Sequence record: NC_061443.1
Direction: 5' to 3' (one strand)
Length of the DNA: 64,000 bases
Shown: in pieces, positions 1-64,000 of the stretch
Numbering within the stretch: position 1 is the stretch's first letter
Layout: each line of letters starts with the position of its first letter
The notes under the pieces: model-generated
Seen by the model: only the letters and a program-made list of their open reading frames with translations
Told to the model about the DNA's origin: nothing
Database searches by the model: none
Made by a program: the position numbers and the translations under genes

Positions 1-1506
1 ATGGAAATGTTTTCGCTTGGCCTGGAAGTTCGGGCCATTCGAACTATCACGAACCCAAAGATTAAGGAAGGTTACAGGACGGCCATGATGGGTCGTCTTG
101 CAACAGGCCACTTTAGTTCGGAAGTAACTCGCAAGTCATTCCGCCGCATCACGAAGCTGGTGGAATCACGAAGCGAAATAATTGATTGGGAAGACTTGCT
201 GGAAGACCCGAACTTGACCGAAGAGTTCAGGGATAGTCTGCGGGAAGCAGAAGAAAAGCCAGCAAAGACCATGAAGGGCTTTGACAAGATATTCGACAGT
301 CTGGAGAAGTACCGTCAGCGTCGTGATATCATGAACCTCGGTAAGCAGATTGCTAAAGACTTTAGCGATGCAGACCCAGAGGAGTTCGACGAGCAGACGT
401 ACATGCAAGAGCTGGCGGATAAGCTGGGTCAAGCGCAGCGTGGCACCCGTAAGACTGAGAAGGTTTGGTCATTCGGTGGCAAGAAGTCGAACGCCATGAA
501 GTTAGCGAAGCAGGTAATCACTAACCCGAAAGAGGTGATGTACAAAACTGGCTTCAAGACGTATGACAATAAGAACGGCGGTTGGCCTACGACTGGCGTT
601 GTGTTGTTAGCAGGTTCAACGTCTGGTGGTAAGTCTGTTATCTCAATGAACCTCGCTGATGCAATGGCGAAAGTAAACGGCATTCACTGTCTCAAGGTCA
701 CACTCGAAATGACCGCCGAGCAGGAAATGAAGCGTATGCTCTCGATGATCAGCGGCATCGACTTCTGGAAGATCAAGCAAGGTAAATTGTCGAAACGCGA
801 GCAGACGCAGTTGCTGAAAGCCGCGAAGCAGTACGACAAGATTATGAAGAAGGCGAAGGGGCGTAACTCATTCACGTCTCCTGAACGTGGCATGTCGATT
901 GATGACGTTCTGTGTATGTCGATCCCGTATGGCGTCCACGTAACCTTCATCGACTACGTTGGTCTGTTAGAAGGTATCGACAACGACAACCAGTGGCGCG
1001 AACTGTCTACGATTGTTCGTAAAGCGAAAGTACATGCGAACGCAACAGGCCAGCTTGTTGTTATCCTGTGTCAGCTTGATGACCAGACTGGTCGTATTCG
1101 TTACTCTGGTGGTATGCGCGAACACGCCGACGTTGTGTGGGCATGGAACTACTCTGACCCTGAGATCCGTGAAGGCAAAGTGATTCCTGTTCAGGTAATG
1201 AAAGCGCGTGATGGTGAGTTGTTCGAAATGGCGTTGGAAGATGCGTTCGAGACAATGACCGTGCGTGATGCTGGCGCTGATGCTGAAATACCGAAGTCAG
1301 GTAAAGTTATCTCAACTGACGATATGGAAGGTAAGGGAGATTCCAAGAAGAAATTCGGGAAAGGTAATTTCAAGAAGAAGGATAAAATTGAGATTAAGAA
1401 GTCGCGTCGTGGTGCTGCTGCATTCCTTGATGCGGGTAATAGCGATGACGATGACGGCGACCTACCGAAGAAAAAGAAAAAGCGTAAGTCTTATGACGTA
1501 GCTTAG
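1..1506 (+). CDS. dnaB: DnaB-like replicative helicase (may begin upstream of window)
   Basis: Walker A GSTSGGKS, TLEM motif, FIDYVGLL (Walker B), ILCQL, KARDG arginine finger; Lys/Asp-rich C-terminal tail. Confidence 0.9.
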   Translation: MEMFSLGLEVRAIRTITNPKIKEGYRTAMMGRLATGHFSSEVTRKSFRRITKLVESRSEIIDWEDLLEDPNLTEEFRDSLREAEEKPAKTMKGFDKIFDSLEKYRQRRDIMNLGKQIAKDFSDADPEEFDEQTYMQELADKLGQAQRGTRKTEKVWSFGGKKSNAMKLAKQVITNPKEVMYKTGFKTYDNKNGGWPTTGVVLLAGSTSGGKSVISMNLADAMAKVNGIHCLKVTLEMTAEQEMKRMLSMISGIDFWKIKQGKLSKREQTQLLKAAKQYDKIMKKAKGRNSFTSPERGMSIDDVLCMSIPYGVHVTFIDYVGLLEGIDNDNQWRELSTIVRKAKVHANATGQLVVILCQLDDQTGRIRYSGGMREHADVVWAWNYSDPEIREGKVIPVQVMKARDGELFEMALEDAFETMTVRDAGADAEIPKSGKVISTDDMEGKGDSKKKFGKGNFKKKDKIEIKKSRRGAAAFLDAGNSDDDDGDLPKKKKKRKSYDVA

Positions 1507-1514
1507 GAGTCTCT

Positions 1515-1757
1515 ATGGATGAAATCCAGTGGCTAGTCTTCGATGACGAAGCCAACCTAAACATAGACAAGGATTATGTCTATCACGTTCGCACCAAGGA
1601 GGGTGCAGAGCATTCTGGTATGTACCCTAACGGAGCTGGCTTTCACTGTCAGAACCCAGGACAGCCTGGTCGTGTAGCAATGTCCGACGTAACGCATTAT
1701 GCTGTGCAGATGACATTCGATGACCATGCAGATAAGTTCGTATTCGGCCGTGAGTAA
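1515..1757 (+). CDS. hypothetical protein
   Basis: 80-aa ORF with AGGAG RBS, directly after helicase. Confidence 0.6.
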   Translation: MDEIQWLVFDDEANLNIDKDYVYHVRTKEGAEHSGMYPNGAGFHCQNPGQPGRVAMSDVTHYAVQMTFDDHADKFVFGRE

Positions 1758-2541
1758 CTTCGAAGGGCCGTACGGACTCGTCGAGTCTGACCAGATGATC
1801 CCACGCTGGTCGTACCCTGTTAAGCATGGACAGGTACGTAGAGTCGAAGCGTGGGAACTCGATACCTTGCCGAACGCAACGCAGCAAGTGCGAATGGTAA
1901 ATGACATTCACGCAATTCATAACACACCTGTAGAGGATTATGATGACGCACTCGATCTCGATGAAGAAGCCGCAACGATCTCAAAAACTGAGTCCCGACT
2001 TCTTATCAAGCCTCGACTCGATGAAGTCCGTGCCCGTAAAAACAAAGACCACCTTAGTCCAGAGAACGTCTTCTCCGTCACCGACGAAGTAATTGATGGT
2101 GCTCTGGATAGCATTGATGCTTACTCTGAAACGTTCCGTGATTACCTAATGCACCATGTGTTCAGCCCTATACTCGGGTTTGACATTGCAGCAGGTGAGG
2201 TCGAAGCAATCGCCAAAGACTGTCTCAAGACGGACTTAGAGATTGACAGCGAGCTTGTGCCGTATATCGAGCGCGTAGGGCTTGCTAACGTTCTCGGCGT
2301 AATGCTATCGAAGTCTAACTCTGTGCCTGAATCAGTACGCGCTGACGTGCTGAAAGACTGGCTGATTAAAGCGTTCGATGATGTACGCGCAGAGCATAAG
2401 CTGAAAGGTAACAGCTTGCGTGAACAAATACGCAGACTAATGCACGGTAACAATGATCTCGTAGCTAAAGGACCTGGTATAGGTACGACGCGCGGGTTCT
2501 CTGATTATAGGAAACAGATGACCGAGAATGGCCAAGCCTAA
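1750..2541 (+). CDS. hypothetical protein, possible terminase small subunit by position
   Basis: helical ORF overlapping the start of the large terminase; start (GTG 1750 or ATG 1795) uncertain; function from synteny only. Confidence 0.4.
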   Translation: MSNFEGPYGLVESDQMIPRWSYPVKHGQVRRVEAWELDTLPNATQQVRMVNDIHAIHNTPVEDYDDALDLDEEAATISKTESRLLIKPRLDEVRARKNKDHLSPENVFSVTDEVIDGALDSIDAYSETFRDYLMHHVFSPILGFDIAAGEVEAIAKDCLKTDLEIDSELVPYIERVGLANVLGVMLSKSNSVPESVRADVLKDWLIKAFDDVRAEHKLKGNSLREQIRRLMHGNNDLVAKGPGIGTTRGFSDYRKQMTENGQA

Positions 2542-5362
2542 GAAGGGCCCAGCTTTTACCTTGCGTCCAAAACGCATTGCAGCATTCGATGCGCTGCTTG
2601 GCGATGACGTAAAGGTAGAGGCTTCTTCTGACATGGACTTCTTGTCGGATAATAGTTCGAGTGCGATTAACTTCTTGGAGAAGGGCGAGGTAAACATCGT
2701 TGACTTGGTTGAAGGTGCGTTAGAACAACGTACCATCGTACCACGCGATTTGAAGTTCGATGACAGTTCAATGCCCAAGGCGAAAAACTTCCTTGAGTGG
2801 TGTACGAGTCCCGACTTCTTAAAAGCCGAGCCGTATCTTGAACAGGCCTTGATTGGTCTACGCTTGTTTGGAGAGATCTGCGTTCGCTGCTCTCCTGATT
2901 TGCAATGGCAGTACACTGAAAACCACGAGCCGCAAGAGACTACAGCCGCAATCGAGGAGCATCTGCACTTGTTGCATAACGGTGTGTGTCCTCATTGCGG
3001 CGCTCGTCGTTCTGAGATGATTCGCAAGAAAGAGATGAACTTCTATAACGAGCTGGCAGTGAATGCCGGACAGCGTTGTGTGATTGCTTCAACTCCTGTC
3101 GCCACTTCTCGCGGTATCATGCCTATCGGTCATATGATGATAGGTCACGACACTCCTGGATTCCACAAGCCTCGTCGCAATTTCAATGCGCACAATGGTC
3201 GTGAGATCAAGAAGGTCAGTCAGGTGTACGTGTCGGACGAAAGCCCTACGAAAGTAGTGATGCTCGCAAACGGCATTTGGGTAGAAGCCACTGACGAGCA
3301 CCCGATTCGTACCGAACACGGATTCAAGAAAGCTGCCAAGATTCGTCCTGGTGATAGAATTGAAATTCGTCTTGGTACTAACACGTGGGGCAAGATTCAA
3401 CGTCCTGTCAGTATCTACGATGCAGGTCTGTCTACACGCGAAGATGCGTTGCGCTACATCTCTGATCGCTCTCTGCCTTTTGGCGAGAAGATGCAGCAAT
3501 ACGTGTCTAACGATGACGACGCTCTGCAAATGGTCTGGTCTATTTTGCTTAACGCAGGCTATATGCCTAGTGTGCTGCACGGACCTGGCGATAAGAGCAT
3601 CCTGTTCGACCTGACAAAAGAGCCAGAAGTGCGCTCGGCTCACATTGAAGTAACTGACGTCCGACCAGGTACGCCGCAAGTAACGTATGACCTCCAGATG
3701 GAAGGTCTGCCTCAGTTTGTGGCTAGTGGTATGATACACCACAACAGCGGTAAGTCCGTTGTAGTTGCGATGATATCTACCTATCTGACGCACAGGCTGC
3801 TTATGTCGCAGTCGCCTACTGGCATCCTGAGTATCGACAACACAACCGTACTACACGGCACGTTCGTTGCGCTCACCCAGAAGCAAGCGTCTGATACACT
3901 CTGGACACCTTACTTCAACTACATCATGGGTAGTCCTTGGTTCCAAGCATATCATGATTTGATTCGCAGACACGAGCGCCGCTACGGCATCGAAGTGATG
4001 AAGATTCGTGATACGTTCGTGCTGTATGGGCACAGGAACTTTGTTATCTACCCAGCAGGTCCCGATGGTCGTATTCTTCGTGGACGAACACGCGTACTGG
4101 CGGTGATCGATGAAGTGGCGTATTTCGACAACGACGCCCAATCCAAAAAGATCAAAGTCAGTGCTGGTGCTGTGTACGGAGCGCTCGACCGTTCACTTGC
4201 GACCGTGCGGGCGAAAGAACGAAGGCAGGTGGAGGCCGGCTACGACGAGGCATTCACGGGTTACTTCTGCAACATCAGTAGCCCGGTACACGCTCGTGAT
4301 AAGATTAACGAGCTGTTGCGTATGTCCGTCGGTAGTGAGAAGCTGTTAGGCATTCATGCTCCTACGTGGAAGATGAACCCTGACATGCCACGCGATTCAG
4401 AGTTCCTGTTAGAAGCGTTCAAGCGTGACCCTGTAGGTGCAGCGCGAGATTATGGCGCAGAGGCACCGTTGTCTGCTAACCCATTCATCACGCAGCCTAC
4501 ATTTATCGCAGATGCTATTCGTGAGAAGGGTCGTTCGATGTGTACCTATACGCATCACATCATTCGACACAAAGACGGCGAGCGCCAGCGCTATGGTGCT
4601 TTAGTCAAAGCGGCAACGACAACCAAAGCGTCTATCCTTGCGATTGATGCTGGCTTCTCGAATAACAGTTTTGCACTCGTAACAGGCTCACGAGGCGATG
4701 ACGGTATTATCAGTGTTGACTGTCTGGTGGAGATTGTTCCAAAGCCAGGTATCCCTCTGAACTATACCTTAATCTTCGATGAACTGCTTATCCCGCTATG
4801 TAAGGCCCGTAACGTTCGTGTAATGCTTGCCGACCAGTGGCAATCGCTCAAGTTGCTGCAAGATGCTAAACTGAAAGTGGACTCGATTGAAGAATCAGAT
4901 CAGTACAGCCTGAAATATCAGGATATGTGGACTGTGAAGACGATGTTCGAATCTACTCCAAGCCGCATCACACTGCCTCGCATGACGAACGCGAAGACGA
5001 TTATGGACACGCTGAAATACGACGGCGACGAATATCCTCAGTGCTTCGAGAACAAACCAACAGAGCACTTGATCATGCAGCTCCAGACCGTACAGGACAC
5101 TGGACGTAGCGTCATCAAGAACACAGGCGCAACAGATGACCTGTGGCGAGCAATGGCACTCATGGTCTATGGCTTCGAGTGTGGTGAGTATGACGAGTAT
5201 CTGATTAAAGCGCCAGAAGTATCAATCAACCGTGACCCGAATCGTTTAGGCCGCGTAGCGCATAGACTTAACTCAGGCTCAGCCAGTTCAACAGGCAGAC
5301 CTGCACTTAGTGGTGGCCGTGTTCTTGGTTCAGCACGTACTCGGATGATTGGCCGGAAGTAA
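2528..5362 (+). CDS. terL: terminase large subunit (intein-containing)
   Basis: after splicing Walker A GQR-SGKS; LRGRT and VIDEVAYF Walker B; NISSP; nuclease LAIDAG; N-terminal CxxC...CPHC. Confidence 0.92.
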   Translation: MAKPKKGPAFTLRPKRIAAFDALLGDDVKVEASSDMDFLSDNSSSAINFLEKGEVNIVDLVEGALEQRTIVPRDLKFDDSSMPKAKNFLEWCTSPDFLKAEPYLEQALIGLRLFGEICVRCSPDLQWQYTENHEPQETTAAIEEHLHLLHNGVCPHCGARRSEMIRKKEMNFYNELAVNAGQRCVIASTPVATSRGIMPIGHMMIGHDTPGFHKPRRNFNAHNGREIKKVSQVYVSDESPTKVVMLANGIWVEATDEHPIRTEHGFKKAAKIRPGDRIEIRLGTNTWGKIQRPVSIYDAGLSTREDALRYISDRSLPFGEKMQQYVSNDDDALQMVWSILLNAGYMPSVLHGPGDKSILFDLTKEPEVRSAHIEVTDVRPGTPQVTYDLQMEGLPQFVASGMIHHNSGKSVVVAMISTYLTHRLLMSQSPTGILSIDNTTVLHGTFVALTQKQASDTLWTPYFNYIMGSPWFQAYHDLIRRHERRYGIEVMKIRDTFVLYGHRNFVIYPAGPDGRILRGRTRVLAVIDEVAYFDNDAQSKKIKVSAGAVYGALDRSLATVRAKERRQVEAGYDEAFTGYFCNISSPVHARDKINELLRMSVGSEKLLGIHAPTWKMNPDMPRDSEFLLEAFKRDPVGAARDYGAEAPLSANPFITQPTFIADAIREKGRSMCTYTHHIIRHKDGERQRYGALVKAATTTKASILAIDAGFSNNSFALVTGSRGDDGIISVDCLVEIVPKPGIPLNYTLIFDELLIPLCKARNVRVMLADQWQSLKLLQDAKLKVDSIEESDQYSLKYQDMWTVKTMFESTPSRITLPRMTNAKTIMDTLKYDGDEYPQCFENKPTEHLIMQLQTVQDTGRSVIKNTGATDDLWRAMALMVYGFECGEYDEYLIKAPEVSINRDPNRLGRVAHRLNSGSASSTGRPALSGGRVLGSARTRMIGRK
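3077..3745 (+). mobile_element. intein (223 aa, reduced endonuclease region) in TerL Walker A
   Basis: starts CVIASTPV, block B ATDEHPI, ends YDLQM...IHHN followed by Ser. Confidence 0.9.
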
Positions 5363-5401
5363 GCTAATTTGAATGAGACAGTTCATACAAGGAATACGAT
5401 C

Positions 5402-5614
5402 ATGACCAAGCACTATAACCCACTGCTGGCCTCGAACACTGTAAAGTCAGAGTCGAGTGACACGCAGCAAAGCACAAGTGGCGCTTTCGTAGTTGACAGC
5501 GCTAACGTGTGTCCTAAGTGTAGCTCTGCAACTGTGCCTACACAACTACTCTCTGGCGAGGGTGTTATGTTCTGCACAGGCTGCCGCGTAAGTCTCGCAA
5601 TCCCTTTGAAGTGA
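5402..5614 (+). CDS. small zinc-ribbon protein
   Basis: CPKC...CTGC; AAGGA RBS before ATG 5402. Confidence 0.65.
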   Translation: MTKHYNPLLASNTVKSESSDTQQSTSGAFVVDSANVCPKCSSATVPTQLLSGEGVMFCTGCRVSLAIPLK

Positions 5615-5621
5615 GGTAATT

Positions 5622-7553
5622 ATGGGCGTCCAGGTTGGTCGTCGTCAATTAGGCGGCGCACCCTCGGAGCCTGCAAAGAAGAAAGAAACTTCTCTCGGCG
5701 CAGCCTCCTTACCGCGCGAGATAGGCAAAGCAATCCGCAGTGAGAGTTCGAAGCGTAGCATGAACTTCACCTCTCAATCTGCGGGCGGCGCAGGAATGGC
5801 TGCTGGTAATATGCAAATTGGTTCAGTGCCTCTTGATATCGACTTAGAGCCGATGATGGAAGGTATGGACTATGATGCTGACGACCGGCAGCTATTCAAT
5901 GTCTACCGCGATATGTATCACTTCGATCCAATCTGCGGCTCTTATGTGGACTTGTTCTCAACGCTACCGTTCTCCGATGTGAGTTTCAGTGGTGCGAAGG
6001 ACAGTGTGCTTGAGCCGTACTACGAAGTGAATGAACGTCTGTCACTGACGACCAGTATGCCGAACATCACAACTGATATTCAGGTGACTGGCGCGTTCGT
6101 TGGCTCGATGATCTACAACAAAGACCGTAAAAAGTTTATCGACTTGATGACGCACCGTTACGACAACATCGACGTGACGCCACTGCCGTTCATCAGTCAG
6201 GACCCTATGTTCGAACTGCGCATCCCTCAATACGTGAAGTCTGCCTTTGCTAAAGAAGGTAAACGTATTGACGCGCTGAAAAAAGAGCTGGGCCCTGGGT
6301 TTGTTGATAAGCTCATGAACGACACCACGATGGAGCTTGACCCCATCGGTACAATCTACATCCCGCGTAAAACATTCAGCTTTGGCGAAGGTATCTCGGT
6401 GTTACGCCGTGTGCTGCCTATTTGGCTGATAGAGAAGAACCTCTATCGCGGTACGTTGATTGAATCTGGTCGTCGTCAACGCGGTATCTTACATGCCCAG
6501 TTGGGTGATGGAGATCAGTGGGAACCGTCGCAAGAAGAAATGGACTTTATGACCGACCTTCTTCTGTCTGCGGATAGTGACCCGATTGGATCTATCATCA
6601 CGACCCGACTCGGTGTGAACATCAGTGAGTTCCGTCAAGGCGGTGACTTCTGGAAGATTACGGATATCTGGGACCAGACTGCTCAATTCAAAATGCGAGC
6701 GATGGGTATCAGTGAAGCGTTCCTAAGCGGTGAAGCGAACTATGACTCGGGTGCTGCTGGCCTGACGATTTTCGTTGAAGCGATGCGCGCGTTCCGTGAT
6801 CATCTGACGCGTAAGGTCTACTACGAGAAAGTCTTCCCACTTATCAGTATGATGAACGGCTTAGCTGTTCAGCGTAACGGTAAGATCATCAAAAAGAACA
6901 ACATGATGGAAGGTGGCCTGACCGAAGTAATGTACAAGATGAATGACGGCTCTAAGCTGTTTATTCCGAACGTGCATTGGTCTAAGCAACTCCGTCCTGA
7001 CGTTGATCAGGCGATGATGGAAAACTTACGTGCGATGACTGAACTGGGTGTTCCAGTTCCGTTACGTGCTATCGCTGCTGCGGGCGGGTACAACTTCGAC
7101 CAGATTCTTATGGATCAGGATGAAGACCTCGCAATGCGTCGCAAACTGATGGCCTATCGCAAACGTCAGTCTGAGATTGATGCAGAGTTCGCTCCGCCTG
7201 AGCCTGGTGCAGGTGATGGTGATAGCTTTAGCTCCGTCAGTTCTATGTCTGCTGACCTGCAACGCCGTCGCCGCCACGTAGCGGGTATCGGTCTGTCTTC
7301 TGCTGTGCTTGGTGGTGAGCAACGTAAGCTGCTCAATCGTGACTTCGGTGAACGCTCCGAAATCTTCGAGCTGTCCAAGACAGGTAAGAAGAAGCACGTC
7401 TTCCGTCAGTCTGTCGCTAACTCCAAAGCTAACGACCAGATCTGGAAAGCTGCGAAGAACTATGAAGCCAACAAAACGATGCCACTGGACGATGGTAAAG
7501 TGTCGTTCAAACCAACTCCGGGTGAGCTTCGTGCAATGTCGAGACTCCGTTAA
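5622..7553 (+). CDS. portal protein
   Basis: 643 aa just downstream of terL; YRDMYHFDPICGSYVDL resembles N-terminal helices of large-myovirus portals; GAGG RBS. Confidence 0.7.
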   Translation: MGVQVGRRQLGGAPSEPAKKKETSLGAASLPREIGKAIRSESSKRSMNFTSQSAGGAGMAAGNMQIGSVPLDIDLEPMMEGMDYDADDRQLFNVYRDMYHFDPICGSYVDLFSTLPFSDVSFSGAKDSVLEPYYEVNERLSLTTSMPNITTDIQVTGAFVGSMIYNKDRKKFIDLMTHRYDNIDVTPLPFISQDPMFELRIPQYVKSAFAKEGKRIDALKKELGPGFVDKLMNDTTMELDPIGTIYIPRKTFSFGEGISVLRRVLPIWLIEKNLYRGTLIESGRRQRGILHAQLGDGDQWEPSQEEMDFMTDLLLSADSDPIGSIITTRLGVNISEFRQGGDFWKITDIWDQTAQFKMRAMGISEAFLSGEANYDSGAAGLTIFVEAMRAFRDHLTRKVYYEKVFPLISMMNGLAVQRNGKIIKKNNMMEGGLTEVMYKMNDGSKLFIPNVHWSKQLRPDVDQAMMENLRAMTELGVPVPLRAIAAAGGYNFDQILMDQDEDLAMRRKLMAYRKRQSEIDAEFAPPEPGAGDGDSFSSVSSMSADLQRRRRHVAGIGLSSAVLGGEQRKLLNRDFGERSEIFELSKTGKKKHVFRQSVANSKANDQIWKAAKNYEANKTMPLDDGKVSFKPTPGELRAMSRLR

Positions 7554-7888
7554 TGTACAACGTTGCTACGTGTTCAATTGACGGTACTGAGAAGGTGGTT
7601 GTGTATCGCCACCCTATCTTTACTGACTACGGTCTTGGTCTAAAGATTAACCGTGACGGTGAGATGCCTGTTGTTGAATGTAATATCGTGACAGGCACCA
7701 TTGATGGTCAATCTAAGCTGGAGACCATCAGCGACCATACGGCACCACTCGAAGTTCAAGTGTGGTGTTTTACTGGTATGCTGACTCTGCGGGAATCTGT
7801 AAATATGCAGAGCTTATCACTCGATGCCTTATTCCCAAATAACGGGGGCGTCGTATATTACCGACCAAATCAGGAGAGTACATCGTGA
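7553..7888 (+). CDS. hypothetical protein
   Basis: TAATG coupling to portal stop. Confidence 0.6.
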   Translation: MYNVATCSIDGTEKVVVYRHPIFTDYGLGLKINRDGEMPVVECNIVTGTIDGQSKLETISDHTAPLEVQVWCFTGMLTLRESVNMQSLSLDALFPNNGGVVYYRPNQESTS

Positions 7889-8274
7889 GTGGATTGTTCC
7901 CGCATCGCGTTATCACGCAGAAAGAAGGTTTCGTGTTTATCGTTCAACCTGCGGACGACACTGACCCCGAAGCTGTAGAAGCGGCTCAAGATATTGAAGC
8001 GCTTCTGGTTGAAGCGTGGCCTACTGCACCGTCTGAGCTGTCTGTCAATGACGTGCGTGACCCAGAAGAAGCCGAACTGGTGTTCGCTGATATCATGCAA
8101 CTGCTGGAAGAAGCAGAGCGCGAAGAAGCACATCAGATCGTAATCAGTGGTATCGTTGTTGTCGGCGAACTGGCCGTCGTAACCTGTATGCTGACCGGCG
8201 AAGATCTGGAAAGCGACGATGAAGAAGACGAAGACAATGATTCCGTTGAAGTTGACGAAGAAGAATTCGATTAA
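7885..8274 (+). CDS. acidic hypothetical protein
   Basis: AGGAG RBS, GTG start; D/E-rich C-terminal tail. Confidence 0.7.
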   Translation: MSGLFPHRVITQKEGFVFIVQPADDTDPEAVEAAQDIEALLVEAWPTAPSELSVNDVRDPEEAELVFADIMQLLEEAEREEAHQIVISGIVVVGELAVVTCMLTGEDLESDDEEDEDNDSVEVDEEEFD

Positions 8275-8281
8275 CGTCTGC

Positions 8282-8305
8282 CATGAGGACCTTCGGGTCC
8301 TCATG
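8282..8305 (+). promoter_or_regulatory. perfect 10-bp hairpin with C(UUCG)G loop containing an RBS-like GAGG and the next ATG
   Basis: CATGAGGACC-TTCG-GGTCCTCATG; no U tract follows. Confidence 0.75.
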
Positions 8306-8437
8306 AATCTTACTGATTCGAATCCAGTGTATGCAGCCAAGTTCCTGACGAACAAAACAGAAGACGAAGCACGTTCCCTGTTGGCCGCTCTCAATAATGA
8401 TGAAGTAACATCACTGTACGACTTAATGGTGACGTGA
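8303..8437 (+). CDS. small hypothetical protein (44 aa)
   Basis: MNLTDSNPVYAAKF...; stop overlaps next start. Confidence 0.5.
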   Translation: MNLTDSNPVYAAKFLTNKTEDEARSLLAALNNDEVTSLYDLMVT

Positions 8438-8931
8438 TGGATAATACCGTGGACGAAAGTCCTAATAGCGCAAGGCATCGCATTTTCTTCAAGCAGCCGA
8501 AACGAGTACCTCCCTTCGATACAGCTTTCATTCGTTCTTCTAACAAAGAAGGTTTGAAAGTCCTCCTATCGGCTGCCCCTGAACATTGTCAGATCATTTT
8601 GTTTACGGACGGTCCCGGCATCGCTTATGCCCTGAAACGCCTCTTTAAGCGCAACTTCAAACTCTGTTCGCAAGCTCTACAATTCGACCTTAGGACACTC
8701 ACGTTCACAGGTCAGGTCGTCTATCAGTTCACTCGTGGTGGCGGTGTGTACGAACCTCTAGCGCGTTATTTCTGCGCTGGTGAGAGTTACCTGCATGAGC
8801 TGGCACAGACGACGAAGATTGCCGAGACTGAAACTGACACTATCGACATGTTCTGTTGCGGTCTGGCGTTCCATCGCGTTCTGCTTGAGCGAGGTCGGGG
8901 ACGTTCCATCGTATTTGCGGAGGAACAATGA
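8434..8931 (+). CDS. hypothetical protein
   Basis: overlap-coupled on both sides. Confidence 0.6.
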   Translation: MMDNTVDESPNSARHRIFFKQPKRVPPFDTAFIRSSNKEGLKVLLSAAPEHCQIILFTDGPGIAYALKRLFKRNFKLCSQALQFDLRTLTFTGQVVYQFTRGGGVYEPLARYFCAGESYLHELAQTTKIAETETDTIDMFCCGLAFHRVLLERGRGRSIVFAEEQ

Positions 8932-9956
8932 GTAGATCGTTCGCCTCTATCGGCAAGACGCCTGTAGCTGGTGCAGTACCGAAGATGAAGATCAAGTACG
9001 GCAAGCTGCCTATGCTGCATGTTGTTGACGCATCGAACTGGATGTGCCGTGCTTACTTCGCAACCCAAAAGAACCCGACGTATGCCAAAGACGGAACTCC
9101 GACTTATGGCCTGCGTCAGTTCTTATATATGGCAAAAGACCTGATTGATATTGCGGCGAAAGACCCTAACGGTTCTCACATCGCATTCTGTTTCGATATT
9201 AGCTCTGAGGCTACGTGGCGTTATCGCGCTATGCAGCAATGGGCAGCGGAGCACAAGAAGAAGTACGTTCGTCAGGTGTTTAAAAAGAGTAGCGACTACA
9301 AAGGCAATCGTGATCGTTCTCTGACAAAAGAGCTTGGTGTGCAGATGGCTCTGGCGCGTGACATACTCCAGATGGCTGGCTACTACGTTGGGATTAAAAG
9401 TCCTTACGAGTGCGATGACCTCGTCGGTACGTTGAGCGACCGCTTCAAGCACAAGTACCTGATCAAGCTGTATTCGCGGGATAAAGACTACGTGCAACTT
9501 GTTGACCACAAGAACGTTGAGCTTATCATGCAAGCGCAGTCGAATGCCGCTGAGCGTCGTTTCGATCTTAAATCTGCCAAAGGATTCTTCGGTGTACCTG
9601 CTGACCGCGTTATTGATATGCTCGCTCTTTCTGGAGATAGCGTCGATAACGTTCCTGGGATTCCTGGCATTGGTGATAAGACCGCTGCCGAGTTCATCAA
9701 TCGTTTCGGTGGTGCTATCGAATTACGTGATGCTCTCTTGAGTGGTGAATTGAAATCGAATGCTGGTTGGGCGAAAGCACTGACCATGAAAGCACCTTCA
9801 ATGGATATCGAATTGCAAATGGAGCTTGTAACTATTGACCGTAACGTTCCGGGCTTACCTCGTAAGATCGAAGCGTTCATCCCGGGCCGTCCAGATATAA
9901 AAGCGTTGAAAGCAACTAAGAAACGCCTGGCACTGCCACAACTATTACACGTCTAA
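8928..9956 (+). CDS. 5'-3' exonuclease / flap endonuclease (PolI N-terminal, T4 RNase H-like)
   Basis: VVDAS, YKGNR, ECDDLVG, SRDKDYVQL, LSGDSVDNVPGIPGIGDKTA helix-hairpin-helix. Confidence 0.92.
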   Translation: MSRSFASIGKTPVAGAVPKMKIKYGKLPMLHVVDASNWMCRAYFATQKNPTYAKDGTPTYGLRQFLYMAKDLIDIAAKDPNGSHIAFCFDISSEATWRYRAMQQWAAEHKKKYVRQVFKKSSDYKGNRDRSLTKELGVQMALARDILQMAGYYVGIKSPYECDDLVGTLSDRFKHKYLIKLYSRDKDYVQLVDHKNVELIMQAQSNAAERRFDLKSAKGFFGVPADRVIDMLALSGDSVDNVPGIPGIGDKTAAEFINRFGGAIELRDALLSGELKSNAGWAKALTMKAPSMDIELQMELVTIDRNVPGLPRKIEAFIPGRPDIKALKATKKRLALPQLLHV

Positions 9957-9965
9957 GAGGGTAGT

Positions 9966-10496
9966 ATGACGGACAACATTACCAAGTTGGAGAAGTGGTT
10001 CGACGCAGCAAAGACGGCGTTCCGTATGGGTACTCACAACCCCAACGGAAACATCGCGCTACTGTTGAGCATTTTGGCTCGCCTGAACAAGACAGTTGAC
10101 GAAGCTGCTCCTGGGCCTGTGCGCCAGCAAGCTGAGTTCGAGCGCAATCAGTTCCTTGACGAGCTGGCAGCCGAAGTGAAGATGTACGAACTCATTCGTA
10201 AGCGCTTCAACAACGATCTGTACCCTGGTATTACCGTGGGCGAAGACGTGAAGGTGTACATCGCTCTTATGGCTGACCGCCCGGGTAGTGCTGTAATGGC
10301 AATGACCTTCTTGCACCTTGCGCGATGCTACACGCTCAAGGACATGATCATTAACTTTCTCCCGAATGGCTTCCCTGCTGAGGATGCACTTGGCCTCACT
10401 TGGAGCATACAGAAATCTGATACCGGAAATGCGGTGGACGATATTGATTCTGTAAATAGCCTGTATACTAAGATGTATAACTCTGGAGATAAGTAA
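9966..10496 (+). CDS. hypothetical protein
   Basis: GAGG RBS, 176 aa. Confidence 0.6.
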   Translation: MTDNITKLEKWFDAAKTAFRMGTHNPNGNIALLLSILARLNKTVDEAAPGPVRQQAEFERNQFLDELAAEVKMYELIRKRFNNDLYPGITVGEDVKVYIALMADRPGSAVMAMTFLHLARCYTLKDMIINFLPNGFPAEDALGLTWSIQKSDTGNAVDDIDSVNSLYTKMYNSGDK

Positions 10497-11086
10497 TGGA
10501 TTTATCTGCATTAGGTTACGCGCCGAAGCCGTATCGAGTAATTCCTGTCGAAAAAGAGAATCTCGTTACTGACTTCATTCAAGGTAAGTTCCGCGTTATT
10601 GGCGTTGAGTGTAACGCGCGTGGTGCTTACGGAAATCCGATTCAGAAAAGTATTGCTCGCCGCTTCCCTGAAGTCATGAACCGCGTCAATGCCGTTGACT
10701 ACGAACATGAATTAACTATCGGCAAGACGCATCTGATTCGCGTTCGTACTCAAGCCCGTCGTGATTTGTTCGTCGCTAACATGCACATCACGCGGGGCTT
10801 CGGCCTGGGACTCAATAACACTTCAAGCGAAGGACGTATGGTTAATCGCTTTAGTGAGAAGTTCCTGACGCGGGCGTTTGAACATCTGCTGGAGCAATGT
10901 GACAAAGAGCATATTGCTCTCGACAGGCAGATCGCTATTCAGCGTTTCTATGGTGGACTCGGCGGAGTTTCCTGGGAAGAAGTATGTGTTGTGTTGGATG
11001 ATATTTGTGCCAAGTATCAATTCAACATGTATGCGTATCTACCCAAGAACTACAATACTAACTATGTGCGGGCAGGTGCACAATAA
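10496..11086 (+). CDS. macrodomain protein (Poa1p/DarG-like ADP-ribose hydrolase family)
   Basis: CNARGAYGNPIQKSIARRFP resembles NCxGxMGxGIAxxFxxRFP; C-terminal GGLGGVSWEEV resembles GCGLGGLxWxxV. Confidence 0.65.
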   Translation: MDLSALGYAPKPYRVIPVEKENLVTDFIQGKFRVIGVECNARGAYGNPIQKSIARRFPEVMNRVNAVDYEHELTIGKTHLIRVRTQARRDLFVANMHITRGFGLGLNNTSSEGRMVNRFSEKFLTRAFEHLLEQCDKEHIALDRQIAIQRFYGGLGGVSWEEVCVVLDDICAKYQFNMYAYLPKNYNTNYVRAGAQ

Positions 11087-11098
11087 CTCTGGGGTGTA

Positions 11099-11434
11099 TT
11101 GATGAACACAATACGCGGATTTGATTGGCTCTTTTACGGAGATGGAACCGATAGTGGCCAACACTCAATTGTAAGTCTCGTTGTCGATCAGACAGCAAAA
11201 TCAATACAGGTAGAAGTGAAGCCGGGATGCGCCGTGCCTGTAATTCAAGCGATTCAGGAAAACGAAGTCCTGTACGCTCAGACCGAAGCAGGTCTATATC
11301 GACTTCGCTATAGTTGCTCGTTCCGAACGTTGGATGCTAACGTCTTCCCTCCAAGTAAAACAGAGTTCCGCTTGAAGCTGATCGCCTGTGATTTCTTGGA
11401 CGGTGTTACTACTCACGATAAACTTCTGGACTAG
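11099..11434 (+). CDS. hypothetical protein
   Basis: in-strand ORF in gene-dense run. Confidence 0.55.
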   Translation: MMNTIRGFDWLFYGDGTDSGQHSIVSLVVDQTAKSIQVEVKPGCAVPVIQAIQENEVLYAQTEAGLYRLRYSCSFRTLDANVFPPSKTEFRLKLIACDFLDGVTTHDKLLD

Positions 11435-11439
11435 CCACT

Positions 11440-12192
11440 ATGATCACAGCAAAGAACGTTGAAAGCCGTTTGGCAAAAATAAACTATACTCGCCCTGACC
11501 CTTCACGGGAAGAGCTTGAGGAACTTGTGAGCCACGGCAAGACTCGTATTCTAAAGACGGCAGACATTAACGGCCTGTGTCCGCTATCCGACAAATACTT
11601 TGAGTTCTGCCTAAAGCAAGTTGGTTCTTTCTGTACGGCATCGTACAATGCAGTTGAAATCGCAATGTGTGTAGGCATCCAGCCTATCTACGTTGCTGCT
11701 GCGCTTCATCTTTACGGTAGCGATTGGGCATATCGTTTACTCAAATTGAAACGTTTCGGTCATCTCGATCGTGGCATCCATACTGTGTGGGAATCTGCTG
11801 GTGCGTGGTTCTCTCTGGGAGAGTGTCGTAGACGTATCCTTGGTTCGCAGACCGTTTCGCAAGGACAGGGCAATCTAAAGACTGCTATTCGTCTAGGCGA
11901 TATGGAACAGATTCGCCAGATTGCTGCTGTCTATCCACATCGCGTCATGAGCGTGTTGGCAGCCCGCAACGGACTTCTCTATACTGACCAACGTATCGAG
12001 CGTTCTAAACGACTTCGCGCAGAAGCCAAAGCGAAAGCTGAGGCAGACGGTAAGAAACTCGCAGAGCCTGGAAAGTATAACGACCTTGCTCCTGTATTCA
12101 ACGGTCCAATTGCCAAACCAGATCGCACTCGCGGGATTGATGACTCCTCTCAAACTCGCGGCACTATTAGCGGTCGTCGTTTTCACGTCTGA
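11440..12192 (+). CDS. hypothetical protein
   Basis: 250-aa in-strand ORF. Confidence 0.6.
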   Translation: MITAKNVESRLAKINYTRPDPSREELEELVSHGKTRILKTADINGLCPLSDKYFEFCLKQVGSFCTASYNAVEIAMCVGIQPIYVAAALHLYGSDWAYRLLKLKRFGHLDRGIHTVWESAGAWFSLGECRRRILGSQTVSQGQGNLKTAIRLGDMEQIRQIAAVYPHRVMSVLAARNGLLYTDQRIERSKRLRAEAKAKAEADGKKLAEPGKYNDLAPVFNGPIAKPDRTRGIDDSSQTRGTISGRRFHV

Positions 12193-12244
12193 AAAACAGA
12201 TAACGGTAATTTCGACAGGTCAAAACAAATAACGGAATACTATC

Positions 12245-13015
12245 ATGAGCAACGTTGATAAAACAATGCCACAAGGTCGCTGGGAATTTAACGAACCAGT
12301 TGCTGCTGTCTTCGATAACATGCTGCAAAATTCTATCCCCTCATACGAGCGTATGCGTGACCTGACCTATCGTCTGGGTCGTCAGTTCGTAACTCCAGGC
12401 ACAGCCATTGTTGACTTGGGTGCGTCACTTGGTCGTGCTATCGAACCGTTCTGTGCTGAGTTCGGCGAGTACATGTATCTTCACGCGGCAGATCGTCCTG
12501 AGCCAGATCGTGAAACAGGCAACCACTACTGCTGTTATGAAGTAGCGCCTGCGATGCTTGAGCGTCTGCGTCAAAATGAAGTGCTGGTCAATGCCAAAGC
12601 TAAAATCAGTAGCGAGTCACTGGTTGAAGTGGACACTTTCCGATTCGACGAGCAGGTTGAATGCTCTTTGATTCTGTCTGTGTTGACTCTCCAGTTCACA
12701 CCGATTGAACATCGCCAGCACATCCTTGAGAAGGTCTATGACAGTCTTGAGAAAGGTGGCGCGTTCATCCTCGTTGAGAAAGTGCTTGGCGACGATAACT
12801 TCCTCGACCGCCTGTTGGTTGATACCTACTACGGCATGAAAGGCAGCAACGGCTACTCGCAAGAATCTATTGCGACAAAACGTAAAGCGCTCGAAGGCGT
12901 ACTGGTTCCTGTGAAAGCCGCATGGAACGAAGAACTGTTGCGTAAAGCAGGCTTCAACCGTGTTGAGTGTTTCTATCGCGATCTGAACTTCGCTGGATGG
13001 ATTGCAGTTAAGTAA
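12245..13015 (+). CDS. cmoA: carboxy-S-adenosyl-L-methionine synthase-like SAM-dependent protein
   Basis: WEFNEPVAAVFDNMLQNSIPSY N-terminus, VDLGASLG SAM motif, LTLQF, LVEKV, KRKALEGV with the conserved CmoA Arg, FAGWIAVK C-terminus. Confidence 0.85.
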   Translation: MSNVDKTMPQGRWEFNEPVAAVFDNMLQNSIPSYERMRDLTYRLGRQFVTPGTAIVDLGASLGRAIEPFCAEFGEYMYLHAADRPEPDRETGNHYCCYEVAPAMLERLRQNEVLVNAKAKISSESLVEVDTFRFDEQVECSLILSVLTLQFTPIEHRQHILEKVYDSLEKGGAFILVEKVLGDDNFLDRLLVDTYYGMKGSNGYSQESIATKRKALEGVLVPVKAAWNEELLRKAGFNRVECFYRDLNFAGWIAVK

Positions 13016-13022
13016 CAAATGC

Positions 13023-13047
13023 GGGTGGCTTCGGCCGCCCCTTGTTG
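13023..13047 (+). terminator. hairpin with weak U tract (possible leaky terminator)
   Basis: GGGTGGC-TTCG-GCCGCCC-CTTGTTG between cmoA and next gene. Confidence 0.5.
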
Positions 13048-13062
13048 CACAGGAGATTAGCA

Positions 13063-13926
13063 ATGGCCAACAAACGCCAAGAACGTTGTGCGTCAATGAT
13101 TCGTGAGTCGTTGATTACCGAAATCAAGAAAGCACGTTCTAAACAACCCTACGTCTTCCTCAGTGGCGGCGTAGACTCAAACTGTATTCTGTTTGCTGCG
13201 CTTGAGGCAGGGTGCCGTCCAATTACCCTTTCATTCCACATGGAAGGCGTTAATAGTCGTGACTTCCGAGCGGCTCAGGCGATAGCAAAAGAGTTTGACC
13301 TTGAGCTGATTGAGGTTGTGCTGCCGAACTCTTATGAGAAACTCAAATCGGATGTGCTGCTTATGGCTGAACGTTATAAGTGTGTGCAGAAAAATGAGTT
13401 CGAATGTTCGTGGCCTATGCTCTATAGCTTCTTCCACGTTCGCAACCATGCGCGTGAGAACGGCATCAAGAACCCTGTGACCTTTACTGGCCAAGGCGCT
13501 GACTTGATGTACCTGTCTTCTAAGAAGGCTAGCATTCACTATAAAGATCGTCCTGATGTGTGGCGTAAAGAAGGTCGCGCTAATCCGCATCGTACTCAAG
13601 GACGCATCCTGCCTCTCATGGCTCGTGATGCGGGCATTCGTAATATTAAGCCTTGGGACAGTGAGGAAATTCTTCAAGCGTTTCTCGGCACGTCATGGGA
13701 AGACGTTAACAAGCCACGACAGAAAGAACCTTCTCGTGCCGCATTCGAAGATTACTTCAAACGCGTTCGAGTATTCAACCATCAGAACTTCCAGCTCGGT
13801 GATACAGGTATCGCAGAGCATTTCGAAAAGCTGTTGGCGGATTCTGAAATGAATCCAGACTTCAAATATAAAAGTGTTGTCGGCGTCTACGGAGAGCTGG
13901 CTCGCGCATACCAGGAAAAATCCTGA
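13063..13926 (+). CDS. asparagine-synthetase-like ATP-dependent amide ligase (no glutaminase domain)
   Basis: PP-loop FLSGGVDS, FTGQGAD (cf. AsnB SGEGADE), KEPSRAAF (cf. K..LR.AF); only 287 aa. Confidence 0.8.
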   Translation: MANKRQERCASMIRESLITEIKKARSKQPYVFLSGGVDSNCILFAALEAGCRPITLSFHMEGVNSRDFRAAQAIAKEFDLELIEVVLPNSYEKLKSDVLLMAERYKCVQKNEFECSWPMLYSFFHVRNHARENGIKNPVTFTGQGADLMYLSSKKASIHYKDRPDVWRKEGRANPHRTQGRILPLMARDAGIRNIKPWDSEEILQAFLGTSWEDVNKPRQKEPSRAAFEDYFKRVRVFNHQNFQLGDTGIAEHFEKLLADSEMNPDFKYKSVVGVYGELARAYQEKS

Positions 13927-14549
13927 TGACAATGATTCATATCATAGACGGTGCAGTTGGTGGCGGTTATGTTTATTCAAAGCTGGTGGATGCAGGCTTC
14001 AATGCTCGCGTACATGCGCCACCCAATCCGAGAGTTCGTGCTGCATACGCGACGTACCCATCACTTTCCATGGGTCACTCGGAGAAAGAGATTGAGCACC
14101 ATATCAGTCAGGTCTTAGGTACTTATCGAGGCCTGTTCTTGATTAGCAGTTACGTTGGTTCACTGATTGCAAACAACATGATCGACATGTGTGGTCAGTC
14201 TGAAAACGTGATCACCTGTGACGACCTCAAGTGTGGTTCCATACCGGTTGTCGCTTCCTCTATTTCTGTAAACGTATATCAGAACCAACGTAAGCTGGCG
14301 CGTATTCATCATCGCTTAAAGCACTTCGACTTCGACCACGAGTTCGCTATTGCTGATCAGGCTGTGCGATTCGCGGCAGGCGATGAATTTGCGAAACAGG
14401 GTGCGCAGCAAGAACTGAACAATCACGCTAAGTTCTTGTCCAGCCCGTCTTTGATTGTTGCCGCACACAAACTCGGTGTGAAGGGCAGCATGTATCACAA
14501 CTATGCAGGTCTGGTGCAAGAGTTCATTGAGAAGCGCCAGAAGCAATAA
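13926..14549 (+). CDS. hypothetical protein, weak likeness to Asp/Glu racemase N-terminus
   Basis: IHIIDGAVGGGYVY versus MurI IGIFDSGVGGLTV; catalytic Cys not seen; coupled to the ligase gene. Confidence 0.45.
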   Translation: MTMIHIIDGAVGGGYVYSKLVDAGFNARVHAPPNPRVRAAYATYPSLSMGHSEKEIEHHISQVLGTYRGLFLISSYVGSLIANNMIDMCGQSENVITCDDLKCGSIPVVASSISVNVYQNQRKLARIHHRLKHFDFDHEFAIADQAVRFAAGDEFAKQGAQQELNNHAKFLSSPSLIVAAHKLGVKGSMYHNYAGLVQEFIEKRQKQ

Positions 14550-14561
14550 CGCGAGGGCACG

Positions 14562-14825
14562 ATGATCAATCGCTTTCAAATGAGAAAAGTTCCTACGCTT
14601 GAAGCGTGTCAGTGGAACGGGGAGAACGTTGAGGAGATGGAGAAGTTTCTCAACGGTCATGGTTATGTCAAAGGACGTTACGTTGAGATCGGCGTGTTGG
14701 ATAAATATCAGAAGCCGACTATCGCTAACGTGTCTGTAGGCAACTACGCAGTTAAGCATGAAGACGGTTCGTTCGATGCAATAACTGCGAGTGAACTGAT
14801 GGACAAATACGTTCTGGCGGATTGA
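14562..14825 (+). CDS. hypothetical phage protein
   Basis: EACQWNGEN...GNYAVK motif common in small phage proteins; GAGG RBS. Confidence 0.65.
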   Translation: MINRFQMRKVPTLEACQWNGENVEEMEKFLNGHGYVKGRYVEIGVLDKYQKPTIANVSVGNYAVKHEDGSFDAITASELMDKYVLAD

Positions 14826-14832
14826 GGGCACA

Positions 14833-15288
14833 ATGAATCTGTTTTCTATTTTAAAGCAGCAGGTGAAGAAAGCGCTGTCTACAGAAGCTGCGCATGAGCC
14901 AGAAGTTCGTGCAATGTTTGACTGGCGCTATTCAGTTGATGTTAAAGGTCAGATGTACATCGTAGGTAAGACGGGAGCAAACACCTGCTTCTATGTCGAG
15001 CCTGGTACCGATGAACCTGTAGCGTGTTACCCAGATGCGTTACTGGCAAAGATTGACGAGTGGGGTACAGGCAAGTACGTCTCCTTCGCAATCTACTTCA
15101 AGCGTTTTGAATCTCCTGTGTTTGAAAACATCAAGACGCTTGAGAAAGCGCTGACAGGCAAACCTAAGTCATTCAAGAAAGGTTACTTCTTGTGTGGCCT
15201 GACGCCGAAAGGCAAGCGTGTGAAATTGTACCGACTGCATCAAGGACTGTCTGGTATGCAGTGGGTAGCAGTCGAACCTAAATCTTAA
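14833..15288 (+). CDS. hypothetical protein
   Basis: GAGG RBS, 151 aa. Confidence 0.6.
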   Translation: MNLFSILKQQVKKALSTEAAHEPEVRAMFDWRYSVDVKGQMYIVGKTGANTCFYVEPGTDEPVACYPDALLAKIDEWGTGKYVSFAIYFKRFESPVFENIKTLEKALTGKPKSFKKGYFLCGLTPKGKRVKLYRLHQGLSGMQWVAVEPKS

Positions 15289-15319
15289 CCGCACGGTACT
15301 GTCCGTGTTAGGAGCAAGT

Positions 15320-15610
15320 ATGATTAGCGACATTACAGTCGGTCGTATCTACAAGTCACGTGGCGATAAGCCATTTATTGTTGACTGCATTGCCGCTCAC
15401 GGACAGGATTGCTCTTTGCCTATGGTTATCTATCGTAATCTCGAAGACACGTCGGATAAACCTGCTGGCACTGTTTGGGTAATCACTGAGTCGTTGTTCG
15501 TAATGCAGTTCTCTGAGTACGAATCAGGAGAATATCATGAACACAACGAACATGCACCACCATCTATCATCAAGGGGATTCGATCCTGCATTCTACCATT
15601 GCTGGGTTAG
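15320..15610 (+). CDS. DUF1653-like SH3 protein
   Basis: GRIYKSRG..FIVDCIA.H.......MVIYRNL......VWV; AGGAG RBS. Confidence 0.7.
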   Translation: MISDITVGRIYKSRGDKPFIVDCIAAHGQDCSLPMVIYRNLEDTSDKPAGTVWVITESLFVMQFSEYESGEYHEHNEHAPPSIIKGIRSCILPLLG

Positions 15611-16053
15611 CGAAACTCAAATGACCGTGCCTCTGTTTTCGTTTGATAGAGCAATGCGCGGCCTACAGGTCTACACACCAGATGCACCAAAGCACGACAA
15701 TAACCCGAAGGCCTGCCGTTACTTCACGCGAGCATTCGGCGGCAAGCAGTTGGTGTGGGGATCGGAAATTAAACCTGAACGGGTCGACCGTGTTCTTAAC
15801 TGAGTCTGTCTTCAAGGCGTGTGCTCTGCATCGTCTTGGACTCAATGCTTGGTCCGTTCTTGGTTCAAATGTGAGTGATCATCTGTACCACCAGCTTCGA
15901 CTCTTAGGTCTACGTTTCGTTTGTCTTGGCGATGACGATAAAGCAGGACAGGAGTTTAGTCAGACGTTTGGACTAGGCGCTGTCAGCAATGACCTTGACG
16001 AGATGACTGATGAACAGCTACTCGATTTAACTTTACCGTTGCTGAGGAAATAA
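15537..16053 (+). pseudogene. Toprim primase-like gene split by a +1 frameshift near 15765-15770
   Basis: upstream frame VPLFSFD..MRGLQVY...YFT..LVWGSE; downstream frame LNLNGSTVFLTESVFKA...LGDDDKAG. Confidence 0.75.
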
Positions 16054-16054
16054 A

Positions 16055-16483
16055 ATGTCACGCGAAGTTACTGTCCGTATCATAGGACCTGTGGGTGTCG
16101 GCAAGTCTGCCGTGTACGCTACTCTGGTCAACACCCTGTCTACAATCGGCGTTAGCGTTAAACACGCAGACGAGAAAGCGTGGAAGTCTCTGGAGAACGC
16201 AGGCGAAGCGGCGATCTCTGCTGAAACGCTGAACGAACTCACGCCAGTTGTGACGTTCGAAGAAGTGGGCATTCGCACCGACGCTGCTGCCTCTCCAAAT
16301 CAGATCATGCAGTTCTTCGCGTATGCCCACCTGCCTCTGCATCTGCAAGCTGTCAGCAAACCATTCGCGCTGCTGGCACAAGAGATGGATCTTACGCTGC
16401 CTAACGGACCTGAGAAGTCTGCTGGTCTGCGTAAGTTGCTGGAAGCGAAAGACTGCATGGTACGTCAACTCGTAGCGAAGTAA
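16055..16483 (+). CDS. fusion of P-loop-like N-terminus and small helical phage domain
   Basis: IIGPVGVGKS; C-terminal QFFAYAHLP...PEKSAGLRKLLEAKDC. Confidence 0.6.
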   Translation: MSREVTVRIIGPVGVGKSAVYATLVNTLSTIGVSVKHADEKAWKSLENAGEAAISAETLNELTPVVTFEEVGIRTDAAASPNQIMQFFAYAHLPLHLQAVSKPFALLAQEMDLTLPNGPEKSAGLRKLLEAKDCMVRQLVAK

Positions 16484-16532
16484 TGGAGGCAATCATGAAC
16501 GATTGGTTCTACGGCGGTTAAGTAGTAACACC

Positions 16533-16560
16533 AAAGGGTGGCCATTAGGCTGCCCTTTTC
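16533..16560 (+). terminator. Rho-independent terminator
   Basis: AAAGGGTGGCC-ATTA-GGCTGCCC-TTTT. Confidence 0.8.
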
Positions 16561-16684
16561 TGATCTTAGACAACTAAAACAAGCCCAAAAGGATAGCATA
16601 CAGCCGTGCGTAGACAGTATAAAACCATGTGTAGGCAGCGTAGAAACACCACCTTTTTCTTGAGCAGTGGGAAGCGCTTAAAAA

Positions 16685-16693
16685 CTGTAAATA
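16685..16693 (+). promoter_or_regulatory. CTGTAAATA candidate phage promoter motif
   Basis: intergenic, before AAGGAG RBS of dam; exact copies also at 7797, 10450, 32233, 36191, 41464. Confidence 0.55.
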
Positions 16694-16711
16694 CTGATAA
16701 AGGAGACAACA

Positions 16712-17554
16712 ATGACAGTAATAAGTCCAATCCGTTATCAGGGCAATAAGCGTAGCCTTATTCCTTTTATTCTCGAACATGTGCCTGACGTGAAAGACTG
16801 TCCGCGCATGGTCGATGTGTTTGGTGGTAGCGCTACTGTCTGTGCGAATATGCCGCAGAAGTTTCGCGTCTACAACGAACTAAGTCCTCAGGTGTATGAG
16901 ATCGTTAAGATGCTTGTCGAGCAGGACCCGAAGAAAACATTGGGTCAAGTCAAGCGTCTGGTACGCCACTGGTGTCTGACGAACAGCAACGAAGAAAACT
17001 ACGATGCGTTCCGTACAGTCCTCCAGAAGAAGCGCACTGCAATCTTGCATTACGTTGCACATCGTCACGCACACTCGAACATGTTGCGCTTCAACCAACA
17101 GGGTGTGTACAACGTAGGCTTTGGTGATCGTGGTCTGATTGGTAAGTTCGATGAACTCGAACACGAACTCACCTCATTCCACCAGCACATGCAAGGCGTC
17201 CACCTGACGAACATGAAGTATGGTAAATTGCTTGGTCGTCTCGGCAATCAACTGGACTGCAACACGTTCTGCTACTTCGACCCGCCTTATCTGGCGAGTG
17301 GTGCAATGCAGTACGGCAAGTGGACCGAAGCCAATGAGCGCAATCTGCTGGCGACGCTTGAGCAACTCAATCGCTTGGGCGTACCGTGGATGTTGAGCAA
17401 TGTTATCGAACACCGAGAGTTCTCGAACGATCTGTTGAAGCGCTGGTTAAAGAAACACGCGACGACCGTGCTCTACCCAAACAAAAGCTATGCGATGAAC
17501 AACGGCCAGAGTGGCTCGCATAGTACGATTGAAATTCTGGCGATGAACTATTGA
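16712..17554 (+). CDS. dam: DNA adenine methyltransferase (D12/Dam class)
   Basis: RYQGNK, DVFGGSATV, FDPPY, WMLSN. Confidence 0.92.
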   Translation: MTVISPIRYQGNKRSLIPFILEHVPDVKDCPRMVDVFGGSATVCANMPQKFRVYNELSPQVYEIVKMLVEQDPKKTLGQVKRLVRHWCLTNSNEENYDAFRTVLQKKRTAILHYVAHRHAHSNMLRFNQQGVYNVGFGDRGLIGKFDELEHELTSFHQHMQGVHLTNMKYGKLLGRLGNQLDCNTFCYFDPPYLASGAMQYGKWTEANERNLLATLEQLNRLGVPWMLSNVIEHREFSNDLLKRWLKKHATTVLYPNKSYAMNNGQSGSHSTIEILAMNY

Positions 17555-17562
17555 GGCAAACA

Positions 17563-17874
17563 ATGCAGGGACCTGAAGGTACTAACCAAAAGCTCGTTAC
17601 CATTCTCCGTGCTGTGACGAAGGAGCTGGAGAAAATCAATAGCACTGCCTGGTATCTTTCAGGCGAAAGCAAAGATACTTGTGGTGTCATCGACCCGTTT
17701 GCTATTCCTGATTGGTCTGACGAAGGTCTGATCAAAGAAATCGAAAGACGCGAGCTCCAGATTAATGAGCGCAAGCGTTACATCGCAGGACTCAACGGTG
17801 GTGCCGACGGTCATCGCCGTACAACCGACACTCAGGCCGATGCGATCTACCAACGTTACTGTGGGAAGAACTGA
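17563..17874 (+). CDS. hypothetical protein
   Basis: GAGG RBS; coupled to next gene. Confidence 0.55.
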   Translation: MQGPEGTNQKLVTILRAVTKELEKINSTAWYLSGESKDTCGVIDPFAIPDWSDEGLIKEIERRELQINERKRYIAGLNGGADGHRRTTDTQADAIYQRYCGKN

Positions 17875-18566
17875 TGGAACAAGAAATGAAAGACATGCCA
17901 GTACATATCGTTAACGGTTTCCAGTTCAGCGATAACTCCGCGCACTTACTGTCCTATGCGCTGGACATGGCACGACTCGGCGGTACTATTGGTCCTGAGT
18001 TTTGGGAAGCTCATATCGTTGAGAACGTAGGCAAAGTGTCGTTGACCGAAACGATTATGATCAGCGGCCCGATTATTCGCGCTAAAGATTTTAGCATCTT
18101 CGACAGTATCGAGCAGTGCCGTAAAGACGCGCAAGTTGTTTTCGAATCTCTGCTGTACGGCTTCGACACGCTGATGCAGGAGTTCCGTGAAGTGCTCTTA
18201 GGCGAAGCGCCACATAAGCCGCACACCACGTTCTTGAACGGTAAGAGTTTCAGTAACGAACTGCTGTCTTACCTGTCGCGTCCCGCCGAAGAAAGCGATA
18301 TGGAATTACTGGACGTGTACCGTCGTCAGGCTTGCGGTCTGTGTGACGCCGAACCTATCCTCATGCGTCTTCGTCTGCCTGGAAATACCCAGCATCTCTG
18401 GAACGGTGAGTGGCGTGCCGTGATACGGGCGAGTGAAGAAATTCGTGCCCATCAATTCAACATGTGGTACTACAACCACGCGTTCACCAAGCATCGTATG
18501 CAGGCGCTGTCCAACTGCTACTTGTATACGAAACATGCTGAACACTTCAATCGAGGTCAATCATGA
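17874..18566 (+). CDS. hypothetical protein
   Basis: 230 aa, coupled on both sides. Confidence 0.6.
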   Translation: MEQEMKDMPVHIVNGFQFSDNSAHLLSYALDMARLGGTIGPEFWEAHIVENVGKVSLTETIMISGPIIRAKDFSIFDSIEQCRKDAQVVFESLLYGFDTLMQEFREVLLGEAPHKPHTTFLNGKSFSNELLSYLSRPAEESDMELLDVYRRQACGLCDAEPILMRLRLPGNTQHLWNGEWRAVIRASEEIRAHQFNMWYYNHAFTKHRMQALSNCYLYTKHAEHFNRGQS

Positions 18567-19039
18567 TCGGTATTAATGAACTACGCGGTCGTCTGGCTGC
18601 TGCCCTATGTTTAGAGGTGAAGACGGCACCGAATGCGGATATCGAATACTACGTTGACCCTGACGGTCTCCCCATGGGTCTGGTACAAGAATGGCGCCCT
18701 GATAGTGCTGAGAAAATCCTTCAGGTCATCGAGCAGTACGGTCTGCGTGTCGAGCGTGTTGTAAAGCCAGGACTACCGAAGCCTATCACTGCGGAAAACG
18801 TTGAGTGGGTGTATCACGTTTGGTCACGTAATCCTGTGTATCGCGGTCTGTCTGACCAAAACGTTATGCGACGCGAAGGTCCTCGTGTTGAAGGGCAAAC
18901 TTTGACTATTGCCGTATTGACCTGGGCCGTGCTTCGTGCGGAGCGTATCAAAGAACTCCAGTCATGTCCTGTGCAGTCGAAAGGCTATAACTTCAATCTG
19001 CTGCAGGAGCGTGTGTATGTATCTGCCGTTGGGGGATAA
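18563..19039 (+). CDS. phage ABA-sandwich (DUF2591/NinX)-like protein
   Basis: WRPDS...VIEQYGLRV...EGQTLTIAV pattern. Confidence 0.5.
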   Translation: MIGINELRGRLAAALCLEVKTAPNADIEYYVDPDGLPMGLVQEWRPDSAEKILQVIEQYGLRVERVVKPGLPKPITAENVEWVYHVWSRNPVYRGLSDQNVMRREGPRVEGQTLTIAVLTWAVLRAERIKELQSCPVQSKGYNFNLLQERVYVSAVGG

Positions 19040-19427
19040 AGCATCTGACGCGGAAGCACGGGCGTACTTTCAGAAACAACACGAACGTGCCGAAGCCACT
19101 ATGCGAGAAATTTGGGCGTTGCGTGGCTGGACGATTCGCTGGGAATGGCACAACGGAATCTGCGATGACTGTGAGTTCCTGTTCGATGAAACAGGCAAAC
19201 AGTTGTGCCCTTATCACGATGCCATTCCTCAAGAACGTGATGTATCGTACAACCTTGAGAAGTATCGCCTCAATGTAACGTACACCAAGAAATCTGTAAA
19301 ATTGATTAACAAGCAAGATCCCAATCCAGTTGAAGGTAAAGCCGACACGTTACGTCAGGCATATCTCAATTGGTTACTTGCGATTGAAAAGCAGAAAGCT
19401 GAGGAGAAAACGTGCGCTGCGACCTGA
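19017..19427 (+). CDS. possible second ABA-sandwich-like protein
   Basis: CAGGAG RBS; LEKYRLNV...EGKADTLRQAYL parallels preceding gene. Confidence 0.45.
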   Translation: MYLPLGDKASDAEARAYFQKQHERAEATMREIWALRGWTIRWEWHNGICDDCEFLFDETGKQLCPYHDAIPQERDVSYNLEKYRLNVTYTKKSVKLINKQDPNPVEGKADTLRQAYLNWLLAIEKQKAEEKTCAAT

Positions 19428-19933
19428 AAGACCTTCCACTGGCATTAGATCAAGCTGAACACATCCTGGCGAGCGTGTTCACTCTGGCTGCTTCCTCCAA
19501 GTCTAAGCGTCGTGCGACTGCTGCGATGTTGGTGCATTTCCACAATGGCTTCCCGATGATTCTGAGTAGTGGTGTCAACGGGACAACGCCTGGCGAAAGC
19601 AATGTGATGGAAACTCCTGACTTGACGCTTTCGCTGGACACTGTGATTCATGCAGAAGTGAATTGCTTGGACCGTCTCGAAGACTACTCACTCTGGGCAG
19701 ACTTCCGTGACGTCCTGTTCTGTACAGATTCACCGTGCCCCAACTGTCTGACCGAGCTTACTACTGCTGGCGTGAAGACCGTTGTGTATGCGCGTGAGTA
19801 TCGCCTGACTGATCATCTGGACGCATCTGATATCAAGATGTTCTGTCTGGACATGAAGTCGGTTGAGCATCGTATGCTTCGCGGCATCGAGCGTATGAAC
19901 GAAGTTATCGCAACAACGCCAGCGTCTGAATAA
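19412..19933 (+). CDS. dCMP deaminase
   Basis: SSGVNGTTPG, HAE, SPCPNC zinc motif, VVYAREY. Confidence 0.88.
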   Translation: MRCDLKDLPLALDQAEHILASVFTLAASSKSKRRATAAMLVHFHNGFPMILSSGVNGTTPGESNVMETPDLTLSLDTVIHAEVNCLDRLEDYSLWADFRDVLFCTDSPCPNCLTELTTAGVKTVVYAREYRLTDHLDASDIKMFCLDMKSVEHRMLRGIERMNEVIATTPASE

Positions 19934-19954
19934 GACCAATAAGAGGTACTAACC

Positions 19955-20623
19955 GTGCAAGAGAAAATCTATCATCATGGCCTGAACAACAAAGTGTTGA
20001 CCAGAGCCGAGCAGGACGAGATGTTCCGTGAACTAAATCGTATGCAGCAAGATCGTATGCGACACTTCGCAGAGCTTCTTGCAAATGAACCACGGTTAGT
20101 GTCTCAATATCAGGGTCACAATATGTTCAACCTGTCTGCGTTTGAAGAACGTGTTCACCTTCCACTGCATACGCTGTTCACTGAACGGGGCCGTGACCCT
20201 GAGGAGCAACTCTCTCCTACGTTTCGTCATGGCGGTACTGTTCGTGGTGTTGTGCATCGCTACCCGCGCATGTCTGACAATCTACCTAAAGGTACGATTA
20301 AGTTCGATCGTTCCGAGGTGGACGTGCGTATCACTAATGAAGGGCCTAATGGCGAGGACTGGTTCCGTGCTATGGCATTCGGCCTGACTATGAACCAGAT
20401 GGGCGCCATCACGCTGGATAGCGTACCTCCTGAAGGTTCAACTATTGTTGTCGATTACAAGACAACAGGAGACCCAATCGGTCCGCAGCAAACAGGCCGT
20501 GTCAATCGTGAGCCTGTTTGGCAAAGCACCCAGCGCGACCGTGCTGCTACATCTGCTCCTGTTCGTAAGAAACTTCGTGATAAGACACGCGCACAAAAGA
20601 AAGCGCGCCGTAAACAACGCTAA
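19955..20623 (+). CDS. hypothetical protein with basic C-terminus
   Basis: GAGG RBS, GTG start. Confidence 0.6.
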   Translation: MQEKIYHHGLNNKVLTRAEQDEMFRELNRMQQDRMRHFAELLANEPRLVSQYQGHNMFNLSAFEERVHLPLHTLFTERGRDPEEQLSPTFRHGGTVRGVVHRYPRMSDNLPKGTIKFDRSEVDVRITNEGPNGEDWFRAMAFGLTMNQMGAITLDSVPPEGSTIVVDYKTTGDPIGPQQTGRVNREPVWQSTQRDRAATSAPVRKKLRDKTRAQKKARRKQR

Positions 20624-20632
20624 GGAACTATT

Positions 20633-21115
20633 GTGGATAACTTTCTGATTGACTTGAAGAACAACTTCGCTCGTGCTCTCGGCATTGACCCAAAGCTACT
20701 GGAACAATCGTCTGAACCTCAGGACACTGAGATCTTCGAAGCGATGATTAAAGAAGACCAACGCCGCGTCATTGTCGGCTTGGCCCTGTGTCACCTGCAA
20801 GTGCCTGACGATATTCGTTATGACCTGCTGCACAATCATCTGGACACGACTGAACGCTGTGTACGTGAAGCATTCGAAGAACTCGCAGCCCGCCTGGTAG
20901 TAGTCAGTGGTGCCACTGGCGGTAGTGAGAAACAAGCCGCGTCAGGAGCTGTTCGTCTTGGCCTGTTGATGAACATTCTTGGCTTCGACAACGAAACACT
21001 GAAAGGTGTACTTACCGACCCAAGCCTTTCTCGTCAGGCTGGTCTTATCGCTATGACTGGCCTGAACGATATGGGTCAGAAAATCCAACAACTGTATGAC
21101 GAGAAATCAAAATGA
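20633..21115 (+). CDS. hypothetical protein
   Basis: AAGGA RBS, helical. Confidence 0.6.
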   Translation: MDNFLIDLKNNFARALGIDPKLLEQSSEPQDTEIFEAMIKEDQRRVIVGLALCHLQVPDDIRYDLLHNHLDTTERCVREAFEELAARLVVVSGATGGSEKQAASGAVRLGLLMNILGFDNETLKGVLTDPSLSRQAGLIAMTGLNDMGQKIQQLYDEKSK

Positions 21116-21276
21116 GCAACCCGGACAATCCATTAGCAGATTACTTTAACGCTGACGCAGTTATCCCAGGTGTAGACGACGCAGAAGATCGTGTCGAAGC
21201 TATGCGTGACGGTGGCGGCGAAGTCGTTGACGAAAAAGATGCTGATGGTTGTGAAAGCGGCGCCTGCAAAATCTAA
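21112..21276 (+). CDS. 54-aa acidic peptide ending in an NrdA-type C-terminal redox tail (not in ORF track)
   Basis: MSNPDNPLADYFNADAVIPGVDDAEDRVEAMRDGGGEVVDEKDADGCESGACKI; ATGA overlap with upstream stop; fills the gap exactly. Confidence 0.8.
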   Translation: MSNPDNPLADYFNADAVIPGVDDAEDRVEAMRDGGGEVVDEKDADGCESGACKI

Positions 21277-21305
21277 TTCATGGGGCCTAGTGCCCCATTT
21301 CTGTT

Positions 21306-21857
21306 TTGGGGAAATTTATGCAAACAGCATACCGTTGTAAGCATTGCAAATACGTCCACAACGATAAAGTCAGTAGCTGTGACTGCGGCGGAAGTAAACG
21401 TTTTGAGTATACGTTGGTGCAAATCATCGACGTGCCTGAGAACGAAGAACAAGTCCCTCAGTTTAAAGATCTGCGCCACTCTCGTGACCAGCGTTATGTG
21501 AACGTTAAGAACGGCACGTATGGCAACGGCATCTATGAGCTGCGCGAGATTCGTGGTAATGTTGACGGCGATGAACGCTACTGGTGGACTAATCTGGGTA
21601 ACATGCAGAGCGGTCTGGACCGAAGCGATGTAGGCGCAAAGATTGTTGAAGACAACATGCGGGCGAACTGTGTGTTGGCTGCTGCTGGACCTGTGATGCT
21701 CGAAGCGCTCTATATGTGCTATCAGTATTTCCATCGCAAGCGCTTAGTGCAGGGCGATACGCCTAAGACTGCGCAACGCATTTCTGTCATTGCTGATGCT
21801 ATTCATCAAGGCACTGACCTGTCCGTCTTCAAAGAACCGCAAACACCAAAGGAGTGA
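21306..21857 (+). CDS. hypothetical protein with N-terminal Cys cluster
   Basis: CKHC...CDC. Confidence 0.55.
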   Translation: MGKFMQTAYRCKHCKYVHNDKVSSCDCGGSKRFEYTLVQIIDVPENEEQVPQFKDLRHSRDQRYVNVKNGTYGNGIYELREIRGNVDGDERYWWTNLGNMQSGLDRSDVGAKIVEDNMRANCVLAAAGPVMLEALYMCYQYFHRKRLVQGDTPKTAQRISVIADAIHQGTDLSVFKEPQTPKE

Positions 21858-22448
21858 GTGATGTACTATCAGCAACTGAAAGATAAACTGGCTGCATACG
21901 GTCTGGCTATCCACAACAAGCGCCAGGAAAATCGTAAGCGTCTTGCTGCCCTGCGCGTGATGCAGGACGATGCGATTCGTGGCGGACAAGTGTGGACGTC
22001 GAAAGAAAACAACGTAAACTATCAGGTACTGTTTTTGACTAACTTGTACACTGACGGTTCGATTCAGGTTGTTTTCTCTAAGCACTGGGCGTACATCTCC
22101 TCAATGCCTGCCGAAGACTTCCTCGAACAGTTCACGCATAACGGAGAGATTGATAACTCGCTACCGCCTGCGTCTGACGATCTCATGGCTATGGCAACCA
22201 ACATGTTTGGGCGCAGCACTATACGCAAGCCACAAGAGGGTGAGTATTGGTCGCGTGTTGATCGTATGCCGTCAGGCTTCGATGACGACCGTAAGCCTGT
22301 GTTCCGTGACCATAAAGTCACTATTCAGGTTCGTGGTATCGTTCACCAATCTCCTTCTCAGCCGTTTGTGCTGTACAAAGAGAATGGCGAAGACCTCGTG
22401 TTGAACATGCACCAATTCTTAAATCGCTACAGCCCGGAGCCAGAATAA
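21858..22448 (+). CDS. tandem DUF1653-like domain protein
   Basis: WTSKE..VNYQVLFLTN...VVFS and WSRVD...VLYKE...FLNRY. Confidence 0.5.
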   Translation: MMYYQQLKDKLAAYGLAIHNKRQENRKRLAALRVMQDDAIRGGQVWTSKENNVNYQVLFLTNLYTDGSIQVVFSKHWAYISSMPAEDFLEQFTHNGEIDNSLPPASDDLMAMATNMFGRSTIRKPQEGEYWSRVDRMPSGFDDDRKPVFRDHKVTIQVRGIVHQSPSQPFVLYKENGEDLVLNMHQFLNRYSPEPE

Positions 22449-22449
22449 A

Positions 22450-23097
22450 ATGTTGATTGATTTTCTGAAAGCACTTCCGGCAATCATTTTGTGTTACATC
22501 GTTTGGCGCTGGTTGCTGAACAAGCGGGACCACCATCGTCATCTGGAGCAGGCGCAGTCACAGTACAACTGTGGTCGCCTTGACAGCGGCAATGTCTGGA
22601 TTCATTTGAAGACAGGGCGCCCTTATACCATTCTGTATCTGACCAACACAGGCGTGAATAAATCCAACTGGCGCAATGATTGGGAGATCAACGTTGTATA
22701 CACCAACGATTTCGAGCAAGTTTGGAACAGGCCGTTTAGTGAGTTTTGCCATAAGTTCGCGCACGTCAGTCGCGGAGGCAATGAAGAAGACTTCTCTACG
22801 GTTCTGATGGGCATGCAGATGGTAGTCAATACTCGTCTGGTACTGCCTAAGGAAGGCGAGATGTGGTTCGAAGGTACTGTTCGTGCTACGCCGCCGGAGC
22901 TTGTTGCTCAGGGACATACACCTCAGGTCGTGTCTCAGCGCCGTGCTCGTGTTGATATGGTGCTTGGTGTAGGTGAAGCGCACCCAGTCGTTGTATATAC
23001 TGTAAATGATAAGCAGACAGCAATGCTGCTTTCGCAGTTCATCTTCATCTTCCGCAAAGAGGTTTCTTTCGATGGGACAGTCAGCTCTTGTATTTAA
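22450..23097 (+). CDS. membrane-anchored tandem DUF1653-like protein
   Basis: N-terminal hydrophobic helix; WIHLKTGRPYTILYLTN...VVY...VWNRPFSEF. Confidence 0.55.
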   Translation: MLIDFLKALPAIILCYIVWRWLLNKRDHHRHLEQAQSQYNCGRLDSGNVWIHLKTGRPYTILYLTNTGVNKSNWRNDWEINVVYTNDFEQVWNRPFSEFCHKFAHVSRGGNEEDFSTVLMGMQMVVNTRLVLPKEGEMWFEGTVRATPPELVAQGHTPQVVSQRRARVDMVLGVGEAHPVVVYTVNDKQTAMLLSQFIFIFRKEVSFDGTVSSCI

Positions 23098-23104
23098 GTA
23101 CGTG

Positions 23105-23419
23105 ATGTTCGTCCGTACGCGCAACAAAGAACAGACGGACGGCGTTCACATGCCAGTCATCTTCCCTACGCACATCATGCACTCTGACATGGGCGAAGCG
23201 ATGGTAGGCTACGCAATTCAGAACGGTATGATCGAAAACAAATACTACCAGCGCATGGACCCTGTCAGTGCAGGCTTCATCGATCTGAATGATTTACGTT
23301 GTTTCGGCGAGTCTGAATCTCTGGACCTCAAGTCGCGTGAGCAGGACAGTGAGATCATCCGTGAGTATATGAAGACTCAAGGCAAAGGAGCAGAGACACC
23401 GCCAGGAGACGACGCATGA
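23105..23419 (+). CDS. hypothetical protein
   Basis: VIFP..IMHSDM...PVSAGF; start uncertain. Confidence 0.55.
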   Translation: MFVRTRNKEQTDGVHMPVIFPTHIMHSDMGEAMVGYAIQNGMIENKYYQRMDPVSAGFIDLNDLRCFGESESLDLKSREQDSEIIREYMKTQGKGAETPPGDDA

Positions 23420-23904
23420 GCATTGCAGAAAAAGTCGATAGCGTTAACAGTCAACGCGAGTCTGAACGTAAGGCCAAAGAAGAAACTTTCATTGCAGCCT
23501 GCCAGGCGATCATTCCTAAAGTTTCAGCGGATATGGATGACCTGCTTCGGCAGTTCATTCACGAGAACGTTAATAGTGACCGCATCGTACTTGGAACTCC
23601 TAAGTACAGCATCTGCGATTACAAGTTCAAGCTGACTATCACCGTTGATTTTCATGAAAATCGTGACACGCAGTTCACGGTCGAGCTGGCACCTGATGGA
23701 CCGTTCACACTGATCAAAGATCGTGAGCGCCAACGTGCGTGGTTCCTGCGTGACATTACGTTCATGCCTTACGAAAACGCTCTCTCCGAAATGCTCTACC
23801 ATGCTGTGGAGAAATCATTCTCAGGCAAGGAGTGGCGTGATCGTTATGGTCCTAATCTCGGCTCAAACGATGTGATATTCTCTCACCTGTATCTGAGGTC
23901 TTAA
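23416..23904 (+). CDS. hypothetical protein
   Basis: AGGAG RBS, ATGA overlap. Confidence 0.6.
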   Translation: MSIAEKVDSVNSQRESERKAKEETFIAACQAIIPKVSADMDDLLRQFIHENVNSDRIVLGTPKYSICDYKFKLTITVDFHENRDTQFTVELAPDGPFTLIKDRERQRAWFLRDITFMPYENALSEMLYHAVEKSFSGKEWRDRYGPNLGSNDVIFSHLYLRS

Positions 23905-24284
23905 TGAAAGAGTTCCTGCTATCTATCTGGAACGCTCCATTCTGGGACGAACCGGTTAGCGCATTCGTTGTTCCTGCGATTGTCATCGGGTGGTTTGTGT
24001 GGACAGAGTATCGGGAGCGTCGTGCCTTGAAGCTGTCTCGTGCTGTGTTTGCCACAGGCTGGAACCCTGTGAAAGGCACGATGTATCGACATCGCTACCT
24101 GCCTTGGCGTAAGTGCCGCATGTGCTTTACGTCGAACAGTCCTAACGATAAGTTCATTCCGTCGGTCTTTATTGATATTGAACGTGGAGGCTTTGTAGAA
24201 CTGCCTGCACACATCTTCCGCTCTCGTTACAAAGAGATTGAAAATGCCAACTCCATTGATTCTTCTCAAACAGCAGACTCGTGA
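23904..24284 (+). CDS. membrane-anchored DUF1653-like protein
   Basis: hydrophobic segment then GTMYRHRY...FRSRY. Confidence 0.5.
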   Translation: MKEFLLSIWNAPFWDEPVSAFVVPAIVIGWFVWTEYRERRALKLSRAVFATGWNPVKGTMYRHRYLPWRKCRMCFTSNSPNDKFIPSVFIDIERGGFVELPAHIFRSRYKEIENANSIDSSQTADS

Positions 24285-24588
24285 TCTGCTGGTAAAGATG
24301 TTCGGCCAGAACAAGCCGTTCTTTGTAGTACGTCGGGACGCGATTGTTGAAGAAGGAAAGCGTTTCGGTGATCGTGTCTACTTCTCCAACGGCACTAACA
24401 CTGTTACCGTGCCAAACATTCAGGGGCTCGACCTCGGTGATAAGCTCTACATTGCAGAAGACGGCGATGTGTATGAGTGGCATCCTCACTTCGAGCGCCC
24501 GTACGAAGCAGTATCAAACAACCAGTCAGAAGCTCTGGCGTTTGGTCTGCATCCCATTGTTTTTCATACTGACAGTCGGAACAGCTAA
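24244..24588 (+). CDS. hypothetical protein
   Basis: coupled to thymidylate synthase. Confidence 0.5.
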   Translation: MPTPLILLKQQTRDLLVKMFGQNKPFFVVRRDAIVEEGKRFGDRVYFSNGTNTVTVPNIQGLDLGDKLYIAEDGDVYEWHPHFERPYEAVSNNQSEALAFGLHPIVFHTDSRNS

Positions 24589-25685
24589 TGTCACAACCAC
24601 TTGATCTACGCAATCCAAATCACTACGAACTGTACTCTATTCACAACGTGGACGAACAGTACATCAACCTGTGTGACGCTATTATCGCTACAGGCACGAA
24701 AGAGTCTGACCCTGAGCGCACCACCGACGAGTGGTTGACTATCATCGGTGTCGGCTTCCAGTTGCAGAACACGCACATCGCTTTCCCTGCGCTGCTTGGT
24801 GCACGTAAGAACTGGGTAGCGGCTGTCGATGAAATGTGTTGGATGGCTCGCGGTGAAACGAACATCGAATCCCTGAACTCTAAGATCTGGGATTTGTGGG
24901 CAGACGAATCTGGAGACTGCGGTCCTATCTACGGTGAGCAGTGGCGCCGTTGGCCTGACGTCAAAGCCTTCTTCGACTACACGCAGCCTATGGCATCTTG
25001 CCCTACTGCGGAAGTTATTCGTGCGCGTAATGAAATCCTGCGTATGCGTGAAGACGGCTACATCGAAACTGAACTGACTGATGGTCGCATTCTGTTTGAA
25101 GGTCAGATTGACCAGTTCGTTAATGCTCTGTACCAGATTCAGGCTCGCTCCCGTTCGCGCCGCATCCGTGTTCAGGCGTTCAACCCAAGCTATGTGAACA
25201 TGCAGGGTCTGCCTCCATGCCACACTGAGTTTGAGTTCAACGTAACGAAAGCTACTCGCTACGAACAAGCTCAGGCAGAAGCGCGTGGACAAGCTGTTGC
25301 CGAAGACAGCCTGCACATCACTGTCCAACTCCGTTCCAATGATTGTCTACTCGGACGCCCGTTCAACATCATGGGCTACAGCGCCATGCACCAGATGATC
25401 GCTAAGTGGGCGGGTCTAAACGTCGGCGGCTTCACGCTCAACTCTACCAACACGCATATGTATACGCACCACATCGAAGCGTATCAGACGCAACGTGCCC
25501 AGTGGATGACGCTACGCGAGCGTATGCAGAAAACGGGTGAGCCTGTTAAATACCCTGTGCTCGAAATCAGTGACGACATTCTTGGCCTGACGCCAGAGCA
25601 GTTGCTCGATAACGCGAACGCAGATTGGTTCGAGCTGGTGGACTACAATCCAATGCCAGCAGTAAAAGGACGTGTGACCAAATGA
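24588..25685 (+). CDS. thyA: thymidylate synthase (ThyA type)
   Basis: EMCWMARG, IWDLWAD..GDCGPIYGEQWR, SRRI, LPPCH, QLRSND.LLGRPFN, HMYTHH. Confidence 0.93.
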   Translation: MSQPLDLRNPNHYELYSIHNVDEQYINLCDAIIATGTKESDPERTTDEWLTIIGVGFQLQNTHIAFPALLGARKNWVAAVDEMCWMARGETNIESLNSKIWDLWADESGDCGPIYGEQWRRWPDVKAFFDYTQPMASCPTAEVIRARNEILRMREDGYIETELTDGRILFEGQIDQFVNALYQIQARSRSRRIRVQAFNPSYVNMQGLPPCHTEFEFNVTKATRYEQAQAEARGQAVAEDSLHITVQLRSNDCLLGRPFNIMGYSAMHQMIAKWAGLNVGGFTLNSTNTHMYTHHIEAYQTQRAQWMTLRERMQKTGEPVKYPVLEISDDILGLTPEQLLDNANADWFELVDYNPMPAVKGRVTK

Positions 25686-26335
25686 ACAAGAATAACATCA
25701 TGCTGATCGAACGTGTCAGCTCTTACATGTACGTCGGCTTTGCAGAAAACATCCCAGACATTCCTCGTCGTGGTGTTGAGAAGTTCGAAGTGCTGATTCC
25801 TGACGGCCGTGATGGTGAGAACGACCCGATTCTTCAAATGACGGCGCGCTGCATCTATCACCTGCCACACAACTGCTTCCTAATCAGCATTGCAGAAGGT
25901 ACCGAAGGCCACGAGTACCCTACGTTGATGAAGTCCCACTGCAAGTACAACATGGAACAGTTCCTGCGTTCTGGTCACGGCCGTGAGAAGATTGCTGTTA
26001 AGCAGATTCTGGATGAATTGCATGATGCAGAAGTGCAGCATCCTCAATGGCCAGAAGAAGCGATTCATGCTGCGTCAATCGTCACCGAAGAAGCTGGAGA
26101 GTTGCTGCGCGACTGTGCCACCTTTGAAGAAAACGGTGACCAGCGTCTGATCATTAACATGCTCGGCGAAGCTACGCAGGTCGGCGCAATGGCAGTTCGC
26201 TTTATGAAGAACCTGCCTACGTCCCAGCGTCGTACTATCCCTAACAACGCACTGCGCTCAATCCTGGATTCTGATCTAACTCCAGAGCAACAACTGATTG
26301 AAGTGCGTCGCCTGATGAATGACGGAGTTCAGTAA
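25682..26335 (+). CDS. protein with C-terminal MazG-like nucleotide pyrophosphatase domain
   Basis: IVTEEAGELL...EATQVGAMAVRF. Confidence 0.6.
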   Translation: MNKNNIMLIERVSSYMYVGFAENIPDIPRRGVEKFEVLIPDGRDGENDPILQMTARCIYHLPHNCFLISIAEGTEGHEYPTLMKSHCKYNMEQFLRSGHGREKIAVKQILDELHDAEVQHPQWPEEAIHAASIVTEEAGELLRDCATFEENGDQRLIINMLGEATQVGAMAVRFMKNLPTSQRRTIPNNALRSILDSDLTPEQQLIEVRRLMNDGVQ

Positions 26336-27225
26336 TGCGCTTACTCTCATACGGAGCATGTGGCGGTACACCCTTTCGTCGTCTGGTAGTTAAAGATGAT
26401 GGGCATTTTGAAGTCGGCGTTCATCCTAAGATTGAAGCGTTCGGCTGTGTGTTCACTAATGTTAACGTTGGTCGTATCGCTGACGACGCCGTTGAGTTCG
26501 ACCTGCCTGATTCAAGTGACTGGTCTATCGACATGGCCGACTACTTCCTGTCTCCTGAATACAAGCAGTGGGTAGGTGGTCATACTCCGCGTATCGAAAC
26601 GATGCTGGATGCGCACGTCATCAAAGGCAAGCTGCCTACTTTAGTTCAGGACTATGATGCGTTCTACGCTGACCTACAGCGGAAGATTAATGCACTCAAT
26701 CTGACTGACATTGTGTTTGAGCATAATGCGATCAAGCAGACTAACCTAAGCCAAAAGTTCGACGTGTGGATGCTGTACAAGTACAACCTGATGCTTGACG
26801 GTAAGATCTCTGTTACTCGTTCGAACGTCGGCGAGCTGGTCTTCCAGGAAGACTTCATCTCCGAAAAAGGAACCACGTGGTGGCTGCGCGAGCACAACAA
26901 AGTTCTGATGGAGCTGGCGGCACGACATGACATGCTGGCTGCATTCATTACGTTCGGCGTGTCCCACCGCAATGAGCGTGAGTTCTTCTACTCGTTCATC
27001 ACGAAGGAGGGCGATCAAACGCAGCGTCCTGTTGAGGCCTCAGAGTTCATTCATATGTCCGTTCACGGCCAGTTTCCCGAACTGGTCATCACTGATCGCG
27101 GTAAGGACTACAATCTGGCGGTCAACTATCGACAGTTCTTCCCGGAGTCCTATCACGCGCTGAAAGGTGCCGTCAACATCACAGTCGGCAGTAACTTCGC
27201 ACTGAATCTCTTGCGCTTTATCTGA
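26335..27225 (+). CDS. hypothetical protein
   Basis: 296 aa, TAATG coupling. Confidence 0.65.
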   Translation: MRLLSYGACGGTPFRRLVVKDDGHFEVGVHPKIEAFGCVFTNVNVGRIADDAVEFDLPDSSDWSIDMADYFLSPEYKQWVGGHTPRIETMLDAHVIKGKLPTLVQDYDAFYADLQRKINALNLTDIVFEHNAIKQTNLSQKFDVWMLYKYNLMLDGKISVTRSNVGELVFQEDFISEKGTTWWLREHNKVLMELAARHDMLAAFITFGVSHRNEREFFYSFITKEGDQTQRPVEASEFIHMSVHGQFPELVITDRGKDYNLAVNYRQFFPESYHALKGAVNITVGSNFALNLLRFI

Positions 27226-27231
27226 CGGCCA

Positions 27232-27269
27232 GAGTCTCTCAGTAATTTATGTTTCAACAAGGGAGACTC
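27232..27269 (+). promoter_or_regulatory. hairpin with TAATTT in loop and RBS in 3' arm
   Basis: GAGTCTCTC-agTAATTTatgtttcaacaa-GGGAGACTC, ATG at 27273. Confidence 0.6.
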
Positions 27270-27272
27270 GCC

Positions 27273-27608
27273 ATGCAATATGATAAGACGAAAGACTATC
27301 AGCCGTTCCGTTATCTGGGTACACCTAAACTACCCAGCGTAGGATTCATCGCAAGCACTGTCACACTCGTCGAGAATGAAGTTCTAATCGGCCATGACGA
27401 GTGTGAGTTCGTGTTCACTGTGGAGCAGATGAATACTATGGACAGAGGTACCGTAACGTTCCGTGCGAAAGATATGGGCGGCGGTATCACGATAAAGAAA
27501 TGCTCCGTCTCTGGATTGAAAATGGTAATTAAGCTGGAACGACGTGTTGTGCAGTACGGCAAAGTTCAAGTCGAATGGCACTCCACCAGCCGTAAATATC
27601 TTTATTAA
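27273..27608 (+). CDS. hypothetical beta-rich protein
   Basis: GGGAG RBS. Confidence 0.6.
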   Translation: MQYDKTKDYQPFRYLGTPKLPSVGFIASTVTLVENEVLIGHDECEFVFTVEQMNTMDRGTVTFRAKDMGGGITIKKCSVSGLKMVIKLERRVVQYGKVQVEWHSTSRKYLY

Positions 27609-27650
27609 TCTGTAAAGACAGAGAAAGAGCAACCACAAGAGATACGACTA

Positions 27651-28352
27651 ATGGCAAAAATTGCTAAAACAAAGGAAGGGAAAAAGAGCCACGCGATGAA
27701 GATTGACTTGACGAAATTCAAGACAGCTTCACAACTGAAAGGCGCTGACTATAACCCACGCTTCATTACAGATAGCCGACTTAAAGCACTCGAAAGTTCT
27801 TTGGGTAGCTTCGGCGATTTGTCTGGTATCGTGTTCAACAACAGCGTGAAGTCTGGCGTTCTTGTCTCTGGCCACCAGCGTTTGAAATCCATTGACGGGT
27901 GGAAGACGCGTATTGAAATTCAGAAGACGACTGATAAGTACGGCACTATCGGTCTGGGCTACATCCACGCAACGCATCCGAAGAAGCCTGAGAAGGTTAT
28001 CAGTATCCCGCTTCGTATCGTTAACTGGACGGACAAGAAAACCGAGTATGCTGCGAACATCGCGGCGAACGCTCATGGCGGTGAGTTCGATAACAAGAAA
28101 CTCGCCAAGCTGGTTGAGAAGCTGGACTTGACAACTATCAAGCCACAGTTGCTTGGCCTTGACCCGTTAGAAATTCGTGGGCTGCAACAAAAGCTGAAAG
28201 GTCAGGCTGCCGTTGTCACTCAAGAGCGAGCAGGTAAGACTACAGGCCAGATGAACGGCAGTAGTGGTTCGTTCAAAGAGTACGGCACTGACGAAGTTGG
28301 TGAGAGCCTGAACTGCACCTGCCCGCGTTGTGGATTTAAGTTCGAGGGATAA
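27651..28352 (+). CDS. ParB/sulfiredoxin-like domain protein with C-terminal zinc ribbon
   Basis: DYNPR, FGDLSGIVFN, VSGHQRLK, ANIAANAHGGEFD, CTCPRCGFKF. Confidence 0.8.
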   Translation: MAKIAKTKEGKKSHAMKIDLTKFKTASQLKGADYNPRFITDSRLKALESSLGSFGDLSGIVFNNSVKSGVLVSGHQRLKSIDGWKTRIEIQKTTDKYGTIGLGYIHATHPKKPEKVISIPLRIVNWTDKKTEYAANIAANAHGGEFDNKKLAKLVEKLDLTTIKPQLLGLDPLEIRGLQQKLKGQAAVVTQERAGKTTGQMNGSSGSFKEYGTDEVGESLNCTCPRCGFKFEG

Positions 28353-28353
28353 T

Positions 28354-30483
28354 ATGATCATCAAGCCGCCTACGATGAAGGAAATCAACAAGCTGGATAA
28401 ACCCTGGCGTGGTATGAGTTTCTTCGCAGGTTGCGGTGGGTCTTCTACCGGCCACAAGATGGCCGGTATCAACATCCTGTTGAGTAACGAGTTCGTGGAC
28501 TCTGCCCGCGAATCCTATGAAGCGAATCACCCAACCACAAAAGTGCTGCCGCATGATATTCGTCGTCTGGACCCAAGCAAGCTCATGCGTTATTGCGGGC
28601 TGGCAAAAGGCGAACTGGATTTACTTGACGGCAGTCCTCCATGCTTTACCGAAGACACCATCATTCATACAGCAGACGGCATGAAGTTCATCTCGGACAT
28701 GAATGTCGGCGATCAAGCAATGACCTCAGTCGGTCGTTACTTCCCTGTGTACGATACAATGGTTCGTCCATACGTCGGCACAATGCACAAAGTCGAAACG
28801 CTGTTGGGCGCAAATAACGCAACGCCTGAGCATCCATTCTTCGTAAGACGTAACACTGCTCCTGGTGAGTACGGCGAACCGTTCTGGTGTGATGCGAAAG
28901 ACGTGCAGGAAGGTGATCTGGTCGGTACTCCACGCACGACTCCTGATATGGGTCTTGCTGTGTACGAAGACCAGCTGGCTCAACTGCCTAAGCAGATCGC
29001 CGAGTGGGTAGTGTTCCCTGAGTTCTGGTGGATGATTGGTCACTGGTGCGACCGTGGTTCGATTGAAACTGTTAGCGGCGTTGAAGTCGTTAGCTTTGAA
29101 TCTCATTCCAGCCTTGAGAACGCAATGATTGAGCAGTCGTTTGACGCGCTTAAAATCAGTAGCCTGAATCGTATCGACACAAAGACAGCACAACGCAAAA
29201 CGTTCCGTATCGTTATGGACGCAGAGCTGGTGCAGTTCTTACGTCGCTTCGTGTCTCAAGGTAACAATCGTTTCTCTCGCCGTCTGCCTGCAATGATCTT
29301 TCACTTGTCGCCTGAGTTGAAGCAACAATTCATCTTAGGCTGCGCTGGTCATGACTACGTGACTGCGATGGGCGCTAGTCTGTCTATCACATCAGAGAGC
29401 CGTCGCTTCCTGATTGAGATGAACTACCTGTGCTGTTCAGCGTTCAACAGACCTCTGTTTGACGGACTGATTTGGGGCGACGTTTACTTCGGTAGCTCCA
29501 TGACTCCTCGTGAGCGCAACAGTGCCAAGCCTCTTATTGGCTATTTGTTCCTGCAGGACGAGCCGCATTACTTCTTCGAGTTCTCTGATACTGATCCTCA
29601 CATCTGGGTTGAAGTAATTGAGAACCTCGCGTATCAGGCAACCTGTGACGTGTACAACTTCTCCGTTGAGACGGACGAGACATACGTTGCAAACAGCGTG
29701 GTCGTTCACAACTGCAAAGGTTTCTCTACTGCTGGTGTGAAGGAAGAAGGCTGGGGCAAAGAGGTGAAGTACAGCGACAACAAGTATCAGCAGGTAGATG
29801 ACCTGTTCGATCAGTATTGTCGTATGCTGGGCGGGATGCAGCCGAAAGTGTTCACTGCGGAAAACGTTAGCGGCCTCGTTAAAGGTGCGTCGAAAGGCTA
29901 CTTCCTTGAAATCATGAAGGAGTTCGACAAGCTGGGCTACTACGTCCGGGCGCCAATGCTTAATGCTGCGTGGCTTGGTGTGCCTCAGTCTCGTGAGCGT
30001 ATCATCTTTATGGGTGTACGCAAAGACGTTGCCCATGCGCTTGGATATAAGACGGCTGCTACTGCTGTGCCTGACGTTGTACCGTGTGACAGCATGGCGT
30101 TTCTTGCCGATGCTCTGCCGAACATCCTGCGTTACAAATCAACGAAGAAAGATATCATCACGTATCTTCCTGCGATGAACGGTCCGATGCCTACGATTAC
30201 TGCCGCCGATGCGATTGCATACGAGACTGCGCGTTTCTCGTCTGCTGGCTTCGTCGAAGATAACAAAGGTCATCGACGCAAGCTGACTATTGATGAACTC
30301 AAAGTTATCTCTGGGCTGCCGTCAGACTACAAACTGAAAGGCAAGTTCGAAGAACAGTGGGAACGTCTTGGTCGTATCTGTGTGCCTGCAATGACACACG
30401 CTGCGGCTAAAGCGTTAATCGAACACGTCCTGATTCCTTATGCGAAGAAGCGTAAGAAGAAGCCTGGCGATATCTTTAAGTAA
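28354..30483 (+). CDS. C5-cytosine methyltransferase homologue, predicted DNA carboxymethyltransferase, intein-containing
   Basis: motif I FFAGCGGSS, motif IV GSPP-C, VI ENVSGL, VIII QSRERI, IX RKLTIDE, motif X WERLGRICVP (Arg for canonical Asn). Confidence 0.85.
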   Translation: MIIKPPTMKEINKLDKPWRGMSFFAGCGGSSTGHKMAGINILLSNEFVDSARESYEANHPTTKVLPHDIRRLDPSKLMRYCGLAKGELDLLDGSPPCFTEDTIIHTADGMKFISDMNVGDQAMTSVGRYFPVYDTMVRPYVGTMHKVETLLGANNATPEHPFFVRRNTAPGEYGEPFWCDAKDVQEGDLVGTPRTTPDMGLAVYEDQLAQLPKQIAEWVVFPEFWWMIGHWCDRGSIETVSGVEVVSFESHSSLENAMIEQSFDALKISSLNRIDTKTAQRKTFRIVMDAELVQFLRRFVSQGNNRFSRRLPAMIFHLSPELKQQFILGCAGHDYVTAMGASLSITSESRRFLIEMNYLCCSAFNRPLFDGLIWGDVYFGSSMTPRERNSAKPLIGYLFLQDEPHYFFEFSDTDPHIWVEVIENLAYQATCDVYNFSVETDETYVANSVVVHNCKGFSTAGVKEEGWGKEVKYSDNKYQQVDDLFDQYCRMLGGMQPKVFTAENVSGLVKGASKGYFLEIMKEFDKLGYYVRAPMLNAAWLGVPQSRERIIFMGVRKDVAHALGYKTAATAVPDVVPCDSMAFLADALPNILRYKSTKKDIITYLPAMNGPMPTITAADAIAYETARFSSAGFVEDNKGHRRKLTIDELKVISGLPSDYKLKGKFEEQWERLGRICVPAMTHAAAKALIEHVLIPYAKKRKKKPGDIFK
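28642..29712 (+). mobile_element. intein (357 aa) with degenerate LAGLIDADG endonuclease
   Basis: starts CFTEDT, block B ATPEHPF, ends VYNFSVETDETYVANSVVVHN followed by Cys; endonuclease helices read MIGHWCDRGS and FILGCAGHD. Confidence 0.92.
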
Positions 30484-30622
30484 GGGCATATATGTTCTGG
30501 CTTGGACTTGGCATTGGTGTCGTATTGGGTCTGATTATCGCAGCCCTGATTCTGATTTACTACTTCAAAGACTTTGCGGTCTTTCGTTAATCAATAGGAC
30601 AAGGAAGTCCAGGAGGATTGAA

Positions 30623-31189
30623 ATGTCATACACTATCAAGCGTGACCTGATGATCGCGTTCGTACAAAACGATCAACTGCAATGCGCTTCAATTAAAGTG
30701 AAAGCAAGCGGCAACGAAGATGTGTTTATCTATAGCGCGTTAGGTGGATTGCAGGCATTGCTCAACACGAAGATCTTCACGCAGAAGCCTACGGACGTTG
30801 ACCTGCTGCCGACGCTTGAATATCGTCAAGCTGCGCACTGCCTGTACTCTGACACGGGCATTCTGAAACGTCTGGAGAACATCTTCTCCAAAGACGGCGT
30901 GACAATCAAACTGGTCGATAAGCAGAAAGACAGTGTGCTGTCCGTTGCCTCCCTGTTCTGGATTGATCGCAAAGACATGGTGGCCTGTCAGGTGCTTGAG
31001 ACAGACCTGGAGAAGCATGACAAGAAAACGTTAATCGTCACCGAAGACCTCGATGTTGATTACGTTAACTCACCTGTTGTGATTCCGTACGATGCGGACG
31101 CCCAGTGTGTTCACGATACCTATCTGTGTGAGCGCGTGTATACTCTGCACGGCTGGAACGAAACCGTCACCTGCGCTGTAGGTAAATAA
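30623..31189 (+). CDS. hypothetical protein
   Basis: AGGAGG RBS before ATG 30623. Confidence 0.65.
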   Translation: MSYTIKRDLMIAFVQNDQLQCASIKVKASGNEDVFIYSALGGLQALLNTKIFTQKPTDVDLLPTLEYRQAAHCLYSDTGILKRLENIFSKDGVTIKLVDKQKDSVLSVASLFWIDRKDMVACQVLETDLEKHDKKTLIVTEDLDVDYVNSPVVIPYDADAQCVHDTYLCERVYTLHGWNETVTCAVGK

Positions 31190-31190
31190 C

Positions 31191-31358
31191 ATGGTACGCT
31201 ACCCGATAATCTTCTTCGCTACATGGATTCTGGTAGCGTACTCGTTATCGACAGTGGACGTTTCTGTAGAGTGGTGTGAAAAGATAGGCATGGTGTGCGC
31301 TGCGTTCTTCACCCACTTCGAAATGAAATGGCAACAATTCATCAGGCGACAAAACTGA
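31191..31358 (+). CDS. small putative membrane protein (55 aa, not in ORF track)
   Basis: MVRYPIIFFATWILVAYSL...; starts 2 nt after upstream stop. Confidence 0.4.
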   Translation: MVRYPIIFFATWILVAYSLSTVDVSVEWCEKIGMVCAAFFTHFEMKWQQFIRRQN

Positions 31359-31452
31359 TGGAAGTTGGTCAACTCGACCAGTAGTTAACTGGTAATCTGA
31401 AACGGTGTGCGACACAAAAGTGATCGCGCCCTCTACCTAAAAGGTATGTACT

Positions 31453-32190
31453 ATGACCAAGCAACACACTTCTTATAGCTCTGCGTTTGCAATCGGTGAG
31501 ATGGCTCTGTTGTCTCTCGATAACTTCGGCCAGAACAAAGTACCGTACGGCGTAGTTGATGGCTGCATGGCATACGGCGAACAGCGCATGTATCGTGTCT
31601 CGTTGTTTGTGAACGACGGTCCTGAGTCAAACCCATCTGCGTTCTTGCATCAGGGCCGTCCAGTCGATGGGTTCATTGCGTCTGACCTGAAAGCAGTTGC
31701 TGATCAGTACGTTGACCACATCGGTCATGTGGGTCGTTTCGAACAGCCCCACCATAAACTCGGTGACTCGCTGTTTATATCTGGTCAGTTGGTAGAAGTT
31801 GATATCGATCTCGAACTTGATGGTGAGTATGACAAGTTCAACGTGCCTGTGTTGATCACTGGCGTTACTTACGTCGAAGGTAAAGTGCTGTACGAAGTGA
31901 GCATTCAACGTGCCTACTACAATGACGGACGTGTTAACGGTGGTCGTTTGGTGCGTGACACACTGAGCAACGTCGATAGCATCTACATCAAGCCGCTGAA
32001 TGGTTGGCCGAAGACCTGCCTAGAACAGGAAGGTGATGCAGCGTTGGTCATTAAAAGCGATGGCTCCATCACGATTGATGGTGCTGCGGATGTGGTAATC
32101 ACCGCAAACACTATTGCGCTCGAACCTGTAGTATCAGGCAGAACGTCCGGACTCGTAGAGAACCGGAGCAACGTGCCTCGTTCTAAGTAA
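31453..32190 (+). CDS. hypothetical protein with two similar beta-rich halves
   Basis: AAGG RBS; YRVSL / YEVSI repeats. Confidence 0.6.
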   Translation: MTKQHTSYSSAFAIGEMALLSLDNFGQNKVPYGVVDGCMAYGEQRMYRVSLFVNDGPESNPSAFLHQGRPVDGFIASDLKAVADQYVDHIGHVGRFEQPHHKLGDSLFISGQLVEVDIDLELDGEYDKFNVPVLITGVTYVEGKVLYEVSIQRAYYNDGRVNGGRLVRDTLSNVDSIYIKPLNGWPKTCLEQEGDAALVIKSDGSITIDGAADVVITANTIALEPVVSGRTSGLVENRSNVPRSK

Positions 32191-32196
32191 GACCTG

Positions 32197-32221
32197 TGGG
32201 TGGCTTCGGCTGCCCATTTTT
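32197..32221 (+). terminator. Rho-independent terminator
   Basis: TGGGTGGC-TTCG-GCTGCCCA-TTTTT. Confidence 0.85.
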
Positions 32222-32258
32222 GTATCTGAATACTGTAAATATCTGACAGGAGGATCGT

Positions 32259-32597
32259 ATGGAAAAGAAAGTAGAGGAACTGAGGCAGTATGTGCTCAAG
32301 CGTGTCAATGAGAACGCAAGCCCAGACCTGAACATAAGCGAAGAAGCTATTCAAAGTCATGCGCGTGACATTGTTCAAGGCATAATGAAGTCACTGTCCG
32401 AGGATAAAATACGAGGCTTCAAGGTTGTGTGTGATAGTTCAAACAATCCGCAGTATAACATAGACAACAACATTTTGACTATGGACCTGCTGATTACCGA
32501 CCCGGCTTTAGCCAAAATAATCTTAGAGGGAAACAACAATGCTAAAACGTCTGTTAGCTTTATTCAAACGGAAGCCGTCGTCTCAAAAGACGTTTGA
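32259..32597 (+). CDS. stand-alone tail-sheath C-terminal domain-like protein
   Basis: IRGFKVVCDSSNNPQYNIDNNILTMDLLI matches T4 gp18-type C-terminal motif; AGGAGG RBS. Confidence 0.6.
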   Translation: MEKKVEELRQYVLKRVNENASPDLNISEEAIQSHARDIVQGIMKSLSEDKIRGFKVVCDSSNNPQYNIDNNILTMDLLITDPALAKIILEGNNNAKTSVSFIQTEAVVSKDV

Positions 32598-32997
32598 AGA
32601 AAAGCTGGAGAAACTTAGTGAGCCTGTTCGTCCACTGGACCGAGGCTTCGCTAAGGATGAACCAGCCCTGCGTATGCACCGCTCATTGCATCCAGGTCAT
32701 ATTCAACCCCTTCCTCGTTCTCAACGCAAACCTAAAGTCGAGCCACGTCGGCATCAGTTTGAAGGTCGAGGTATGTCGCGTAGCGCTTCGGTCGAAAGCC
32801 GTATACGAAACGACGATGCGTTCATGCACGGCCTTATGATGCAGTCTGTGATAAACAACACAACGTCGCATCGACTGCCTGATATTGATACGTGCTCGAC
32901 TCCGCAGCACACTCCTTACCATACGCCAAGTGGCGGGTACGACACAACTCCGTCAGACAGTGGCGGTAGCTTCGACGGCGGAGGTTCATGTGATTAA
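32539..32997 (+). CDS. hypothetical protein, low-complexity C-terminus
   Basis: GAGGG RBS; ends SDSGGSFDGGGSCD. Confidence 0.6.
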   Translation: MLKRLLALFKRKPSSQKTFEEKLEKLSEPVRPLDRGFAKDEPALRMHRSLHPGHIQPLPRSQRKPKVEPRRHQFEGRGMSRSASVESRIRNDDAFMHGLMMQSVINNTTSHRLPDIDTCSTPQHTPYHTPSGGYDTTPSDSGGSFDGGGSCD

Positions 32998-33331
32998 ACG
33001 TCTAATGAACTGGATAGGCTTGATGCTTATCTCCAAGTCCAATCAGCGCAAGCTCCGTCAACACGAAGCTATGATGCGGGCCTGCACCGATGTATATGAT
33101 TGGTGCGGCGCAGACTTCCCTCAAGCAGCCGAAGCAGTTGAGTATGTTCGTACACGCGCTCTGGGTTATGAGAATCGTTTGAACATCCACAACGGTCGAA
33201 TCATGTCTCCATACGAAGCGCACACGGGCATTAGTGATTGGCGTGAAGCGATGCGCCGTAAATACAAGAACCTGCCTGAGCTTGACTTCGACGGCAAGGA
33301 CTTCAAAGTCAAAAGTGTCAGTGTTGATTAA
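32990..33331 (+). CDS. hypothetical protein
   Basis: GGAGG RBS, GTG start. Confidence 0.55.
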   Translation: MIKRLMNWIGLMLISKSNQRKLRQHEAMMRACTDVYDWCGADFPQAAEAVEYVRTRALGYENRLNIHNGRIMSPYEAHTGISDWREAMRRKYKNLPELDFDGKDFKVKSVSVD

Positions 33332-33339
33332 GGACCATC

Positions 33340-33525
33340 ATGAGCAAAGACGGTGACCGCGAGAAACTTCAAGAGTTCCGCGACGAGTTAGATCAGGACT
33401 GCGACCCACAAGAGGAAGAAGACTTCGACTTTTACGATGATTGTCCTCTGCAAGATGCTTGCTGCGCTGCGCCTCATTGGGACGAAGATGGAGTGTGTAC
33501 GCACTGCGGTTCTGACCCACGATAA
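33340..33525 (+). CDS. small acidic Cys-rich protein
   Basis: CC...H...CTHC; AAGGA RBS. Confidence 0.55.
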   Translation: MSKDGDREKLQEFRDELDQDCDPQEEEDFDFYDDCPLQDACCAAPHWDEDGVCTHCGSDPR

Positions 33526-33555
33526 CCGAACAAACCATATACCGAGAATAAAACT

Positions 33556-34020
33556 ATGGAAATGAACAAAGATACGAACATTGTGGTCATGGATAAAGAC
33601 ATGTACCGCACGTTATTACAATACGCACATTGCGGTGAACGCGATTGCGGGCCTGCATTCTTCGGGAAAACAGTGGAACAAATTCAAAAGCATGTAAGTC
33701 GCTTCAATCTTGCGCAGCACGATCAACATCTGGCTGCGTTGAAAGTTGAGCGTCTGACCAAAGTGGAACGTCGTCGCTTGGTTAAGGTTGCGCGTCGTAT
33801 GAGTTCGCAGCGTGAGACAGTGCGCTACATGGCTGACCACGACCAGCGTCTGATCTTCCCTGTGATGATCATCGGTAAGACGAGCGACCAACTGCGCTTG
33901 AAATACCGCAGTCTGTGCGACGGTTGGGAATCTGAGGTACGTCTTCCATTCGTGTATGAGACACGCGAAGAACTCCCAGCCGACTACCGTGTTGTCCAAG
34001 AAGGGGAGCGCATCGAATGA
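33556..34020 (+). CDS. hypothetical protein
   Basis: in-strand ORF coupled to next. Confidence 0.55.
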   Translation: MEMNKDTNIVVMDKDMYRTLLQYAHCGERDCGPAFFGKTVEQIQKHVSRFNLAQHDQHLAALKVERLTKVERRRLVKVARRMSSQRETVRYMADHDQRLIFPVMIIGKTSDQLRLKYRSLCDGWESEVRLPFVYETREELPADYRVVQEGERIE

Positions 34021-34214
34021 AACTGCACGAGATTATATTCGTTACCAGCACATTCGCCTGCGTCTTGACGTGGTGTTTGTACCAGAACGATCTGTGGTGT
34101 GAACGCAACATCACGACGCACCAGCGTTCTACTAAGATACGTTGGGCGTTCATCATCTGTGCTGCAATCTTCTTTGTTAGCTTGGGCTACAATTCCTATC
34201 TGGAGTGGCAATGA
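34017..34214 (+). CDS. small two-helix membrane protein
   Basis: two hydrophobic segments; ATGA overlaps both sides. Confidence 0.55.
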   Translation: MKLHEIIFVTSTFACVLTWCLYQNDLWCERNITTHQRSTKIRWAFIICAAIFFVSLGYNSYLEWQ

Positions 34215-34618
34215 TGAAAGCACTGTCTATTCGTCAACCCTGGGCGTGGCTGATTGTTCAGGGCTACAAGAAGATTGAGAACCGTACGTGGGACACGAAG
34301 AAGCGCGGACGTTTTCTCGTTCACGCCTCGTCTAAGCGTCCGTCTGATCACGACATGCAAGCAGCCAAAGAAATCTGCGATAGCCTGAATATTGCTCTGC
34401 CTGAAAAGCAGGAGTTTGTGCTAGGCTCTATCGTGGGTTATGCCACTGTGTGCGGTACAGTCACGCAGTCAGACGACCCGTTCTTCTTCGGTCCTGTAGG
34501 CATTCAGTTGAAAGACTGCCGAGCAGTAGAACCAATTCGCTTCAAGGGCGCCCTCAGTTTCTTCAACACACCGTACTGTGTTATAGGCGGTAAGGTAGTT
34601 CAGTCACCACGATGCTGA
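34211..34618 (+). CDS. ASCH domain protein
   Basis: ALSIRQPWAWLIVQGYKKIENRTW...IHAS-like VHAS, KGALSFF. Confidence 0.9.
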   Translation: MMKALSIRQPWAWLIVQGYKKIENRTWDTKKRGRFLVHASSKRPSDHDMQAAKEICDSLNIALPEKQEFVLGSIVGYATVCGTVTQSDDPFFFGPVGIQLKDCRAVEPIRFKGALSFFNTPYCVIGGKVVQSPRC

Positions 34619-34827
34619 GACCCATACTCGTACCTCATCAAGGCAATCTCGTTCTGGCACATCTTGTCAACGAAGACCGCACGGAAGTTTATTTTGTGCG
34701 TCACTTGACTGTTAGAGGTGTGACTATGTGCCAGCTTGGCCTAGTACCTGTTGAGAACGTTACGTTCCTGTATGGCTACTCGCCTACTGTGGATGATTTC
34801 TCTGTGGTACAACAGATGCGCAAATAA
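34612..34827 (+). CDS. hypothetical protein
   Basis: ends just before terminator. Confidence 0.5.
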   Translation: MLRPILVPHQGNLVLAHLVNEDRTEVYFVRHLTVRGVTMCQLGLVPVENVTFLYGYSPTVDDFSVVQQMRK

Positions 34828-34831
34828 TATT

Positions 34832-34856
34832 AGGGTGGCCTTTGGGCTGCCCTTTT
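34832..34856 (+). terminator. Rho-independent terminator
   Basis: AGGGTGGCC-TTTG-GGCTGCCC-TTTT. Confidence 0.8.
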
Positions 34857-34893
34857 GCGTAATTTCTCCCCAGATCGCCAGAGGAGAAGTATC

Positions 34894-35877
34894 ATGTTAT
34901 TTGCAATAGGGTCCGCCCGGAAACGATTCGATGACCACCAGAACAGCGCCCTTTGTTATGGTGCCGTGTTCGACAGCAATGTAACGAAAGACCAAGCGCT
35001 TTCAGATTGGGCCGGTAACGTTGCTCGTGCTGTAGCTGTCTGCAACACCAAAGCAGGAAACAATCTGACGACAGGACAAGTGCAGGGCCTAAAAGGCAAT
35101 CGCCTGTACGCCGCCACACTGTTTAGTCCAAACGTCAAACGTAGCTATGGTGATGCTAACTATGCTTTGTTTCTGACTGACTTGCGTTTGGTATTAGCAG
35201 CACCGGTCGCGATCAATACGACAGCGCCTGTTGCTATGGGTGAGAATGGTTTCATACTAGCCGAACGCTGTGTAACTTATATGTTTAGAGCTGGAGGTAC
35301 TCCTCAACTCTATAGCACATACAACACGGCTCAGAGCTACAGCAGCCGAGCAGGCGGTGATGTTATCTATACAGTCACCAACGTTAGTTCATTGCACTAC
35401 ACACGTACTGCACGTATGCCTACGACACTGACAGGAGGTGTGACCACATCAGGTTCAGATATAACCGTGACGTCGGCAATCGGTTATGCTTCTGTCGGTA
35501 CTGCTCAATCTACTGGTCAATTTTTCGGTACGATTGATGGAGGTTATCGTTATCAGACTAGCGGCCGTAACGCACAGGGACAGTTCTTCACGAATGACCC
35601 AGTGTTTTACAACGGTAACGGTCTGTACGGCAATGGCGTTCCTCAGAATACAGACCGCAATCTCCGCATATCAATGGCGGTCAGCGGTGCAGATGAAACG
35701 CCCGTCGCTAAGTGGCTTGGTAACGTTATTCAAATAGGCAAAGACTATTTCATGATGCGTTATGAAATAGGCGCAGGCCTTGATGTGGAAAACGTAAACA
35801 CACTTGTGCCTGGAGATAGCGCGAGCTTCACGTACAAAGGAACCAACTTGTCTTATCCTGATCGCGTTCTAATGTAA
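34894..35877 (+). CDS. putative virion protein, displaced paralogue of the 53987-59960 family
   Basis: MLFA...GAVFDS N-terminus like MLFA...LYFDA / LFLFDS; T/G/S/N/Y-rich; GAGGAG RBS. Confidence 0.5.
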   Translation: MLFAIGSARKRFDDHQNSALCYGAVFDSNVTKDQALSDWAGNVARAVAVCNTKAGNNLTTGQVQGLKGNRLYAATLFSPNVKRSYGDANYALFLTDLRLVLAAPVAINTTAPVAMGENGFILAERCVTYMFRAGGTPQLYSTYNTAQSYSSRAGGDVIYTVTNVSSLHYTRTARMPTTLTGGVTTSGSDITVTSAIGYASVGTAQSTGQFFGTIDGGYRYQTSGRNAQGQFFTNDPVFYNGNGLYGNGVPQNTDRNLRISMAVSGADETPVAKWLGNVIQIGKDYFMMRYEIGAGLDVENVNTLVPGDSASFTYKGTNLSYPDRVLM

Positions 35878-35885
35878 GGACGATT

Positions 35886-36287
35886 ATGCTACCGCTTGCA
35901 CCAAAGACCCAAGTAGTCAGTATGCGCAACGGCAATAAGAACTATGATGTTCGTATTGACCGAGAGACCAAGTGGGGCAACAAGTTCTACATGGTAAAAG
36001 AAACAATCGCGGAACGTGACCGTGTATGCGACGAGCATGAAGTTGATTTGTGGGAGAAGATAGAGAATGGCGAGATACTGCTGCGTCATCTTCTCGAACT
36101 CTACGGAAAGAGACTTGGTTGTTGGTGCAGCCCCAAGCGATGCCACGGAGATGCTCTCGCACGAGCTGCCGAATGGGCATATCAGCTAAACTGTAAATAC
36201 GAGCGTATAAAACGTACTTACAGGAAACGCAGACGTGCTAATCAAACCAGAGCAAACAATATCAAGAAGAAAGTTTCTCGGTCGTAG
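35886..36287 (+). CDS. DUF4326 domain protein
   Basis: VRIDRETKWGNKF, LYGKRLGCWCSPKRCHGDAL. Confidence 0.85.
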   Translation: MLPLAPKTQVVSMRNGNKNYDVRIDRETKWGNKFYMVKETIAERDRVCDEHEVDLWEKIENGEILLRHLLELYGKRLGCWCSPKRCHGDALARAAEWAYQLNCKYERIKRTYRKRRRANQTRANNIKKKVSRS

Positions 36288-36294
36288 TCCTTCT

Positions 36295-36792
36295 ATGAAG
36301 GCTATTAGCTGGGAAGTATTCCAGTCCCAACGCGGGGATGGTGTGTATGGTCAGTTTCGCCTTGCATGGGGAGCAGACTGTATCACCATTCACGCCCTCG
36401 ACCAGACACGCAAAAACTATGAGTACGAGTATCTTGAGAAGCTGGACAAGATCATCGACGCACTCAAAGGATATGCGCCTGTTCTCGGCACAAAGAATCA
36501 CGCATCGTATCGTGAGTGGCTTAATCCTATTGAGACTGGCGCCACAGGCAGTCTGGCCTATCACTATGACGTGATCTCTCCTGAAAATCTCGTATTCTTT
36601 GAGCTTGCCTCATGTGACGGTAAGGTCAGAATCTACCCCCACCATTTCGGTCGTCAACCCCTACGTAAAATGCAGAGCTGTTTGGACGCTATCCGTGTGG
36701 AGTTAGTCAACCACAGGGCGTCATTTGTGCTGTTAATGCAAGCCATAGAATCTGTAAAGAATAGCTATACAGAACAAAATAAGGTGGTTTGA
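36295..36792 (+). CDS. hypothetical protein
   Basis: start uncertain. Confidence 0.55.
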   Translation: MKAISWEVFQSQRGDGVYGQFRLAWGADCITIHALDQTRKNYEYEYLEKLDKIIDALKGYAPVLGTKNHASYREWLNPIETGATGSLAYHYDVISPENLVFFELASCDGKVRIYPHHFGRQPLRKMQSCLDAIRVELVNHRASFVLLMQAIESVKNSYTEQNKVV

Positions 36793-36794
36793 CT

Positions 36795-37130
36795 ATGGCA
36801 CTAAATCATTTGCAATATGCCCTTGGTCTATTGGCCAAAGCGAGCGCACAGGTATCTCAGGCAGCACTTGACTGCCAACAGCATGGCTTCGATCATGTGG
36901 ACCCTAAAAGTCTCGTAGCACTGACCTCGCGTGAGCATCTACTCAGCGGTCTGGACGATGTTGCTGCGGCCGTGTTGTTCGTCGAGCGTGAAGCGGGTCC
37001 GCATTTCGAGTTCGTGCCTGATACTCGTCGTGCGCTTAACAAGATGGACCAACTGCGTTCCCAGCTGGGCTTCGCTATTGAATCCGGCAATGCAGAAGGT
37101 TACGAGGACGAGGAGGACGAAGAAGAATGA
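36795..37130 (+). CDS. hypothetical helical protein with acidic tail
   Basis: AAGGTGG RBS. Confidence 0.55.
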   Translation: MALNHLQYALGLLAKASAQVSQAALDCQQHGFDHVDPKSLVALTSREHLLSGLDDVAAAVLFVEREAGPHFEFVPDTRRALNKMDQLRSQLGFAIESGNAEGYEDEEDEEE

Positions 37131-37636
37131 GCTACACGATGATCGTTCAGCACAACATCAAGCTGAAAACCGATACGCCTAAGAAAGTGATCAATAAGAT
37201 TCGTGCTTGGCATCGTGAACCGTGGGCGTTCGACTATCTTAATCGTCATTTCAAAATCGACGTGTATCGTGCTCTAGGCCCAGGCTGCGGCCGCTGCTTC
37301 AATCTTCGTGCGAAGCAGATCTTCAACGTCGGTAGCGGTGTTGTGCCTCATATCCGCACTACTGCGTTGTTCAGTCGCGGTAAAGATGGCGTTGAAGCGC
37401 TTCAACAATTCTTCGACTGTCTGGCCGAGTACATCGCTAACACCGACGAGGTGATTGCAGTCATTCGCGGTGAAGACGGCCTGTTTGACCAAAACGAAGG
37501 CATGACCAATATGTTTGAGGACGTGCCTAAAGCCTATGGCTATTATGCAGTGCGCATCGTTAACGATCACGCCAAAATCGAATGGACGGTTGACGATATC
37601 TATGAACAACTACCTTGGGTAACCTATGCTTACTAA
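37127..37636 (+). CDS. hypothetical protein
   Basis: ATGA overlap. Confidence 0.6.
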   Translation: MSYTMIVQHNIKLKTDTPKKVINKIRAWHREPWAFDYLNRHFKIDVYRALGPGCGRCFNLRAKQIFNVGSGVVPHIRTTALFSRGKDGVEALQQFFDCLAEYIANTDEVIAVIRGEDGLFDQNEGMTNMFEDVPKAYGYYAVRIVNDHAKIEWTVDDIYEQLPWVTYAY

Positions 37637-38300
37637 CATTGCTCGACTTGTCGCTTCACAAGCACACGCTGGTCAGGTACGCAAGTACACTAACGAGCCG
37701 TATGTCAATCACCCTGAACGTGTATCTGCCTGGCTTTCCCAGTTTCACGTAGGCGAAGTGATTGAGGCTGCTGCCCTCTGCCATGATGTGCTGGAAGACT
37801 GCGACGTTAGTTACTCTGCGCTCGAAATGACTGTCGGTACTCAGGTTGCAGATCTGGTGCAGGAAGTCACTAACGGCGTTTATCCTGAAGGTACGCCTCG
37901 CATCGAGAAGTATTGGGGAAACATCCTCAAGTTACTGCAAGCCAGTCATCAGGCGCAAACTCTCAAGTGCGGTGATATCTACGACAACTGCAAAGACGTG
38001 TACGATCTGGACCCGTCTTATGCCGCGCGTTACATCGCAGAGAAGTTCTTCCTCGTGCGTTCGTTCACACGCGCTCAAGGTGACGTGCGCGATGCAACGC
38101 TGAATCTGCTGTCTGAGATCTATAACGGCATGTCTGATGGCCATAAGATTTACTGTCTGGAGTACATTCAGCAGATTGGTCGCGAATGCCCAGACGATAT
38201 GGTCGTTCGATTCCATAACATCATGGTTGAAGCCAACACCTACAATGGCTGCACCCTTCGTATCGGGGATAACTATGGAACTGCGCCTGCCTCCGTTTAA
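37626..38300 (+). CDS. HD-domain hydrolase, RelA/SpoT hydrolase (Mesh1)-like
   Basis: AHAGQVRKYTNEPYVNHP, AALCHDVLED, VQEVT, LKCGDIYDN. Confidence 0.85.
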   Translation: MLTNIARLVASQAHAGQVRKYTNEPYVNHPERVSAWLSQFHVGEVIEAAALCHDVLEDCDVSYSALEMTVGTQVADLVQEVTNGVYPEGTPRIEKYWGNILKLLQASHQAQTLKCGDIYDNCKDVYDLDPSYAARYIAEKFFLVRSFTRAQGDVRDATLNLLSEIYNGMSDGHKIYCLEYIQQIGRECPDDMVVRFHNIMVEANTYNGCTLRIGDNYGTAPASV

Positions 38301-38649
38301 AACTCGGTCTGTGCTGGTTGAGCACATGGACGTCAAGCAAAAGCAAGCTGTAGCTATTCTGTCAGTCAGTGAGACTAGCTGGTGGGGATATAAGAAACGC
38401 CATCTGCGTGTAGCTATGCAGTGCCGTAAGACTACACGCAAAGAACCAGAGTGGTCTGCATTAGTTCGCTGGGATGATGGCTACATGGTCACGCCAATCT
38501 GCAAGGACAGTGACGTCCTGACAGTAGCAACCAATACACTACGCGATATGCGCAACATGAACATGACACATTATGATCAGTTGCTTGCGCACCGCCTATC
38601 CATTCATATGAGAAAGCATCATGGCAAAACTCTCGCTGCATCTGTTTGA
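38275..38649 (+). CDS. hypothetical protein
   Basis: probable start MELRLPP. Confidence 0.5.
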   Translation: MELRLPPFKTRSVLVEHMDVKQKQAVAILSVSETSWWGYKKRHLRVAMQCRKTTRKEPEWSALVRWDDGYMVTPICKDSDVLTVATNTLRDMRNMNMTHYDQLLAHRLSIHMRKHHGKTLAASV

Positions 38650-39004
38650 AAACGTGGTGAACGAACAGGAGTTCGCTGAACGTCGCTTCCACAAAAGCAT
38701 TATGTTTATGCACGGCGTATCGTCCAATAGTCCTTATGCCAAAGACAGTCTGCCTGTGACGTTCGCCGTGTACGAAGTCGGTGATACCCGCACGTATGCT
38801 GCAACTGTTGGACAGAAGTTGTCTGAACAGCTACAGGAAGCGATGAACCTTGAGCCTGTGCGTGTTTGGGAGTTGGTTCGTCGCGGTAATAACGTGTACT
38901 TCGTTGGCGAAAGCTCCGAAGCGATTGTCGCTGATAACGTGGTACCGTTAGAGATTCGTGTGGAGGGAGGGCAAGATGCTGAACGCTGCTGGTCCCGCGC
39001 TTGA
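38621..39004 (+). CDS. hypothetical protein
   Basis: in-strand overlap-coupled ORF. Confidence 0.55.
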   Translation: MAKLSLHLFENVVNEQEFAERRFHKSIMFMHGVSSNSPYAKDSLPVTFAVYEVGDTRTYAATVGQKLSEQLQEAMNLEPVRVWELVRRGNNVYFVGESSEAIVADNVVPLEIRVEGGQDAERCWSRA

Positions 39005-39626
39005 GTTAACAACGAAAGACGTTGAAGCGTACTGGCGTGGTCGTGCGTACATTGAAGCCGCTCGTTTGGCTCATGATGCGCACGATGACAAGACAGCCAA
39101 CACCATGACGTATCAGGCGATTGAGCCTTATCTCGAACAAGGCCGTGCTGCTATTGCTGATGAACGAGCGGCACATACAGGTGATGACTTACCTGACGCC
39201 GTGTTTGAAGAAGGGCAGACGCTCGAAGCGCGTTTCGTTGTACTGCTGGCTTTGATGTTGGACAGTGATCGACAGGAAGTTGGCGGGAAGACGATTCTTT
39301 CCATGGCGCATCTGTCTGCGGCGGCGCGTGATAAGAAGATCGTGTTAGTGCTTAATGGCCACAACACCGATCTCGCTCGCTCTTTGGCCATTGAGTCTGG
39401 CTATGAGGTACGTGACTCAGGCCTGATCGCGGCTATTAGCGAAAAGATGGCCAGATGTTCACAGAGCACAGGTTTCTTTGAACTTGATACGCCTCGTATC
39501 GCCAAAGAGCCTGATGTTAATCTCAAGGCCGTTAGACAGAAGCATAACCGTGTCGGTCGTCACTCAGGCAACCAGCGTTTCAATGCGAAGCCTGCTAGGC
39601 AGAACTTCAAAGGACGCGGCCGATGA
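38976..39626 (+). CDS. hypothetical protein with basic C-terminus
   Basis: GGAGG RBS. Confidence 0.6.
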   Translation: MLNAAGPALELTTKDVEAYWRGRAYIEAARLAHDAHDDKTANTMTYQAIEPYLEQGRAAIADERAAHTGDDLPDAVFEEGQTLEARFVVLLALMLDSDRQEVGGKTILSMAHLSAAARDKKIVLVLNGHNTDLARSLAIESGYEVRDSGLIAAISEKMARCSQSTGFFELDTPRIAKEPDVNLKAVRQKHNRVGRHSGNQRFNAKPARQNFKGRGR

Positions 39627-39964
39627 AAGACTACAGCCTGTATCACGTCGCAGAAGAAGTGGCAGGTAAGCCGATGCGAATCCATAAGTTCCGTGCACCG
39701 AGCAATAGTGGTAATAGCTCCCAGCAGTCTGCATATCTGGCCGTTCGCAATTTCGATAGCAGACAGTTCCGTGACCCGTGCACACCATTCCACGTCTATC
39801 AAATCAATGAGTGGGAAACCCAGTTGAAAGTTGAAGACCGCTGGGAGCGTCGTGGTGTAGCGCGTTTGCATACTGCTCTGCCTGTTGTCGAACACGCTTC
39901 TGTCTGGGACTTCTTCCGCGCAATCAATTGGGATGCCGAGAAGGAACAGTTCAATGCTCCATGA
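39623..39964 (+). CDS. hypothetical protein (paralogue of next gene)
   Basis: C-terminal LPVVEHASVWDFFRAINWD. Confidence 0.6.
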   Translation: MKDYSLYHVAEEVAGKPMRIHKFRAPSNSGNSSQQSAYLAVRNFDSRQFRDPCTPFHVYQINEWETQLKVEDRWERRGVARLHTALPVVEHASVWDFFRAINWDAEKEQFNAP

Positions 39965-40295
39965 AATGTATGCGATTGAGTACGCGAACAATATTCCCAC
40001 GCGTATTCACATATTCAAGCCAGAAGCAGACCCGCAGCAATCCGATTACCGTGCGTTAGTCAGCATGGGCGCTTTCGATAAGCGTATGGGTTTGATCTGT
40101 GCGCGTAACATTACAGCTAAACGTTTCTGGCTGAAACGCAAGTTCGAATGGGAACAACTGGTGGAGAGCGATCGACGTATGATGCGTCTGCGTCATTCTC
40201 CTATTTGGATTAATCTTCCAAAGCAGATACACGAAGATCTCTGGTCGTTCTATCGTGCAGTCGGCTGGAACTACAAGAGCAAGCGATTCATTTGA
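39954..40295 (+). CDS. hypothetical protein (paralogue of previous gene)
   Basis: C-terminal LPKQIHEDLWSFYRAVGWN. Confidence 0.6.
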   Translation: MLHEMYAIEYANNIPTRIHIFKPEADPQQSDYRALVSMGAFDKRMGLICARNITAKRFWLKRKFEWEQLVESDRRMMRLRHSPIWINLPKQIHEDLWSFYRAVGWNYKSKRFI

Positions 40296-40448
40296 CAACC
40301 AAACCATCTCTGCCGTGTGAAGTTCAGAGCTTACTCACGGTATCAACGCGCAGCGGGAAATATCTCGAAGTGCTGAATAATAACATCATACCAGCTGGGC
40401 AAAGTATCAGTCATGTTGTCGATGCCGCCCTTGCTCAGGAGACTGAAC

Positions 40449-40796
40449 ATGGATCTGAAAGACTGGCTGATAACAACGGAGACAGTCATCCATAAGATGG
40501 TTGTTGCTACGAAAGACGGGACTGCTGTTGGTCTTGTTGAGACTGTCTACTATAGTCCAAAGCGTATGGGCGGTAAGCGTCTTCACAGCACCTCGTTGTC
40601 CTGCATCTGCCACGATATCTACCGTCGCCATTTGACGTGGACGGACGTTAACGGCATGGCTGACCTGATGCCCAAAGACAATCGTGCGAAGTCACTATGT
40701 CGTCGGCTGCGCACTGAACTAAATCAACTCGTAGCTGAGGGTAAAATCAATGGCGAGTCCATTATCAGAAATGCAGATCGGCAGCCCACTGCCTGA
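40449..40796 (+). CDS. hypothetical protein
   Basis: CAGGAG RBS before MDLKDW. Confidence 0.55.
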   Translation: MDLKDWLITTETVIHKMVVATKDGTAVGLVETVYYSPKRMGGKRLHSTSLSCICHDIYRRHLTWTDVNGMADLMPKDNRAKSLCRRLRTELNQLVAEGKINGESIIRNADRQPTA

Positions 40797-41469
40797 TCAC
40801 AAAGACCTTATCGCCAAACAATTGCGTGACGGTACGATTGAATTCCTGTCCGGTACAGAAGAACTGGATGCGTTAAGCAGCATCACGTTGCGCTCTGTGT
40901 CTGAACTGGGTCTGGATGTGTTGAACGGTACTTGGTGTTACTCGCCTGAGTACATGTACGAAACACGTATGCCTGTCAGCTATACGTTTGGTCACATGAT
41001 ACCTGTAGAAGTAGGCGGGTACTCTGACTTGCTGCACACTATGATGCAGAAGGCTGCGCAGGAGTTCTACTACGGCCCTATGGGTCTTATTCGCAAGTTC
41101 CTGATTCAACATGAAGCAAGCACGGGCAAGACTGACCTCAAACTACCTCGATCGTGGTCTGTTGTTATTAACGACGATCTAAAGATGCGTGACTTCCTCG
41201 GCGTCATTGAAGGTTATGTGCAGGGTGAAGTGCGTCAGAGCGTTGCGACTGCGGTATATGAGCAATACCACTCAGATATCGAAAACCCAACGCGCCATGT
41301 ACGTCTGGTCTGCAAAGACGATGCCGTGCTGTTACTGCCTATCGACTCCAAAACAGATATCAGTAGCGCGTTTGATATGACGACCATCCTTCGCTTCATT
41401 TCGAACCCTAAAGGTCACGGTCTGAATCAGGAGATTTTCAAAGCGTATCGAGCGCGTGTAAATCTGTAA
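40750..41469 (+). CDS. hypothetical protein
   Basis: GAGG RBS, 239 aa. Confidence 0.6.
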   Translation: MASPLSEMQIGSPLPDHKDLIAKQLRDGTIEFLSGTEELDALSSITLRSVSELGLDVLNGTWCYSPEYMYETRMPVSYTFGHMIPVEVGGYSDLLHTMMQKAAQEFYYGPMGLIRKFLIQHEASTGKTDLKLPRSWSVVINDDLKMRDFLGVIEGYVQGEVRQSVATAVYEQYHSDIENPTRHVRLVCKDDAVLLLPIDSKTDISSAFDMTTILRFISNPKGHGLNQEIFKAYRARVNL

Positions 41470-41527
41470 ATACTGATTGCTAAAGTTATCTGTCTAATCT
41501 AACTATCAACTATGTAAGGAAAGAATC

Positions 41528-42226
41528 ATGCCTGCTGTTAATGAAGCTCGCGCTCGTTCCGGTGCTATAGACAATAGCGCCAAGTCTGCTAAGAGTGCAA
41601 ACAAAGCTGGTCCGATTAAAGGTGGCGAACGTCCTATGGCGGCTGCCGGTACTGCGCCTGCATACCATCAAGTTCAACCAAACGTTCAGCCTGGTAGTGT
41701 TGCTGCCTCTCTGTCCTGTCGTGCATCAAACGTCAGTGTTGCTACTGCTGATCTGGCCAATGTTCTGGCCCGTCTGGGCATGTACGATGTTGAGCCCCGC
41801 ATCGATCAAGCTACCTGTTCTACTGAAAACGTGCTGGCCGTGCTGGACAATCACGTTGATCTCGAAGTGCGTTCTCTCGAAACCTTCCTGACTGCTGTTA
41901 TCTACGGCGGCGCAGACAAAGAAGTGTGCGACGAGTGCGACCAGGAAGAAGTGAAGGGAGGCATTGCTGAAACCAACTACGGCAGCAAGTTCTTCTATCA
42001 CGCGGATATCGTCCAAAGCCGTCTGCGTGATATTGACCGCAAGCTGGAGCGTATTCGTATTTCTCTGCTGGGCGAGCGCCCTACTGCCGAAGCGAAAACT
42101 GCAAGCAACGACAGCACCTCAAGCCTGCACCAGTGCGTGTCTGCCCTGGTCTCCCGTATTGATACTACGGTTGAGCGTGTGTCCGAACTGACTACCGATA
42201 TTCGTAACGGTCTGCTGGGCGAGTAA
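41528..42226 (+). CDS. helical hypothetical protein, strongly biased codons
   Basis: AAGGA RBS; CTGTAAATA upstream; CTG/GCT/CGT-rich. Confidence 0.7.
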   Translation: MPAVNEARARSGAIDNSAKSAKSANKAGPIKGGERPMAAAGTAPAYHQVQPNVQPGSVAASLSCRASNVSVATADLANVLARLGMYDVEPRIDQATCSTENVLAVLDNHVDLEVRSLETFLTAVIYGGADKEVCDECDQEEVKGGIAETNYGSKFFYHADIVQSRLRDIDRKLERIRISLLGERPTAEAKTASNDSTSSLHQCVSALVSRIDTTVERVSELTTDIRNGLLGE

Positions 42227-42231
42227 TCGTC

Positions 42232-43200
42232 GTGCCTCGTCTTACACCTTCTTTTGGAGAGATAATCGTGATCGATTTTGAAAACACTGTTATTCGTTTC
42301 GACGAAGAACGCCGTCCGTACTACACCGCGCGTGGCGCTAAAGGTAAGTTCGAACGTGTCTACCTGAACGATGCAGAACAGCAAGCACACAAAGAGCACG
42401 AAGCTGCCAAACGTGATCGTCTGAACAGCGCTGCGGTAGCGCCTGCTCGCGGCTTCCATCAAAGCACATCTGATGGTGACTTTGGTCAGAGTGGTCCTGG
42501 CCCGTGCCCTGAAGGGACTATTGCCGAGGAAGAGCCTGATGAAGTTGATATGCCTACGCCGCTTGAGCTGATGGAAGTTCCGCAGTCTCCTGCACGTACT
42601 TTGGCTTCCCGTTCTGTTACTCTGATCAACTCTATGTCTGACCTGTCCGGCGCACTGTACGCGTTCGGCGTCATCGACAACAACCACGTCGGCAATCTGA
42701 CGCACTTCATCCACCAGCAGGTGAAAAACGGTGAGTGCGACGAAGATGCAGATAACGGTCTGGTGTCAGCGTATGCTTTCACTAATCGCATCGCTGCAAA
42801 TCTGTACCACACGTATAACGACGAGCGCTCCTACAGCCCTATGTTCGTTGTCGCAGAGCATGTAACGCCGGTTGTTACGCTGCTGCAATATCTGATGGGT
42901 ATTGCGTTCCCTAACGGTGACATGGCTCAACGCGCACAGCAACAGGGTCTGATGTATCGTAAGAACGATGACCTGCGTTCTCTGATCGAAGACCTGCAAA
43001 CAGTGTACAACAACATTCAGGCTGATCTCGGCTACGCTGGTGAAACGTTTGTCGGTGAAGTCCCTGCTGAAATCGGCGGTGATCTGGTTCTGGTAGAAGG
43101 CCTGTCTAAAATCGGTCTGGTACGCGCTGCTGACGAAATGGTGCAGTACCTGATCAATCGCACAGACACTCTGGTCAGTATGCTGAATGCAGAAATGTAA
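42232..43200 (+). CDS. helical hypothetical protein, strongly biased codons
   Basis: last gene of + block; start uncertain. Confidence 0.7.
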   Translation: MPRLTPSFGEIIVIDFENTVIRFDEERRPYYTARGAKGKFERVYLNDAEQQAHKEHEAAKRDRLNSAAVAPARGFHQSTSDGDFGQSGPGPCPEGTIAEEEPDEVDMPTPLELMEVPQSPARTLASRSVTLINSMSDLSGALYAFGVIDNNHVGNLTHFIHQQVKNGECDEDADNGLVSAYAFTNRIAANLYHTYNDERSYSPMFVVAEHVTPVVTLLQYLMGIAFPNGDMAQRAQQQGLMYRKNDDLRSLIEDLQTVYNNIQADLGYAGETFVGEVPAEIGGDLVLVEGLSKIGLVRAADEMVQYLINRTDTLVSMLNAEM

Positions 43201-43215
43201 TTCGCTGTAGAAATG

Positions 43216-43253
43216 AAAAAGGGCGGCCCTCAATCAAGAGAGTCGCCCTTTTT
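43216..43253. terminator. bidirectional terminator at convergence of + and - blocks
   Basis: AAAAA-GGGCGGC..GTCGCCC-TTTTT. Confidence 0.85.
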
Positions 43254-43256
43254 GCG

Positions 43257-43721
43257 TTATAGCGCTAAACCTATACCGATAGCTGCTGCGATACGTGTTA
43301 TCCACAGCTGGAGGTCAGCCGCTTTCTGATCTTCAATGCGAGCCTTACGCTCGGCCACTAAGTCCTCAGACAAACCGTTAGCCCTCACTTCTTCTGCTTG
43401 GGCCAAACGCAGTAGCTTATTGCGTTCATCAATCGTCAGATTAAGAACATCAATCAACTTGTTGCGCTCTTCGGTGCGGTCTTCTCCTGCCTTGTATAGA
43501 TTGATCAAATCAACCATACCCTTCTTATCAAGCACTGCCACCTTCTGTTCGTCAATTACTTTGATCTTGACAGTAGGCTTCGCAGGAACCTTTTCCGGTG
43601 TCCACTCAACACGATTTATCTGCTGAATGTCCTGCATGGTCGTTTTGTGTTGTTCGCTAATGCCTGACAGTGAACTGCACCCAGAAACGAGGAACAACAG
43701 GAGTAACGTGATTATTCTCAT
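43257..43721 (-). CDS. lipoprotein, putative spanin component
   Basis: lipobox LVSG-C followed by SS; coiled-coil; hydrophobic C-terminus. Confidence 0.6.
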   Translation of the reverse strand: MRIITLLLLFLVSGCSSLSGISEQHKTTMQDIQQINRVEWTPEKVPAKPTVKIKVIDEQKVAVLDKKGMVDLINLYKAGEDRTEERNKLIDVLNLTIDERNKLLRLAQAEEVRANGLSEDLVAERKARIEDQKAADLQLWITRIAAAIGIGLAL

Positions 43722-44020
43722 AGCTTATTGTACCTGTCTACCAGCTCTTCCATGCTGTCATCTTCGGACGGTGGCTTAACAGTCTCAGGCTTCCGCTCGT
43801 TCAGGTCTTTCACCGCCTCGTTAACAGTCTTGCTGTCATCAACTTGGTTCTGGATTGCCTGTTCGCGCGTATTCTCAGCGGCTTTCTGCTCACCTGTCGT
43901 AGTCTCAGCCCTAGCGCTAGGGCGACGGAACAACAACGTCGTAACGATAAGCACCGCAACAGATGCGAAAACCTTCCAGTATTTCATAAACACATCAATA
44001 GCCTTAGACATAATCAGCAC
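43718..44020 (-). CDS. putative inner-membrane spanin
   Basis: N-terminal TM (WKVFASVAVLIVTTLLF) then coiled-coil, overlapping lipoprotein gene. Confidence 0.5.
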   Translation of the reverse strand: MLIMSKAIDVFMKYWKVFASVAVLIVTTLLFRRPSARAETTTGEQKAAENTREQAIQNQVDDSKTVNEAVKDLNERKPETVKPPSEDDSMEELVDRYNKL

Positions 44021-44025
44021 TCCCG

Positions 44026-44328
44026 CTATTCTTCTTTTTTGACTGCCTTTGTAGTCTGCGTGTTAATCAGGTTCTCAACGGTGAATGCAAGACTAAAGTA
44101 GGTCAGATGGTCAGTCTGTCCTGCTGTCAGCATACCGATGAACATGCCTGTAGACACGAACACTGCGGCGACGGATGAGATTGGATTTGACGTCCAATAC
44201 TCTTTCCAGTTCAGGCCTTCTCGCTTAGTCTTGACCACATAGTTCATCAAGACCCCGCCAACGTATGAGAGCAAGAAGGCTACAATCTGAATTGGCGGTA
44301 GGTTCGGTACAACATCACCCATTTTCAA
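44026..44328 (-). CDS. putative holin
   Basis: 100 aa, 2-3 hydrophobic segments, charged C-terminus KAVKKEE. Confidence 0.5.
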   Translation of the reverse strand: MKMGDVVPNLPPIQIVAFLLSYVGGVLMNYVVKTKREGLNWKEYWTSNPISSVAAVFVSTGMFIGMLTAGQTDHLTYFSLAFTVENLINTQTTKAVKKEE

Positions 44329-44342
44329 TACTCCGTATCGAC

Positions 44343-44370
44343 AAAAGAAAGGGAGAGCCGAAGCCCTCCC
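44343..44370 (-). terminator. Rho-independent terminator
   Basis: minus strand GGGAGGGC-TTCG-GCTCTCCC-TTTCTTTT. Confidence 0.85.
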
Positions 44371-44376
44371 TATGGT

Positions 44377-44616
44377 TTAAAGCTGATCGGAGGTAATCTG
44401 ACCATCTTTATACAGTTCGCGCTTACGCTCTTTCCATGTTGAGGTAAGCTCGGAGAAGAACTCTTTCATGCGCTCGTCATCAAGCTCGAAAGGTTGATTC
44501 ACTTCGTACTTACCACACAGGGCGTTGAACGTATTCGCGTATTCCTGCTGTAGGAATGATTTGTCTGCACTGACACTGAGATACTGCTGCGCCGACATAG
44601 CTACTGATACTTGCAT
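44377..44616 (-). CDS. small hypothetical protein with own promoter-like element and terminator
   Basis: AGAGG RBS, TAATTT upstream. Confidence 0.7.
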   Translation of the reverse strand: MQVSVAMSAQQYLSVSADKSFLQQEYANTFNALCGKYEVNQPFELDDERMKEFFSELTSTWKERKRELYKDGQITSDQL

Positions 44617-44632
44617 GATACCATCCTCTTTA

Positions 44633-44666
44633 TTTGACTCGCTTAAATTATCAAGCGAATTTCAAA
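44633..44666 (-). promoter_or_regulatory. hairpin with TAATTT in loop
   Basis: minus strand TTTGAaaTTCGCTT-gaTAATTT-AAGCGAGTCAAA. Confidence 0.55.
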
Positions 44667-45250
44667 ACGAGGTCGTTAATGATAACAGCTTTTGACTGGT
44701 CTGTAGGCGTGGTGCTATTCGCATACACTTTGCCTCCCACCAGCTTCAAGTCTGCATTCGAGTTTTCGTTACCCACAGAGCACACAGTAACGAAGGCCGC
44801 AGGAACATCAGTTACGCCTGTCTGAACGTTGATCGAAGCAGTAGCACCGCCGATGACGATACACCAAGTAGGAGTAGCGTCTTTCGTGAAGTAGCTGGCA
44901 CGATAGTCGGAGAACGTAGCATTCAGACGCATGTTAAACGCAGAGGCTAACATGACGGGCACGTTGTTTGCAGCAAGGGTCATGGCGGCTTTGTTGCCTG
45001 TAACGCCACCAACATAATCCGCAGCCCGTGCTGTAGTCAGAAGCCCCGGACGTTGGTAGATTGCATTAGCTGTCGGGATTTGCGTACCGTCCCCAATCAA
45101 TGTCTGCAACTCTGCTTTAGTTGGCATCGTACCGGTATAGAACAGGATAGCATTCGCAACCGCAGTCATGTTTGTAGGAACAGATGAAGATACCAGAGAG
45201 CTATACGCGTTACGCTGCATCGCATTCGCTGTAGCTGGGAGCATTTTCAT
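44651..45250 (-). CDS. putative virion protein, short paralogue
   Basis: ILFYTGTMPT...CSVGNENSNADLKLVGG. Confidence 0.6.
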   Translation of the reverse strand: MKMLPATANAMQRNAYSSLVSSSVPTNMTAVANAILFYTGTMPTKAELQTLIGDGTQIPTANAIYQRPGLLTTARAADYVGGVTGNKAAMTLAANNVPVMLASAFNMRLNATFSDYRASYFTKDATPTWCIVIGGATASINVQTGVTDVPAAFVTVCSVGNENSNADLKLVGGKVYANSTTPTDQSKAVIINDLVLKFA

Positions 45251-46161
45251 TACACGCCCTCCAAGAAGTTATCAGCGATGCGAATCGTCAGGTCAGGAAC
45301 AGCCATTTGGCCATACTGCCCAATCGAAGGCGTACTCACTGTCAAGTCGGTACCGATATCAAGCACAATCCCATAATAGTCCTCTTGCACCTGAGACAGG
45401 TACGCTTGAGTACTGGAGGGATTAGCGAGAGTCAACGGCACCAGAACGATGTGAGTCAATGCCGCAACAACGAACTCACTACCACGCTCAACATACGGAG
45501 TGAAGTACATATCGCTGTTGGTAGCTGTACCATTCGTAATCAAGCGCAGTTTACGCGCAACGATATCGAAGCCGTCGTTCATGCCTGCAACAACTACAAT
45601 ACGAGTCCAGACGAGAGTAGTCGGGTCTTGGTATTCGAAGCGCACGTTGCCTGCGTTGATACCAGCGATAGACGGAACGAAGAACGAACGGAAACGCAGG
45701 GTGCGACCGTAGTCATACTCCACGTAATCATCGCCACTCCATCCACTGCCAATTTCGTTCGCTATCTCAGACGCAGCGCCCACCATAGCCATAATCTGCT
45801 GAGGACTTTTGCTTATACCTGCTGTCAGGTTGAAGCGGCTGTACTCTGGGTAAACAGCATACGTCTGAATATTACGTTTGTTTACCGCGTCGTAGCATGT
45901 GCGGCCTTGGCCATACCCGCCGATGGGCATCATGCTACGCCCACGAGAGAACACACGGCAGTAGGTATTGTTTGGGTCTTGCGTCTGTTGCTGATACTTG
46001 TACTCGACAACACAACGGCTTGTCGCTACCAAATCAAGGAATGACTTGGGCACGTTGTTGCTATTGCCGTTACGGAAGAAAGCCATGAACCCGTGAGTGT
46101 TCGCGGTTGTCCCTGCCGTCTGCAATAGCTGATACAACGCTGATTTTTCAGAGACTAACAT
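45250..46161 (-). CDS. putative virion protein, long paralogue with discoidin-like insert
   Basis: VEYDYG...VWTRI...VARKLRLI. Confidence 0.55.
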   Translation of the reverse strand: MLVSEKSALYQLLQTAGTTANTHGFMAFFRNGNSNNVPKSFLDLVATSRCVVEYKYQQQTQDPNNTYCRVFSRGRSMMPIGGYGQGRTCYDAVNKRNIQTYAVYPEYSRFNLTAGISKSPQQIMAMVGAASEIANEIGSGWSGDDYVEYDYGRTLRFRSFFVPSIAGINAGNVRFEYQDPTTLVWTRIVVVAGMNDGFDIVARKLRLITNGTATNSDMYFTPYVERGSEFVVAALTHIVLVPLTLANPSSTQAYLSQVQEDYYGIVLDIGTDLTVSTPSIGQYGQMAVPDLTIRIADNFLEGV

Positions 46162-46170
46162 AGTGCCCCC

Positions 46171-46701
46171 TTAGTATTTGATACGCATATCAGCTAGGCG
46201 CAGAGGCTGACCAGCAGTAACAGTACCACCAACGATTTTCAGATCAGCTGTGGAGTTTTCATCTCCTACAGTACCGACGATAATAACATAGCCTGTACCG
46301 CCGCCTGCGAAGCCTGCAAAAGTATCTGCTGCTGACGCCGATGAAAGACGCATCATGAACCACGTAGGAGTTCCTGATGTAGCGATAGTCGCTAAGTTCT
46401 GCTGGGCACTGAACGGCAGTTGGATAACGTTGTTGTCGTAATCCATGACGATTGGCATAGCGCCGCACATCAAGTCGCCTAGGAAGTTGGTGGCAGTAGC
46501 GAACGGCGCGATAGTAGCAGAAGACCACGTAACGGCGTTAGCAATAGGCGTAATAAGAGCAGACAATTGCGCGTCAGTTGGCATAGTGCCGTTGAACAGA
46601 CCTATGTGCGTAGTGTTGGCTGCGCTGCTTGACCCTGGACTTAGACGAGTGTTAATCGCAACCATGGCCATGAATGAGTTGTACGCTTTAGATACGCGCA
46701 T
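46171..46701 (-). CDS. putative virion protein, short paralogue
   Basis: IGLFNGTMPT...GTVGDENSTADLKIVGG. Confidence 0.6.
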   Translation of the reverse strand: MRVSKAYNSFMAMVAINTRLSPGSSSAANTTHIGLFNGTMPTDAQLSALITPIANAVTWSSATIAPFATATNFLGDLMCGAMPIVMDYDNNVIQLPFSAQQNLATIATSGTPTWFMMRLSSASAADTFAGFAGGGTGYVIIVGTVGDENSTADLKIVGGTVTAGQPLRLADMRIKY

Positions 46702-46702
46702 A

Positions 46703-47761
46703 TTAGTATACCTCCAATGTAATCGGCGTATATGAAACAGTGAACGAGCCGACAGCCTGTTCCTGCCCTGGGTACGGAGTTGCGTCAGTGATCAACAGGT
46801 CGAAGTTCGCAGACTGTTTGATATCGTCAGTGACGGTCAGACCGTAATGAGGGAAGAAGCGTCCATAAGAGTTTACCGCCATGTTCTGAGACATAGCAGG
46901 GATGCCGTATGCAGTACCGAAGCCATGAGGGAACATAACCGCGTGCTGCACTTTGCCCAAAGTACGAGGAGCAGAACCAGCAGCGTAGTCCCCATAGAAG
47001 TGCAGAGCAAACGTACCGATACCATTCTGGAATGGGTTGGTGACTGCTTTCGTCACGATACGGAATCGACGCGCTTGTACAGTAGCAGGCAGTTGATAGT
47101 AGCGTTCGCTGTTGGCGGCTGTCTGGAACAGATTGGCCGTGATGCTTGTAACATCGACCCAGCTACTGCCCTGCTGCATCTGCAGGAACGTCATGTTCGC
47201 TGCCGTGTTGCTTAGGATGTTATTGCCGCTTGTGGTGAGTGTGATACTCGCCAAAGAGTTGATAACAACGTCAGCACCGAAGTCGTATTCAGCCAACGTC
47301 CACGAACCGTCTGCGTTAACTGTCTTAACACGACACACAGAGGCCGCAGCAGGAGGCGCAGTGCATGGCGCTTGGAGTGCTGTAGTTGTAGACGCTGCGC
47401 GGTGCCACAGGATAGTTGCGAACAGCATGTCCTGCTGGTACATAGAATAGCTTAGGTTCGTGTCAACAACGTCTTGATAGACTTGGCTGTAGCTGTTGAA
47501 CGTAACTTTAGGCAGAACACGCTTGCCCCGGTAGCCCTGAGCGGTTGTCCATGCTGGTGCAGGAGACGACTGGAGTGCTGTAGTGTTAGGCATCAGCGTG
47601 TGTTGACCGCCACCAATCTGAGACTGAATGAACGCACGAGCACTGATCATGTTGTTCAGCACAGTCTGAATGTCATAGTTCACTGGGTTAGGAAGATTCC
47701 CTTCCATGAATGCGCCGTACATTACAGTAGGTGCGTTTTGGTAAATCGGTAGAATTTTCAT
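46703..47761 (-). CDS. putative virion protein, long paralogue with discoidin-like insert
   Basis: AEYDFG...SWVDVT...VQARRFRIV. Confidence 0.6.
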   Translation of the reverse strand: MKILPIYQNAPTVMYGAFMEGNLPNPVNYDIQTVLNNMISARAFIQSQIGGGQHTLMPNTTALQSSPAPAWTTAQGYRGKRVLPKVTFNSYSQVYQDVVDTNLSYSMYQQDMLFATILWHRAASTTTALQAPCTAPPAAASVCRVKTVNADGSWTLAEYDFGADVVINSLASITLTTSGNNILSNTAANMTFLQMQQGSSWVDVTSITANLFQTAANSERYYQLPATVQARRFRIVTKAVTNPFQNGIGTFALHFYGDYAAGSAPRTLGKVQHAVMFPHGFGTAYGIPAMSQNMAVNSYGRFFPHYGLTVTDDIKQSANFDLLITDATPYPGQEQAVGSFTVSYTPITLEVY

Positions 47762-47830
47762 ATCATGCCCTTGGTTTAAAGACAGTTCAAATTAATGAGG
47801 TGACGCCCAATCAAGAACGCCACCTTCAGA

Positions 47831-48358
47831 TTACAGTTGGAAAGTCATATCGAGGAAGCGATATGCTTGGCCTGTCTTAATCGTACCACCGATGAACTGG
47901 AGTTCAGCATCAGAGCCTTGATCGCCTACAGTACCCATCCACGCAGGACCTGCAAGCAACGTGCCTGTAGAAGACGACAGTACGAAGTTAACCCACGACG
48001 CAGAAGCCGCTCCAGCAGCAGCTACGATACGCGCCACATAGTATGTAGGAGTACCATCAGCAACACCTGTCAGCGTAGCAGCATTTCCGGCAAACGGCAG
48101 AGTCACTGTGCGTGGTCCAACGTTAACAACAGGAGTCATTGCAGCGAATGCGATTGAACCTAAGAAGTTAGCTTGTGTCAGACCTAATGCAGTCACTGCC
48201 TTGAGGTTCCAGCCCGAACCTGGTAGTTGCGAGAAGATCTGATTGAAATCAGGCTTGGGCCCTTTGAACAACGCGATGTGAAGCGTGTTCGCCGCAATCG
48301 CTGTGGCAGGGAACCCACCATTGATTGCGGCGAGTGATGCACCTTTGTTGCTAATCAT
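47831..48358 (-). CDS. putative virion protein, short paralogue
   Basis: IALFKGPKPD...GTVGDQGSDAELQFIGG. Confidence 0.6.
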   Translation of the reverse strand: MISNKGASLAAINGGFPATAIAANTLHIALFKGPKPDFNQIFSQLPGSGWNLKAVTALGLTQANFLGSIAFAAMTPVVNVGPRTVTLPFAGNAATLTGVADGTPTYYVARIVAAAGAASASWVNFVLSSSTGTLLAGPAWMGTVGDQGSDAELQFIGGTIKTGQAYRFLDMTFQL

Positions 48359-49434
48359 ACGCCCCTCCCAATAATAGACGCGAGTTGCACACGGAACGAA
48401 GGTACAGGCACTGCACCGAATGACGTATTGTACGTCGTGTCCAGCATGTTGATATCGAAGTTCGCCGCCTGCTTGATATCGTCAGTGATAGTCAAGTGCA
48501 TCATCGCACAGTAACGACTCTGTACGGTAGTGACTGCCGCAGGCCAGTTGAAATACCAAGTCGCTGTTGGAGAGTAAGCAGCAGCGGCCTGCAGGTGCAA
48601 CACTGTCATGTGCTTGTACTTGCCTAACGTGCGGGGCTTCTGATCTGTGTACGTTGCATAGAACTGCAAGCCGAACGGATAGTGCCCGGTAGTAGACCAA
48701 GGCCACGCAACAGTTTTGTTCACCAGTCTAAATTTCTGCGCTTTGACTTTCGTCGGCAGTTCGTAAGTAACAGCCGTGTTGTTGGTGGTGGTACGCAGGT
48801 TGTCATAGGTGTGTATAACATCAGTCCACGCGCCGTTAACGAACGCTTGCACATAGGTCTGTTGAGTACCCATAACCATCTGACCCGCAACGGCCGCACC
48901 CATCGAGTAGCCAACCAGAGCACCCAGCTCAATCTCCGCGCCGAAGTCATACTCCGCACACAGATACCAGCCTTCATCAGTCAAGTTATACTGAGGACTC
49001 AGGTTGTTCGCTACGTTCGACAGGAAGAAGTCTGTGGATGTAGTCATGCGATGCGCAAGCAGACACGCAGCAACCGCTTCCAGATACTGGTTAAGCGTAG
49101 CGACGAATCGAGGTTCGACGGCAGGCAGCTTAATCTTAGGAATGATGCGACGCTTAATAGTGAACGCACTGCCATATCCATTCGCAACACCATCCATTTC
49201 AATCCACGCAGGAAGAAAACGGCTCGTGTTGAACGAACTGATATCATAAGGCTGATACGACCAACGTGCCGGGTTAGTGCTCATAGTAGTTCTTGCGAAC
49301 AGGCGCATTGCGATAGCGTCATTGATTGCGCTATGCAGAGACTTCTCACCATTCGCTGGAGCGTCTGTATCGTACAGAAGGCCCAGACAGATGTTTGCAG
49401 AAGCACTCAGGGACTGCGTAGGATAGAGTTCCAT
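48355..49434 (-). CDS. putative virion protein, long paralogue with discoidin-like insert
   Basis: probable start MELYP; AEYDFG...AWTDVI...VKAQKFRLV. Confidence 0.6.
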   Translation of the reverse strand: MELYPTQSLSASANICLGLLYDTDAPANGEKSLHSAINDAIAMRLFARTTMSTNPARWSYQPYDISSFNTSRFLPAWIEMDGVANGYGSAFTIKRRIIPKIKLPAVEPRFVATLNQYLEAVAACLLAHRMTTSTDFFLSNVANNLSPQYNLTDEGWYLCAEYDFGAEIELGALVGYSMGAAVAGQMVMGTQQTYVQAFVNGAWTDVIHTYDNLRTTTNNTAVTYELPTKVKAQKFRLVNKTVAWPWSTTGHYPFGLQFYATYTDQKPRTLGKYKHMTVLHLQAAAAYSPTATWYFNWPAAVTTVQSRYCAMMHLTITDDIKQAANFDINMLDTTYNTSFGAVPVPSFRVQLASIIGRGV

Positions 49435-49435
49435 A

Positions 49436-50014
49436 TTAGCTCCATGCAATGTTGTTGAGGCTGATGGTTCCGTTGAGAGTAAACGTACCATCACCATTGT
49501 CCGTCAGCGGAGCGCCCATACTGATTAGGTCTTGTGGCGTAAGCTCAATCACAGAAGCAATCGCCACAGTTGCAGCCGCAATAACACCCGTACTGTTACC
49601 CAGCAGGATATACATGCGGTTGAACGGCTTAGCATAGCTGAAACGTCCGAGCAGGTTGAACAGGTCAAGCATACGCTTACCCTGCCCTAAGTTTACGACA
49701 CGCACCGAGCCTGTAGATATAGGAGCAGTGTCCATCACACAACCCGGCAGGTTCGCCGTCAAATAAGTACGAAGTGTGTTAAGACTGAACACGGACAGAG
49801 CTTGGTTGTTCCACACTGTATCGGTAATCGTATCTCCAGTAGAAAACACGATAGCCGCTGTACGCTCTGCGCTGATTGTACTACCACCAGCCTGAATGTT
49901 TCCTGCACCGAAAGATGCCATAACGTTCGGCTGCCACGGCAGATCAATGGAAGGGTTTGCAGTAGACCCAAGCGAATCACCACGCATGTTGAGCATAGCT
50001 TTTGAAATATACAT
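49436..50014 (-). CDS. putative virion protein, divergent short paralogue
   Basis: occupies short-gene slot of the array; IVFSTGD. Confidence 0.5.
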   Translation of the reverse strand: MYISKAMLNMRGDSLGSTANPSIDLPWQPNVMASFGAGNIQAGGSTISAERTAAIVFSTGDTITDTVWNNQALSVFSLNTLRTYLTANLPGCVMDTAPISTGSVRVVNLGQGKRMLDLFNLLGRFSYAKPFNRMYILLGNSTGVIAAATVAIASVIELTPQDLISMGAPLTDNGDGTFTLNGTISLNNIAWS

Positions 50015-50916
50015 CAGTTGCTCCTCTGGGTGAATCGCAGTTTAGGGCAGTACATGACCGTCTTCTGCGTAGGGATGATATCGCCGATGATCTTGTAAGG
50101 ACCCTGATTGCCTACGGCACCCGCAGCATACATAATCTCGTCAGAGTAATCAGTATCGCCGTGTGTGAACGTGTTGCAGTGCGCAAGGACAGCCCACGTA
50201 GGTGCGGTTTGTGCGACTGCCGGTGGAGTATCTACAGTAGACAGCAGAATGCGTTGTGCTGTAGCAGTCGTAGGCTTCGTGTACTTATAGCGATAGCGCT
50301 TGGAGGCAACAGGAGTAGACAGCACCAGACATTGTGCATCACCTGCGATAGCGGTCGCCGTACCGAGTGATGTTTCAGTCTGACCATCGTCCGAAAGCGC
50401 AACGAGAACGAACGCGTCACCGTTGCTGCCTGTGAACTTAACGTGCGTGACAGTCGTTGGAGTGTCGAACTCGAAGTCAACGTCACTGGCGAAACGCGCA
50501 GCAGGAACCAGAGTCGAGCCTGAGCTTAAAATCAGCCCGATGCTACGATCAGTAAAGCCTGAACGAGTGATGCGATGAGGCATAAGCTGATAAGCCACAG
50601 TATTAGCGCTGCCAATGGTCCCATAATACGATACCCCTTTAGGAATATACTGAGACTGTAAGGCAAGAGTAAGAACGTTGCCGCTCTCCACACCGCTAAT
50701 AGGATTGCGAATCATGCCGATAGACGTGTTGTACATATCAGCAAGTGACTTGTTATTGAAGGCTGCATCGAAGCCCTCTTTTGACGTAGGCAATTTTGAA
50801 CTAAACGCGAAGATGTTCCAGCCCGCACCCACATTAGGGTCATTGACCAGAGCAGCCAAGTTCGAGTTGGAGCCCACCATTGCCTGCGCCATGATGCGAG
50901 TATTAATAATCTTCAT
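50014..50916 (-). CDS. putative virion protein, long paralogue with discoidin-like insert
   Basis: DFEFDTPTTVTHV...LSDDG...VASKRYRY. Confidence 0.55.
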   Translation of the reverse strand: MKIINTRIMAQAMVGSNSNLAALVNDPNVGAGWNIFAFSSKLPTSKEGFDAAFNNKSLADMYNTSIGMIRNPISGVESGNVLTLALQSQYIPKGVSYYGTIGSANTVAYQLMPHRITRSGFTDRSIGLILSSGSTLVPAARFASDVDFEFDTPTTVTHVKFTGSNGDAFVLVALSDDGQTETSLGTATAIAGDAQCLVLSTPVASKRYRYKYTKPTTATAQRILLSTVDTPPAVAQTAPTWAVLAHCNTFTHGDTDYSDEIMYAAGAVGNQGPYKIIGDIIPTQKTVMYCPKLRFTQRSN

Positions 50917-51374
50917 TAGCTCACCACCGGTACGGCAGATTTGTTGTTCGCTTTAGTGTCAGACAGGTCAAGCGCACCAACAGTTACACGGAAGACGATG
51001 TTATCGAACAGCGGGTCGATCGTCTGATCAGTAACGAACTGTCCACTGACAAGAGGAATGTCTATGCGAGGAGCTGCCAGATTAGAGGCGAACGTTCTTG
51101 GCACAAACTTACTGACTACTTGACCTACCGCGTTAGCAACAAACAGCACTTGGTCCAATGCTGAAATCTGCTGGCGCTGAATCCAAGACAAGCGACCTTG
51201 AGTATACACTACCTGTGGGACAGTAGCGCTCGTCTGTTGGGCAATTGGTCCTGAAATAGATTCGTTGGTCACACGCTTAGACGGTTGAGAAGCAGAGCTT
51301 ACTTCGACCTGAGACAAAACGAACACGAAGTCCGCGAACATGTCCGGGTCATACGTTACGACTGGTACGAACAT
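50916..51374 (-). CDS. putative virion protein
   Basis: coupled within array; RVTVGALDL C-terminus. Confidence 0.5.
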   Translation of the reverse strand: MFVPVVTYDPDMFADFVFVLSQVEVSSASQPSKRVTNESISGPIAQQTSATVPQVVYTQGRLSWIQRQQISALDQVLFVANAVGQVVSKFVPRTFASNLAAPRIDIPLVSGQFVTDQTIDPLFDNIVFRVTVGALDLSDTKANNKSAVPVVS

Positions 51375-51376
51375 GA

Positions 51377-52468
51377 TTAGGCTCCTTGGCGGATCGCGTA
51401 GTTGTTGATGATAGGAGTATACGCTGCGTTGGCCTGTGCTGCATATCCACCAGTCACTTGCATACCCACTGTTGCAGGCTTGAGAACAGCATACACAAAC
51501 GTATCTACCACAGTACCGTCGATAGAGATTTTATGCGTAGACGTTGGAGCGTCATACTCATATTTGAGGTGAACAGTGCTGCCTCCCCAGAGTGCTGAGT
51601 AAGGAGAGATAGGGCGAACTACTTTAGCCGCAGCGGTACCGCCACCGACGTTATTCCACAGACAGAAGCCTTTCTCGTTCGAACGGTCGAAGGCGATAGT
51701 GAGGCGGTCTGTCAGCGATGCACTTGTACGCAGGAACGTCCACTCTGCATAGTCTGCGTTACCTGACTGGTGGTAGTCACATTCGACTGAGAACGACTTG
51801 CTTGGGTCAAACGTGGACGATGTTGCCAACGTCACGTTACCTGTTGTGCCTAAGTCAACACCAGAGCCGTCAGCAGCAAACTTCAAGTTACCGCTGGTGG
51901 TAGCATTGTTGCCTACGAGATCAGTGAACGCGCCTGTGTTGAAAGTACCGACAGAGAACGCAGCACGTTCTGTACCTGTGAGCCACGTAATGCCAGTATT
52001 CTCGGTCCACATCTGAGTAAGACTGATAGTGAACGCATTAATCGTTACCTGAGTCTTATATCCATTCGGGTCATAACGAACAACAAGGTCAGGATAGAGC
52101 AGCGTGACGTCAGGGCCAACTTGCAAACATACAGGCAGGATGCCACCGAGAATGAGGTGTGTAGGAACACCTTCAGCGGTAGCCGTCAACAGGCAGTCAG
52201 AGATGGACAGCTTATTGCGGTCGATAGTACGAACGCAGTTAGTGCCTTTCGCCAGCACGGTGCAGATGCCGCTAGACGCAGCAAGCGCAGCATCGAACAT
52301 GTAACCCGCACCAGTCTGAGGCTGATAATTAAGGCACTTGTTCAGGTCAGCCTCAACGAATCCGCTATTCAGTTTCACCAGATAGCAGGACTTATCGTCT
52401 GCCGTTGCCTGAGCGAATAGACGCGTCAACTGAGGCACGACAGAGTTTGCAAATAACTTGTAGTTCAT
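51377..52468 (-). CDS. putative virion protein with C-terminal LamG/ConA-like lectin domain
   Basis: probable start MNYKLF; GVDLG...FDPSKSFSVECDY...HLKYEYD...KISIDG. Confidence 0.55.
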   Translation of the reverse strand: MNYKLFANSVVPQLTRLFAQATADDKSCYLVKLNSGFVEADLNKCLNYQPQTGAGYMFDAALAASSGICTVLAKGTNCVRTIDRNKLSISDCLLTATAEGVPTHLILGGILPVCLQVGPDVTLLYPDLVVRYDPNGYKTQVTINAFTISLTQMWTENTGITWLTGTERAAFSVGTFNTGAFTDLVGNNATTSGNLKFAADGSGVDLGTTGNVTLATSSTFDPSKSFSVECDYHQSGNADYAEWTFLRTSASLTDRLTIAFDRSNEKGFCLWNNVGGGTAAAKVVRPISPYSALWGGSTVHLKYEYDAPTSTHKISIDGTVVDTFVYAVLKPATVGMQVTGGYAAQANAAYTPIINNYAIRQGA

Positions 52469-52469
52469 G

Positions 52470-53426
52470 TTATACCTCGGTGGACAGACGAAGCTGGGCG
52501 ACAGAAGAGAACTCACCAGGACCGAGAGCCGTAGCTAACAGTTCGATTGGCTTGCCGCTACCGATAGCTCCTACTTCACATGCGAAGTAAGTTGGAACGT
52601 AGCTGCCGTTAGCAAGAGCACCATAGTTAGTGTCTTGGATGACAACCAGTGCGCTGCGCATAGTTTTATATGCAGCATTCTGACTAACATCGGATGCAGT
52701 TACAGGCAAGACGCGACGAGTACCAGAGGTCTGGATGAAGCGGAAGCGCTTAGACGAAGTGGTAGGCGTAACAAGTACGTTACCCTCTTGGTTGGCCGCT
52801 AACGTCCATGCACGAGCAGTACCGACAACACCTGCGCCGTCGATAGGAGCAACTGTACCCGCCGCAGCAGAGGACATATCACCCACATCAGACAGAACAG
52901 CGTCGATAGTGACTTCATTATCGAAGGTCAGGTCAGTAGTTGAGAGATGAATACCTGGCATGAGCGCATCGTGAGGAATGCCTGCATAGTCCCACGGCCT
53001 GTAGCCAGCAGCACCGATACCCCACAGCGCTTTGTTGCCTGCGTCATTACTGGTGTTATACGCTGTCTGAATCTGAACCGAAGCAGCACCGTTATAACCG
53101 ACAGGAGTTGCCTTAGACGGATAGTGAACAGTCGCGCCGTTCTTAATCTCATACACATGACCAGAACGTGCTTTCCACCCTTCTTGACGATCCATAAGAG
53201 GCAGCAGACCTTCGGTGGTTGGCCACAGAGTCAAACGAGTAACCGCAACAGCATTGTCGAACAGTTTTCGCATGTCCAGCAGATGCTGAGAGAAGTCGCC
53301 TTGATCAGCAATCGCTGTGTCAAAGAAGAACACGTTAACAGTCTGACCGTTTGCTACGTTCGATGCCCAACCAGAGCCTTGGCTGAGTACACTGAACGGT
53401 AGTAAGTTGTGTCCTAAGATACGCAT
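52470..53426 (-). CDS. putative virion protein, long paralogue with discoidin-like insert
   Basis: DLTFDNEVTIDAV...SSKRFRFI; CEVGAIGSGKPIEL. Confidence 0.55.
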   Translation of the reverse strand: MRILGHNLLPFSVLSQGSGWASNVANGQTVNVFFFDTAIADQGDFSQHLLDMRKLFDNAVAVTRLTLWPTTEGLLPLMDRQEGWKARSGHVYEIKNGATVHYPSKATPVGYNGAASVQIQTAYNTSNDAGNKALWGIGAAGYRPWDYAGIPHDALMPGIHLSTTDLTFDNEVTIDAVLSDVGDMSSAAAGTVAPIDGAGVVGTARAWTLAANQEGNVLVTPTTSSKRFRFIQTSGTRRVLPVTASDVSQNAAYKTMRSALVVIQDTNYGALANGSYVPTYFACEVGAIGSGKPIELLATALGPGEFSSVAQLRLSTEV

Positions 53427-53923
53427 TAGAACTCCTTAGAATCTTTGACAACGGTAGCGAGGAACTTACCGTTACGCAGGTTAGCTGAGGTCAGAATCAA
53501 ATCTGCACCAGAGCCTGCAGCGCCGATAGTTAGAATCAGGAAGCCGCCGTACGGAGTGCTTGCGATATCTTTGTTGAAGACAATCACGTTGTACGTGCTC
53601 AACAGAGTTGTTATATCACCTGCAAAAGTACCTTGCAGCGTAGCAGCCAGGCGGAACTTGTACTTGTTATCTTGACCATGAATCCAACGCACAGGGTTTG
53701 TGCTAACTGTGGTCAAGTCGAGGACAGCAGTTGCACCAATAGCAGTCTGAACCGTGGTACCATCAGCAACGACGATGTTTGCAGGGTCAGGTACTTTGGC
53801 TAAACAGATTGTCTTCTGCATGTTAGACAGGCCGTATTTCAATGGCGGGTCAGAAGCAGGACGTTTTCCCGCATCTGGAATCGTAATGCCATTGACGACC
53901 AAAGGGAACGAAACTATTTCCAT
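53426..53923 (-). CDS. putative virion protein, short paralogue
   Basis: LTIGAAGSGADLIL. Confidence 0.55.
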   Translation of the reverse strand: MEIVSFPLVVNGITIPDAGKRPASDPPLKYGLSNMQKTICLAKVPDPANIVVADGTTVQTAIGATAVLDLTTVSTNPVRWIHGQDNKYKFRLAATLQGTFAGDITTLLSTYNVIVFNKDIASTPYGGFLILTIGAAGSGADLILTSANLRNGKFLATVVKDSKEF

Positions 53924-53940
53924 TGTGTTATCTCCAGTTG

Positions 53941-53974
53941 ACTCGCTATAAATTACTGAGAATGAATAGCGAGT
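53941..53974 (-). promoter_or_regulatory. 9-bp hairpin with TAATTT in loop, next to RBS
   Basis: minus strand ACTCGCTAT-tcattctcagTAATTT-ATAGCGAGT caactGGAG. Confidence 0.6.
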
Positions 53975-53986
53975 AGGAAGTGGTTG

Positions 53987-55033
53987 CTATAAAGTGAAAC
54001 GTTTTGGCAACACGACCGGCTCATACGTGTTGAACGTGCCTGTCAATATCTCGGTAGGCAGTACATGACCAGCAACAGCAAAGTCCGTGTTGACCTTAGA
54101 CACTACGGCGTACACAGGAGCTTTAACATCGAACGCAATTGGCATCATACCCCAAGCGATATCAACCGCAGGCGTATCTGCCGTAGTGCCCGTACCGAAG
54201 TAGATATTCTCAGGTACTGTCACTTGAGAAGACCCGTACGCTCCGGCCGAGTTAGTCGTGCTATAGCTCCAACCGCCGCCTGAGAAGTAATACGTTCCGT
54301 AGACACGAGTACGGTAGGCAGAGAATAGTCTCGGCCATGCTGCACCAACAGTGCCAAGATTGTATTGTGTCTTGGCGGATATGCTGCCCATGCTCGCTGA
54401 CGAGTAAGTCAACGTCAACACCTCAGGCGATGCTGTGGTCGTCAGGTAGATGTTCTGGATATACGAACTTATATCTTCTGACCAACGACCTATGCCACTA
54501 CTCGGACCATTGATTGTGCCAGAGGAAGAAGCACTGGTCGTGATGGCGTTGTCGTTCGTCTGATTGAGTGTGCAAGCAAACACGGTACCATCGAATGCAG
54601 GCAGCACCATATCAAAATAGCCGGGCAGAGTCGTTGCACCATTTGAAAGAGTGGGCAACAAACTGCATGAGCCTGTCCAGGCGTTTCCAACATAGTCATC
54701 CCGACCTATGCTGTAATAACGGCAGAACATATCCGTAGCAGACACCTGCTTGGTGTTGGTGCCCTCAATCAAACTGTTGGAGATTAGAGCACTCGGTACA
54801 TAGTTGTAATACAGGCGCCCTGCTCTCCATCCTGCTGTGCGCACACACTTCATGTTCCGGTCAACATCAGCCAGAGCGCAAAAGGAACGTGATTTGTTGA
54901 TCTTATCAATCAGGTCAGTGTACGAGGACTTTCTGTCCGGAGGAACAACATCGGAAGCAAACAAAAACATACGCTTCCGTGCTATCTCTATCTTCTTTTC
55001 GAGCAACTGAGATCCGTTCGAAACGAATAACAT
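53987..55033 (-). CDS. putative virion protein, second paralogue family
   Basis: MLFV...MFLFASD; S/T/G/Y-rich. Confidence 0.55.
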   Translation of the reverse strand: MLFVSNGSQLLEKKIEIARKRMFLFASDVVPPDRKSSYTDLIDKINKSRSFCALADVDRNMKCVRTAGWRAGRLYYNYVPSALISNSLIEGTNTKQVSATDMFCRYYSIGRDDYVGNAWTGSCSLLPTLSNGATTLPGYFDMVLPAFDGTVFACTLNQTNDNAITTSASSSGTINGPSSGIGRWSEDISSYIQNIYLTTTASPEVLTLTYSSASMGSISAKTQYNLGTVGAAWPRLFSAYRTRVYGTYYFSGGGWSYSTTNSAGAYGSSQVTVPENIYFGTGTTADTPAVDIAWGMMPIAFDVKAPVYAVVSKVNTDFAVAGHVLPTEILTGTFNTYEPVVLPKRFTL

Positions 55034-55041
55034 AATCGCCT

Positions 55042-55992
55042 CTATAACTTGATGCTGTCTGTCTTATACAGAACGGGTAATTCAGGTAACGCAACAGAGA
55101 ACGTATTCCCTACGTTTGTGGTACGTTGTGTGAAGTCATCGGGTCCGTATTTTACCACACGAACTCGCGTTCCTTCGTTAATGAATACTGCGAATTTGTC
55201 TAACGTGATCGTACCTTCTGCCAGAGCACTTGAACCATAAACAGCAGAACAAGGAACATTTCGGCCGCTATCAAATGCGTTACGGCGCGTAGGAGTAGTT
55301 GCACGCCAGTAGCCTCCATCCGACACTTGATTGAGGTAAGCACCCATAGAGAATGCCATAGCACCAGCAACGCTTGACTGCCACGATGAATAGCTCGTAC
55401 CTGTAAATGTGTACGACCAAGAGTGCGGTGTTATGCGAGCCTCTTGAGATCCAGTAGCGGTATAAATTCGTCTGCGGTGCGTGTACGAATCTCCTGTCTG
55501 ACGCGATGCCGTAGTTACTGTCACCTGCGTATCAGGGAATGATATCTGGTTCGTGGTAGGCGCCGCATTCTGCCCTATCTGAGTCGGAATCAAACAGAAA
55601 GGCGTAGCCCACCACGTATCAGTGTTCCCAGGAAAGGGAGTGCTATTGGCGAAGTTATCAATCATTGTCATTTGACCGCTCTTGCGACCGGACCCGTCCT
55701 TCAGTCCCGTCACAAGTAATGTTCGAAAGATAGCATCATCGGATGTAAAGTCCGGCTCCTCCGACATTAAGGTCAGTTTTGAATAATACACGCGAGCGCC
55801 GGTACCGTACGCAGCGATGCCCATAACAGGGTGAGCCGTAAAGCTATTACCTGCTTGAGCCGCTACTGAGCAACGACTGTTTCTTATAAGATCTCGTAGT
55901 TCACTCACTGAACTGAAATCTATGGTCTGCCCGGAGTCAAAGAAGAATCCGTACTTACGCACATCATCCTGTTTAGGAAGTACGAGTTGCAT
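55042..55992 (-). CDS. putative virion protein, second paralogue family
   Basis: YGFFFDSG...RNSRC. Confidence 0.55.
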   Translation of the reverse strand: MQLVLPKQDDVRKYGFFFDSGQTIDFSSVSELRDLIRNSRCSVAAQAGNSFTAHPVMGIAAYGTGARVYYSKLTLMSEEPDFTSDDAIFRTLLVTGLKDGSGRKSGQMTMIDNFANSTPFPGNTDTWWATPFCLIPTQIGQNAAPTTNQISFPDTQVTVTTASRQTGDSYTHRRRIYTATGSQEARITPHSWSYTFTGTSYSSWQSSVAGAMAFSMGAYLNQVSDGGYWRATTPTRRNAFDSGRNVPCSAVYGSSALAEGTITLDKFAVFINEGTRVRVVKYGPDDFTQRTTNVGNTFSVALPELPVLYKTDSIKL

Positions 55993-56004
55993 AACCTTTC
56001 CTTA

Positions 56005-57054
56005 TTACATCTGGGTGAGAGACTTATCTGGGAAGAGTTGAGTGTTTGTCAAAGATAAGGCAGCAGTAGACGCCGTTGGAATCGCAGCAGTCTGTACGAG
56101 GTCTTTTCCTTGACCAATTTCACCACGCATAAGATATTTCAAGCCGTTTACTTGGAATGCCATCATACACGAGGTTAAGACAACATCATCCGTGTTTGCC
56201 TTTCCTGTGACTGCTACCCTCATTGGGTACGCAGCTCCATCAGGTCGAGTATATCCAGCATCACCGCTGCCGTTGGCAGGAGTATTCGTCACACTGTTCT
56301 GGTTCACACCGCTGTATGAATATACCATACCGATAGTACGCACAAACGCTATATGATCTAGTAGTGCATACGTGTTGTGTAATGAAGCTACTTGGTTCGG
56401 TGTTGTTGTGGTATTCAGGTAGACGTAGCCTACAGGAGTACTTTCTGCCAACGCATCCAATCCCAATGACGCACAGTTAAAGCCCGCGTCATAACCACTG
56501 TACGTTCCCCAGAAAGAGTCAACGTAGCGAGAGTATTGAGAACCTGCTTTTGAACTATACGTTTGGAGCTGGACGTTCGTGTTCCTAATTCCTGCAGGGA
56601 AGATAAGCATACAGTTCGACGGCCAGTAATACGATTCAGATGTATCAGCAGAACGTCCGAACTGTCCTGTGAACACAGGATTGCCTGAGGCCCACGTGCT
56701 ATAGTTAGAGGTATCGGAGACCGTAAAGTAACGCGCCACAACAGCGTCTGGTGTCTGCTGTGAGGTATATGAAGCATACCCTCCAGTAACTGACGCAGTA
56801 TTAACGAGTCGAGCACTACGCGCAGGATAGAAGAAGTTATCTTTAACGCCACTCATTGGACTGAGTGTAACAGCGTTCTCCGTACCGCCAGGGGAGTTAC
56901 CCCAAGCTCGGGCGCCTTTAATCTTCGACAGATACTTTGTACTGTTTAAATGTGCGTCTGATATGTCCGTGGCCGCGTCGAAGTACAGCGCACGGTGCGC
57001 AGCCAACAATGCAATCTTGTTGGCCTTGATTGGATGTGGTGTTGCGAATAGCAT
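56005..57054 (-). CDS. putative virion protein, second paralogue family
   Basis: MLFA...ALYFDAA. Confidence 0.55.
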   Translation of the reverse strand: MLFATPHPIKANKIALLAAHRALYFDAATDISDAHLNSTKYLSKIKGARAWGNSPGGTENAVTLSPMSGVKDNFFYPARSARLVNTASVTGGYASYTSQQTPDAVVARYFTVSDTSNYSTWASGNPVFTGQFGRSADTSESYYWPSNCMLIFPAGIRNTNVQLQTYSSKAGSQYSRYVDSFWGTYSGYDAGFNCASLGLDALAESTPVGYVYLNTTTTPNQVASLHNTYALLDHIAFVRTIGMVYSYSGVNQNSVTNTPANGSGDAGYTRPDGAAYPMRVAVTGKANTDDVVLTSCMMAFQVNGLKYLMRGEIGQGKDLVQTAAIPTASTAALSLTNTQLFPDKSLTQM

Positions 57055-57065
57055 AGGGTCTCTCC

Positions 57066-58160
57066 CTACAATAAGTATTTAGCAGTAGCGTTGACATAGG
57101 CTACAACATCCGCAGAGAAATTCAAAGATGCCATCTCAGCTATGTTAGTTCCTGTTTGTTTTGCGTCATCTGCCTCACCATCTCCAATAGAAAGAACAAT
57201 CAGTCCTTTGTCTAATGGGTATTCGTATGCAATCGCACCGAATGACAATACACACGGAGGACTGTCATCGGAAGCGACCTTCATAGGTACATATAGAGGC
57301 TCAGCTAGGCCACAGTTGGGAAAATCAGTCAACGTAGGAGAGTACGAGAATCGAACGGTACCTCCGCCTATAGGCCACATCTGAGTTTCTTCCTGAGCAG
57401 CAATGAACATGATGCAAGGCGCATTCGTCGTATACATAGTCGGAAGCACTACTGGCAACGTGTTACCTTGACCGTATTGCTTGGTCGTGTCCGTAGTAGT
57501 CAGGTCAGTTTGCGTCTGCAACGTGTTAGTTTGCGTAAGATAAGCCGCGCTCGACCAATACAGGGTGTACTGATAGTTCCATCCTAGCCATGAGCTTGAC
57601 TCATACTTGGAGATGTTTATCGTCTGTCCATTGAACGTCAAGTTGGCACGAATACCACCAGTGGCCGCAACGCGCATAGAAGCAAGGATAGATTCAGGAA
57701 CAAAGTACATCCTGTTGGTTACTATGCCTGACGTAGGAGAATATGTCTTACCTGCATCAGCACCCAAGAAGTTAGTCTTCAGGTCGCTCATGCCTCCTTT
57801 GGCCGTAGTGGTCGTCACAGTTACATAGCGATAGGCCTGTGTGTCAACAGTCTGACCATCATTCGTTGAGGGATAGTAGTACCAGTCCTTGTTGCCTCCA
57901 TTCTGATTGAACCCAAGCATGTCTGATGTATGTGCAACGTAGTGCTTGTTGTTCTTAATACCCGACAGTGCGGTTGTCTTCCCATTGGAGCCGGAGAATC
58001 CCCATGAAGTGCCACGGCAGTACGGAACATTCTTGAGCAGGTTAGCACGAGATTGCTTCACCACTGTCTTGTCTATCGTTGAATCAAATAGGAAGAGTGC
58101 AGACAGCGCATCCTTGCGTATCTTATTAACCTTAACAGCTCCGACAGAATGAAACTGCAT
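57066..58160 (-). CDS. putative virion protein, second paralogue family
   Basis: MQFH...ALFLFDST; LSIGDG C-terminal motif. Confidence 0.55.
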   Translation of the reverse strand: MQFHSVGAVKVNKIRKDALSALFLFDSTIDKTVVKQSRANLLKNVPYCRGTSWGFSGSNGKTTALSGIKNNKHYVAHTSDMLGFNQNGGNKDWYYYPSTNDGQTVDTQAYRYVTVTTTTAKGGMSDLKTNFLGADAGKTYSPTSGIVTNRMYFVPESILASMRVAATGGIRANLTFNGQTINISKYESSSWLGWNYQYTLYWSSAAYLTQTNTLQTQTDLTTTDTTKQYGQGNTLPVVLPTMYTTNAPCIMFIAAQEETQMWPIGGGTVRFSYSPTLTDFPNCGLAEPLYVPMKVASDDSPPCVLSFGAIAYEYPLDKGLIVLSIGDGEADDAKQTGTNIAEMASLNFSADVVAYVNATAKYLL

Positions 58161-58235
58161 ATGCGCACCTTTTCGAGTAGAAAATTTTGATATAAGGTAA
58201 AACGGCCCGTACCATTAAGATACAGGCCATAGCTG

Positions 58236-58817
58236 TTACACCAGCAGACGTCCAGCGACAGTAATTGCAACGCCGTTCAGAGTAGTGTCAGCCGTGTCTG
58301 GAGCAATGACACGCATCTGGTCACCAGAAACAAGAATGATCTCTTGGTCCTGATACGCGGCCAGAGGTGCAAACACACCAGTCTTCGAGCCAGCACCGAA
58401 TGATACAGTGCCCAGCTGAATAACAGCCTGAGTTGCTGAATCATACGCGCTGATTTTGAAGACAGATGCGGCAGTAGCAGCAACATCAGCCACAGCCATT
58501 GAGCCGCCGAAGTTCTTAACGATTGCCGTAGTACGCACAGACAGGTAACGTGCAATCTCCTGGCCACCAGCATAACGCTTGAGTACAGACAGACCCACGT
58601 CATATGGGTTTACAGACTGTAACTGATTCACCCACTTGTTGCGCACCTGACTGAACACGTACAGGCCAGGCTGATTAGTGCCGGACACAGCGGTCAAGTT
58701 CCATACACGCCCGTTAGTCGGAGATGCTGGGAAAGTTGGGCCAGAGGAGTTCGGGTCACCCGGAGCACGAACGATTTGAGCCTGCTCGCCTGCGAGCTGT
58801 AGACCATAAGTTAACAT
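58236..58817 (-). CDS. putative virion/fibre-associated protein
   Basis: FPASPTNGRVW attachment-type motif; AAGGAG RBS. Confidence 0.55.
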   Translation of the reverse strand: MLTYGLQLAGEQAQIVRAPGDPNSSGPTFPASPTNGRVWNLTAVSGTNQPGLYVFSQVRNKWVNQLQSVNPYDVGLSVLKRYAGGQEIARYLSVRTTAIVKNFGGSMAVADVAATAASVFKISAYDSATQAVIQLGTVSFGAGSKTGVFAPLAAYQDQEIILVSGDQMRVIAPDTADTTLNGVAITVAGRLLV

Positions 58818-58828
58818 TGTTTATCTCC

Positions 58829-59116
58829 TTAGGCGATTCGCACTTCACCCGTAACAGGGTACGGGAAAGTCACTTTGACTGTATTAACATCCACAATGAT
58901 AACGTCGAGCGGCAGGACCTGATGGAGTTTACCATCTGGCTGCATCGTACACGTAGTCACTGCGACCATACGTCCGAAGTTGTGCGTAATCGTCCATTCA
59001 GCAGCAGGCGTTTCTTGCTTGAAGCTACGCCCCATAGAATAGTTGATCATAAGTTCCTCACAATTCATATGTGTATTGTGGTTCTGGCACGTTAAGTCGT
59101 GCAGTACCGTTTCCAT
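58829..59116 (-). CDS. small W-x-I-x-HN(L/F)G repeat virion protein
   Basis: EWTITHNFG...VKVTF; true start may be MGRSFK. Confidence 0.55.
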   Translation of the reverse strand: METVLHDLTCQNHNTHMNCEELMINYSMGRSFKQETPAAEWTITHNFGRMVAVTTCTMQPDGKLHQVLPLDVIIVDVNTVKVTFPYPVTGEVRIA

Positions 59117-59960
59117 TCATCACAGGAGCTACTTGAGCAAGCTCAGACTCGGCAAGCATTGCTATATGCAGAGTCTTTTTCTCGTCAACGATTGCAGCCA
59201 TTCCCCATGTAGGAACAGAGACACCTGGTGTTTTGCCTGATACAGCGTGATATAGATTCGGCACGCCCCAGTACAGAGTGTAGTAGGTGCCGCCTGAGTT
59301 GTTATAGTTCACCACTCGCGCCACAGCAGAATAAGACATAGCCGCAGCCGAGATAGCGTTACCTGTAACTACTTGGTAGCTATTACTGTTCCACGCGAAG
59401 CCATTGCCTGCGACAACCAGATTAGCATCGAGAGTAGCAGGATAGGTGTACAGGGTCATACTCACACCGTACATCGTATTTCCAACCCACCCATTCAGCA
59501 AACTGTCAGACATGATAGGCAGAGTCTTGTTTATGCCGTGTGTAGCTAAAGCCACAGGCCCTGACGAATCGTTGCCTTTAGTCATCATGCCCATATCATC
59601 AGACATATCTAAAGCGAACTGGCGCTCCATGTAACGATAACTTGGAACGGTCGGAGCATTAACAGGAGCGAGCGATCCTGTCACAATTCCTTTGTTGCTT
59701 GTCCACGTATGGAATATAAAGCGTGTATGTAACCACTGCCTTGTTCCATCAGCACTGATACCGGCAGCCGGGTTAAGAGGTATAGTGCCGTCAGCAGCGA
59801 AGTCCTTAGCGCTCGTAACGGACTTCTCGGCACACAATTTCACGAAGTCTGTCCAAGTAAGAATACTCAGGTCCGGTTTTGGAGTAGACGCATCGAACAG
59901 GAACAGACTTCGCTCTATCATATGCTTTTTGACGCTACGGAAATTTTGTGCGAAAAGCAT
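59058..59960 (-). CDS. putative virion protein, second paralogue family
   Basis: MLFA...SLFLFDAS. Confidence 0.55.
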   Translation of the reverse strand: MLFAQNFRSVKKHMIERSLFLFDASTPKPDLSILTWTDFVKLCAEKSVTSAKDFAADGTIPLNPAAGISADGTRQWLHTRFIFHTWTSNKGIVTGSLAPVNAPTVPSYRYMERQFALDMSDDMGMMTKGNDSSGPVALATHGINKTLPIMSDSLLNGWVGNTMYGVSMTLYTYPATLDANLVVAGNGFAWNSNSYQVVTGNAISAAAMSYSAVARVVNYNNSGGTYYTLYWGVPNLYHAVSGKTPGVSVPTWGMAAIVDEKKTLHIAMLAESELAQVAPVMNGNGTARLNVPEPQYTYEL

Positions 59961-59971
59961 ATGACTACCTC

Positions 59972-60568
59972 TTAGTACAGAATGACTGTACCGGTTTCAG
60001 GGTTTTCGAAAGTGATCGTAAGCTGGCTCGTGCTGTTATGCACAATAGACTTCGGCTGCACTTCTTTCGTTCCCTGATAGATACGCACCGCTGGATTGTA
60101 TCCCAGATTGTGAGTCACTACCCACTCTGCTTCATCAGTGAATGATGCAGTGAACGCAACGGTAGGAGTAGGAAGCCCGCTTTCGATACCAGACAGCAGT
60201 ACAGCAGTACCTGCAACAGGTTCAGGGAACAACACGATAGTCGTGTTCGCATCCTGAGAGTGAATGGAGGAAGGCATAACAACGTCGCCGTTACTGTCGT
60301 AGCACTGAACGATAGGCGTACCTGTGTTCATGTTGTGCGCGATTTCCCAGCGGCTGGATGCAGATGGTTGTGAGTAACGGAACATCGTCATCTGTTGTGT
60401 CAGCGGTACCCAGATAGGCAGGTCAGAGAACTCAACACAGAACATCAGACGCTTGTCCATGAAGATTGCCATGCCCGGCTGAGGGTTAGTTGGCCAGTCA
60501 GTCACTTCTGCAAATTTGAAGTTCTTGATTGAGCCGAACTCTAAGTCTAAAGTCCCAACGACTTTCAT
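59972..60568 (-). CDS. virion protein with two W-x-I-x-HNLG repeats
   Basis: WEIAHNMN, WVVTHNLG; AGGAG RBS. Confidence 0.6.
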   Translation of the reverse strand: MKVVGTLDLEFGSIKNFKFAEVTDWPTNPQPGMAIFMDKRLMFCVEFSDLPIWVPLTQQMTMFRYSQPSASSRWEIAHNMNTGTPIVQCYDSNGDVVMPSSIHSQDANTTIVLFPEPVAGTAVLLSGIESGLPTPTVAFTASFTDEAEWVVTHNLGYNPAVRIYQGTKEVQPKSIVHNSTSQLTITFENPETGTVILY

Positions 60569-60587
60569 AAATCATCTCCTGAAAGGT

Positions 60588-60613
60588 AAAAAGGGCAGGC
60601 AGATGCCCACCCC
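60588..60613 (-). terminator. Rho-independent terminator
   Basis: minus strand GGGTGGGC-ATCT-GCCTGCCC-TTTTT. Confidence 0.8.
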
Positions 60614-60641
60614 TTTATTATGTTACGGCTGTCGTTGTCGC

Positions 60642-62264
60642 TTAGGCTTCGGGCTCAACGTAAGTGTTGGTGCCAGTTACGAATGCGATTGCAACTTTCT
60701 TCGCGGTGGTCAGCTCAACACGCAGGCTGTTCGCGTCGATGAACACAACTTCATCAGGGATGATCTGGTAGCCAGTGTCATCAACAACAGTGACGGTACC
60801 GAACTTGTGTCCAGCATTGTGCGTGAAGGTGTGCGCAGTAGCAGCAACGTCACCACTTGCAGTCTTATCGTACTGATAGACTTTAGCAGCAGAACCGCTT
60901 GAGCCAGCAGCGATTGCGTCGTCAACGTACTTCTTGCTAACAGCAGAAGCATCGGTCAGAGCGCCAACACCAGTCAGGTTGATGTGGTCTACGTCACCAC
61001 CAGTAGCGTCGATGAAGCCACCAGCAGTTTTAACAGCAGCAACGTCAACGATGATTTTGCTATTGTCTACATCCTGTTTCAGGCCAGTGCCCAGAACAGC
61101 AGCAGCAATCTGCTCGTAGCCAACACCACCGTCGGTGATTGCGATACCGTCTACAGAGCGAGACAGGGTAGCGCCGTCCAGTTTAACGCGAGTAGAACCA
61201 GCGTTGTCTTCCAGACCGCCGTTAGCATCCAGTTTAGCAGTCACAGCGTTAGCAGTGATCTGAATACCGGCGCCAACAACTACGTTAACGACGTTGCCAG
61301 CTTTTTCCAGACCGGAGCCTGCGTTGAAGTCAGATGCACCACCGAAGGTAGTCCACTGAGTGCCGTCAAAACGACGATACTCTTTAATGTCTTTAACCCA
61401 GGTAACTGCACCGCCAGCTTCGCTGTCAGTCGGGTCGAAGACGATAACGAACGCAGCGCCGTCATAGCGAACAACCATGTTGTCAGTCAGACCAGTAATA
61501 GAACCGAAGTTCGGATTCACTTGGTCAGCCGCCAGGATGATGTACTGCGCGTCTTTTTCCAGAACAGGGTCCAGAGTACCATCGGTCTGAATGCCGTTGG
61601 AGTCTTTCATCCAGTCGATACCCGCCAGCGCGTTGTCGATATCGATCTTACGAGCAGCGTCGTTCGGGTTAGCTGGAGCAGCCAGGTTAGCAACGGTGTT
61701 ACCGTTAGCATCGAGGTCGCCTGTCAGTTGGCCGTTTGCAGCATTCAGCTTACCGCCCAGAGCCAGTTCGTTCGCGTTAGCTTTGTTGCTGACGGTAGTG
61801 ATCTGAGACTGGAGGTTAGAAGTCGCGCCAGACAGATAGCCCAGTTCAGCAGCAGTAACGGTAGAGCTTTCCAGTGCGGAATCAGCGCCGGCGATAACAA
61901 CTGCGTTCTCAGTCAGACCACTGATTTTGTCTTGCTTGGTAGCAACAACAGTCTCAACGTGTTTCTTAGAAACCGCCGCGTTGTCACCACTTGCAGACTG
62001 GTCAGGACCAGACAGTTCGAGGTCAGCAGTCATTGGCACGGTACCGTCTGCGAGGATAGCACCTTCTACAGAACCACCGCTGCCTCCCAGCTCTTTGATC
62101 ACAGTGCCGTTGAAGTATTTGTACTTGTCTTCGGTGCTGTTGTACCAGATACGTGCTGTCTGGGTTGCAACCAGATCACCAACGATAGGGTCGGCAGCAA
62201 GAACCTCAGGACGGAAGTTCTTAATCTGGGCGCCGAGCATTAAATCAAGATTACCAGTACGCAT
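60642..62264 (-). CDS. abundant fibre/whisker-like virion protein
   Basis: DGTVPMTADL, AVSKKHV/AARKID/AVSKKYVD fibre repeats, AGSGL repeat, C-terminal HTFTHNAG; very strong codon bias; AGGAG RBS and own terminator. Confidence 0.65.
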   Translation of the reverse strand: MRTGNLDLMLGAQIKNFRPEVLAADPIVGDLVATQTARIWYNSTEDKYKYFNGTVIKELGGSGGSVEGAILADGTVPMTADLELSGPDQSASGDNAAVSKKHVETVVATKQDKISGLTENAVVIAGADSALESSTVTAAELGYLSGATSNLQSQITTVSNKANANELALGGKLNAANGQLTGDLDANGNTVANLAAPANPNDAARKIDIDNALAGIDWMKDSNGIQTDGTLDPVLEKDAQYIILAADQVNPNFGSITGLTDNMVVRYDGAAFVIVFDPTDSEAGGAVTWVKDIKEYRRFDGTQWTTFGGASDFNAGSGLEKAGNVVNVVVGAGIQITANAVTAKLDANGGLEDNAGSTRVKLDGATLSRSVDGIAITDGGVGYEQIAAAVLGTGLKQDVDNSKIIVDVAAVKTAGGFIDATGGDVDHINLTGVGALTDASAVSKKYVDDAIAAGSSGSAAKVYQYDKTASGDVAATAHTFTHNAGHKFGTVTVVDDTGYQIIPDEVVFIDANSLRVELTTAKKVAIAFVTGTNTYVEPEA

Positions 62265-62287
62265 TGTAAATCTCCTGTTGCGTGGGA

Positions 62288-63031
62288 TTAGAAGAAAGTA
62301 CCTTCGCAGTCGTCTAGGCTACAGCGTAGCTTTTGATAGGCCGCAATTCGTTCTTCTGTCAGATTGATATACTTATCATCAATGTTGTACTTCACTCTGA
62401 TCGGCACGTCGTACCCATCGAGCAGGCCATGTCGCTTATAAGCATTCAGGCGTAGCACAGGTGAACTGACCTGACCGAATTCCATAATAGTCAGGTCAAT
62501 CTTGTCGGCGTATATGAACGGTCGCTCTCTCTTACACAAGATATAGTCTATCTCATGCAAATTAAAGAGTGTGAAATTCATATAGCCAATTATGAACTCC
62601 GCAATCAGCCTGAATGAATCAAACATGTCAGGCCTAAATTGTTGTGTGAGAATCTGGTCAACATAGGGTCTGACCTCGGTACGCATCTCGTACCAACTCT
62701 CACAGAACAATGCAGGGAAGTCTTCAGGGTGATGGGCCATAAGGCCCAACACGTCTTTCTCTGTATCTGCGAAAGAGCTTAGAATGTCAGCCGCATCTTC
62801 GGATGCCTCGACGCCTCTCCCAGTTGAAATAAAACGACGTTCAATGTCTCTCAACCAAGACTCTGATGCAGACAGGTATTGAAGCAGTGTTTCTCTCGCG
62901 GCAGCCGAAAACTCATGTCTGTTTGAGTCAAGAACCTCACCCAGCATAAAGGCTTTCGCTTTGTAGAAATCACTATAGCGCTCGGCAGTAAATCGTCGAA
63001 ACCCTATGTTATTCCTCAAATAGCCCATCAT
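62288..63031 (-). CDS. hypothetical helical protein
   Basis: 247 aa, coupled to upstream gene. Confidence 0.6.
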   Translation of the reverse strand: MMGYLRNNIGFRRFTAERYSDFYKAKAFMLGEVLDSNRHEFSAAARETLLQYLSASESWLRDIERRFISTGRGVEASEDAADILSSFADTEKDVLGLMAHHPEDFPALFCESWYEMRTEVRPYVDQILTQQFRPDMFDSFRLIAEFIIGYMNFTLFNLHEIDYILCKRERPFIYADKIDLTIMEFGQVSSPVLRLNAYKRHGLLDGYDVPIRVKYNIDDKYINLTEERIAAYQKLRCSLDDCEGTFF

Positions 63032-63543
63032 CGCAATGCCCTCAGATCATTCAACTCCGTGTTGCCTTGAGCATTAGGAGTTGTATATAGAGAACTGGAG
63101 ATGCTCTGCAACCGAAGCCCGAGCTTCTCAAGTTCTTGCTGGTTGCCGCCCAACTTCTCAAGGACTTCCTTCATTAGTTCGACGGAGCCTTGATGGTCAC
63201 GGGATTGCTGAGAGATGATTCGTTCGAAACGCTGCATCGCGCGGAGAACAGAGTTCAATCCCTCTTTCATATCTAAATTATCGACTGGTGCAGAATCAGA
63301 GATTGACTGAATCATTCGCATCATATGCGCCATGTCGGCTTGTAGCTCGTCACTGTCTGGATTACTTGTCGTGCCGTTCTCCAGCTCCGCGTTACGCGCC
63401 TTAACTTGCTCCAGTTCTTCAAGCTGAGGCAGTAGTTTCAACCAAACGTAGGCACCACCTGCGATCAGCAGAACTACAGAGAAGACAGTCGCGTAGTTGG
63501 ACGCAAGCAACTTGTCTAAAATTTCCGCCCACATTATATTCAA
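63028..63543 (-). CDS. membrane-anchored coiled-coil protein
   Basis: N-terminal TM then heptads. Confidence 0.6.
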   Translation of the reverse strand: MNIMWAEILDKLLASNYATVFSVVLLIAGGAYVWLKLLPQLEELEQVKARNAELENGTTSNPDSDELQADMAHMMRMIQSISDSAPVDNLDMKEGLNSVLRAMQRFERIISQQSRDHQGSVELMKEVLEKLGGNQQELEKLGLRLQSISSSLYTTPNAQGNTELNDLRALR

Positions 63544-63824
63544 CCCTTACAGGTGTTATCATTGAGATCGACAATGACCCGTTGAGCACCTGGTTCGTTT
63601 ACGTCAGTGGTTTTGTACGTGTGCGCCATCCTAGGCTTGAACTCCAAGCAGCTTTGTCCGTAACGTCCATCGACTACACAAATGGCGGACAGGCAGCTAA
63701 CATCTTCCTTGAGAATCAAGTTTTCAGGAGATTGGTTAACACTCCTAACGGCAGTGATTACGAAACCCACCACAGCGATAGCAATGACAACCACAATGGC
63801 AATCCTAATTCGCTTGGCTTGCAT
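63540..63824 (-). CDS. small membrane-anchored protein
   Basis: basic N-terminus, TM, Cys-containing C-terminal part; GAGGT RBS. Confidence 0.55.
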   Translation of the reverse strand: MQAKRIRIAIVVVIAIAVVGFVITAVRSVNQSPENLILKEDVSCLSAICVVDGRYGQSCLEFKPRMAHTYKTTDVNEPGAQRVIVDLNDNTCKG

Positions 63825-63889
63825 TTCGGGCTCTACCTCATGGTCCTTTTATCTGAGTGAAATTAGCGAACCGTGCGTTCTGTGAGGAC

Positions 63890-64000
63890 TTATTCCTCCA
63901 ATACGCCACTAATCTCCGCAAACATATTCTTGTAGACCAAGCTACCGCCCAGCTTGTCCAATCTGTCAACGAGAACATAGAGTTTCGGTGAGGTGCGCAT
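63890..64000 (-). CDS. 3' end of a gene running in from outside the window
   Basis: open frame ...KLYVLVDRLDKLGGSLVYKNMFAEISGVLEE-stop. Confidence 0.45.
   Translation of the reverse strand: MRTSPKLYVLVDRLDKLGGSLVYKNMFAEISGVLEE

Follow-up and report, generated by a model that had tools for sequence, protein, structure and literature searches.

Erwinia phage pEa_SNUABM_2 (MZ443786.1; Alexandravirus, 265,442 bp), the host of which is Erwinia amylovora, carries a 54 codon gene with a product that ends in the same residues as NrdA, a class I ribonucleotide reductase (RNR) protein. This raises the question of what a copy of the end of an RNR does on its own in a phage. In class I RNRs a dithiol on the C-terminal tail reduces the active-site disulfide, and the tail is then re-reduced by thioredoxin or glutaredoxin; most of these tails carry CxxC, with a minority, such as that of E. 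coli, carrying CxxxxC (PMC9669993, PMC4078304).

The supply of DNA precursors is limited by RNR, for which re-reduction through the C-terminal tail is a slow step that has been visualised poorly. A free natural copy of the tail in large phages that have no RNR would show how host dNTP synthesis is secured or controlled, and in structural work the module would be a natural, soluble probe for the docking of the tail on NrdA and on thioredoxin or glutaredoxin. The original prediction, made from the sequence of the window (the whole stretch of 64,000 nt of record NC_061443.1 that was analysed, on which all positions are given here), offered three readings of the gene: a free redox shuttle acting in trans on a phage or host RNR that lacks its tail, a decoy for thioredoxin or glutaredoxin, and the relic of a deleted nrdA.

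Location and context of the gene

Positions 1–64000 of MZ443786.1 match the window at 100% identity, with coordinates unchanged. The open reading frame is at 21112–21276 on the plus strand, starts with ATG, and encodes 54 aa before its stop codon, with the C-terminus ...MRDGGGEVVDEKDADGCESGACKI. The ORF call and the translation confirm its extent and its ATGA junction with the preceding gene. It had been described as unannotated, which needs correcting, since GenBank has it as the CDS pEaSNUABM2_00032 (QZE59276.1), a hypothetical protein, referred to here as 00032.

The ATGA (21112–21115, plus strand), in which the start of 00032 overlaps the stop of the upstream gene 00031, is conserved in SNUABM_22, SNUABM_36, and Alexandra, indicating that translation of 00032 is probably coupled to that of 00031. 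Gene 00031 itself (20633–21115, plus strand), as followed through its synteny and homologs, encodes 160 aa of no known family and is the syntenic partner of 00032 in the Alexandra-, Y3-, and SNUABM_25-type phages only. A scan identified a terminator-like G+C hairpin followed by a T-run (21280–21308, plus strand) 4 nt past the 00032 stop codon, and this is kept in five Alexandraviruses. No σ70-like promoter was found in a scan of 19300–22000. The overlap on one side and the hairpin on the other make 00032 the last gene of a tightly packed co-directional run, of which the first recognisable gene encodes a dCMP deaminase (19412–19933, plus strand; Pfam dCMP_cyt_deam_1, 3e-9; phrog_174, 2e-24). 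A thymidylate synthase is encoded 3.3 kb downstream of 00032 (24588–25685, plus strand; Pfam Thymidylat_synt, 1.7e-57), and the surrounding genes are early or metabolic genes, not head genes.

Across five Alexandraviruses the dN/dS of 00032 is 0.04–0.19, apart from one pair with three differences only, for which it is 0.53. Taken with the translation, the GenBank CDS, and membership of the family described below, these ratios indicate that 00032 is a real gene under purifying selection.

Features of the 54 aa protein

The product of 00032 is very acidic and is predicted to be largely disordered. From an alignment of 70 sequences, AlphaFold2 gives a mean pLDDT of 63.7 and a single element of predicted secondary structure, a helix of residues 21–32 (21172–21207, plus strand), the rest being coil. 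Before the helix is an acidic F-D motif (21145–21150, plus strand); within an 11-phage alignment (A1) F12 is invariant and D13 is present in at least 90%, although 00032 itself has N at position 13. Following the helix is GGGE at residues 34–37 (21211–21222, plus strand), the most conserved part of the family, with G35 and G36 invariant in the 70 sequences and G34 and E37 each in at least 90%. The C-terminal decapeptide DGCESGACKI (21244–21273, plus strand), identical to the enterobacterial NrdA C-terminus, includes Cys47 and Cys52 at CxxxxC spacing; in the family alignment both cysteines are invariant and I54 is present in at least 90%. The distance from GGGE to the C-terminus is 17 residues in 00032 and 11–17 in other members.

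There are no Pfam or NCBIfam matches to the product, RNR families included, and the ten-stranded α/β barrel of the catalytic core (Ribonuc_red_lgC/lgN) is absent. With one helix only, a Cys pair on a disordered C-terminus, and no Pfam match, it does not have the features of a thioredoxin fold (Trx, Grx, NrdH). The GGGE is internal, which sets it apart from the C-terminal Gly-Gly-(Glu/Gln) of Pup and ubiquitin-like proteins.

Similarity to the C-terminus of NrdA

E. coli NrdA (WP_001075170.1) ends in ...RDGAEDAQDDLVPSIQDDGCESGACKI. Its final 10 residues are identical to those of 00032 and RDG is common to both, the linker being 4 residues shorter in the phage, and BLASTP of one against the other gives E=6e-6 as a single comparison. 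In this the original prediction was correct, as the E. coli sequence has the end and the RDG that it had described.

Bacterial tails were found by searching a single genome of each bacterial species for back-translations of the decapeptide with a stop codon after it, which identified at least 120 loci. DGCESGACKI is the NrdA C-terminus in at least 120 species of Enterobacterales, Erwinia included. All 120 of the loci listed have an NrdA-type tail, 116 of them within frames that reach 600 aa or more or extend beyond the locus, with no sequence like that of the phage family in any; the bacterial tail is invariant among these listed loci. The matches listed are essentially all from the Enterobacterales and include four to five from Erwinia, among them Erwinia sp. 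AnSW2-5, P6884, V71, and OLFS4. The Erwinia NrdA tails that were read are therefore those of other Erwinia species, E. amylovora not being among the matches listed.

The resemblance extends to members of the family that do not have the exact host tail. An end-anchored profile with position-specific scores, built from 51 family members with the exact-tail subclade left out, gives the last 11 residues of NrdA 31.0 bits, against a maximum of 41.7. Under the exact null such a match has P=4e-11, and 1.7e-7 such C-termini would be expected per proteome of 4,300 proteins. In hhalign, 67 family rows without exact tails matched 47 distinct NrdA 60-mers with a probability of 95.4% (E=1.8e-8), and only the last 11 columns of the two profiles align. 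When the family profile was compared with the PDB, E. coli NrdA ranked third of 177,635 sequences, aligned end-to-end with a weak E of 1; phmmer with the 00032 peptide has no match in the PDB, NrdA being reached by the family profile only, and weakly.

The family and NrdA share the E that follows the first Cys, the G in the centre, and the final K-I, for a common consensus of C-E-[SG]-G-[AG]-C-K-I. NrdA has nothing that corresponds to GGGE or to the N-terminal motif, and hhalign leaves the GGGE region unaligned. As judged from these alignments, the resemblance of the family to NrdA is far beyond chance, yet confined to the terminal motif. Other phages of E. amylovora have ends that are not identical to that of NrdA (ECEGGGCKI, DCDGCKI, SCDGGGCII), which would limit the exact identity with the host tail to the pEa_SNUABM_2 subclade.

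In the DNA, the last 36 nt of 00032 are identical to bacterial nrdA ends at 26–33 of the 36 positions, no more than identical peptides give, and there is a weak match to an nrdA 3' end of 85% over 34 nt (E=6). Recent capture from a host nrdA was considered and set aside, because this degree of nucleotide identity is uninformative where the peptides are identical. A similarity between the N-terminal acidic motif and the C-terminal tail of NrdB was likewise considered and rejected, as tblastn with NrdB misses the ORF and the comparison by eye is unconvincing.

RNR and other nucleotide metabolism genes

Using tblastn, E. coli NrdA, NrdB, and YfaE match nothing in the whole 265 kb genome other than the 10-residue tail, and a Pfam scan of all ORFs of 520–1000 aa finds no RNR family of any class. 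On these searches pEa_SNUABM_2 appears to be without a detectable RNR. The earlier observation that there is no nrdA nearby can thus be extended to the entire genome, and the tail-less nrdA for which a genome search was proposed was found neither by tblastn nor among the ORFs of 520–1000 aa. None of the relatives examined has nrdA at the locus, including the full-length nrdA that might have identified 00032 as what remained after a deletion. There being no detectable RNR in the phage, a shuttle for a tail-less phage RNR would have nothing to act upon, and a tail-less host RNR is not a likely target either, given that the host-type NrdA has a tail of its own. A motif-level scan of the 65–160 aa ORFs of the phage found no canonical thioredoxin or glutaredoxin active-site context, so any such partners would have to be host proteins.

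A candidate RNR match in pEa_SNUABM_54 was dismissed, the sole NrdA-like tblastn match in the 50 kb examined (E=0.001) being a spurious one in a 2,181 aa SLT-domain virion protein. In the metagenomic lineage of the P0051 type, where the module ends in DDCESGACKI, a class III RNR (NrdD/NrdG) is encoded 5–7 kb away, showing that the family is not restricted to phages that lack RNR.

Genes for dCMP deaminase and thymidylate synthase are near the module in phages of the Alexandra, Y3, Yoloswag, and JA13 types, and thymidine kinase is 3–8 kb from it in three other lineages. There are no nucleotide metabolism genes within 3 kb of the module in Miami, PCH45, and SPLA10. The recurrence of such genes near the module is suggestive, and was counted in favour of the mimicry of the RNR tail proposed below.

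Distribution of the family

The 00032 peptide has tblastn matches in 69 of 50,697 phage records, which, with the dN/dS values above, answers the proposal that conservation of this small ORF be sought in relatives. All of the Alexandravirus relatives are matched. Matches of lower identity include Y3, Yoloswag, Dickeya AD1, JA11/13/29/33, Serratia PCH45, Klebsiella Miami-like phages, and Erwinia phages of the pEa_SNUABM_25/54 type. Further members were identified with a second tblastn query in Salmonella SA002, Proteus phage 10, Yersinia fHe-Yen9-02, and phiR1-37. In a word-index protein search the single 00032 peptide finds 2 relatives only and an alignment query was needed; with this, 5.8 billion proteins yield 73 clusters (about 70 at 90% identity) of 41–85 aa, many of which are on contigs of 200–300 kb. 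A profile search of 1.84 billion representatives gives 47 matching clusters (50% identity, E≤1e-3), and there is no RNR carrying the GGGE module among them.

The layout of the module is an acidic F-D motif, a helix, the near-invariant GGGE, an acidic linker, and, at the C-terminus, a Cys pair with two further residues, of which the second is Ile. On the strength of these searches, 00032 is a member of a conserved, hitherto undescribed family of acidic proteins of about 50 aa, predicted to be mostly disordered, that is found mainly in jumbo phages.

The entry phrog_10239 (47 positions) matches the module of a fused member from end to end (E=7e-9) and the end of phrog_24014 is weakly matched by 00032 (E=0.024), with 00032 itself below significance against both. 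The family therefore seems to have been clustered before, in entries that are unnamed and have neither a function nor any connection with RNR. No description of a phage mimic of the RNR tail, of a modulator of host RNR of this kind, or of the family was found in the literature. With no Pfam entry, name, or literature found for it, even a descriptive account of the family would in itself be new.

A possible mimic of the RNR redox tail

The explanation favoured here, although it is given slightly less than an even chance, is that the module is a portable mimic of the redox tail of RNR alpha that would dock on host thioredoxin/glutaredoxin and/or the active site of NrdA. Of the readings in the original prediction, we infer that a mimic or decoy with the host RNR or thioredoxin/glutaredoxin as its target is the best supported. 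That prediction had not foreseen that 00032 is one of a family, that GGGE, the part conserved most, has nothing equivalent in NrdA, or that the module is also joined to unrelated domains.

Both of the Cys spacings of class I RNRs, CxxxxC and CxxC, are present in the family, and the predicted disorder of everything save one helix is as expected of a tail. The class Ia NrdA tail (about residues 735–761 in E. coli, with Cys754/Cys759) and the module are alike in their flexibility and acidity and in having CxxxxC followed by just two residues. They differ in that the module is free-standing or on domains that are not RNR, and never on an RNR barrel, and in that the module has a GGGE core and an F-D motif of its own. 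Since GGGE has no counterpart in NrdA, it would appear to serve a core function of the module that mimicry of the tail does not explain. In addition, the tail of the module changes from phage to phage, whereas that of the bacteria does not vary, and that exact identity with the host is not required within the family argues against the mimicry of the tail.

During infection, the phage protein would dock on the partners of the NrdA tail, host thioredoxin/glutaredoxin and/or the catalytic site of NrdA, and by doing so would tap or modulate the host supply of deoxynucleotides. It might boost this supply as an extra, freely diffusing dithiol tail, or it might be an adaptor, a tag that ties host RNR or redoxins to nucleotide enzymes or domains of the phage. 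It might also block the supply, as a competitor of tail-mediated regeneration similar to Sml1, which would fit the anatomy of the protein equally well. A positive role is tentatively favoured because a 265 kb phage without RNR would depend upon that of the host. A boosting role is made mechanistically plausible by mouse RNR, in which a second route for reductant at the active site, beside that through the tail, increases activity up to 3-fold (PMC4078304).

Fusion of the module to other domains

The module forms the C-terminal end of proteins of 115–462 aa in 17 of the 47 representative clusters; otherwise it is free-standing. The fused N-domains are of at least four unrelated classes, belong to no Pfam family, and have no conserved cysteines. 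This looks more like the use of a general docking tag than of a dedicated RNR shuttle. The commonest of these domains (class A) has an AlphaFold pLDDT of 72, with no meaningful match in the PDB or BFVD and none in Pfam or PHROGs. The upstream gene and the module stand apart in the pEa_SNUABM_54 lineage but are fused in the relative P0090 (E=4e-10). A Rosetta-stone link of this kind between 00031 and the fused N-domains was sought and rejected, hhalign probabilities being below 1%.

A broader form of the tail mimicry, put forward tentatively and thought rather improbable, is that RNR-less jumbo phages use the module as a portable "RNR-tail tag" that would dock both the free peptide and the fused domains onto host RNR or redoxins, and so capture, accelerate, or gate dNTP synthesis. 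If true, phages would have a novel type of device for taking over the host, one directed at the supply of electrons to RNR.

The fusions might instead mean that the module is a detachable dithiol tail for the upstream protein 00031 or for the phage protein to which it is fused, and not for host RNR. The redoxin-docking end of NrdA alone would then have been borrowed, passing electrons from host thioredoxin/glutaredoxin to a phage enzyme. The coupling of 00032 to 00031, kept in synteny in the Alexandra-, Y3-, and SNUABM_25-type phages, would fit with this, as would the C-terminal position of the module in the 17 representative clusters, the genes that are separate in the pEa_SNUABM_54 lineage and fused in P0090, and a copy in bacterial context that directly follows a gene of the MYG1 family. 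Against it, the partner domains are unrelated to one another and to 00031, and none has a Pfam family; they contain no invariant cysteine as a target for regeneration by a dithiol shuttle, and even the best-sampled of the partner domains has no recognisable fold match. Such a role is considered unlikely.

Other explanations for the cysteine pair

The 71 members without an exact host-type tail vary in the spacing of their cysteines, with CxxxxC in 51, CxxC in 14, and CxxxC in 6, and the penultimate residue of the tail may be K, I, M, E, or A. A spacing of anywhere from 2 to 4 residues before so variable a position might be expected if the cysteines have no redox function, and either bind metal or belong to an acidic docking tag or mimic directed at some unrelated host hub. 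The likeness to NrdA would then be a matter of convergence, arising from the chemistry of a Cys loop on a flexible C-terminus. Small phage proteins that are very acidic are often nucleic-acid mimics or binders of host hubs, the best-conserved parts of the module, GGGE and the F-D motif, are absent from NrdA, and the domains to which the module is joined are diverse. Chemistry alone would, however, be hard pressed to reach an end-anchored P of 4e-11 to one host protein, with the E, the central G, and the K-I all shared and both RNR-type spacings present, and it would not account for the move of the pEa_SNUABM_2 subclade to full identity with the host tail. This too seems improbable, to about the same extent as a tail for a phage enzyme. 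Were the likeness to the tail functionally unrelated to RNR, the finding would amount to another phage protein that is conserved but has no known function.

That the protein is processed has far less to recommend it. An acidic, leader-like part ending in Gly-Gly would be cut off, whether through maturation like that of RiPPs or by a phage protease cutting after Glu, and a short C-terminal peptide looped by a disulfide would be released. The F-D/N-L-D-like motif and the Gly run are, we presume, loosely leader-like, and G-G-E and V-V-E may be taken to resemble motifs for cleavage after Glu. However, in the lineages and neighbourhoods examined there is no adjacent gene for a maturase, transporter, or protease, the protein has no signal sequence, and the "core" has no consistent Ser/Thr. 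Fusion of the module to large N-domains speaks against a leader, and the location of the gene is among early or metabolic genes and not among head genes. Processing of this kind is very unlikely.

Least credible of all, and rejected for pEa_SNUABM_2, is that 00032 is the relic of an nrdA deleted at this locus, or a split-off tail serving a tail-less phage RNR in trans, as the 10-residue identity with RDG and the weak similarity in DNA to the 3' end of nrdA have to be set against the lack of any RNR detected in the genome or of nrdA at the locus in relatives, an old family under selection, similarity that stops 11 residues from the C-terminus, nucleotide identity such as identical peptides would give, and the lack of an RNR with the GGGE module among the 1.84 billion representatives.

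Comparison with other small proteins and split RNRs

Sml1, Spd1, Hug1, and Dif1 are small disordered proteins that inhibit RNR, and Sml1 of yeast reportedly interferes with regeneration by the R1 C-terminus. For the mimicry of the RNR tail proposed here, Sml1 would be a precedent for a separate small protein that targets the regeneration of a class I enzyme by its tail, and like the phage module, as this is predicted to be, it is small and intrinsically disordered. There is no sequence relationship between the two. Sml1 is a cellular inhibitor under checkpoint control and has no copy of the tail, whereas binding of RNR by the phage protein is putative.

Parts of RNRs are known as separate polypeptides in the split NrdJa/NrdJb and in phage Aeh1, where nrdA is split by a homing endonuclease (PMC9669993, PMC6690015). 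In those cases the remaining pieces of the RNR are present and adjacent, whereas none is detected in the genome of pEa_SNUABM_2.

Divergent members of the family

The P0051-type copy, found near NrdD/NrdG, has no tblastn match when used as the query, which is probably due to low-complexity masking. BASEL phage Bas88 does not have the module at the position syntenic to that of the P0051-type copy, the contig of which is distantly related to the E. coli kuraviruses.

A copy belonging to the P0056 subfamily is in bacterial-looking DNA of 30% GC, directly after the MYG1-family gene and near RND efflux genes. In phiR1-37, g117 is a degenerate member that has no GGGE. Both this bacterial-context subfamily and g117 were counted against the mimicry of the RNR tail. 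Gene g117 is also essentially untranscribed, with published RNA-seq values of 3.9, 1.5, and 1.2, compared with hundreds to 34,000 for its neighbours.

Divergence across the small ORF and its upstream neighbour

Among the five Alexandraviruses compared, synonymous divergence is 0.03–0.48 in the small ORF (pEaSNUABM2_00032), against 0.35–1.29 in the coupled upstream gene, pEaSNUABM2_00031. The small ORF and its terminator together (21112–21308) form a conserved island relative to 20633–21111. This pattern could possibly reflect recent exchange of the cassette between phages, or alternatively constraint at the nucleotide level.

Directly past the terminator of this module gene, on the + strand, is a gene (21318–21857) with a four-Cys, zinc-ribbon-like motif at its start, the product of which matches phrog_1273, a family of unknown function. 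Its homolog in Yoloswag, gp35 (39% identity), is likewise placed after the module gene.

Module copies in other phages and in metagenome contigs

The 'Stenotrophomonas' phage BUCTxx100 and Klebsiella phage Miami have an identical gene layout across a 6 kb region, within which their module proteins are one residue apart. The host label of BUCTxx100 looks odd, because it is so closely related to the Klebsiella phage.

On a phage contig of about 100 kb (L148:1097–4929) there is a module of the P0051 type, ending in DDCESGACKI, with a class III RNR (ATP-cone/NRDD/Gly_radical) and its radical-SAM activase 5–7 kb away, beside a family-A DNA polymerase. The closest isolates to this contig are E. coli kuraviruses, which are without the module.

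The family member P0056 (8001–8144 in L145–L147) is found on metagenome contigs of up to 581 kb, where the surrounding DNA is 30% GC and bacterial-looking. It starts 1 nt past the end of a MYG1-family gene, and the other genes nearby include an acetyltransferase, DoxX, and RND efflux genes. The assembly collection lists P0056 in 53 blocks, from which 24 contigs were read.

In Yersinia phage phiR1-37, g117 (L144:2977–3132) is a degenerate member of the family, in which the EVVEASDECDGGGCKI end is retained and the GGGE is lost, and which has near-zero values in published RNA-seq.

Intein-like matches and annotation of pEa_SNUABM_2

For the 944 aa ORF at 2528–5362 (+), the Pfam scan returned no family besides a weak match to the intein-splicing domain (E=7e-4), under the Pfam cut-off. 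The 709 aa ORF at 28354–30483 (+) encodes a C-5 cytosine DNA methylase (Pfam 2.6e-38) that is broken up by an intein-like insert, which matches Intein_splicing (1e-6) and Hint_2 (1.6e-4); its public annotation is hypothetical.

'Hypothetical protein' is the label on essentially every CDS in pEa_SNUABM_2, among them the dCMP deaminase, thymidylate synthase, gyrase/topoisomerase subunits, NAD-dependent DNA ligase, and RecA-like protein. Also annotated as hypothetical is a 525 aa radical-SAM/4Fe-4S protein, which is encoded outside the window at 220094–221671 of MZ443786.1 (L007:20094–21671).

Follow-up and report, generated by a model that had tools for sequence, protein, structure and literature searches.

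The window analysed here, a stretch of 64,000 nucleotides, is nt 1-64000 of the Erwinia amylovora jumbo phage pEa_SNUABM_2 (Alexandravirus; NC_061443.1). One of its genes, gp045, encodes an enzyme of the cytosine C5 DNA methyltransferase type that is interrupted by an intein; a ParB-like gene ends directly upstream of it, and homologs of the carboxy-SAM synthase CmoA and of the amide ligase CmoY lie farther upstream on the same strand (Table 1).

Table 1. Features of the gp045 gene and of its candidate partner genes in the pEa_SNUABM_2 window.
Feature	Coordinates	Strand	Description
CmoA homolog gp016 (carboxy-SAM synthase)	12245..13015	+	RefSeq 'tRNA methyltransferase'; matches to TIGR00740, 4GEK and SpCmoA
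CmoY-like ATP-dependent amide ligase gp017	13063..13926	+	Asn-synthase/PP-loop type with SGGVDS motif, without glutaminase domain
ParB-like protein gp044	27651..28352	+	stop separated from the CmoX start by one base; phrog_620 ('ParB-like partition protein') at E 2.5e-31
CmoX-type enzyme precursor gene gp045	28354..30483	+	709 aa including intein; ORF and RefSeq CDS MPK66_gp045
N-extein, aa 1-96	28354..28641	+	motif I FFAGCGGSS (about 28420-28446), NEF, D68; ends ...LLDGSPP
Intein, 357 aa	28642..29712	+	LAGLIDADG-type homing-endonuclease domain; Cys1 (CFTEDT...), block B ...NATPEHPF..., end ...VVVHN
C-extein, 256 aa	29713..30480	+	starts with +1 Cys, the catalytic Cys of motif IV (SPP|CKGFS); ENV (29860-29868), QSRER, target-recognition region, motif X
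Motif X	30358..30387	+	WERLGRICVP; Arg codon CGT at 30373-30375

An earlier note on this DNA had anticipated that routine annotation would call the gene Dcm. In the current annotation gp045 is a 'hypothetical protein' in RefSeq and GenBank, and its relatives are named 'DNA-cytosine methyltransferase'. The name 'DNA (cytosine-5-)-methyltransferase' is also used for relatives in the databases. The gp045 product matches phrog_36001 over its full length in PHROGs, and in Pfam the spliced product matches the C5 DNA methylase family PF00145 (E 1.1e-44), with the canonical motifs I, IV, VI and VIII present. Residues C97, E146-N-V, R190 and R192 of spliced gp045 are invariant in all 121 sequences compared. 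The catalytic scaffold and predicted covalent Cys-C6 mechanism are those of M.HhaI, M.HaeIII and Dcm (fold TM 0.66-0.70); these enzymes, however, have Gly-Asn in motif X, use SAM, work without CmoA or ligase partners and are only about 20% identical to gp045.

The departure from canonical enzymes lies in motif X, where positions 30352-30387 (+) translate to EQWERLGRICVP. The earlier note had read G-R in place of the canonical G-N here, and the alignments bear this out, with the Arg codon falling opposite the Asn of Gly-Asn in canonical enzymes. The residue, Arg317 in spliced gp045 and Arg674 in its precursor, corresponds to Asn304 of M.HhaI, Asn374 of M.MpeI and Arg350 of SpCmoX, an enzyme of Synechococcus phage S-B43. 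In the HMMER alignments werLGR of gp045 aligns with ykmIGN of M.HaeIII, rqVGN of DNMT1 and terVGR, including R350, of SpCmoX (8YF3), and R317 and R350 share an ungapped ER.GR block; the paper describing 8YF3 likewise equates R350 with N304 of M.HhaI (PMC12783734). The Arg does not vary among the five relatives that were aligned over their full length, reaches at least 90% in an alignment that takes in 21 database proteins, of which 19 are intein-bearing relatives, and is carried by 115 of the best 120 homologs in the databases; the remaining five have GN[SA]VPP. Judged from these alignments, it is neither a chance nor a strain-specific substitution.

SpCmoX has been characterised as a DNA cytosine C5-carboxymethyltransferase (Yang et al., Nat Commun 2025, PMC12783734). 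It accepts only carboxy-SAM (Cx-SAM), whose carboxylate is contacted by Arg350, and the R350N mutant is dead with both cofactors rather than switched to SAM (PMC12783734). The family, CmoX, was defined by SPPC and R350, with CmoA, a ligase and ParBc as frequent neighbours, and the published survey lists 5,615 candidates; neither the text nor the supplements name an Erwinia phage, a jumbo phage or an intein (PMC12783734). Both sequence features are found in gp045. Removal of the intein rebuilds an SPPC that aligns with that of SpCmoX (S95-C98) and is found unchanged in all 121 sequences, and gp045 residues F24, E46, F47 and D68 match the cofactor-contacting F25, E47, F48 and D69 of SpCmoX and are kept in 119-121 of the 121. 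Spliced gp045 also has 8YF3 as its best sequence match in the PDB (E 1.1e-59), and its AF2 model (pLDDT 92.1, pTM 0.91) finds as its best Foldseek match the same structure with bound Cx-SAM (E 2.3e-27, TM 0.71/0.75), ahead of M.HaeIII and M.HhaI. The two proteins share SPPC, ENV, QxRxR and the motif X Gly-Arg and are 36-39% identical over their full length; they differ in the intein, which splits gp045 at SPP|C, and in the target-recognition region, which is not alignable between them, so that the GpC specificity of SpCmoX is not transferable to gp045.

One alternative is that gp045 is an ordinary SAM-dependent C5 methyltransferase, for example a Dcm-like anti-restriction methylase, whose motif X simply tolerates Arg as a variant. 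The PF00145 match with its canonical motifs, the methyltransferase names given to relatives in databases and the canonical Asn in five close homologs would all fit such an enzyme. A further point in its favour comes from M.MpeI N374K and M.MedI N377K, in which a basic residue replacing the motif X Asn pairs with the Cx-SAM carboxylate and yields 5cxmC, as proposed for gp045; these differ in being laboratory mutants of CpG methylases that carry Lys rather than Arg and keep their activity with SAM, and the M.MpeI structures have only distant similarity to gp045 (E about 1e-6). The earlier note had cited M.MpeI N374K as an enzyme that a basic residue turns to carboxy-SAM, in agreement with the literature (PMC13288465, PMC12015181). 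Judged by the engineered enzymes, a basic residue in motif X does not by itself exclude the use of SAM. Against an ordinary methyltransferase, SpCmoX, the closest characterised relative, takes Cx-SAM only and places its Arg on the carboxylate, and the Arg of gp045 is kept by all five aligned relatives and by nearly all database relatives. We consider this alternative improbable. The same observations bear on the view in the earlier note that this single residue is diagnostic: the Arg does serve as a criterion of the family, but the claim is too strong because SpCmoX R350N is inactive with both cofactors and methylation with SAM persists in the engineered N-to-K enzymes.

The published gene context of CmoX is a second line of evidence. 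In NCBIfam, gp016 matches the CmoA family TIGR00740 with E 7.8e-43 at 146.9 bits, under the curated cut-off of 193.3; it matches E. coli CmoA (4GEK) over its full length (E 6e-31) and the characterised SpCmoA with 30% identity (E 2e-29), and its ortholog in phage Y3 is labelled carboxy-S-adenosyl-L-methionine synthase in GenBank. The adjoining gp017, currently labelled 'asparagine synthase', scores 36.6 bits against PF00733 (cut-off 21), is 34% identical to the characterised SpCmoY (E 8e-37) and matches phrog_26038; a PDB sequence search with gp017 gave no match. The S-B43 genome likewise encodes CmoA and an Asn-synthase-like ligase, and there, as here (12245-13926), the two genes adjoin, but in S-B43 all three genes form one operon, whereas CmoX of pEa_SNUABM_2 is paired with the ParB-like gene about 15 kb downstream of the other two. 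The assignment of gp044 as ParB-like comes from PHROGs only, with no match in Pfam even at E<=5. The ParB-CmoX pair also occurs in Alexandra, Y3, Yoloswag, fHe-Yen9-02 and three metagenomic contigs (L008-L010), and ParBc neighbours were pointed out in the CmoX paper (PMC12783734). With homologs of CmoA, CmoY and ParB in the phage, the gene context published for the family is complete.

CmoX and CmoA homologs were each found in 48 Erwinia-phage records, two Dickeya-phage records and the Yersinia phage fHe-Yen9-02, and a 2018 comparison of related jumbo phages had already listed an MTase, an Asn synthase, a methyltransferase and a ParB-like 'repressor' as common to AD1 and Y3. In a comparison of nine GenBank phage genomes (pEa_SNUABM_2 and eight others), phage CmoA was present with four of the five Arg-type enzymes and with none of the four non-Arg enzymes; the five Asn-type close homologs were left out of this comparison, as they lie on contigs of 3-6 kb and CmoA lies 15 kb away here. 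The Arg-type enzyme that stood alone was that of Moraxella phage Mcat8, which had no CmoA match among GenBank phages at E<=1e-10 with the pEa_SNUABM_2 CmoA as query. Contigs L008-L010, which carry the closest intein-less homologs, have no CmoA or CmoY within 10 kb of the gene.

Taken with the SpCmoX match and the alignment to R350, these homologs support the proposal of the earlier note that the gene encodes a natural DNA carboxymethyltransferase. We put at roughly 85% the probability that gp045 is, as its sequence predicts, an ortholog-grade member of CmoX, that is, a Cx-SAM-using DNA cytosine C5-carboxymethyltransferase acting on phage DNA. A natural carboxymethyltransferase is no new principle, because the activity was published in December 2025 (PMC12783734); the enzyme kind is already known, and gp045 is an additional member of it, interrupted by an intein.

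A second alternative accepts the use of Cx-SAM and questions the partners: phage CmoA and the ligase would serve another role (modification of tRNA to cmo5U, a small-molecule pathway, or countering host defences by depleting SAM), and the DNA would carry plain 5cxmC made with host Cx-SAM. The host, an enterobacterial plant pathogen, unlike that of S-B43, carries a cmoA of its own. The 15-kb separation from CmoX and the Mcat8 enzyme without a CmoA match are in line with such a role, as are two points from the CmoX paper, in which host CmoA was enough for SpCmoX activity in E. coli, where formation of 5cxmC needs CmoA in vivo, and SAM depletion was raised as a possible side role (PMC12783734). 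On the other side, the CmoA and ligase genes adjoin as in the S-B43 operon, gp017 is a clear SpCmoY homolog, and S-B43 virions contained the ligated base and not 5cxmC (PMC12783734). A role of CmoA in serving phage tRNAs was rejected, the 64,000-nt window being without tRNA genes. We regard this alternative as still less probable than an ordinary methyltransferase, and the final base is probably amidated.

The intein splits motif IV precisely between SPP and its catalytic Cys. The wording 'spliced protein' in the earlier note shows that the intein had been recognised there. The junction GSPPCKGFSTAG, predicted to result from ligation of the exteins, is the junction present in five intein-less homologs (P0001-P0005; 64-71% identity); gp045 without the insert is colinear with SpCmoX, and tblastn finds the C-extein in every relative as a match of its own that begins at residue 97. 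The intein model from AF2 (pLDDT 83.5) has the TliVMA intein (7qsu, E 9e-14), PI-SceI and PI-PfuI as its top Foldseek matches, and as modelled it is a Hint fold with an inserted homing-endonuclease fold. It resembles PI-SceI/VMA, TliVMA and PI-PfuI in this arrangement, in Cys1, TxxH and HN+Cys, and in occupying a catalytic motif of its host protein; it differs in being only 10-14% identical to any solved intein, and a PDB sequence search with it gave a marginal match only. In the literature searched, no phage cytosine methyltransferase was described as carrying an intein.

A database search found this intein family only in CmoX genes of phages of ~260 kb (20 clusters, its own included), and every related jumbo phage of Erwinia, Dickeya and Yersinia keeps it. 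Inteins were also seen at the same CmoX site in three size classes. In the LAGLIDADG-like helices, which read IGHWCDRGS and ILGCAGHDY here and CAHGT, VSNGT or VANGS in relatives, the acidic positions are not conserved. Because of this lack of conservation, the endonuclease part may be decaying, and homing activity is doubtful. Inteins in general are not known to lose splicing when their endonuclease decays. Conservation is far higher in the exteins than in the intein, the pattern expected when the host protein is under selection. The least probable alternative, that gp045 is a relic disrupted by an insertion that either does not splice or leaves the precursor as final product, could draw on the parting of SPP from the catalytic Cys, on Pfam matches to Intein_splicing (31.7 bits versus 35.8) and Hint_2 below their gathering cut-offs and on the unconserved acidic residues, but is opposed by the reading frame, which stays open in all intein-bearing genes of the relatives examined (the 19 database relatives with an intein are all full-length, at 699-711 aa), by the invariance of C1, T61-P-E-H64 of block B, H356-N357 and the +1 Cys among relatives and by an identity of 76% in the exteins versus 36-40% in the intein of the most distant relatives.

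For a functional CmoX, the sequence itself shows the Arg, catalytic motifs that are intact, an intein that keeps its splicing residues, and homologs of CmoA, CmoY and ParB; from homology we infer the steps that would connect them, namely splicing, cofactor use, product, target motif and biological role. The 709-aa precursor would excise the 357-aa intein and ligate ...GSPP to CKGFS..., forming motif IV, so that the +1 Cys of the intein would become the catalytic nucleophile of mature CmoX. Phage CmoA (gp016), with a possible contribution of host CmoA, would convert SAM and prephenate to Cx-SAM. Mature CmoX would flip the target cytosine out, Cys97 would attack C6, and the C5 carbanion would take the carboxymethyl group from Cx-SAM, its carboxylate held by Arg317, giving 5-carboxymethylcytosine in phage DNA. 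The CmoY-like ligase gp017 would then adenylate the carboxylate of 5cxmC and couple an amine; this amine is glycine in S-B43, and gp017 is only 34% identical to the S-B43 ligase. The resulting hypermodified base would shield the phage genome from host nucleases. In the literature searched, no modified DNA was described for Alexandravirus or Y3-like phages. A bolder and doubtful extension is that the Erwinia, Dickeya and Yersinia jumbo phages carry an undescribed 5cxmC amide with a non-glycine amine at a non-GpC target, and that the intein on the catalytic Cys, with Cys1 and Cys+1 adjacent, acts as a conditional gate (redox or timing) on carboxymethylation.

These results correct the annotation of a gene set in about 50 genome records of fire-blight jumbo phages (duplicate RefSeq/GenBank entries included), a clade from which some phages have been used in biocontrol cocktails. 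The predicted carboxymethylation of the phage DNA, probably followed by amidation, would bear on restriction mapping, nanopore basecalling, resistance to defences and host range. The CmoA-CmoX-CmoY pathway described in 2025 would extend from cyanophages to cultivable enterobacterial phages with genetically tractable hosts, and a natural Arg-type enzyme, probably of another sequence specificity, would become available to 5cxmC-based sequencing methods. In addition, with its position on the catalytic Cys the intein is a textbook case of insertion into an active site.

The gp045 gene of pEa_SNUABM_2 (MZ443786 / NC_061443), a 265,442-bp jumbo phage of the genus Alexandravirus that infects Erwinia amylovora, is a 'hypothetical protein' in RefSeq (28354-30483; coordinates in the window are those of the record), and its orthologs in phages Y3, AD1 and Yoloswag are labelled 'DNA-cytosine methyltransferase' or 'modification methylase NgoFVII'. 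The earlier note had read an Arg at the Asn position of motif X and had taken this one residue as the diagnostic of a natural DNA carboxymethyltransferase. The segment 30352-30387 (+) is GAACAGTGGGAACGTCTTGGTCGTATCTGTGTGCCT, translated as EQWERLGRICVP, in which 30373-30375 is CGT (Arg); the codon lies within a long open reading frame (28330/28354-30483) whose Pfam match is C-5 cytosine DNA methylase (PF00145) with intein-like segments. In the HMMER alignment, werLGR stood opposite ykmIGN of M.HaeIII and rqVGN of DNMT1, the canonical motif X Gly-Asn, and opposite terVGR of PDB 8YF3. Thus, given the codon and the alignment to motif X, the Arg was where the note had placed it. Five relatives, drawn from different phage genera, all had it; when 21 database proteins were aligned, of which 19 were intein-bearing relatives, it was nearly invariant (≥90%); and of the 120 best database homologs 115 carried it, the other five reading GN[SA]VPP. 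As judged from these alignments, the substitution is not sporadic.

By sequence, the best solved relative was 8YF3 (E 1.1e-59), titled 'DNA cytosine C5-carboxymethyltransferase in complex with Cx-SAM' (Cx-SAM, carboxy-SAM), which was also the top fold match of the spliced protein, modelled with high confidence (pLDDT 92.1, pTM 0.91; match E 2.3e-27, TM 0.71/0.75), followed by M.HaeIII and M.HhaI. The enzyme in this entry, SpCmoX, comes from Synechococcus phage S-B43 (Yang et al., Nat Commun, Dec 2025, PMC12783734). SpCmoX converts cytosine to 5-carboxymethylcytosine (5cxmC) at GpC sites with Cx-SAM, the only cofactor taken by the wild-type enzyme, and requires cmoA for activity in E. coli; its Arg350, found where M.HhaI has Asn304, is in direct contact with the carboxymethyl group, and R350N is dead with both cofactors (PMC12783734). 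Counted through the HMMER alignment, gp045 Arg317 (spliced numbering) corresponds to R350, and F24, E46, F47 and D68 to the cofactor contacts F25, E47, F48 and D69; ENV and QxRxR are intact. The target-recognition region could not be aligned with that of SpCmoX. Five CmoX homologs of 483-534 aa (P0088, P0091, P0100, P0111, P0119) carry an extra ∼100-160 aa in this region, between the catalytic core and motifs IX-X.

In S-B43, phage CmoA makes Cx-SAM and CmoY, an Asn-synthase-like ligase, couples glycine to 5cxmC; the 5,615 CmoX candidates selected by SPPC and R350 often have CmoA, an AMP-forming ligase and a ParBc protein nearby (PMC12783734). All have counterparts in the window (see table). 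The CmoA homolog gp016 matched TIGR00740 (E 7.8e-43, under the curated cut-off) and, over its full length, E. coli CmoA 4GEK (E 6e-31); it is 30% identical to the characterised SpCmoA, and its Y3 ortholog is already a carboxy-S-adenosyl-L-methionine synthase in GenBank. The putative ligase gp017 is 34% identical to SpCmoY and has no glutaminase domain. Between this pair and CmoX are gp024, gp029 and gp040, the last ∼100 aa longer than the Pfam thymidylate-synthase model, and the order Dam, deaminase, ThyA, ParB, CmoX also occurs on metagenomic contig L008. A 2018 comparison of related 'hairy' jumbo phages listed a ParB-like 'repressor', cytosine methyltransferase, Asn synthase and methyltransferase as common to AD1 and Y3, and left them uninterpreted (PMC6143709). 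The same table holds a radical SAM superfamily protein (AD1_267 / Y3_272; PMC6143709); no annotated counterpart was seen in pEa_SNUABM_2 at 225-265 kb.

CmoX and CmoA each had tblastn matches in records of Erwinia (48), Dickeya (2) and Synechococcus (6) phages, in Yersinia phage fHe-Yen9-02 and in Streptomyces phage TurkishDelight. In the last of these the genes run ParB-ParB-CmoX-amidotransferase/ligase-CmoA. The TurkishDelight ligase is the ammonia-type variant mentioned in the CmoX paper (PMC12783734), here in an actinophage. Among nine GenBank phage enzymes, a small sample made up of gp045 and eight homologs, phage CmoA accompanied 4 of 5 Arg-type enzymes versus 0 of 4 others (Asn, Asn, Met, Leu). 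The Met (Flavobacterium phage FPSV-S2) and Leu (Methylophilales phage Melnitz) are neither methyl-type nor carboxymethyl-type residues, and the GenBank-phage search gave no match to pEa_SNUABM_2 CmoA in either phage. Nor did it in Moraxella phage Mcat8, which implies reliance on host Cx-SAM; its CmoX is the closest intein-less GenBank phage homolog of gp045 (43% identity by MAFFT, 41% by tblastn).

Features of pEa_SNUABM_2 and of the compared loci
Feature	Location	Strand	Remarks
gp016, CmoA homolog	12245-13015		RefSeq 'tRNA methyltransferase'
gp017, Asn-synthase/PP-loop protein	13063-13926		directly downstream of gp016; PF00733 above cut-off; SGGVDS motif
gp024, Dam-family N6-adenine MTase	16712-17554		
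gp029, dCMP deaminase	19412-19933		
gp040, thymidylate-synthase homolog	24588-25685		365 aa; Pfam match 23-363 vs 266-position profile
gp044, ParB-like	27651-28352		PHROG match; abuts CmoX start
gp045 intein, 357 aa	28642-29712	+	between LLDGSPP and CKGFSTAG; starts CFTEDT, ends VVVHN
TurkishDelight cluster	L014:2317-7345		Arg-type CmoX 423 aa; glutamine-amidotransferase-domain ligase 466 aa; compact
Mcat8 Arg-type CmoX	L003:4926-5996		40-kb temperate-type phage, human respiratory bacterium
FPSV-S2 SPPC-type C5-MTase homolog	L011:1423-2490		Met at motif X Asn/Arg position (IGMSVPP)
Melnitz SPPC-type C5-MTase homolog	L013:1396-2613		Leu at motif X Asn/Arg position (IGLMVAP)
CmoX homologs with other inteins			P0006 (602 aa), P0019 (506 aa)

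One explanation for the partner genes is that CmoA and the ligase serve a purpose other than a CmoX pathway, which is possible but less parsimonious. It is unlikely that gp045 is a Dcm-like enzyme of the ordinary, SAM-dependent kind: although engineered N-to-K enzymes retain SAM activity, the nearest characterised relative, SpCmoX, takes Cx-SAM only, the Arg is a conserved residue, and genes for CmoA and a ligase occur alongside. We conclude that gp045 belongs to the CmoX family by sequence and context criteria, with its activity and modified base predicted. The carboxymethyltransferase assignment appears right in substance, gp045 having every CmoX sequence and context feature that could be assessed here, and because it matches the Dec 2025 publication, its principle was already known. 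The diagnostic role given to a single residue has to be softened, as SpCmoX does need its Arg, yet exchanging it for Asn abolishes activity instead of switching the cofactor; the cofactor preference of an R-to-N mutant, proposed in the earlier note as a criterion, would therefore be uninformative if gp045 behaves alike.

The 709-aa gp045 precursor would yield a spliced protein of 352 aa. In silico excision of the intein gave GSPPCKGFSTAG, the C5-MTase motif IV with its catalytic Cys, and the product was colinear across the junction with SpCmoX and the Moraxella phage homolog. Five intein-less metagenomic homologs (P0001-P0005; 64-71% identity) read GSPPCKGFSTAG exactly or as near variants, two of them behind a ParB-like gene as in pEa_SNUABM_2. 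Cys1, block B (NATPEHPF), the terminal His-Asn and the +1 Cys were invariant across all relatives. Pfam intein models scored slightly under their cut-offs, and an AlphaFold model (pLDDT 83.5, pTM 0.82) matched homing-endonuclease-containing inteins (TliVMA 7qsu, E 9e-14, then PI-SceI and PI-PfuI). Members of this intein family were found in only 20 protein clusters, including that of pEa_SNUABM_2, all CmoX of 699-711 aa, on contigs of ∼260 kb wherever long enough. In the Yoloswag and Yersinia phage relatives the intein was 36-40% identical versus ∼76% for the exteins, an approximately twofold faster divergence, and the acidic residues expected of LAGLIDADG motifs were not conserved among relatives. 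We infer vertical inheritance, with a decaying endonuclease and maintained splicing. A dead, disrupted gene is unlikely given the open frame in every relative examined, the invariant splicing residues and the greater conservation of exteins than intein. Two Arg-type metagenomic homologs, P0006 and P0019, have inteins of unrelated size (257 aa and, as a mini-intein, 171 aa) inserted at exactly this SPP|C position, which is therefore a recurrent intein target. A second intein within the window lies in the terminase large subunit gp004 (2528-5362, 944 aa), where an insert of ∼223 aa at about 3077-3745 (CVIAS...MIHHN|S; weak Pfam Intein_splicing match, aa 226-406) interrupts the Walker A loop (AGQR|SGKS); the PaBG paper mentions inteins in the terminases of related jumbo phages.

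The sequence contains the motifs, the Arg, the partner genes and an intein whose splicing residues are intact; by homology, splicing, Cx-SAM supply, catalysis, amine ligation and nuclease resistance would be expected in pEa_SNUABM_2. Precursor splicing would make the +1 Cys the catalytic nucleophile, and CmoA would form Cx-SAM from SAM and prephenate. CmoX would flip out the target cytosine, Cys97 adding to C6, and transfer the carboxymethyl group to C5 with Arg317 paired to the carboxylate. The CmoY-like ligase would adenylate 5cxmC and attach an amine, and the modified genome may withstand host nucleases. Searching the literature, we found no report of the full CmoA/CmoX/CmoY/ParB set, or of an intein at the catalytic Cys of CmoX, in Erwinia, Dickeya or Yersinia jumbo phages. 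The principle of carboxymethylation is known; what appears new, against the literature searched, is the presence of the CmoA/CmoX/CmoY/ParB set in these jumbo phages and a CmoX split by an intein.

Follow-up and report, generated by a model that had tools for sequence, protein, structure and literature searches.

A candidate array of diversified bead proteins of the tail periphery in the jumbo Erwinia phage pEa_SNUABM_2

The locus and its genes

The window analysed here, the whole 64,000 nt taken from record NC_061443.1, belongs to Erwinia phage pEa_SNUABM_2, an Alexandravirus of 265 kb; it is a jumbo phage, and its host is the fire-blight bacterium. ORF calls and the record annotation place 12 ORFs at 44651-53923, all on the minus strand, as is every feature described below, and all 12 (gp077-gp088) annotated as hypothetical. 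Read in the direction of transcription, from gp088 to gp077, they come in the order short, long, LamG-like, other, and then long-short four times, just as the original prediction had it. The first gene is the short gp088 (53426..53923, 165 aa), followed by the long gp087 (52470..53426, 318 aa), by gp086 (51377..52468, 363 aa) and by gp085 (50916..51374, 152 aa); then come the pairs gp084/gp083 (50014..50916 and 49436..50014, 300 and 192 aa), gp082/gp081 (48355..49434 and 47831..48358, 359 and 175 aa), gp080/gp079 (46703..47761 and 46171..46701, 352 and 176 aa) and gp078/gp077 (45250..46161 and 44651..45250, 303 and 199 aa). For gp082 and gp086 the starts of the record, which are later than those of the longest ORF, were used (48355-49434 and 51377-52468). 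The array is closed by gp076 (44377..44616), a small conserved protein of 79 aa that follows it in 10 of 10 phages, at 42-91% identity, and that has no hhalign match to the array families. After gp076 comes a terminator-like hairpin (44350..44371) with a nine-pair stem, including 6 GC pairs, and a T-rich tail, which, judged by its match to the consensus, likely ends the transcription unit.

On the upstream side, gp089-gp092 (53987..58160; 348, 316, 349 and 364 aa) make up a paralog family, U (U1 against U2, E 3e-7 over the full length), that is present in zero to five copies in the relatives, with patchy identity (23-62%). The 300-aa gp095 (59058..59960) is an outlying member, matched by U1 in hhalign at E 6.9e-5 over 275 columns with gp095 itself left out of the profile, and it has a PTW-type strand motif close to its C-terminus. 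Family U aligns collinearly with the long subfamily LA over ~300 columns (E 1.7e-3 to 2.8e-3) and with subfamily LB at 4e-3 to 1e-2, and gp089-gp092 are probably more long-type scaffold members with another middle domain. The bounds first proposed hold for the 12 ORFs, but the array family probably takes in gp089-gp092 and gp095 and so reaches 59960; at least 11 of the array genes are probably related, and likely 16 once these upstream genes are counted.

The conserved upstream border of this variable slot is gp097 (60642..62264), a virion structural protein (phrog_16122) which, across 573 aligned positions, shares 33% identity with PaBG gp257, a protein of purified PaBG virions listed as 'putative tail component' (PMC7412058 Table 1). 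The equivalent slot of PaBG carries adhesin-like genes, and two products of that slot, as well as the gp097 homolog, were detected in virions (PMC7412058). The array is the end of a late block of ~65 kb that runs from head through tail, baseplate and tail-fibre genes to gp097, and a distant member of the family sits between a PTR tail-fibre gene, with a chaperone gene alongside, and a PKD-domain gene. Lipoprotein and membrane-protein genes are also found near the array.

A scaffold common to long and short proteins

Profile and structure comparisons agree with the shared scaffold that had been proposed: its plan is an N-terminal strand, G-x-x-P and a helix, followed by a PTW-type strand and then by a GxVG...ADL-type strand, and in the long members an additional discoidin/CBM32-like domain follows the N-terminal part and precedes the PTW strand. 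The N-terminal motifs LFNGTMPT, FYTGTMPT, LFKGPKPD and FMEGNLPN are literally present in gp079, gp077, gp081 and gp080, respectively. The C-terminal motif G(T/S)VG..xS.ADL, which most members had been said to share, proved narrower: it is literal in gp079 only, near-literal in gp081 and gp077, represented by a related GSGADL in gp088, and seen in the long proteins only through profile alignments. Strict and relaxed patterns of this motif had 0 matches in 24.9 kaa of the other reading frames of the window.

All-against-all profile comparison upheld paralogy for five long and three short proteins, made it weak for gp088, gp083 and gp086, and left gp085 outside. By sequence, gp078, gp080, gp082, gp084 and gp087 are one family of solid paralogy. 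The paralogs gp082 (subfamily LA) and gp080 match at 1.5e-24 in BLASTP and 3e-51 in hhalign, and both are in phrog_22190; gp078, a divergent LA member, matches gp080 across its C-terminal ~150 aa (hhalign E 2e-8), and gp084 and gp087, of subfamily LB, match each other at E 8e-8. Along their full length LA and LB match at E 1.2e-8 (hhalign), the LA profile including gp078. The paralogy of gp077, gp079 and gp081 is likewise solid, with gp081 (phrog_17152) matching gp079 at 1e-17 in BLASTP and 4e-40 in hhalign, and gp077 matching gp079 at 1e-23 and gp081 at 6e-13 in hhalign, and phrog_17152 at E 2e-25.

Elsewhere the links of the short family by sequence, to the long family, to gp083 and to gp086, are weak (E 8e-4 to 0.1), and gp088, gp083 and the N-terminal half of gp086 are tied in weakly, via profile or structure matches. 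The short-family HMM S6 matches gp088 over residues 57-153 (E 8e-6), and the short profile S does so in hhalign over 115 columns (E 7e-4). The same HMM falls on two long proteins in two pieces that flank the central domain, at 24-48 and 228-305 in gp087 and at 5-59 and 183-271 in gp084. The divergent gp083 is collinear with the short family along its full length at E 0.09 (hhalign). When the gp079 model was compared with BFVD, it matched proteins of 186 aa (Yoloswag) and 197 aa (JA13), to which gp083 orthology was assigned from length, at E 1.6e-3 and 1.8e-3 with probability 1.00; proteins of 339 aa (JA13) and 351 aa (Yoloswag), likewise assigned to gp086 from length, at E ~1e-2 with probability 0.99 and TMq 0.45; and a 297-aa Yoloswag protein, assigned to gp084 from length, at E 2e-2 with probability 0.90.

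The long proteins had been predicted to carry discoidin-like inserts. In gp080 this is borne out by the fold: its AF2 model (pLDDT 89.8, pTM 0.90) has 49 Foldseek matches in the PDB at E≤1e-3, those listed being mostly F5/8C discoidin, neuropilin b1 and CBM32-type domains, and places the domain at ~150-262. The motif layout is retained in the other four long proteins, according to profile alignments. Pfam did not bear out a discoidin domain in any member: F5_F8_type_C is unmatched in the ten members gp079-gp088 at a cut-off of E≤1, and in gp077 and gp078 at one of E≤0.1. The most variable blocks of gp080 include 171-190 and 211-220, within the discoidin-like domain, the linker at 131-150, and 281-300 in the C-terminal scaffold. 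This fold suggests that array proteins may bind glycans.

The LamG member does have a LamG/ConA-like domain, but as a C-terminal appendage rather than an insert: gp086 consists of ~150 aa of N-terminal scaffold, conserved in the alignment of its orthologs with PTH and VGxD motifs, and of that domain. Pfam Laminin_G_3 matches 2 of 9 gp086 orthologs (best E 7.7e-5) and not gp086 of pEa_SNUABM_2 itself, and the ortholog in fHe-Yen9-02 has only 150 aa. Its neighbour gp085, present in all relatives, is not a scaffold member: none of the array families matches it in hhalign profile comparison, its internal repeats do not exceed those of controls, and it has a PHROG of its own, of unknown function.

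The bare scaffold is best seen in gp079, whose AF2 model (pLDDT 90.9) has a single significant Foldseek match in the PDB, 9rkv_A (E 9.3e-5, probability 1.0, TM 0.47/0.57, TMt being 0.57). This is a chain in the tail-fibre entry of phage 7-7-1, and its length of 139 residues agrees with that of gp014, the small garland protein, and not with that of the long or the short fibre, so that it is probably the 7-7-1 garland protein. In the same list A511 gp105 (E about 0.3, TMq up to 0.36) and a phi812 baseplate chain are weakly matched. A deep short-family profile, A6 (119 sequences), matches 44nx_B, a chain of 147 residues, with E 0.0033, in an alignment that lines up the GT..F and GTV..SGAD.I motifs. 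The chain 44nx_B is the A1002 fibre I protein gp40.

Conservation of the layout and coupling of long and short genes

Nine other phage species (Y3, Yoloswag, JA29, fHe-Yen9-02, Alexandra, SNUABM_1, SNUABM_7, AD1 and SNUABM_5) have the same layout, and in them gene order persists at amino-acid identities as low as ~26-50%; because the same order is retained in nine diverged relatives, it is not a product of chance. The gp082/gp081 pair is missing in Yoloswag, JA29, SNUABM_5 and fHe-Yen9-02. The most conserved gene is gp088, possibly the anchor subunit of the array, with orthologs 78-93% identical in Alexandra, SNUABM_1, AD1, SNUABM_7, Y3 and Yoloswag and 53% identical in JA29; gp077-gp087 are 30-84% identical in the same six phages. 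Profile searches of the tail modules of PaBG, NCTB and Lu11 detected no member of the array family, and the bead module is therefore not general to the phage group.

Junctions were compared in nine phages, pEa_SNUABM_2 and eight relatives. Long-to-short junctions are stop/start-coupled in 9 of 9 phages (-4 to +1 nt), as against 1-125 nt from short to long: in each of them gp084-gp083 lies at -1 or -4 nt and gp078-gp077 at -1 to +1 nt, and gp082-gp081 overlap by 4 nt in the five of five that have this pair. The gp088 stop and the gp087 start overlap by 1 nt, and a distant metagenome contig also carries a long-to-short pair. Pairs duplicate as units, gp082/gp081 having been gained in the Alexandra-Y3 lineage and an additional 080-type long with a 079/081-type short in fHe-Yen9-02, and the paralog trees agree, gp080 being nearest to gp082 and gp079 to gp081.

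This coupling at every pair, the gain of pairs as units and the concordant trees speak for the original prediction, in which each long protein would obligately form a heterodimer with its short neighbour, with one lectin head per bead, and these would build the hair-like appendages of hairy jumbo myoviruses. That prediction is also in keeping with Milano garland paralogs that are equally well modelled as heterodimers, and with the array-bearing Y3, AD1 and JA phages, for which hairs have been described, on the tail sheath in the case of Y3. We nevertheless regard this reading as rather unlikely. In a mirror-tree comparison, of low power with nine taxa, the mean residual correlation was -0.03 for neighbours and 0.04 for non-neighbouring long/short combinations; A1002 gp40/gp41 and 7-7-1 gp014 were solved as homodimers; the first six genes of the array break a simple pair pattern; and Lu11 is reported as hairy, yet no family member was detected at its 141-232 kb structural module. 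The further option, that the hairs were capsid fibres, found no support.

Probable beads of the tail periphery

We lean towards understanding the array as a diversified set of small bead proteins with a beta-sandwich fold, at the tail periphery, with lectin-type heads on the long ones. They are putative virion genes, as first proposed, judging from the likeness of the scaffold to solved tail-fibre accessory proteins and from the location in the late block; no virion proteomics or cryo-EM of an array-bearing phage was found in the literature. Modest structural and profile matches suggest a fold class common to the garlands of the Agrobacterium phages 7-7-1 and Milano and to the dimers of the chain-like fibres of A1002, GP4 and VP1, and more distantly to T4 gp8 and A511 gp105. 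By analogy with these, each array protein would dimerise, and the dimers would attach in series, through beta-sheet augmentation, to an extended 'rope' stretch that belongs to a different tail protein, the outcome being a beads-on-a-string fibre or a baseplate garland, or perhaps tail hairs of the Y3 type. No candidate for the rope emerged; gp085 has no repeats. The proteins gp088, gp083, gp081, gp079 and gp077 would be bare beads, gp087, gp084, gp082, gp080 and gp078 beads with a discoidin/CBM32-like insert, and gp086 a bead with a LamG-like appendage. Their lectin-type heads might engage the polysaccharide of the host surface weakly and multivalently, in the early, reversible stage of adsorption.

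The same structural evidence could be read more statically, with the array proteins as fixed connectors of the baseplate periphery or as a closed garland, not as free fibres or hairs. The top structural match is indeed a 7-7-1 garland entry, the relation to the gp8/gp105 fold is given in PMC10811340, tail-fibre genes adjoin the array, and the high conservation of the first bead, gp088, fits a fixed docking site. Still, 11-16 paralogs, many of them lectin-headed and fast-evolving, seem to be beyond what a connector needs, while known garlands are made of one or two proteins, and we find this reading improbable. Very improbable, finally, is a role outside the tail, as lectin-like proteins at work within the infected cell or on its surface (for instance to modify the host surface or to exclude superinfection) or as capsid decoration: the uniformly hypothetical annotation, the want of proteomic support, the label 'putative membrane protein' of the gp088 ortholog in the AD1 and JA11 records and the lipoprotein and membrane-protein genes of the neighbourhood would allow it, but fold and profile matches point to tail-fibre accessory proteins, the array is co-oriented and tightly packed where the late structural block ends, and distant homologs sit within tail-fibre loci.

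Comparison with known bead, garland and lectin systems

If the array does encode beads of the tail periphery, what is new is its size and ordering, the building block being already known. Like the array proteins, A1002 gp40/gp41, GP4 gp80 and VP1 gp11 are small beta-sandwich proteins, there of 140-171 aa (PMC13730344; PDB 44NX, 8JOU), and with A1002 gp40 the resemblance extends to sequence, through the short-family profile match and common motifs noted above. In A1002 two paralogs of low identity, encoded by adjacent genes, make up one fibre, receptor recognition being proposed for both, and gp40 dimers dock on the nozzle-rope protein (PMC13730344). The rope is the N-terminus of gp39 in A1002 and a separate protein in GP4, whereas no counterpart was found for the array. 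These podoviruses, moreover, have one or two bead proteins with no extra domain, in contrast to a jumbo myovirus in which the paralogs number at least 11 and probably 16, roughly half of them carrying discoidin-like or LamG-like domains.

The best structural match of gp079 is probably 7-7-1 gp014 (PDB 9RKV), a homodimer as are the solved A1002 gp40 and gp41, and the garlands of 7-7-1 and Milano consist of dimer-forming accessory proteins of myovirus tails. In Milano the two paralogs, gp125 and gp127, share 30% identity and have the gp126 gene in between; they are modelled equally well as homo- or heterodimers, may thread as beads-on-string, and have the gp8/gp105 fold in common (PMC10811340). 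Unlike the array, a garland is built from one or two proteins, present in 36 copies and wrapped around the tips of the tail fibres, with neither lectin-type inserts nor an alternation of long and short genes, and sequence similarity between the array families and the 7-7-1 and Milano garland proteins is not detectable. The beads-on-string arrangement, with an extended chain running across dimers, was first seen in T4 gp8 and A511 gp105, connectors of the BW3-tail-fibre network; the likeness of A511 gp105 to the gp079 model is not significant on its own, and these two proteins, unlike those of the array, are single-copy, stand beside the baseplate wedge and have no lectin domains. As for the heads, the central domain of gp080 has the same beta-sandwich fold as F5/8 type C and CBM32 domains, and differs from typical F5/8 type C domains in being short (~110 aa) and nested within another fold.

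Organization of the array

The twelve genes running from gp088 to gp077 (44651-53923, minus strand) are all annotated 'hypothetical protein' in Erwinia phage pEa_SNUABM_2 (NC_061443.1, Alexandravirus, 265 kb), with which the window is identical, both in sequence and in numbering. In the order of transcription, gp088, gp087, gp086 and gp085 (165, 318, 363 and 152 aa) are followed by four pairs, each made of a long and a short gene: gp084/gp083 (300/192 aa), gp082/gp081 (359/175 aa), gp080/gp079 (352/176 aa) and gp078/gp077 (303/199 aa). This is exactly the succession that the original prediction had read from the nucleotide sequence, and the four N-terminal strings that it quoted (LFNGTMPT, FYTGTMPT, LFKGPKPD and FMEGNLPN) were all found. 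The C-terminal motif that it attributed to most members, G(T/S)VG..xS.ADL, fared less well: literal in gp079 only, it is near-literal in gp081 and gp077, takes a related form in gp088 and is not literal elsewhere. Its pattern, strict or relaxed, had no match in 24.9 kaa of the other reading frames of the window.

Within the pairs, the junction from long to short gene spans -4 to +1 nt, in all pairs of all nine phages compared (the window phage and eight relatives), while the gaps from a short gene to the next long one are of 1-125 nt in the same phages. A strong terminator-like hairpin lies after gp076; a scan for sigma-70 promoters did no better than on shuffled sequences. The sole sizeable gap within the array, between gp081 and gp080, measures 66-69 nt in the four Alexandravirus and Snuvirus phages compared and 125 nt, as annotated, in Y3. 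It contains an 11-pair hairpin (47798-47825, minus strand); as its T tail is poor, this hairpin may act in processing or attenuation and not as a terminator. The product of gp076 (79 aa, 44377-44616, minus strand), apparently helical and charged, is encoded after the array in 10/10 phages, before the terminator-like hairpin, and may be an assembly factor or a partner.

A probable common scaffold for long and short proteins

Pfam and PHROGs gave no functional match for any member of the array, and BLASTP connects only gp077, gp079 and gp081 on the one hand, gp080 and gp082 on the other. Relationships were explored by profile-profile comparison of ortholog alignments, with merged profiles for the long proteins; several of the links drawn here have E-values between 1e-4 and 1e-1. 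Among the short proteins, gp079 is joined to gp081 (E 4e-40) and gp077 to gp079 (1e-23). Among the long ones, gp080 is joined to gp082 (3e-51), gp078 to gp080 (2e-8) and gp084 to gp087 (8e-8). The two long subfamilies, gp078/gp080/gp082 and gp084/gp087, align in turn over 260 columns (E 1.2e-8), uniting all five long members along their whole length in a collinear manner, from the N-terminal motif through the discoidin motifs and a PTW-type strand to the C-terminal GxVG-type strand. The short family reaches gp088 at 7e-4 and the gp084/gp087 subfamily at 8e-4, with gp083 and gp086 at about 0.1 only. A deeper HMM of the short family matches gp088 at 8e-6, and it matches gp087 and gp084 in two pieces, on either side of their middle domain, which fits insertion of this domain into the scaffold. 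The proposal that the array is made of paralogues can be retained for the five long proteins, which form one family, and for gp077, gp079 and gp081, already linked by BLASTP; it is weak for gp088, gp083 and gp086, and it fails for gp085. The latter, as well as gp076, matched no array family in profile-profile comparison.

Upstream, gp089-gp092 and gp095 (53987-58160 and 59058-59960, minus strand) form a further family of paralogues (E 3e-7 and 7e-5). Their alignment with the long proteins is weak yet collinear (E about 2e-3), with the same terminal motifs and a different middle region, and we may consider, on these sequence comparisons, that the array probably extends to 59960. Nowhere does the locus vary more than in this patchily conserved family, the copy number of which ranges from 0 to 5 among relatives.

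Structural predictions allow us to go further. Confident AlphaFold2 models of gp080 (pLDDT 89.8) and gp079 (pLDDT 90.9) were obtained from alignments of 38-39 sequences. The gp080 model has 49 PDB matches at E≤1e-3; among the matches listed, most are of the discoidin/F5/8C, neuropilin b1 or CBM32 type, galactose-binding-domain-like distorted beta-sandwiches matched with TMt 0.4-0.5. The discoidin-like fold that had been suspected from sequence motifs is thus confirmed for gp080, and homology to gp080 would extend it to gp082, gp078, gp084 and gp087. Pfam F5_F8_type_C itself gave no match at E≤1 in gp079-gp088, nor at E≤0.1 in gp077 and gp078. The peaks of variability among gp080 orthologs include two blocks of the discoidin-like domain (171-190 and 211-220), as well as the preceding linker and a portion of the C-terminal scaffold; the two blocks are the sole hint at possible ligand-binding loops or a metal site at the open end of the sandwich.

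For the gp079 model, only one PDB match is significant, 9rkv_A (E 9.3e-5, probability 1.00, TMq 0.47, TMt 0.57), a chain of the entry 'Agrobacterium phage 7-7-1 tail fibers'. The paper describing 9RKV reports a long and a short fibre, together with small garland proteins (gp014) that are homodimers; as the 139 residues of the chain fit the garland protein alone, we infer that 9rkv_A is gp014. Weak matches are a phi812 baseplate chain and A511 gp105 (6hhk chains, E 0.30-0.36, probability 0.14-0.25, TMq 0.28-0.36); T4 gp8 is absent among the PDB matches listed. In BFVD, where entries were assigned to genes by protein length, the same model matched short paralogues of Alexandra and Yoloswag, and putative orthologs of gp083 (E about 2e-3), gp086 (about 1e-2, probability 0.99) and gp084 (2e-2, probability 0.9), which supports a predicted scaffold shared by these proteins. 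In gp086 the full scaffold occupies the first ~150 aa and is followed by an appended domain, in which Pfam Laminin_G_3 is recognized in 2/9 orthologs (best E 7.7e-5), the window gp086 itself giving no match. The gp079 model also matched BFVD entries A0A1C3NF*, from one viral genome, with at least four short (151-179 aa) and six longer (308-402 aa) proteins; these model matches suggest another large long/short array.

Conservation among relatives

According to tblastn, the long and short members are confined to one clade of jumbo phages (51-58 records), made of Alexandravirus, Snuvirus, Sasquatchvirus (Y3), Yoloswagvirus, Rivsvirus and Salmondvirus (JA) phages together with Yersinia phage fHe-Yen9-02. 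The same gene order is found in the loci of nine relatives at amino-acid identities as low as 26-50%, so that alternation must be seen as a conserved feature, not the outcome of chance. One long-short pair is missing in four lineages, and fHe-Yen9-02 has an additional pair after gp076. In six relatives gp088 is far more conserved (78-93% identity) than gp077-gp087 (30-84%).

Individual loci display variations of their own. In Alexandra, the gp083 ortholog, located between those of gp084 and gp082, is split by the annotation into two successive ORFs, which amounts to one break. pEa_SNUABM_7 has an additional 215-aa gene (2670-3317 of its locus, L008) between the gp088 and gp087 orthologs; its homology to a portion of gp086 (E 1e-12 to 1e-18) makes it look like a lineage-specific partial duplication. 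Domain content also differs among orthologs: that of gp087 in JA29 (L004:4384-5958) has 524 aa as compared to ~318, and that of gp086 in fHe-Yen9-02 (L005:6603-7055), with 150 aa, is the scaffold alone, without the LamG-like domain. Finally, the 108.5-kb 'complete genome' of Salmonella phage Sen-NF (PV359490.1) terminates within a homologous locus, where genes similar to those of gp097 and gp088 (48% identity for the latter) are followed, at the very end, by a 301-aa gene; this record seems to cover only part of the genome of a related jumbo phage.

Genomic context

The array stands at the end of a minus-strand late block of ~65 kb that codes, in this order, for head, tail tube and sheath, baseplate, PAAR and tail fibre proteins and gp097. 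In PaBG the flanking genes are kept and the slot is occupied by large adhesin-like genes; neither HMM nor BLAST found homologs of the family in this slot, the flanking genes alone being in common. Two proteins encoded in the slot, as well as the homolog of gp097, were detected in purified PaBG virions (PMC7412058). On a distant metagenome contig, the genes of two long-family proteins (330 and 357 aa) each overlap the gene that comes next, which after the 330-aa one encodes a 182-aa short member; on a different contig, two scaffold proteins are encoded between a PKD-domain gene and a PTR tail-fibre gene that has a chaperone gene as its neighbour. In the literature searched, no virion proteomics was found for Y3, Yoloswag, Alexandravirus or fHe-Yen9-02.

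Three neighbouring minus-strand genes, gp094 (58829-59050), gp096 (59972-60568) and gp097 (60642-62264, at its C-terminus), have a ~60-aa module in common (BLASTP 2e-6 to 4e-4). All three have homologs in PaBG, and gp096 has a weak Pfam match to the galactose-binding domain GBD_IRG7_N (E 0.003).

Possible relation to beads, garlands and hairs

Compared with 1.84 billion representative proteins, the short-family profile retrieved, at E≤1e-3, at least 150 clusters, which with few exceptions are of 160-215 aa. A profile of 119 sequences from these clusters matches PDB 44nx_B, a protein of 147 residues (E 0.0033, 20.5 bits, ~100 residues), with the GT..F and GTV..SGAD.I motifs lined up. Narrow family profiles gave no match to PDB sequences, only the 119-sequence profile finding this protein, which is fibre I, gp40, of podophage A1002 (PMC13730344, November 2026). 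There, gp40 and its neighbour gp41 (16% identical) make eleven dimers, docked by beta-sheet augmentation on the 'rope', the N-terminal part of the nozzle protein, to form chain-like fibres similar to those of GP4 and VP1 (PMC13730344). The garland proteins of Milano, gp125 and gp127, are paralogues (30% identical) modelled as homo- or heterodimers; they have the fold of T4 gp8 and A511 gp105, the 'BW3TFN connectors', whose dimers are strung, bead-like, on an extended chain that another protein provides (PMC10811340). No candidate for a rope emerged; gp085, considered in this role, displayed no internal repeats above controls and matched nothing.

The best-supported reading is that the array codes for bead proteins of the tail periphery. 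Their predicted location in the virion tail is supported by context, namely the virion proteins of PaBG, the homologs in a tail-fibre locus and the late structural block. The proteins would dimerize, and the dimers would assemble in series along an extended chain, half of the beads displaying lectin-type heads for multivalent, reversible binding of host surface polysaccharide.

That neighbouring long and short proteins form heterodimers, as the original prediction had it, has some support in the coupled long-to-short junctions and in the duplication of pairs as units; a mirror-tree residual test nevertheless gave no neighbour signal, and the solved relatives are mostly homodimers. It had also been proposed that these proteins form the 'hairs' of hairy phages. 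Y3, AD1 and the JA phages are indeed hairy and carry the array, yet Lu11, also reported to be hairy, shows no family member in about 90 kb of its structural module, nor do PaBG and NCTB (about 42 kb scanned) in syntenic regions. An elaborate version of this proposal, that the array is a parts list of Y3-type hairs, heteropolymeric beads-on-string fibres with at least eight different dimer beads in fixed order on a rope, half of them with different lectin-type heads, strikes us as rather improbable. If true, a single fibre would read several host glycans simultaneously, and the bead repertoire together with the copy-variable upstream family would make a fast-evolving adsorption layer. As for capsid fibres or a non-structural role, both are given a low probability.

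Comparison with known systems

Reading the locus as tail-periphery beads provides some 15 kb of genes, 'hypothetical' in more than 50 sequenced phages, with a plausible role, and offers a testable candidate for unexplained hair-like appendages. The gp079 and gp080 models can be used for fitting into tail maps. This reading also defines a family, with at least 150 metagenome clusters at 50% identity, to which neither Pfam nor any functional PHROG assigns an annotation.

The bead fold and the beads-on-rope principle were already known. Chain-like fibres and garlands of small dimer beads were recognized only in 2023-2026. In jumbo myoviruses, an array of 11-16 genes, ordered in long/short alternation and with nested discoidin-like and LamG-like domains, seems not to have been described in the literature searched, and the locus suggests that jumbo phages infecting plant-pathogenic Enterobacterales expanded this principle of construction. 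The likeness is that of the small beta-sandwich fold common to the dimers of beads, garlands and chain-like fibres, the gp079 model superposing on 9rkv_A, the probable garland protein. The difference is one of number and equipment: whereas the chain-like fibres and garlands known previously use one or two bead proteins, here 11-16 paralogues would make up a modular set, many of them with lectin-type domains.
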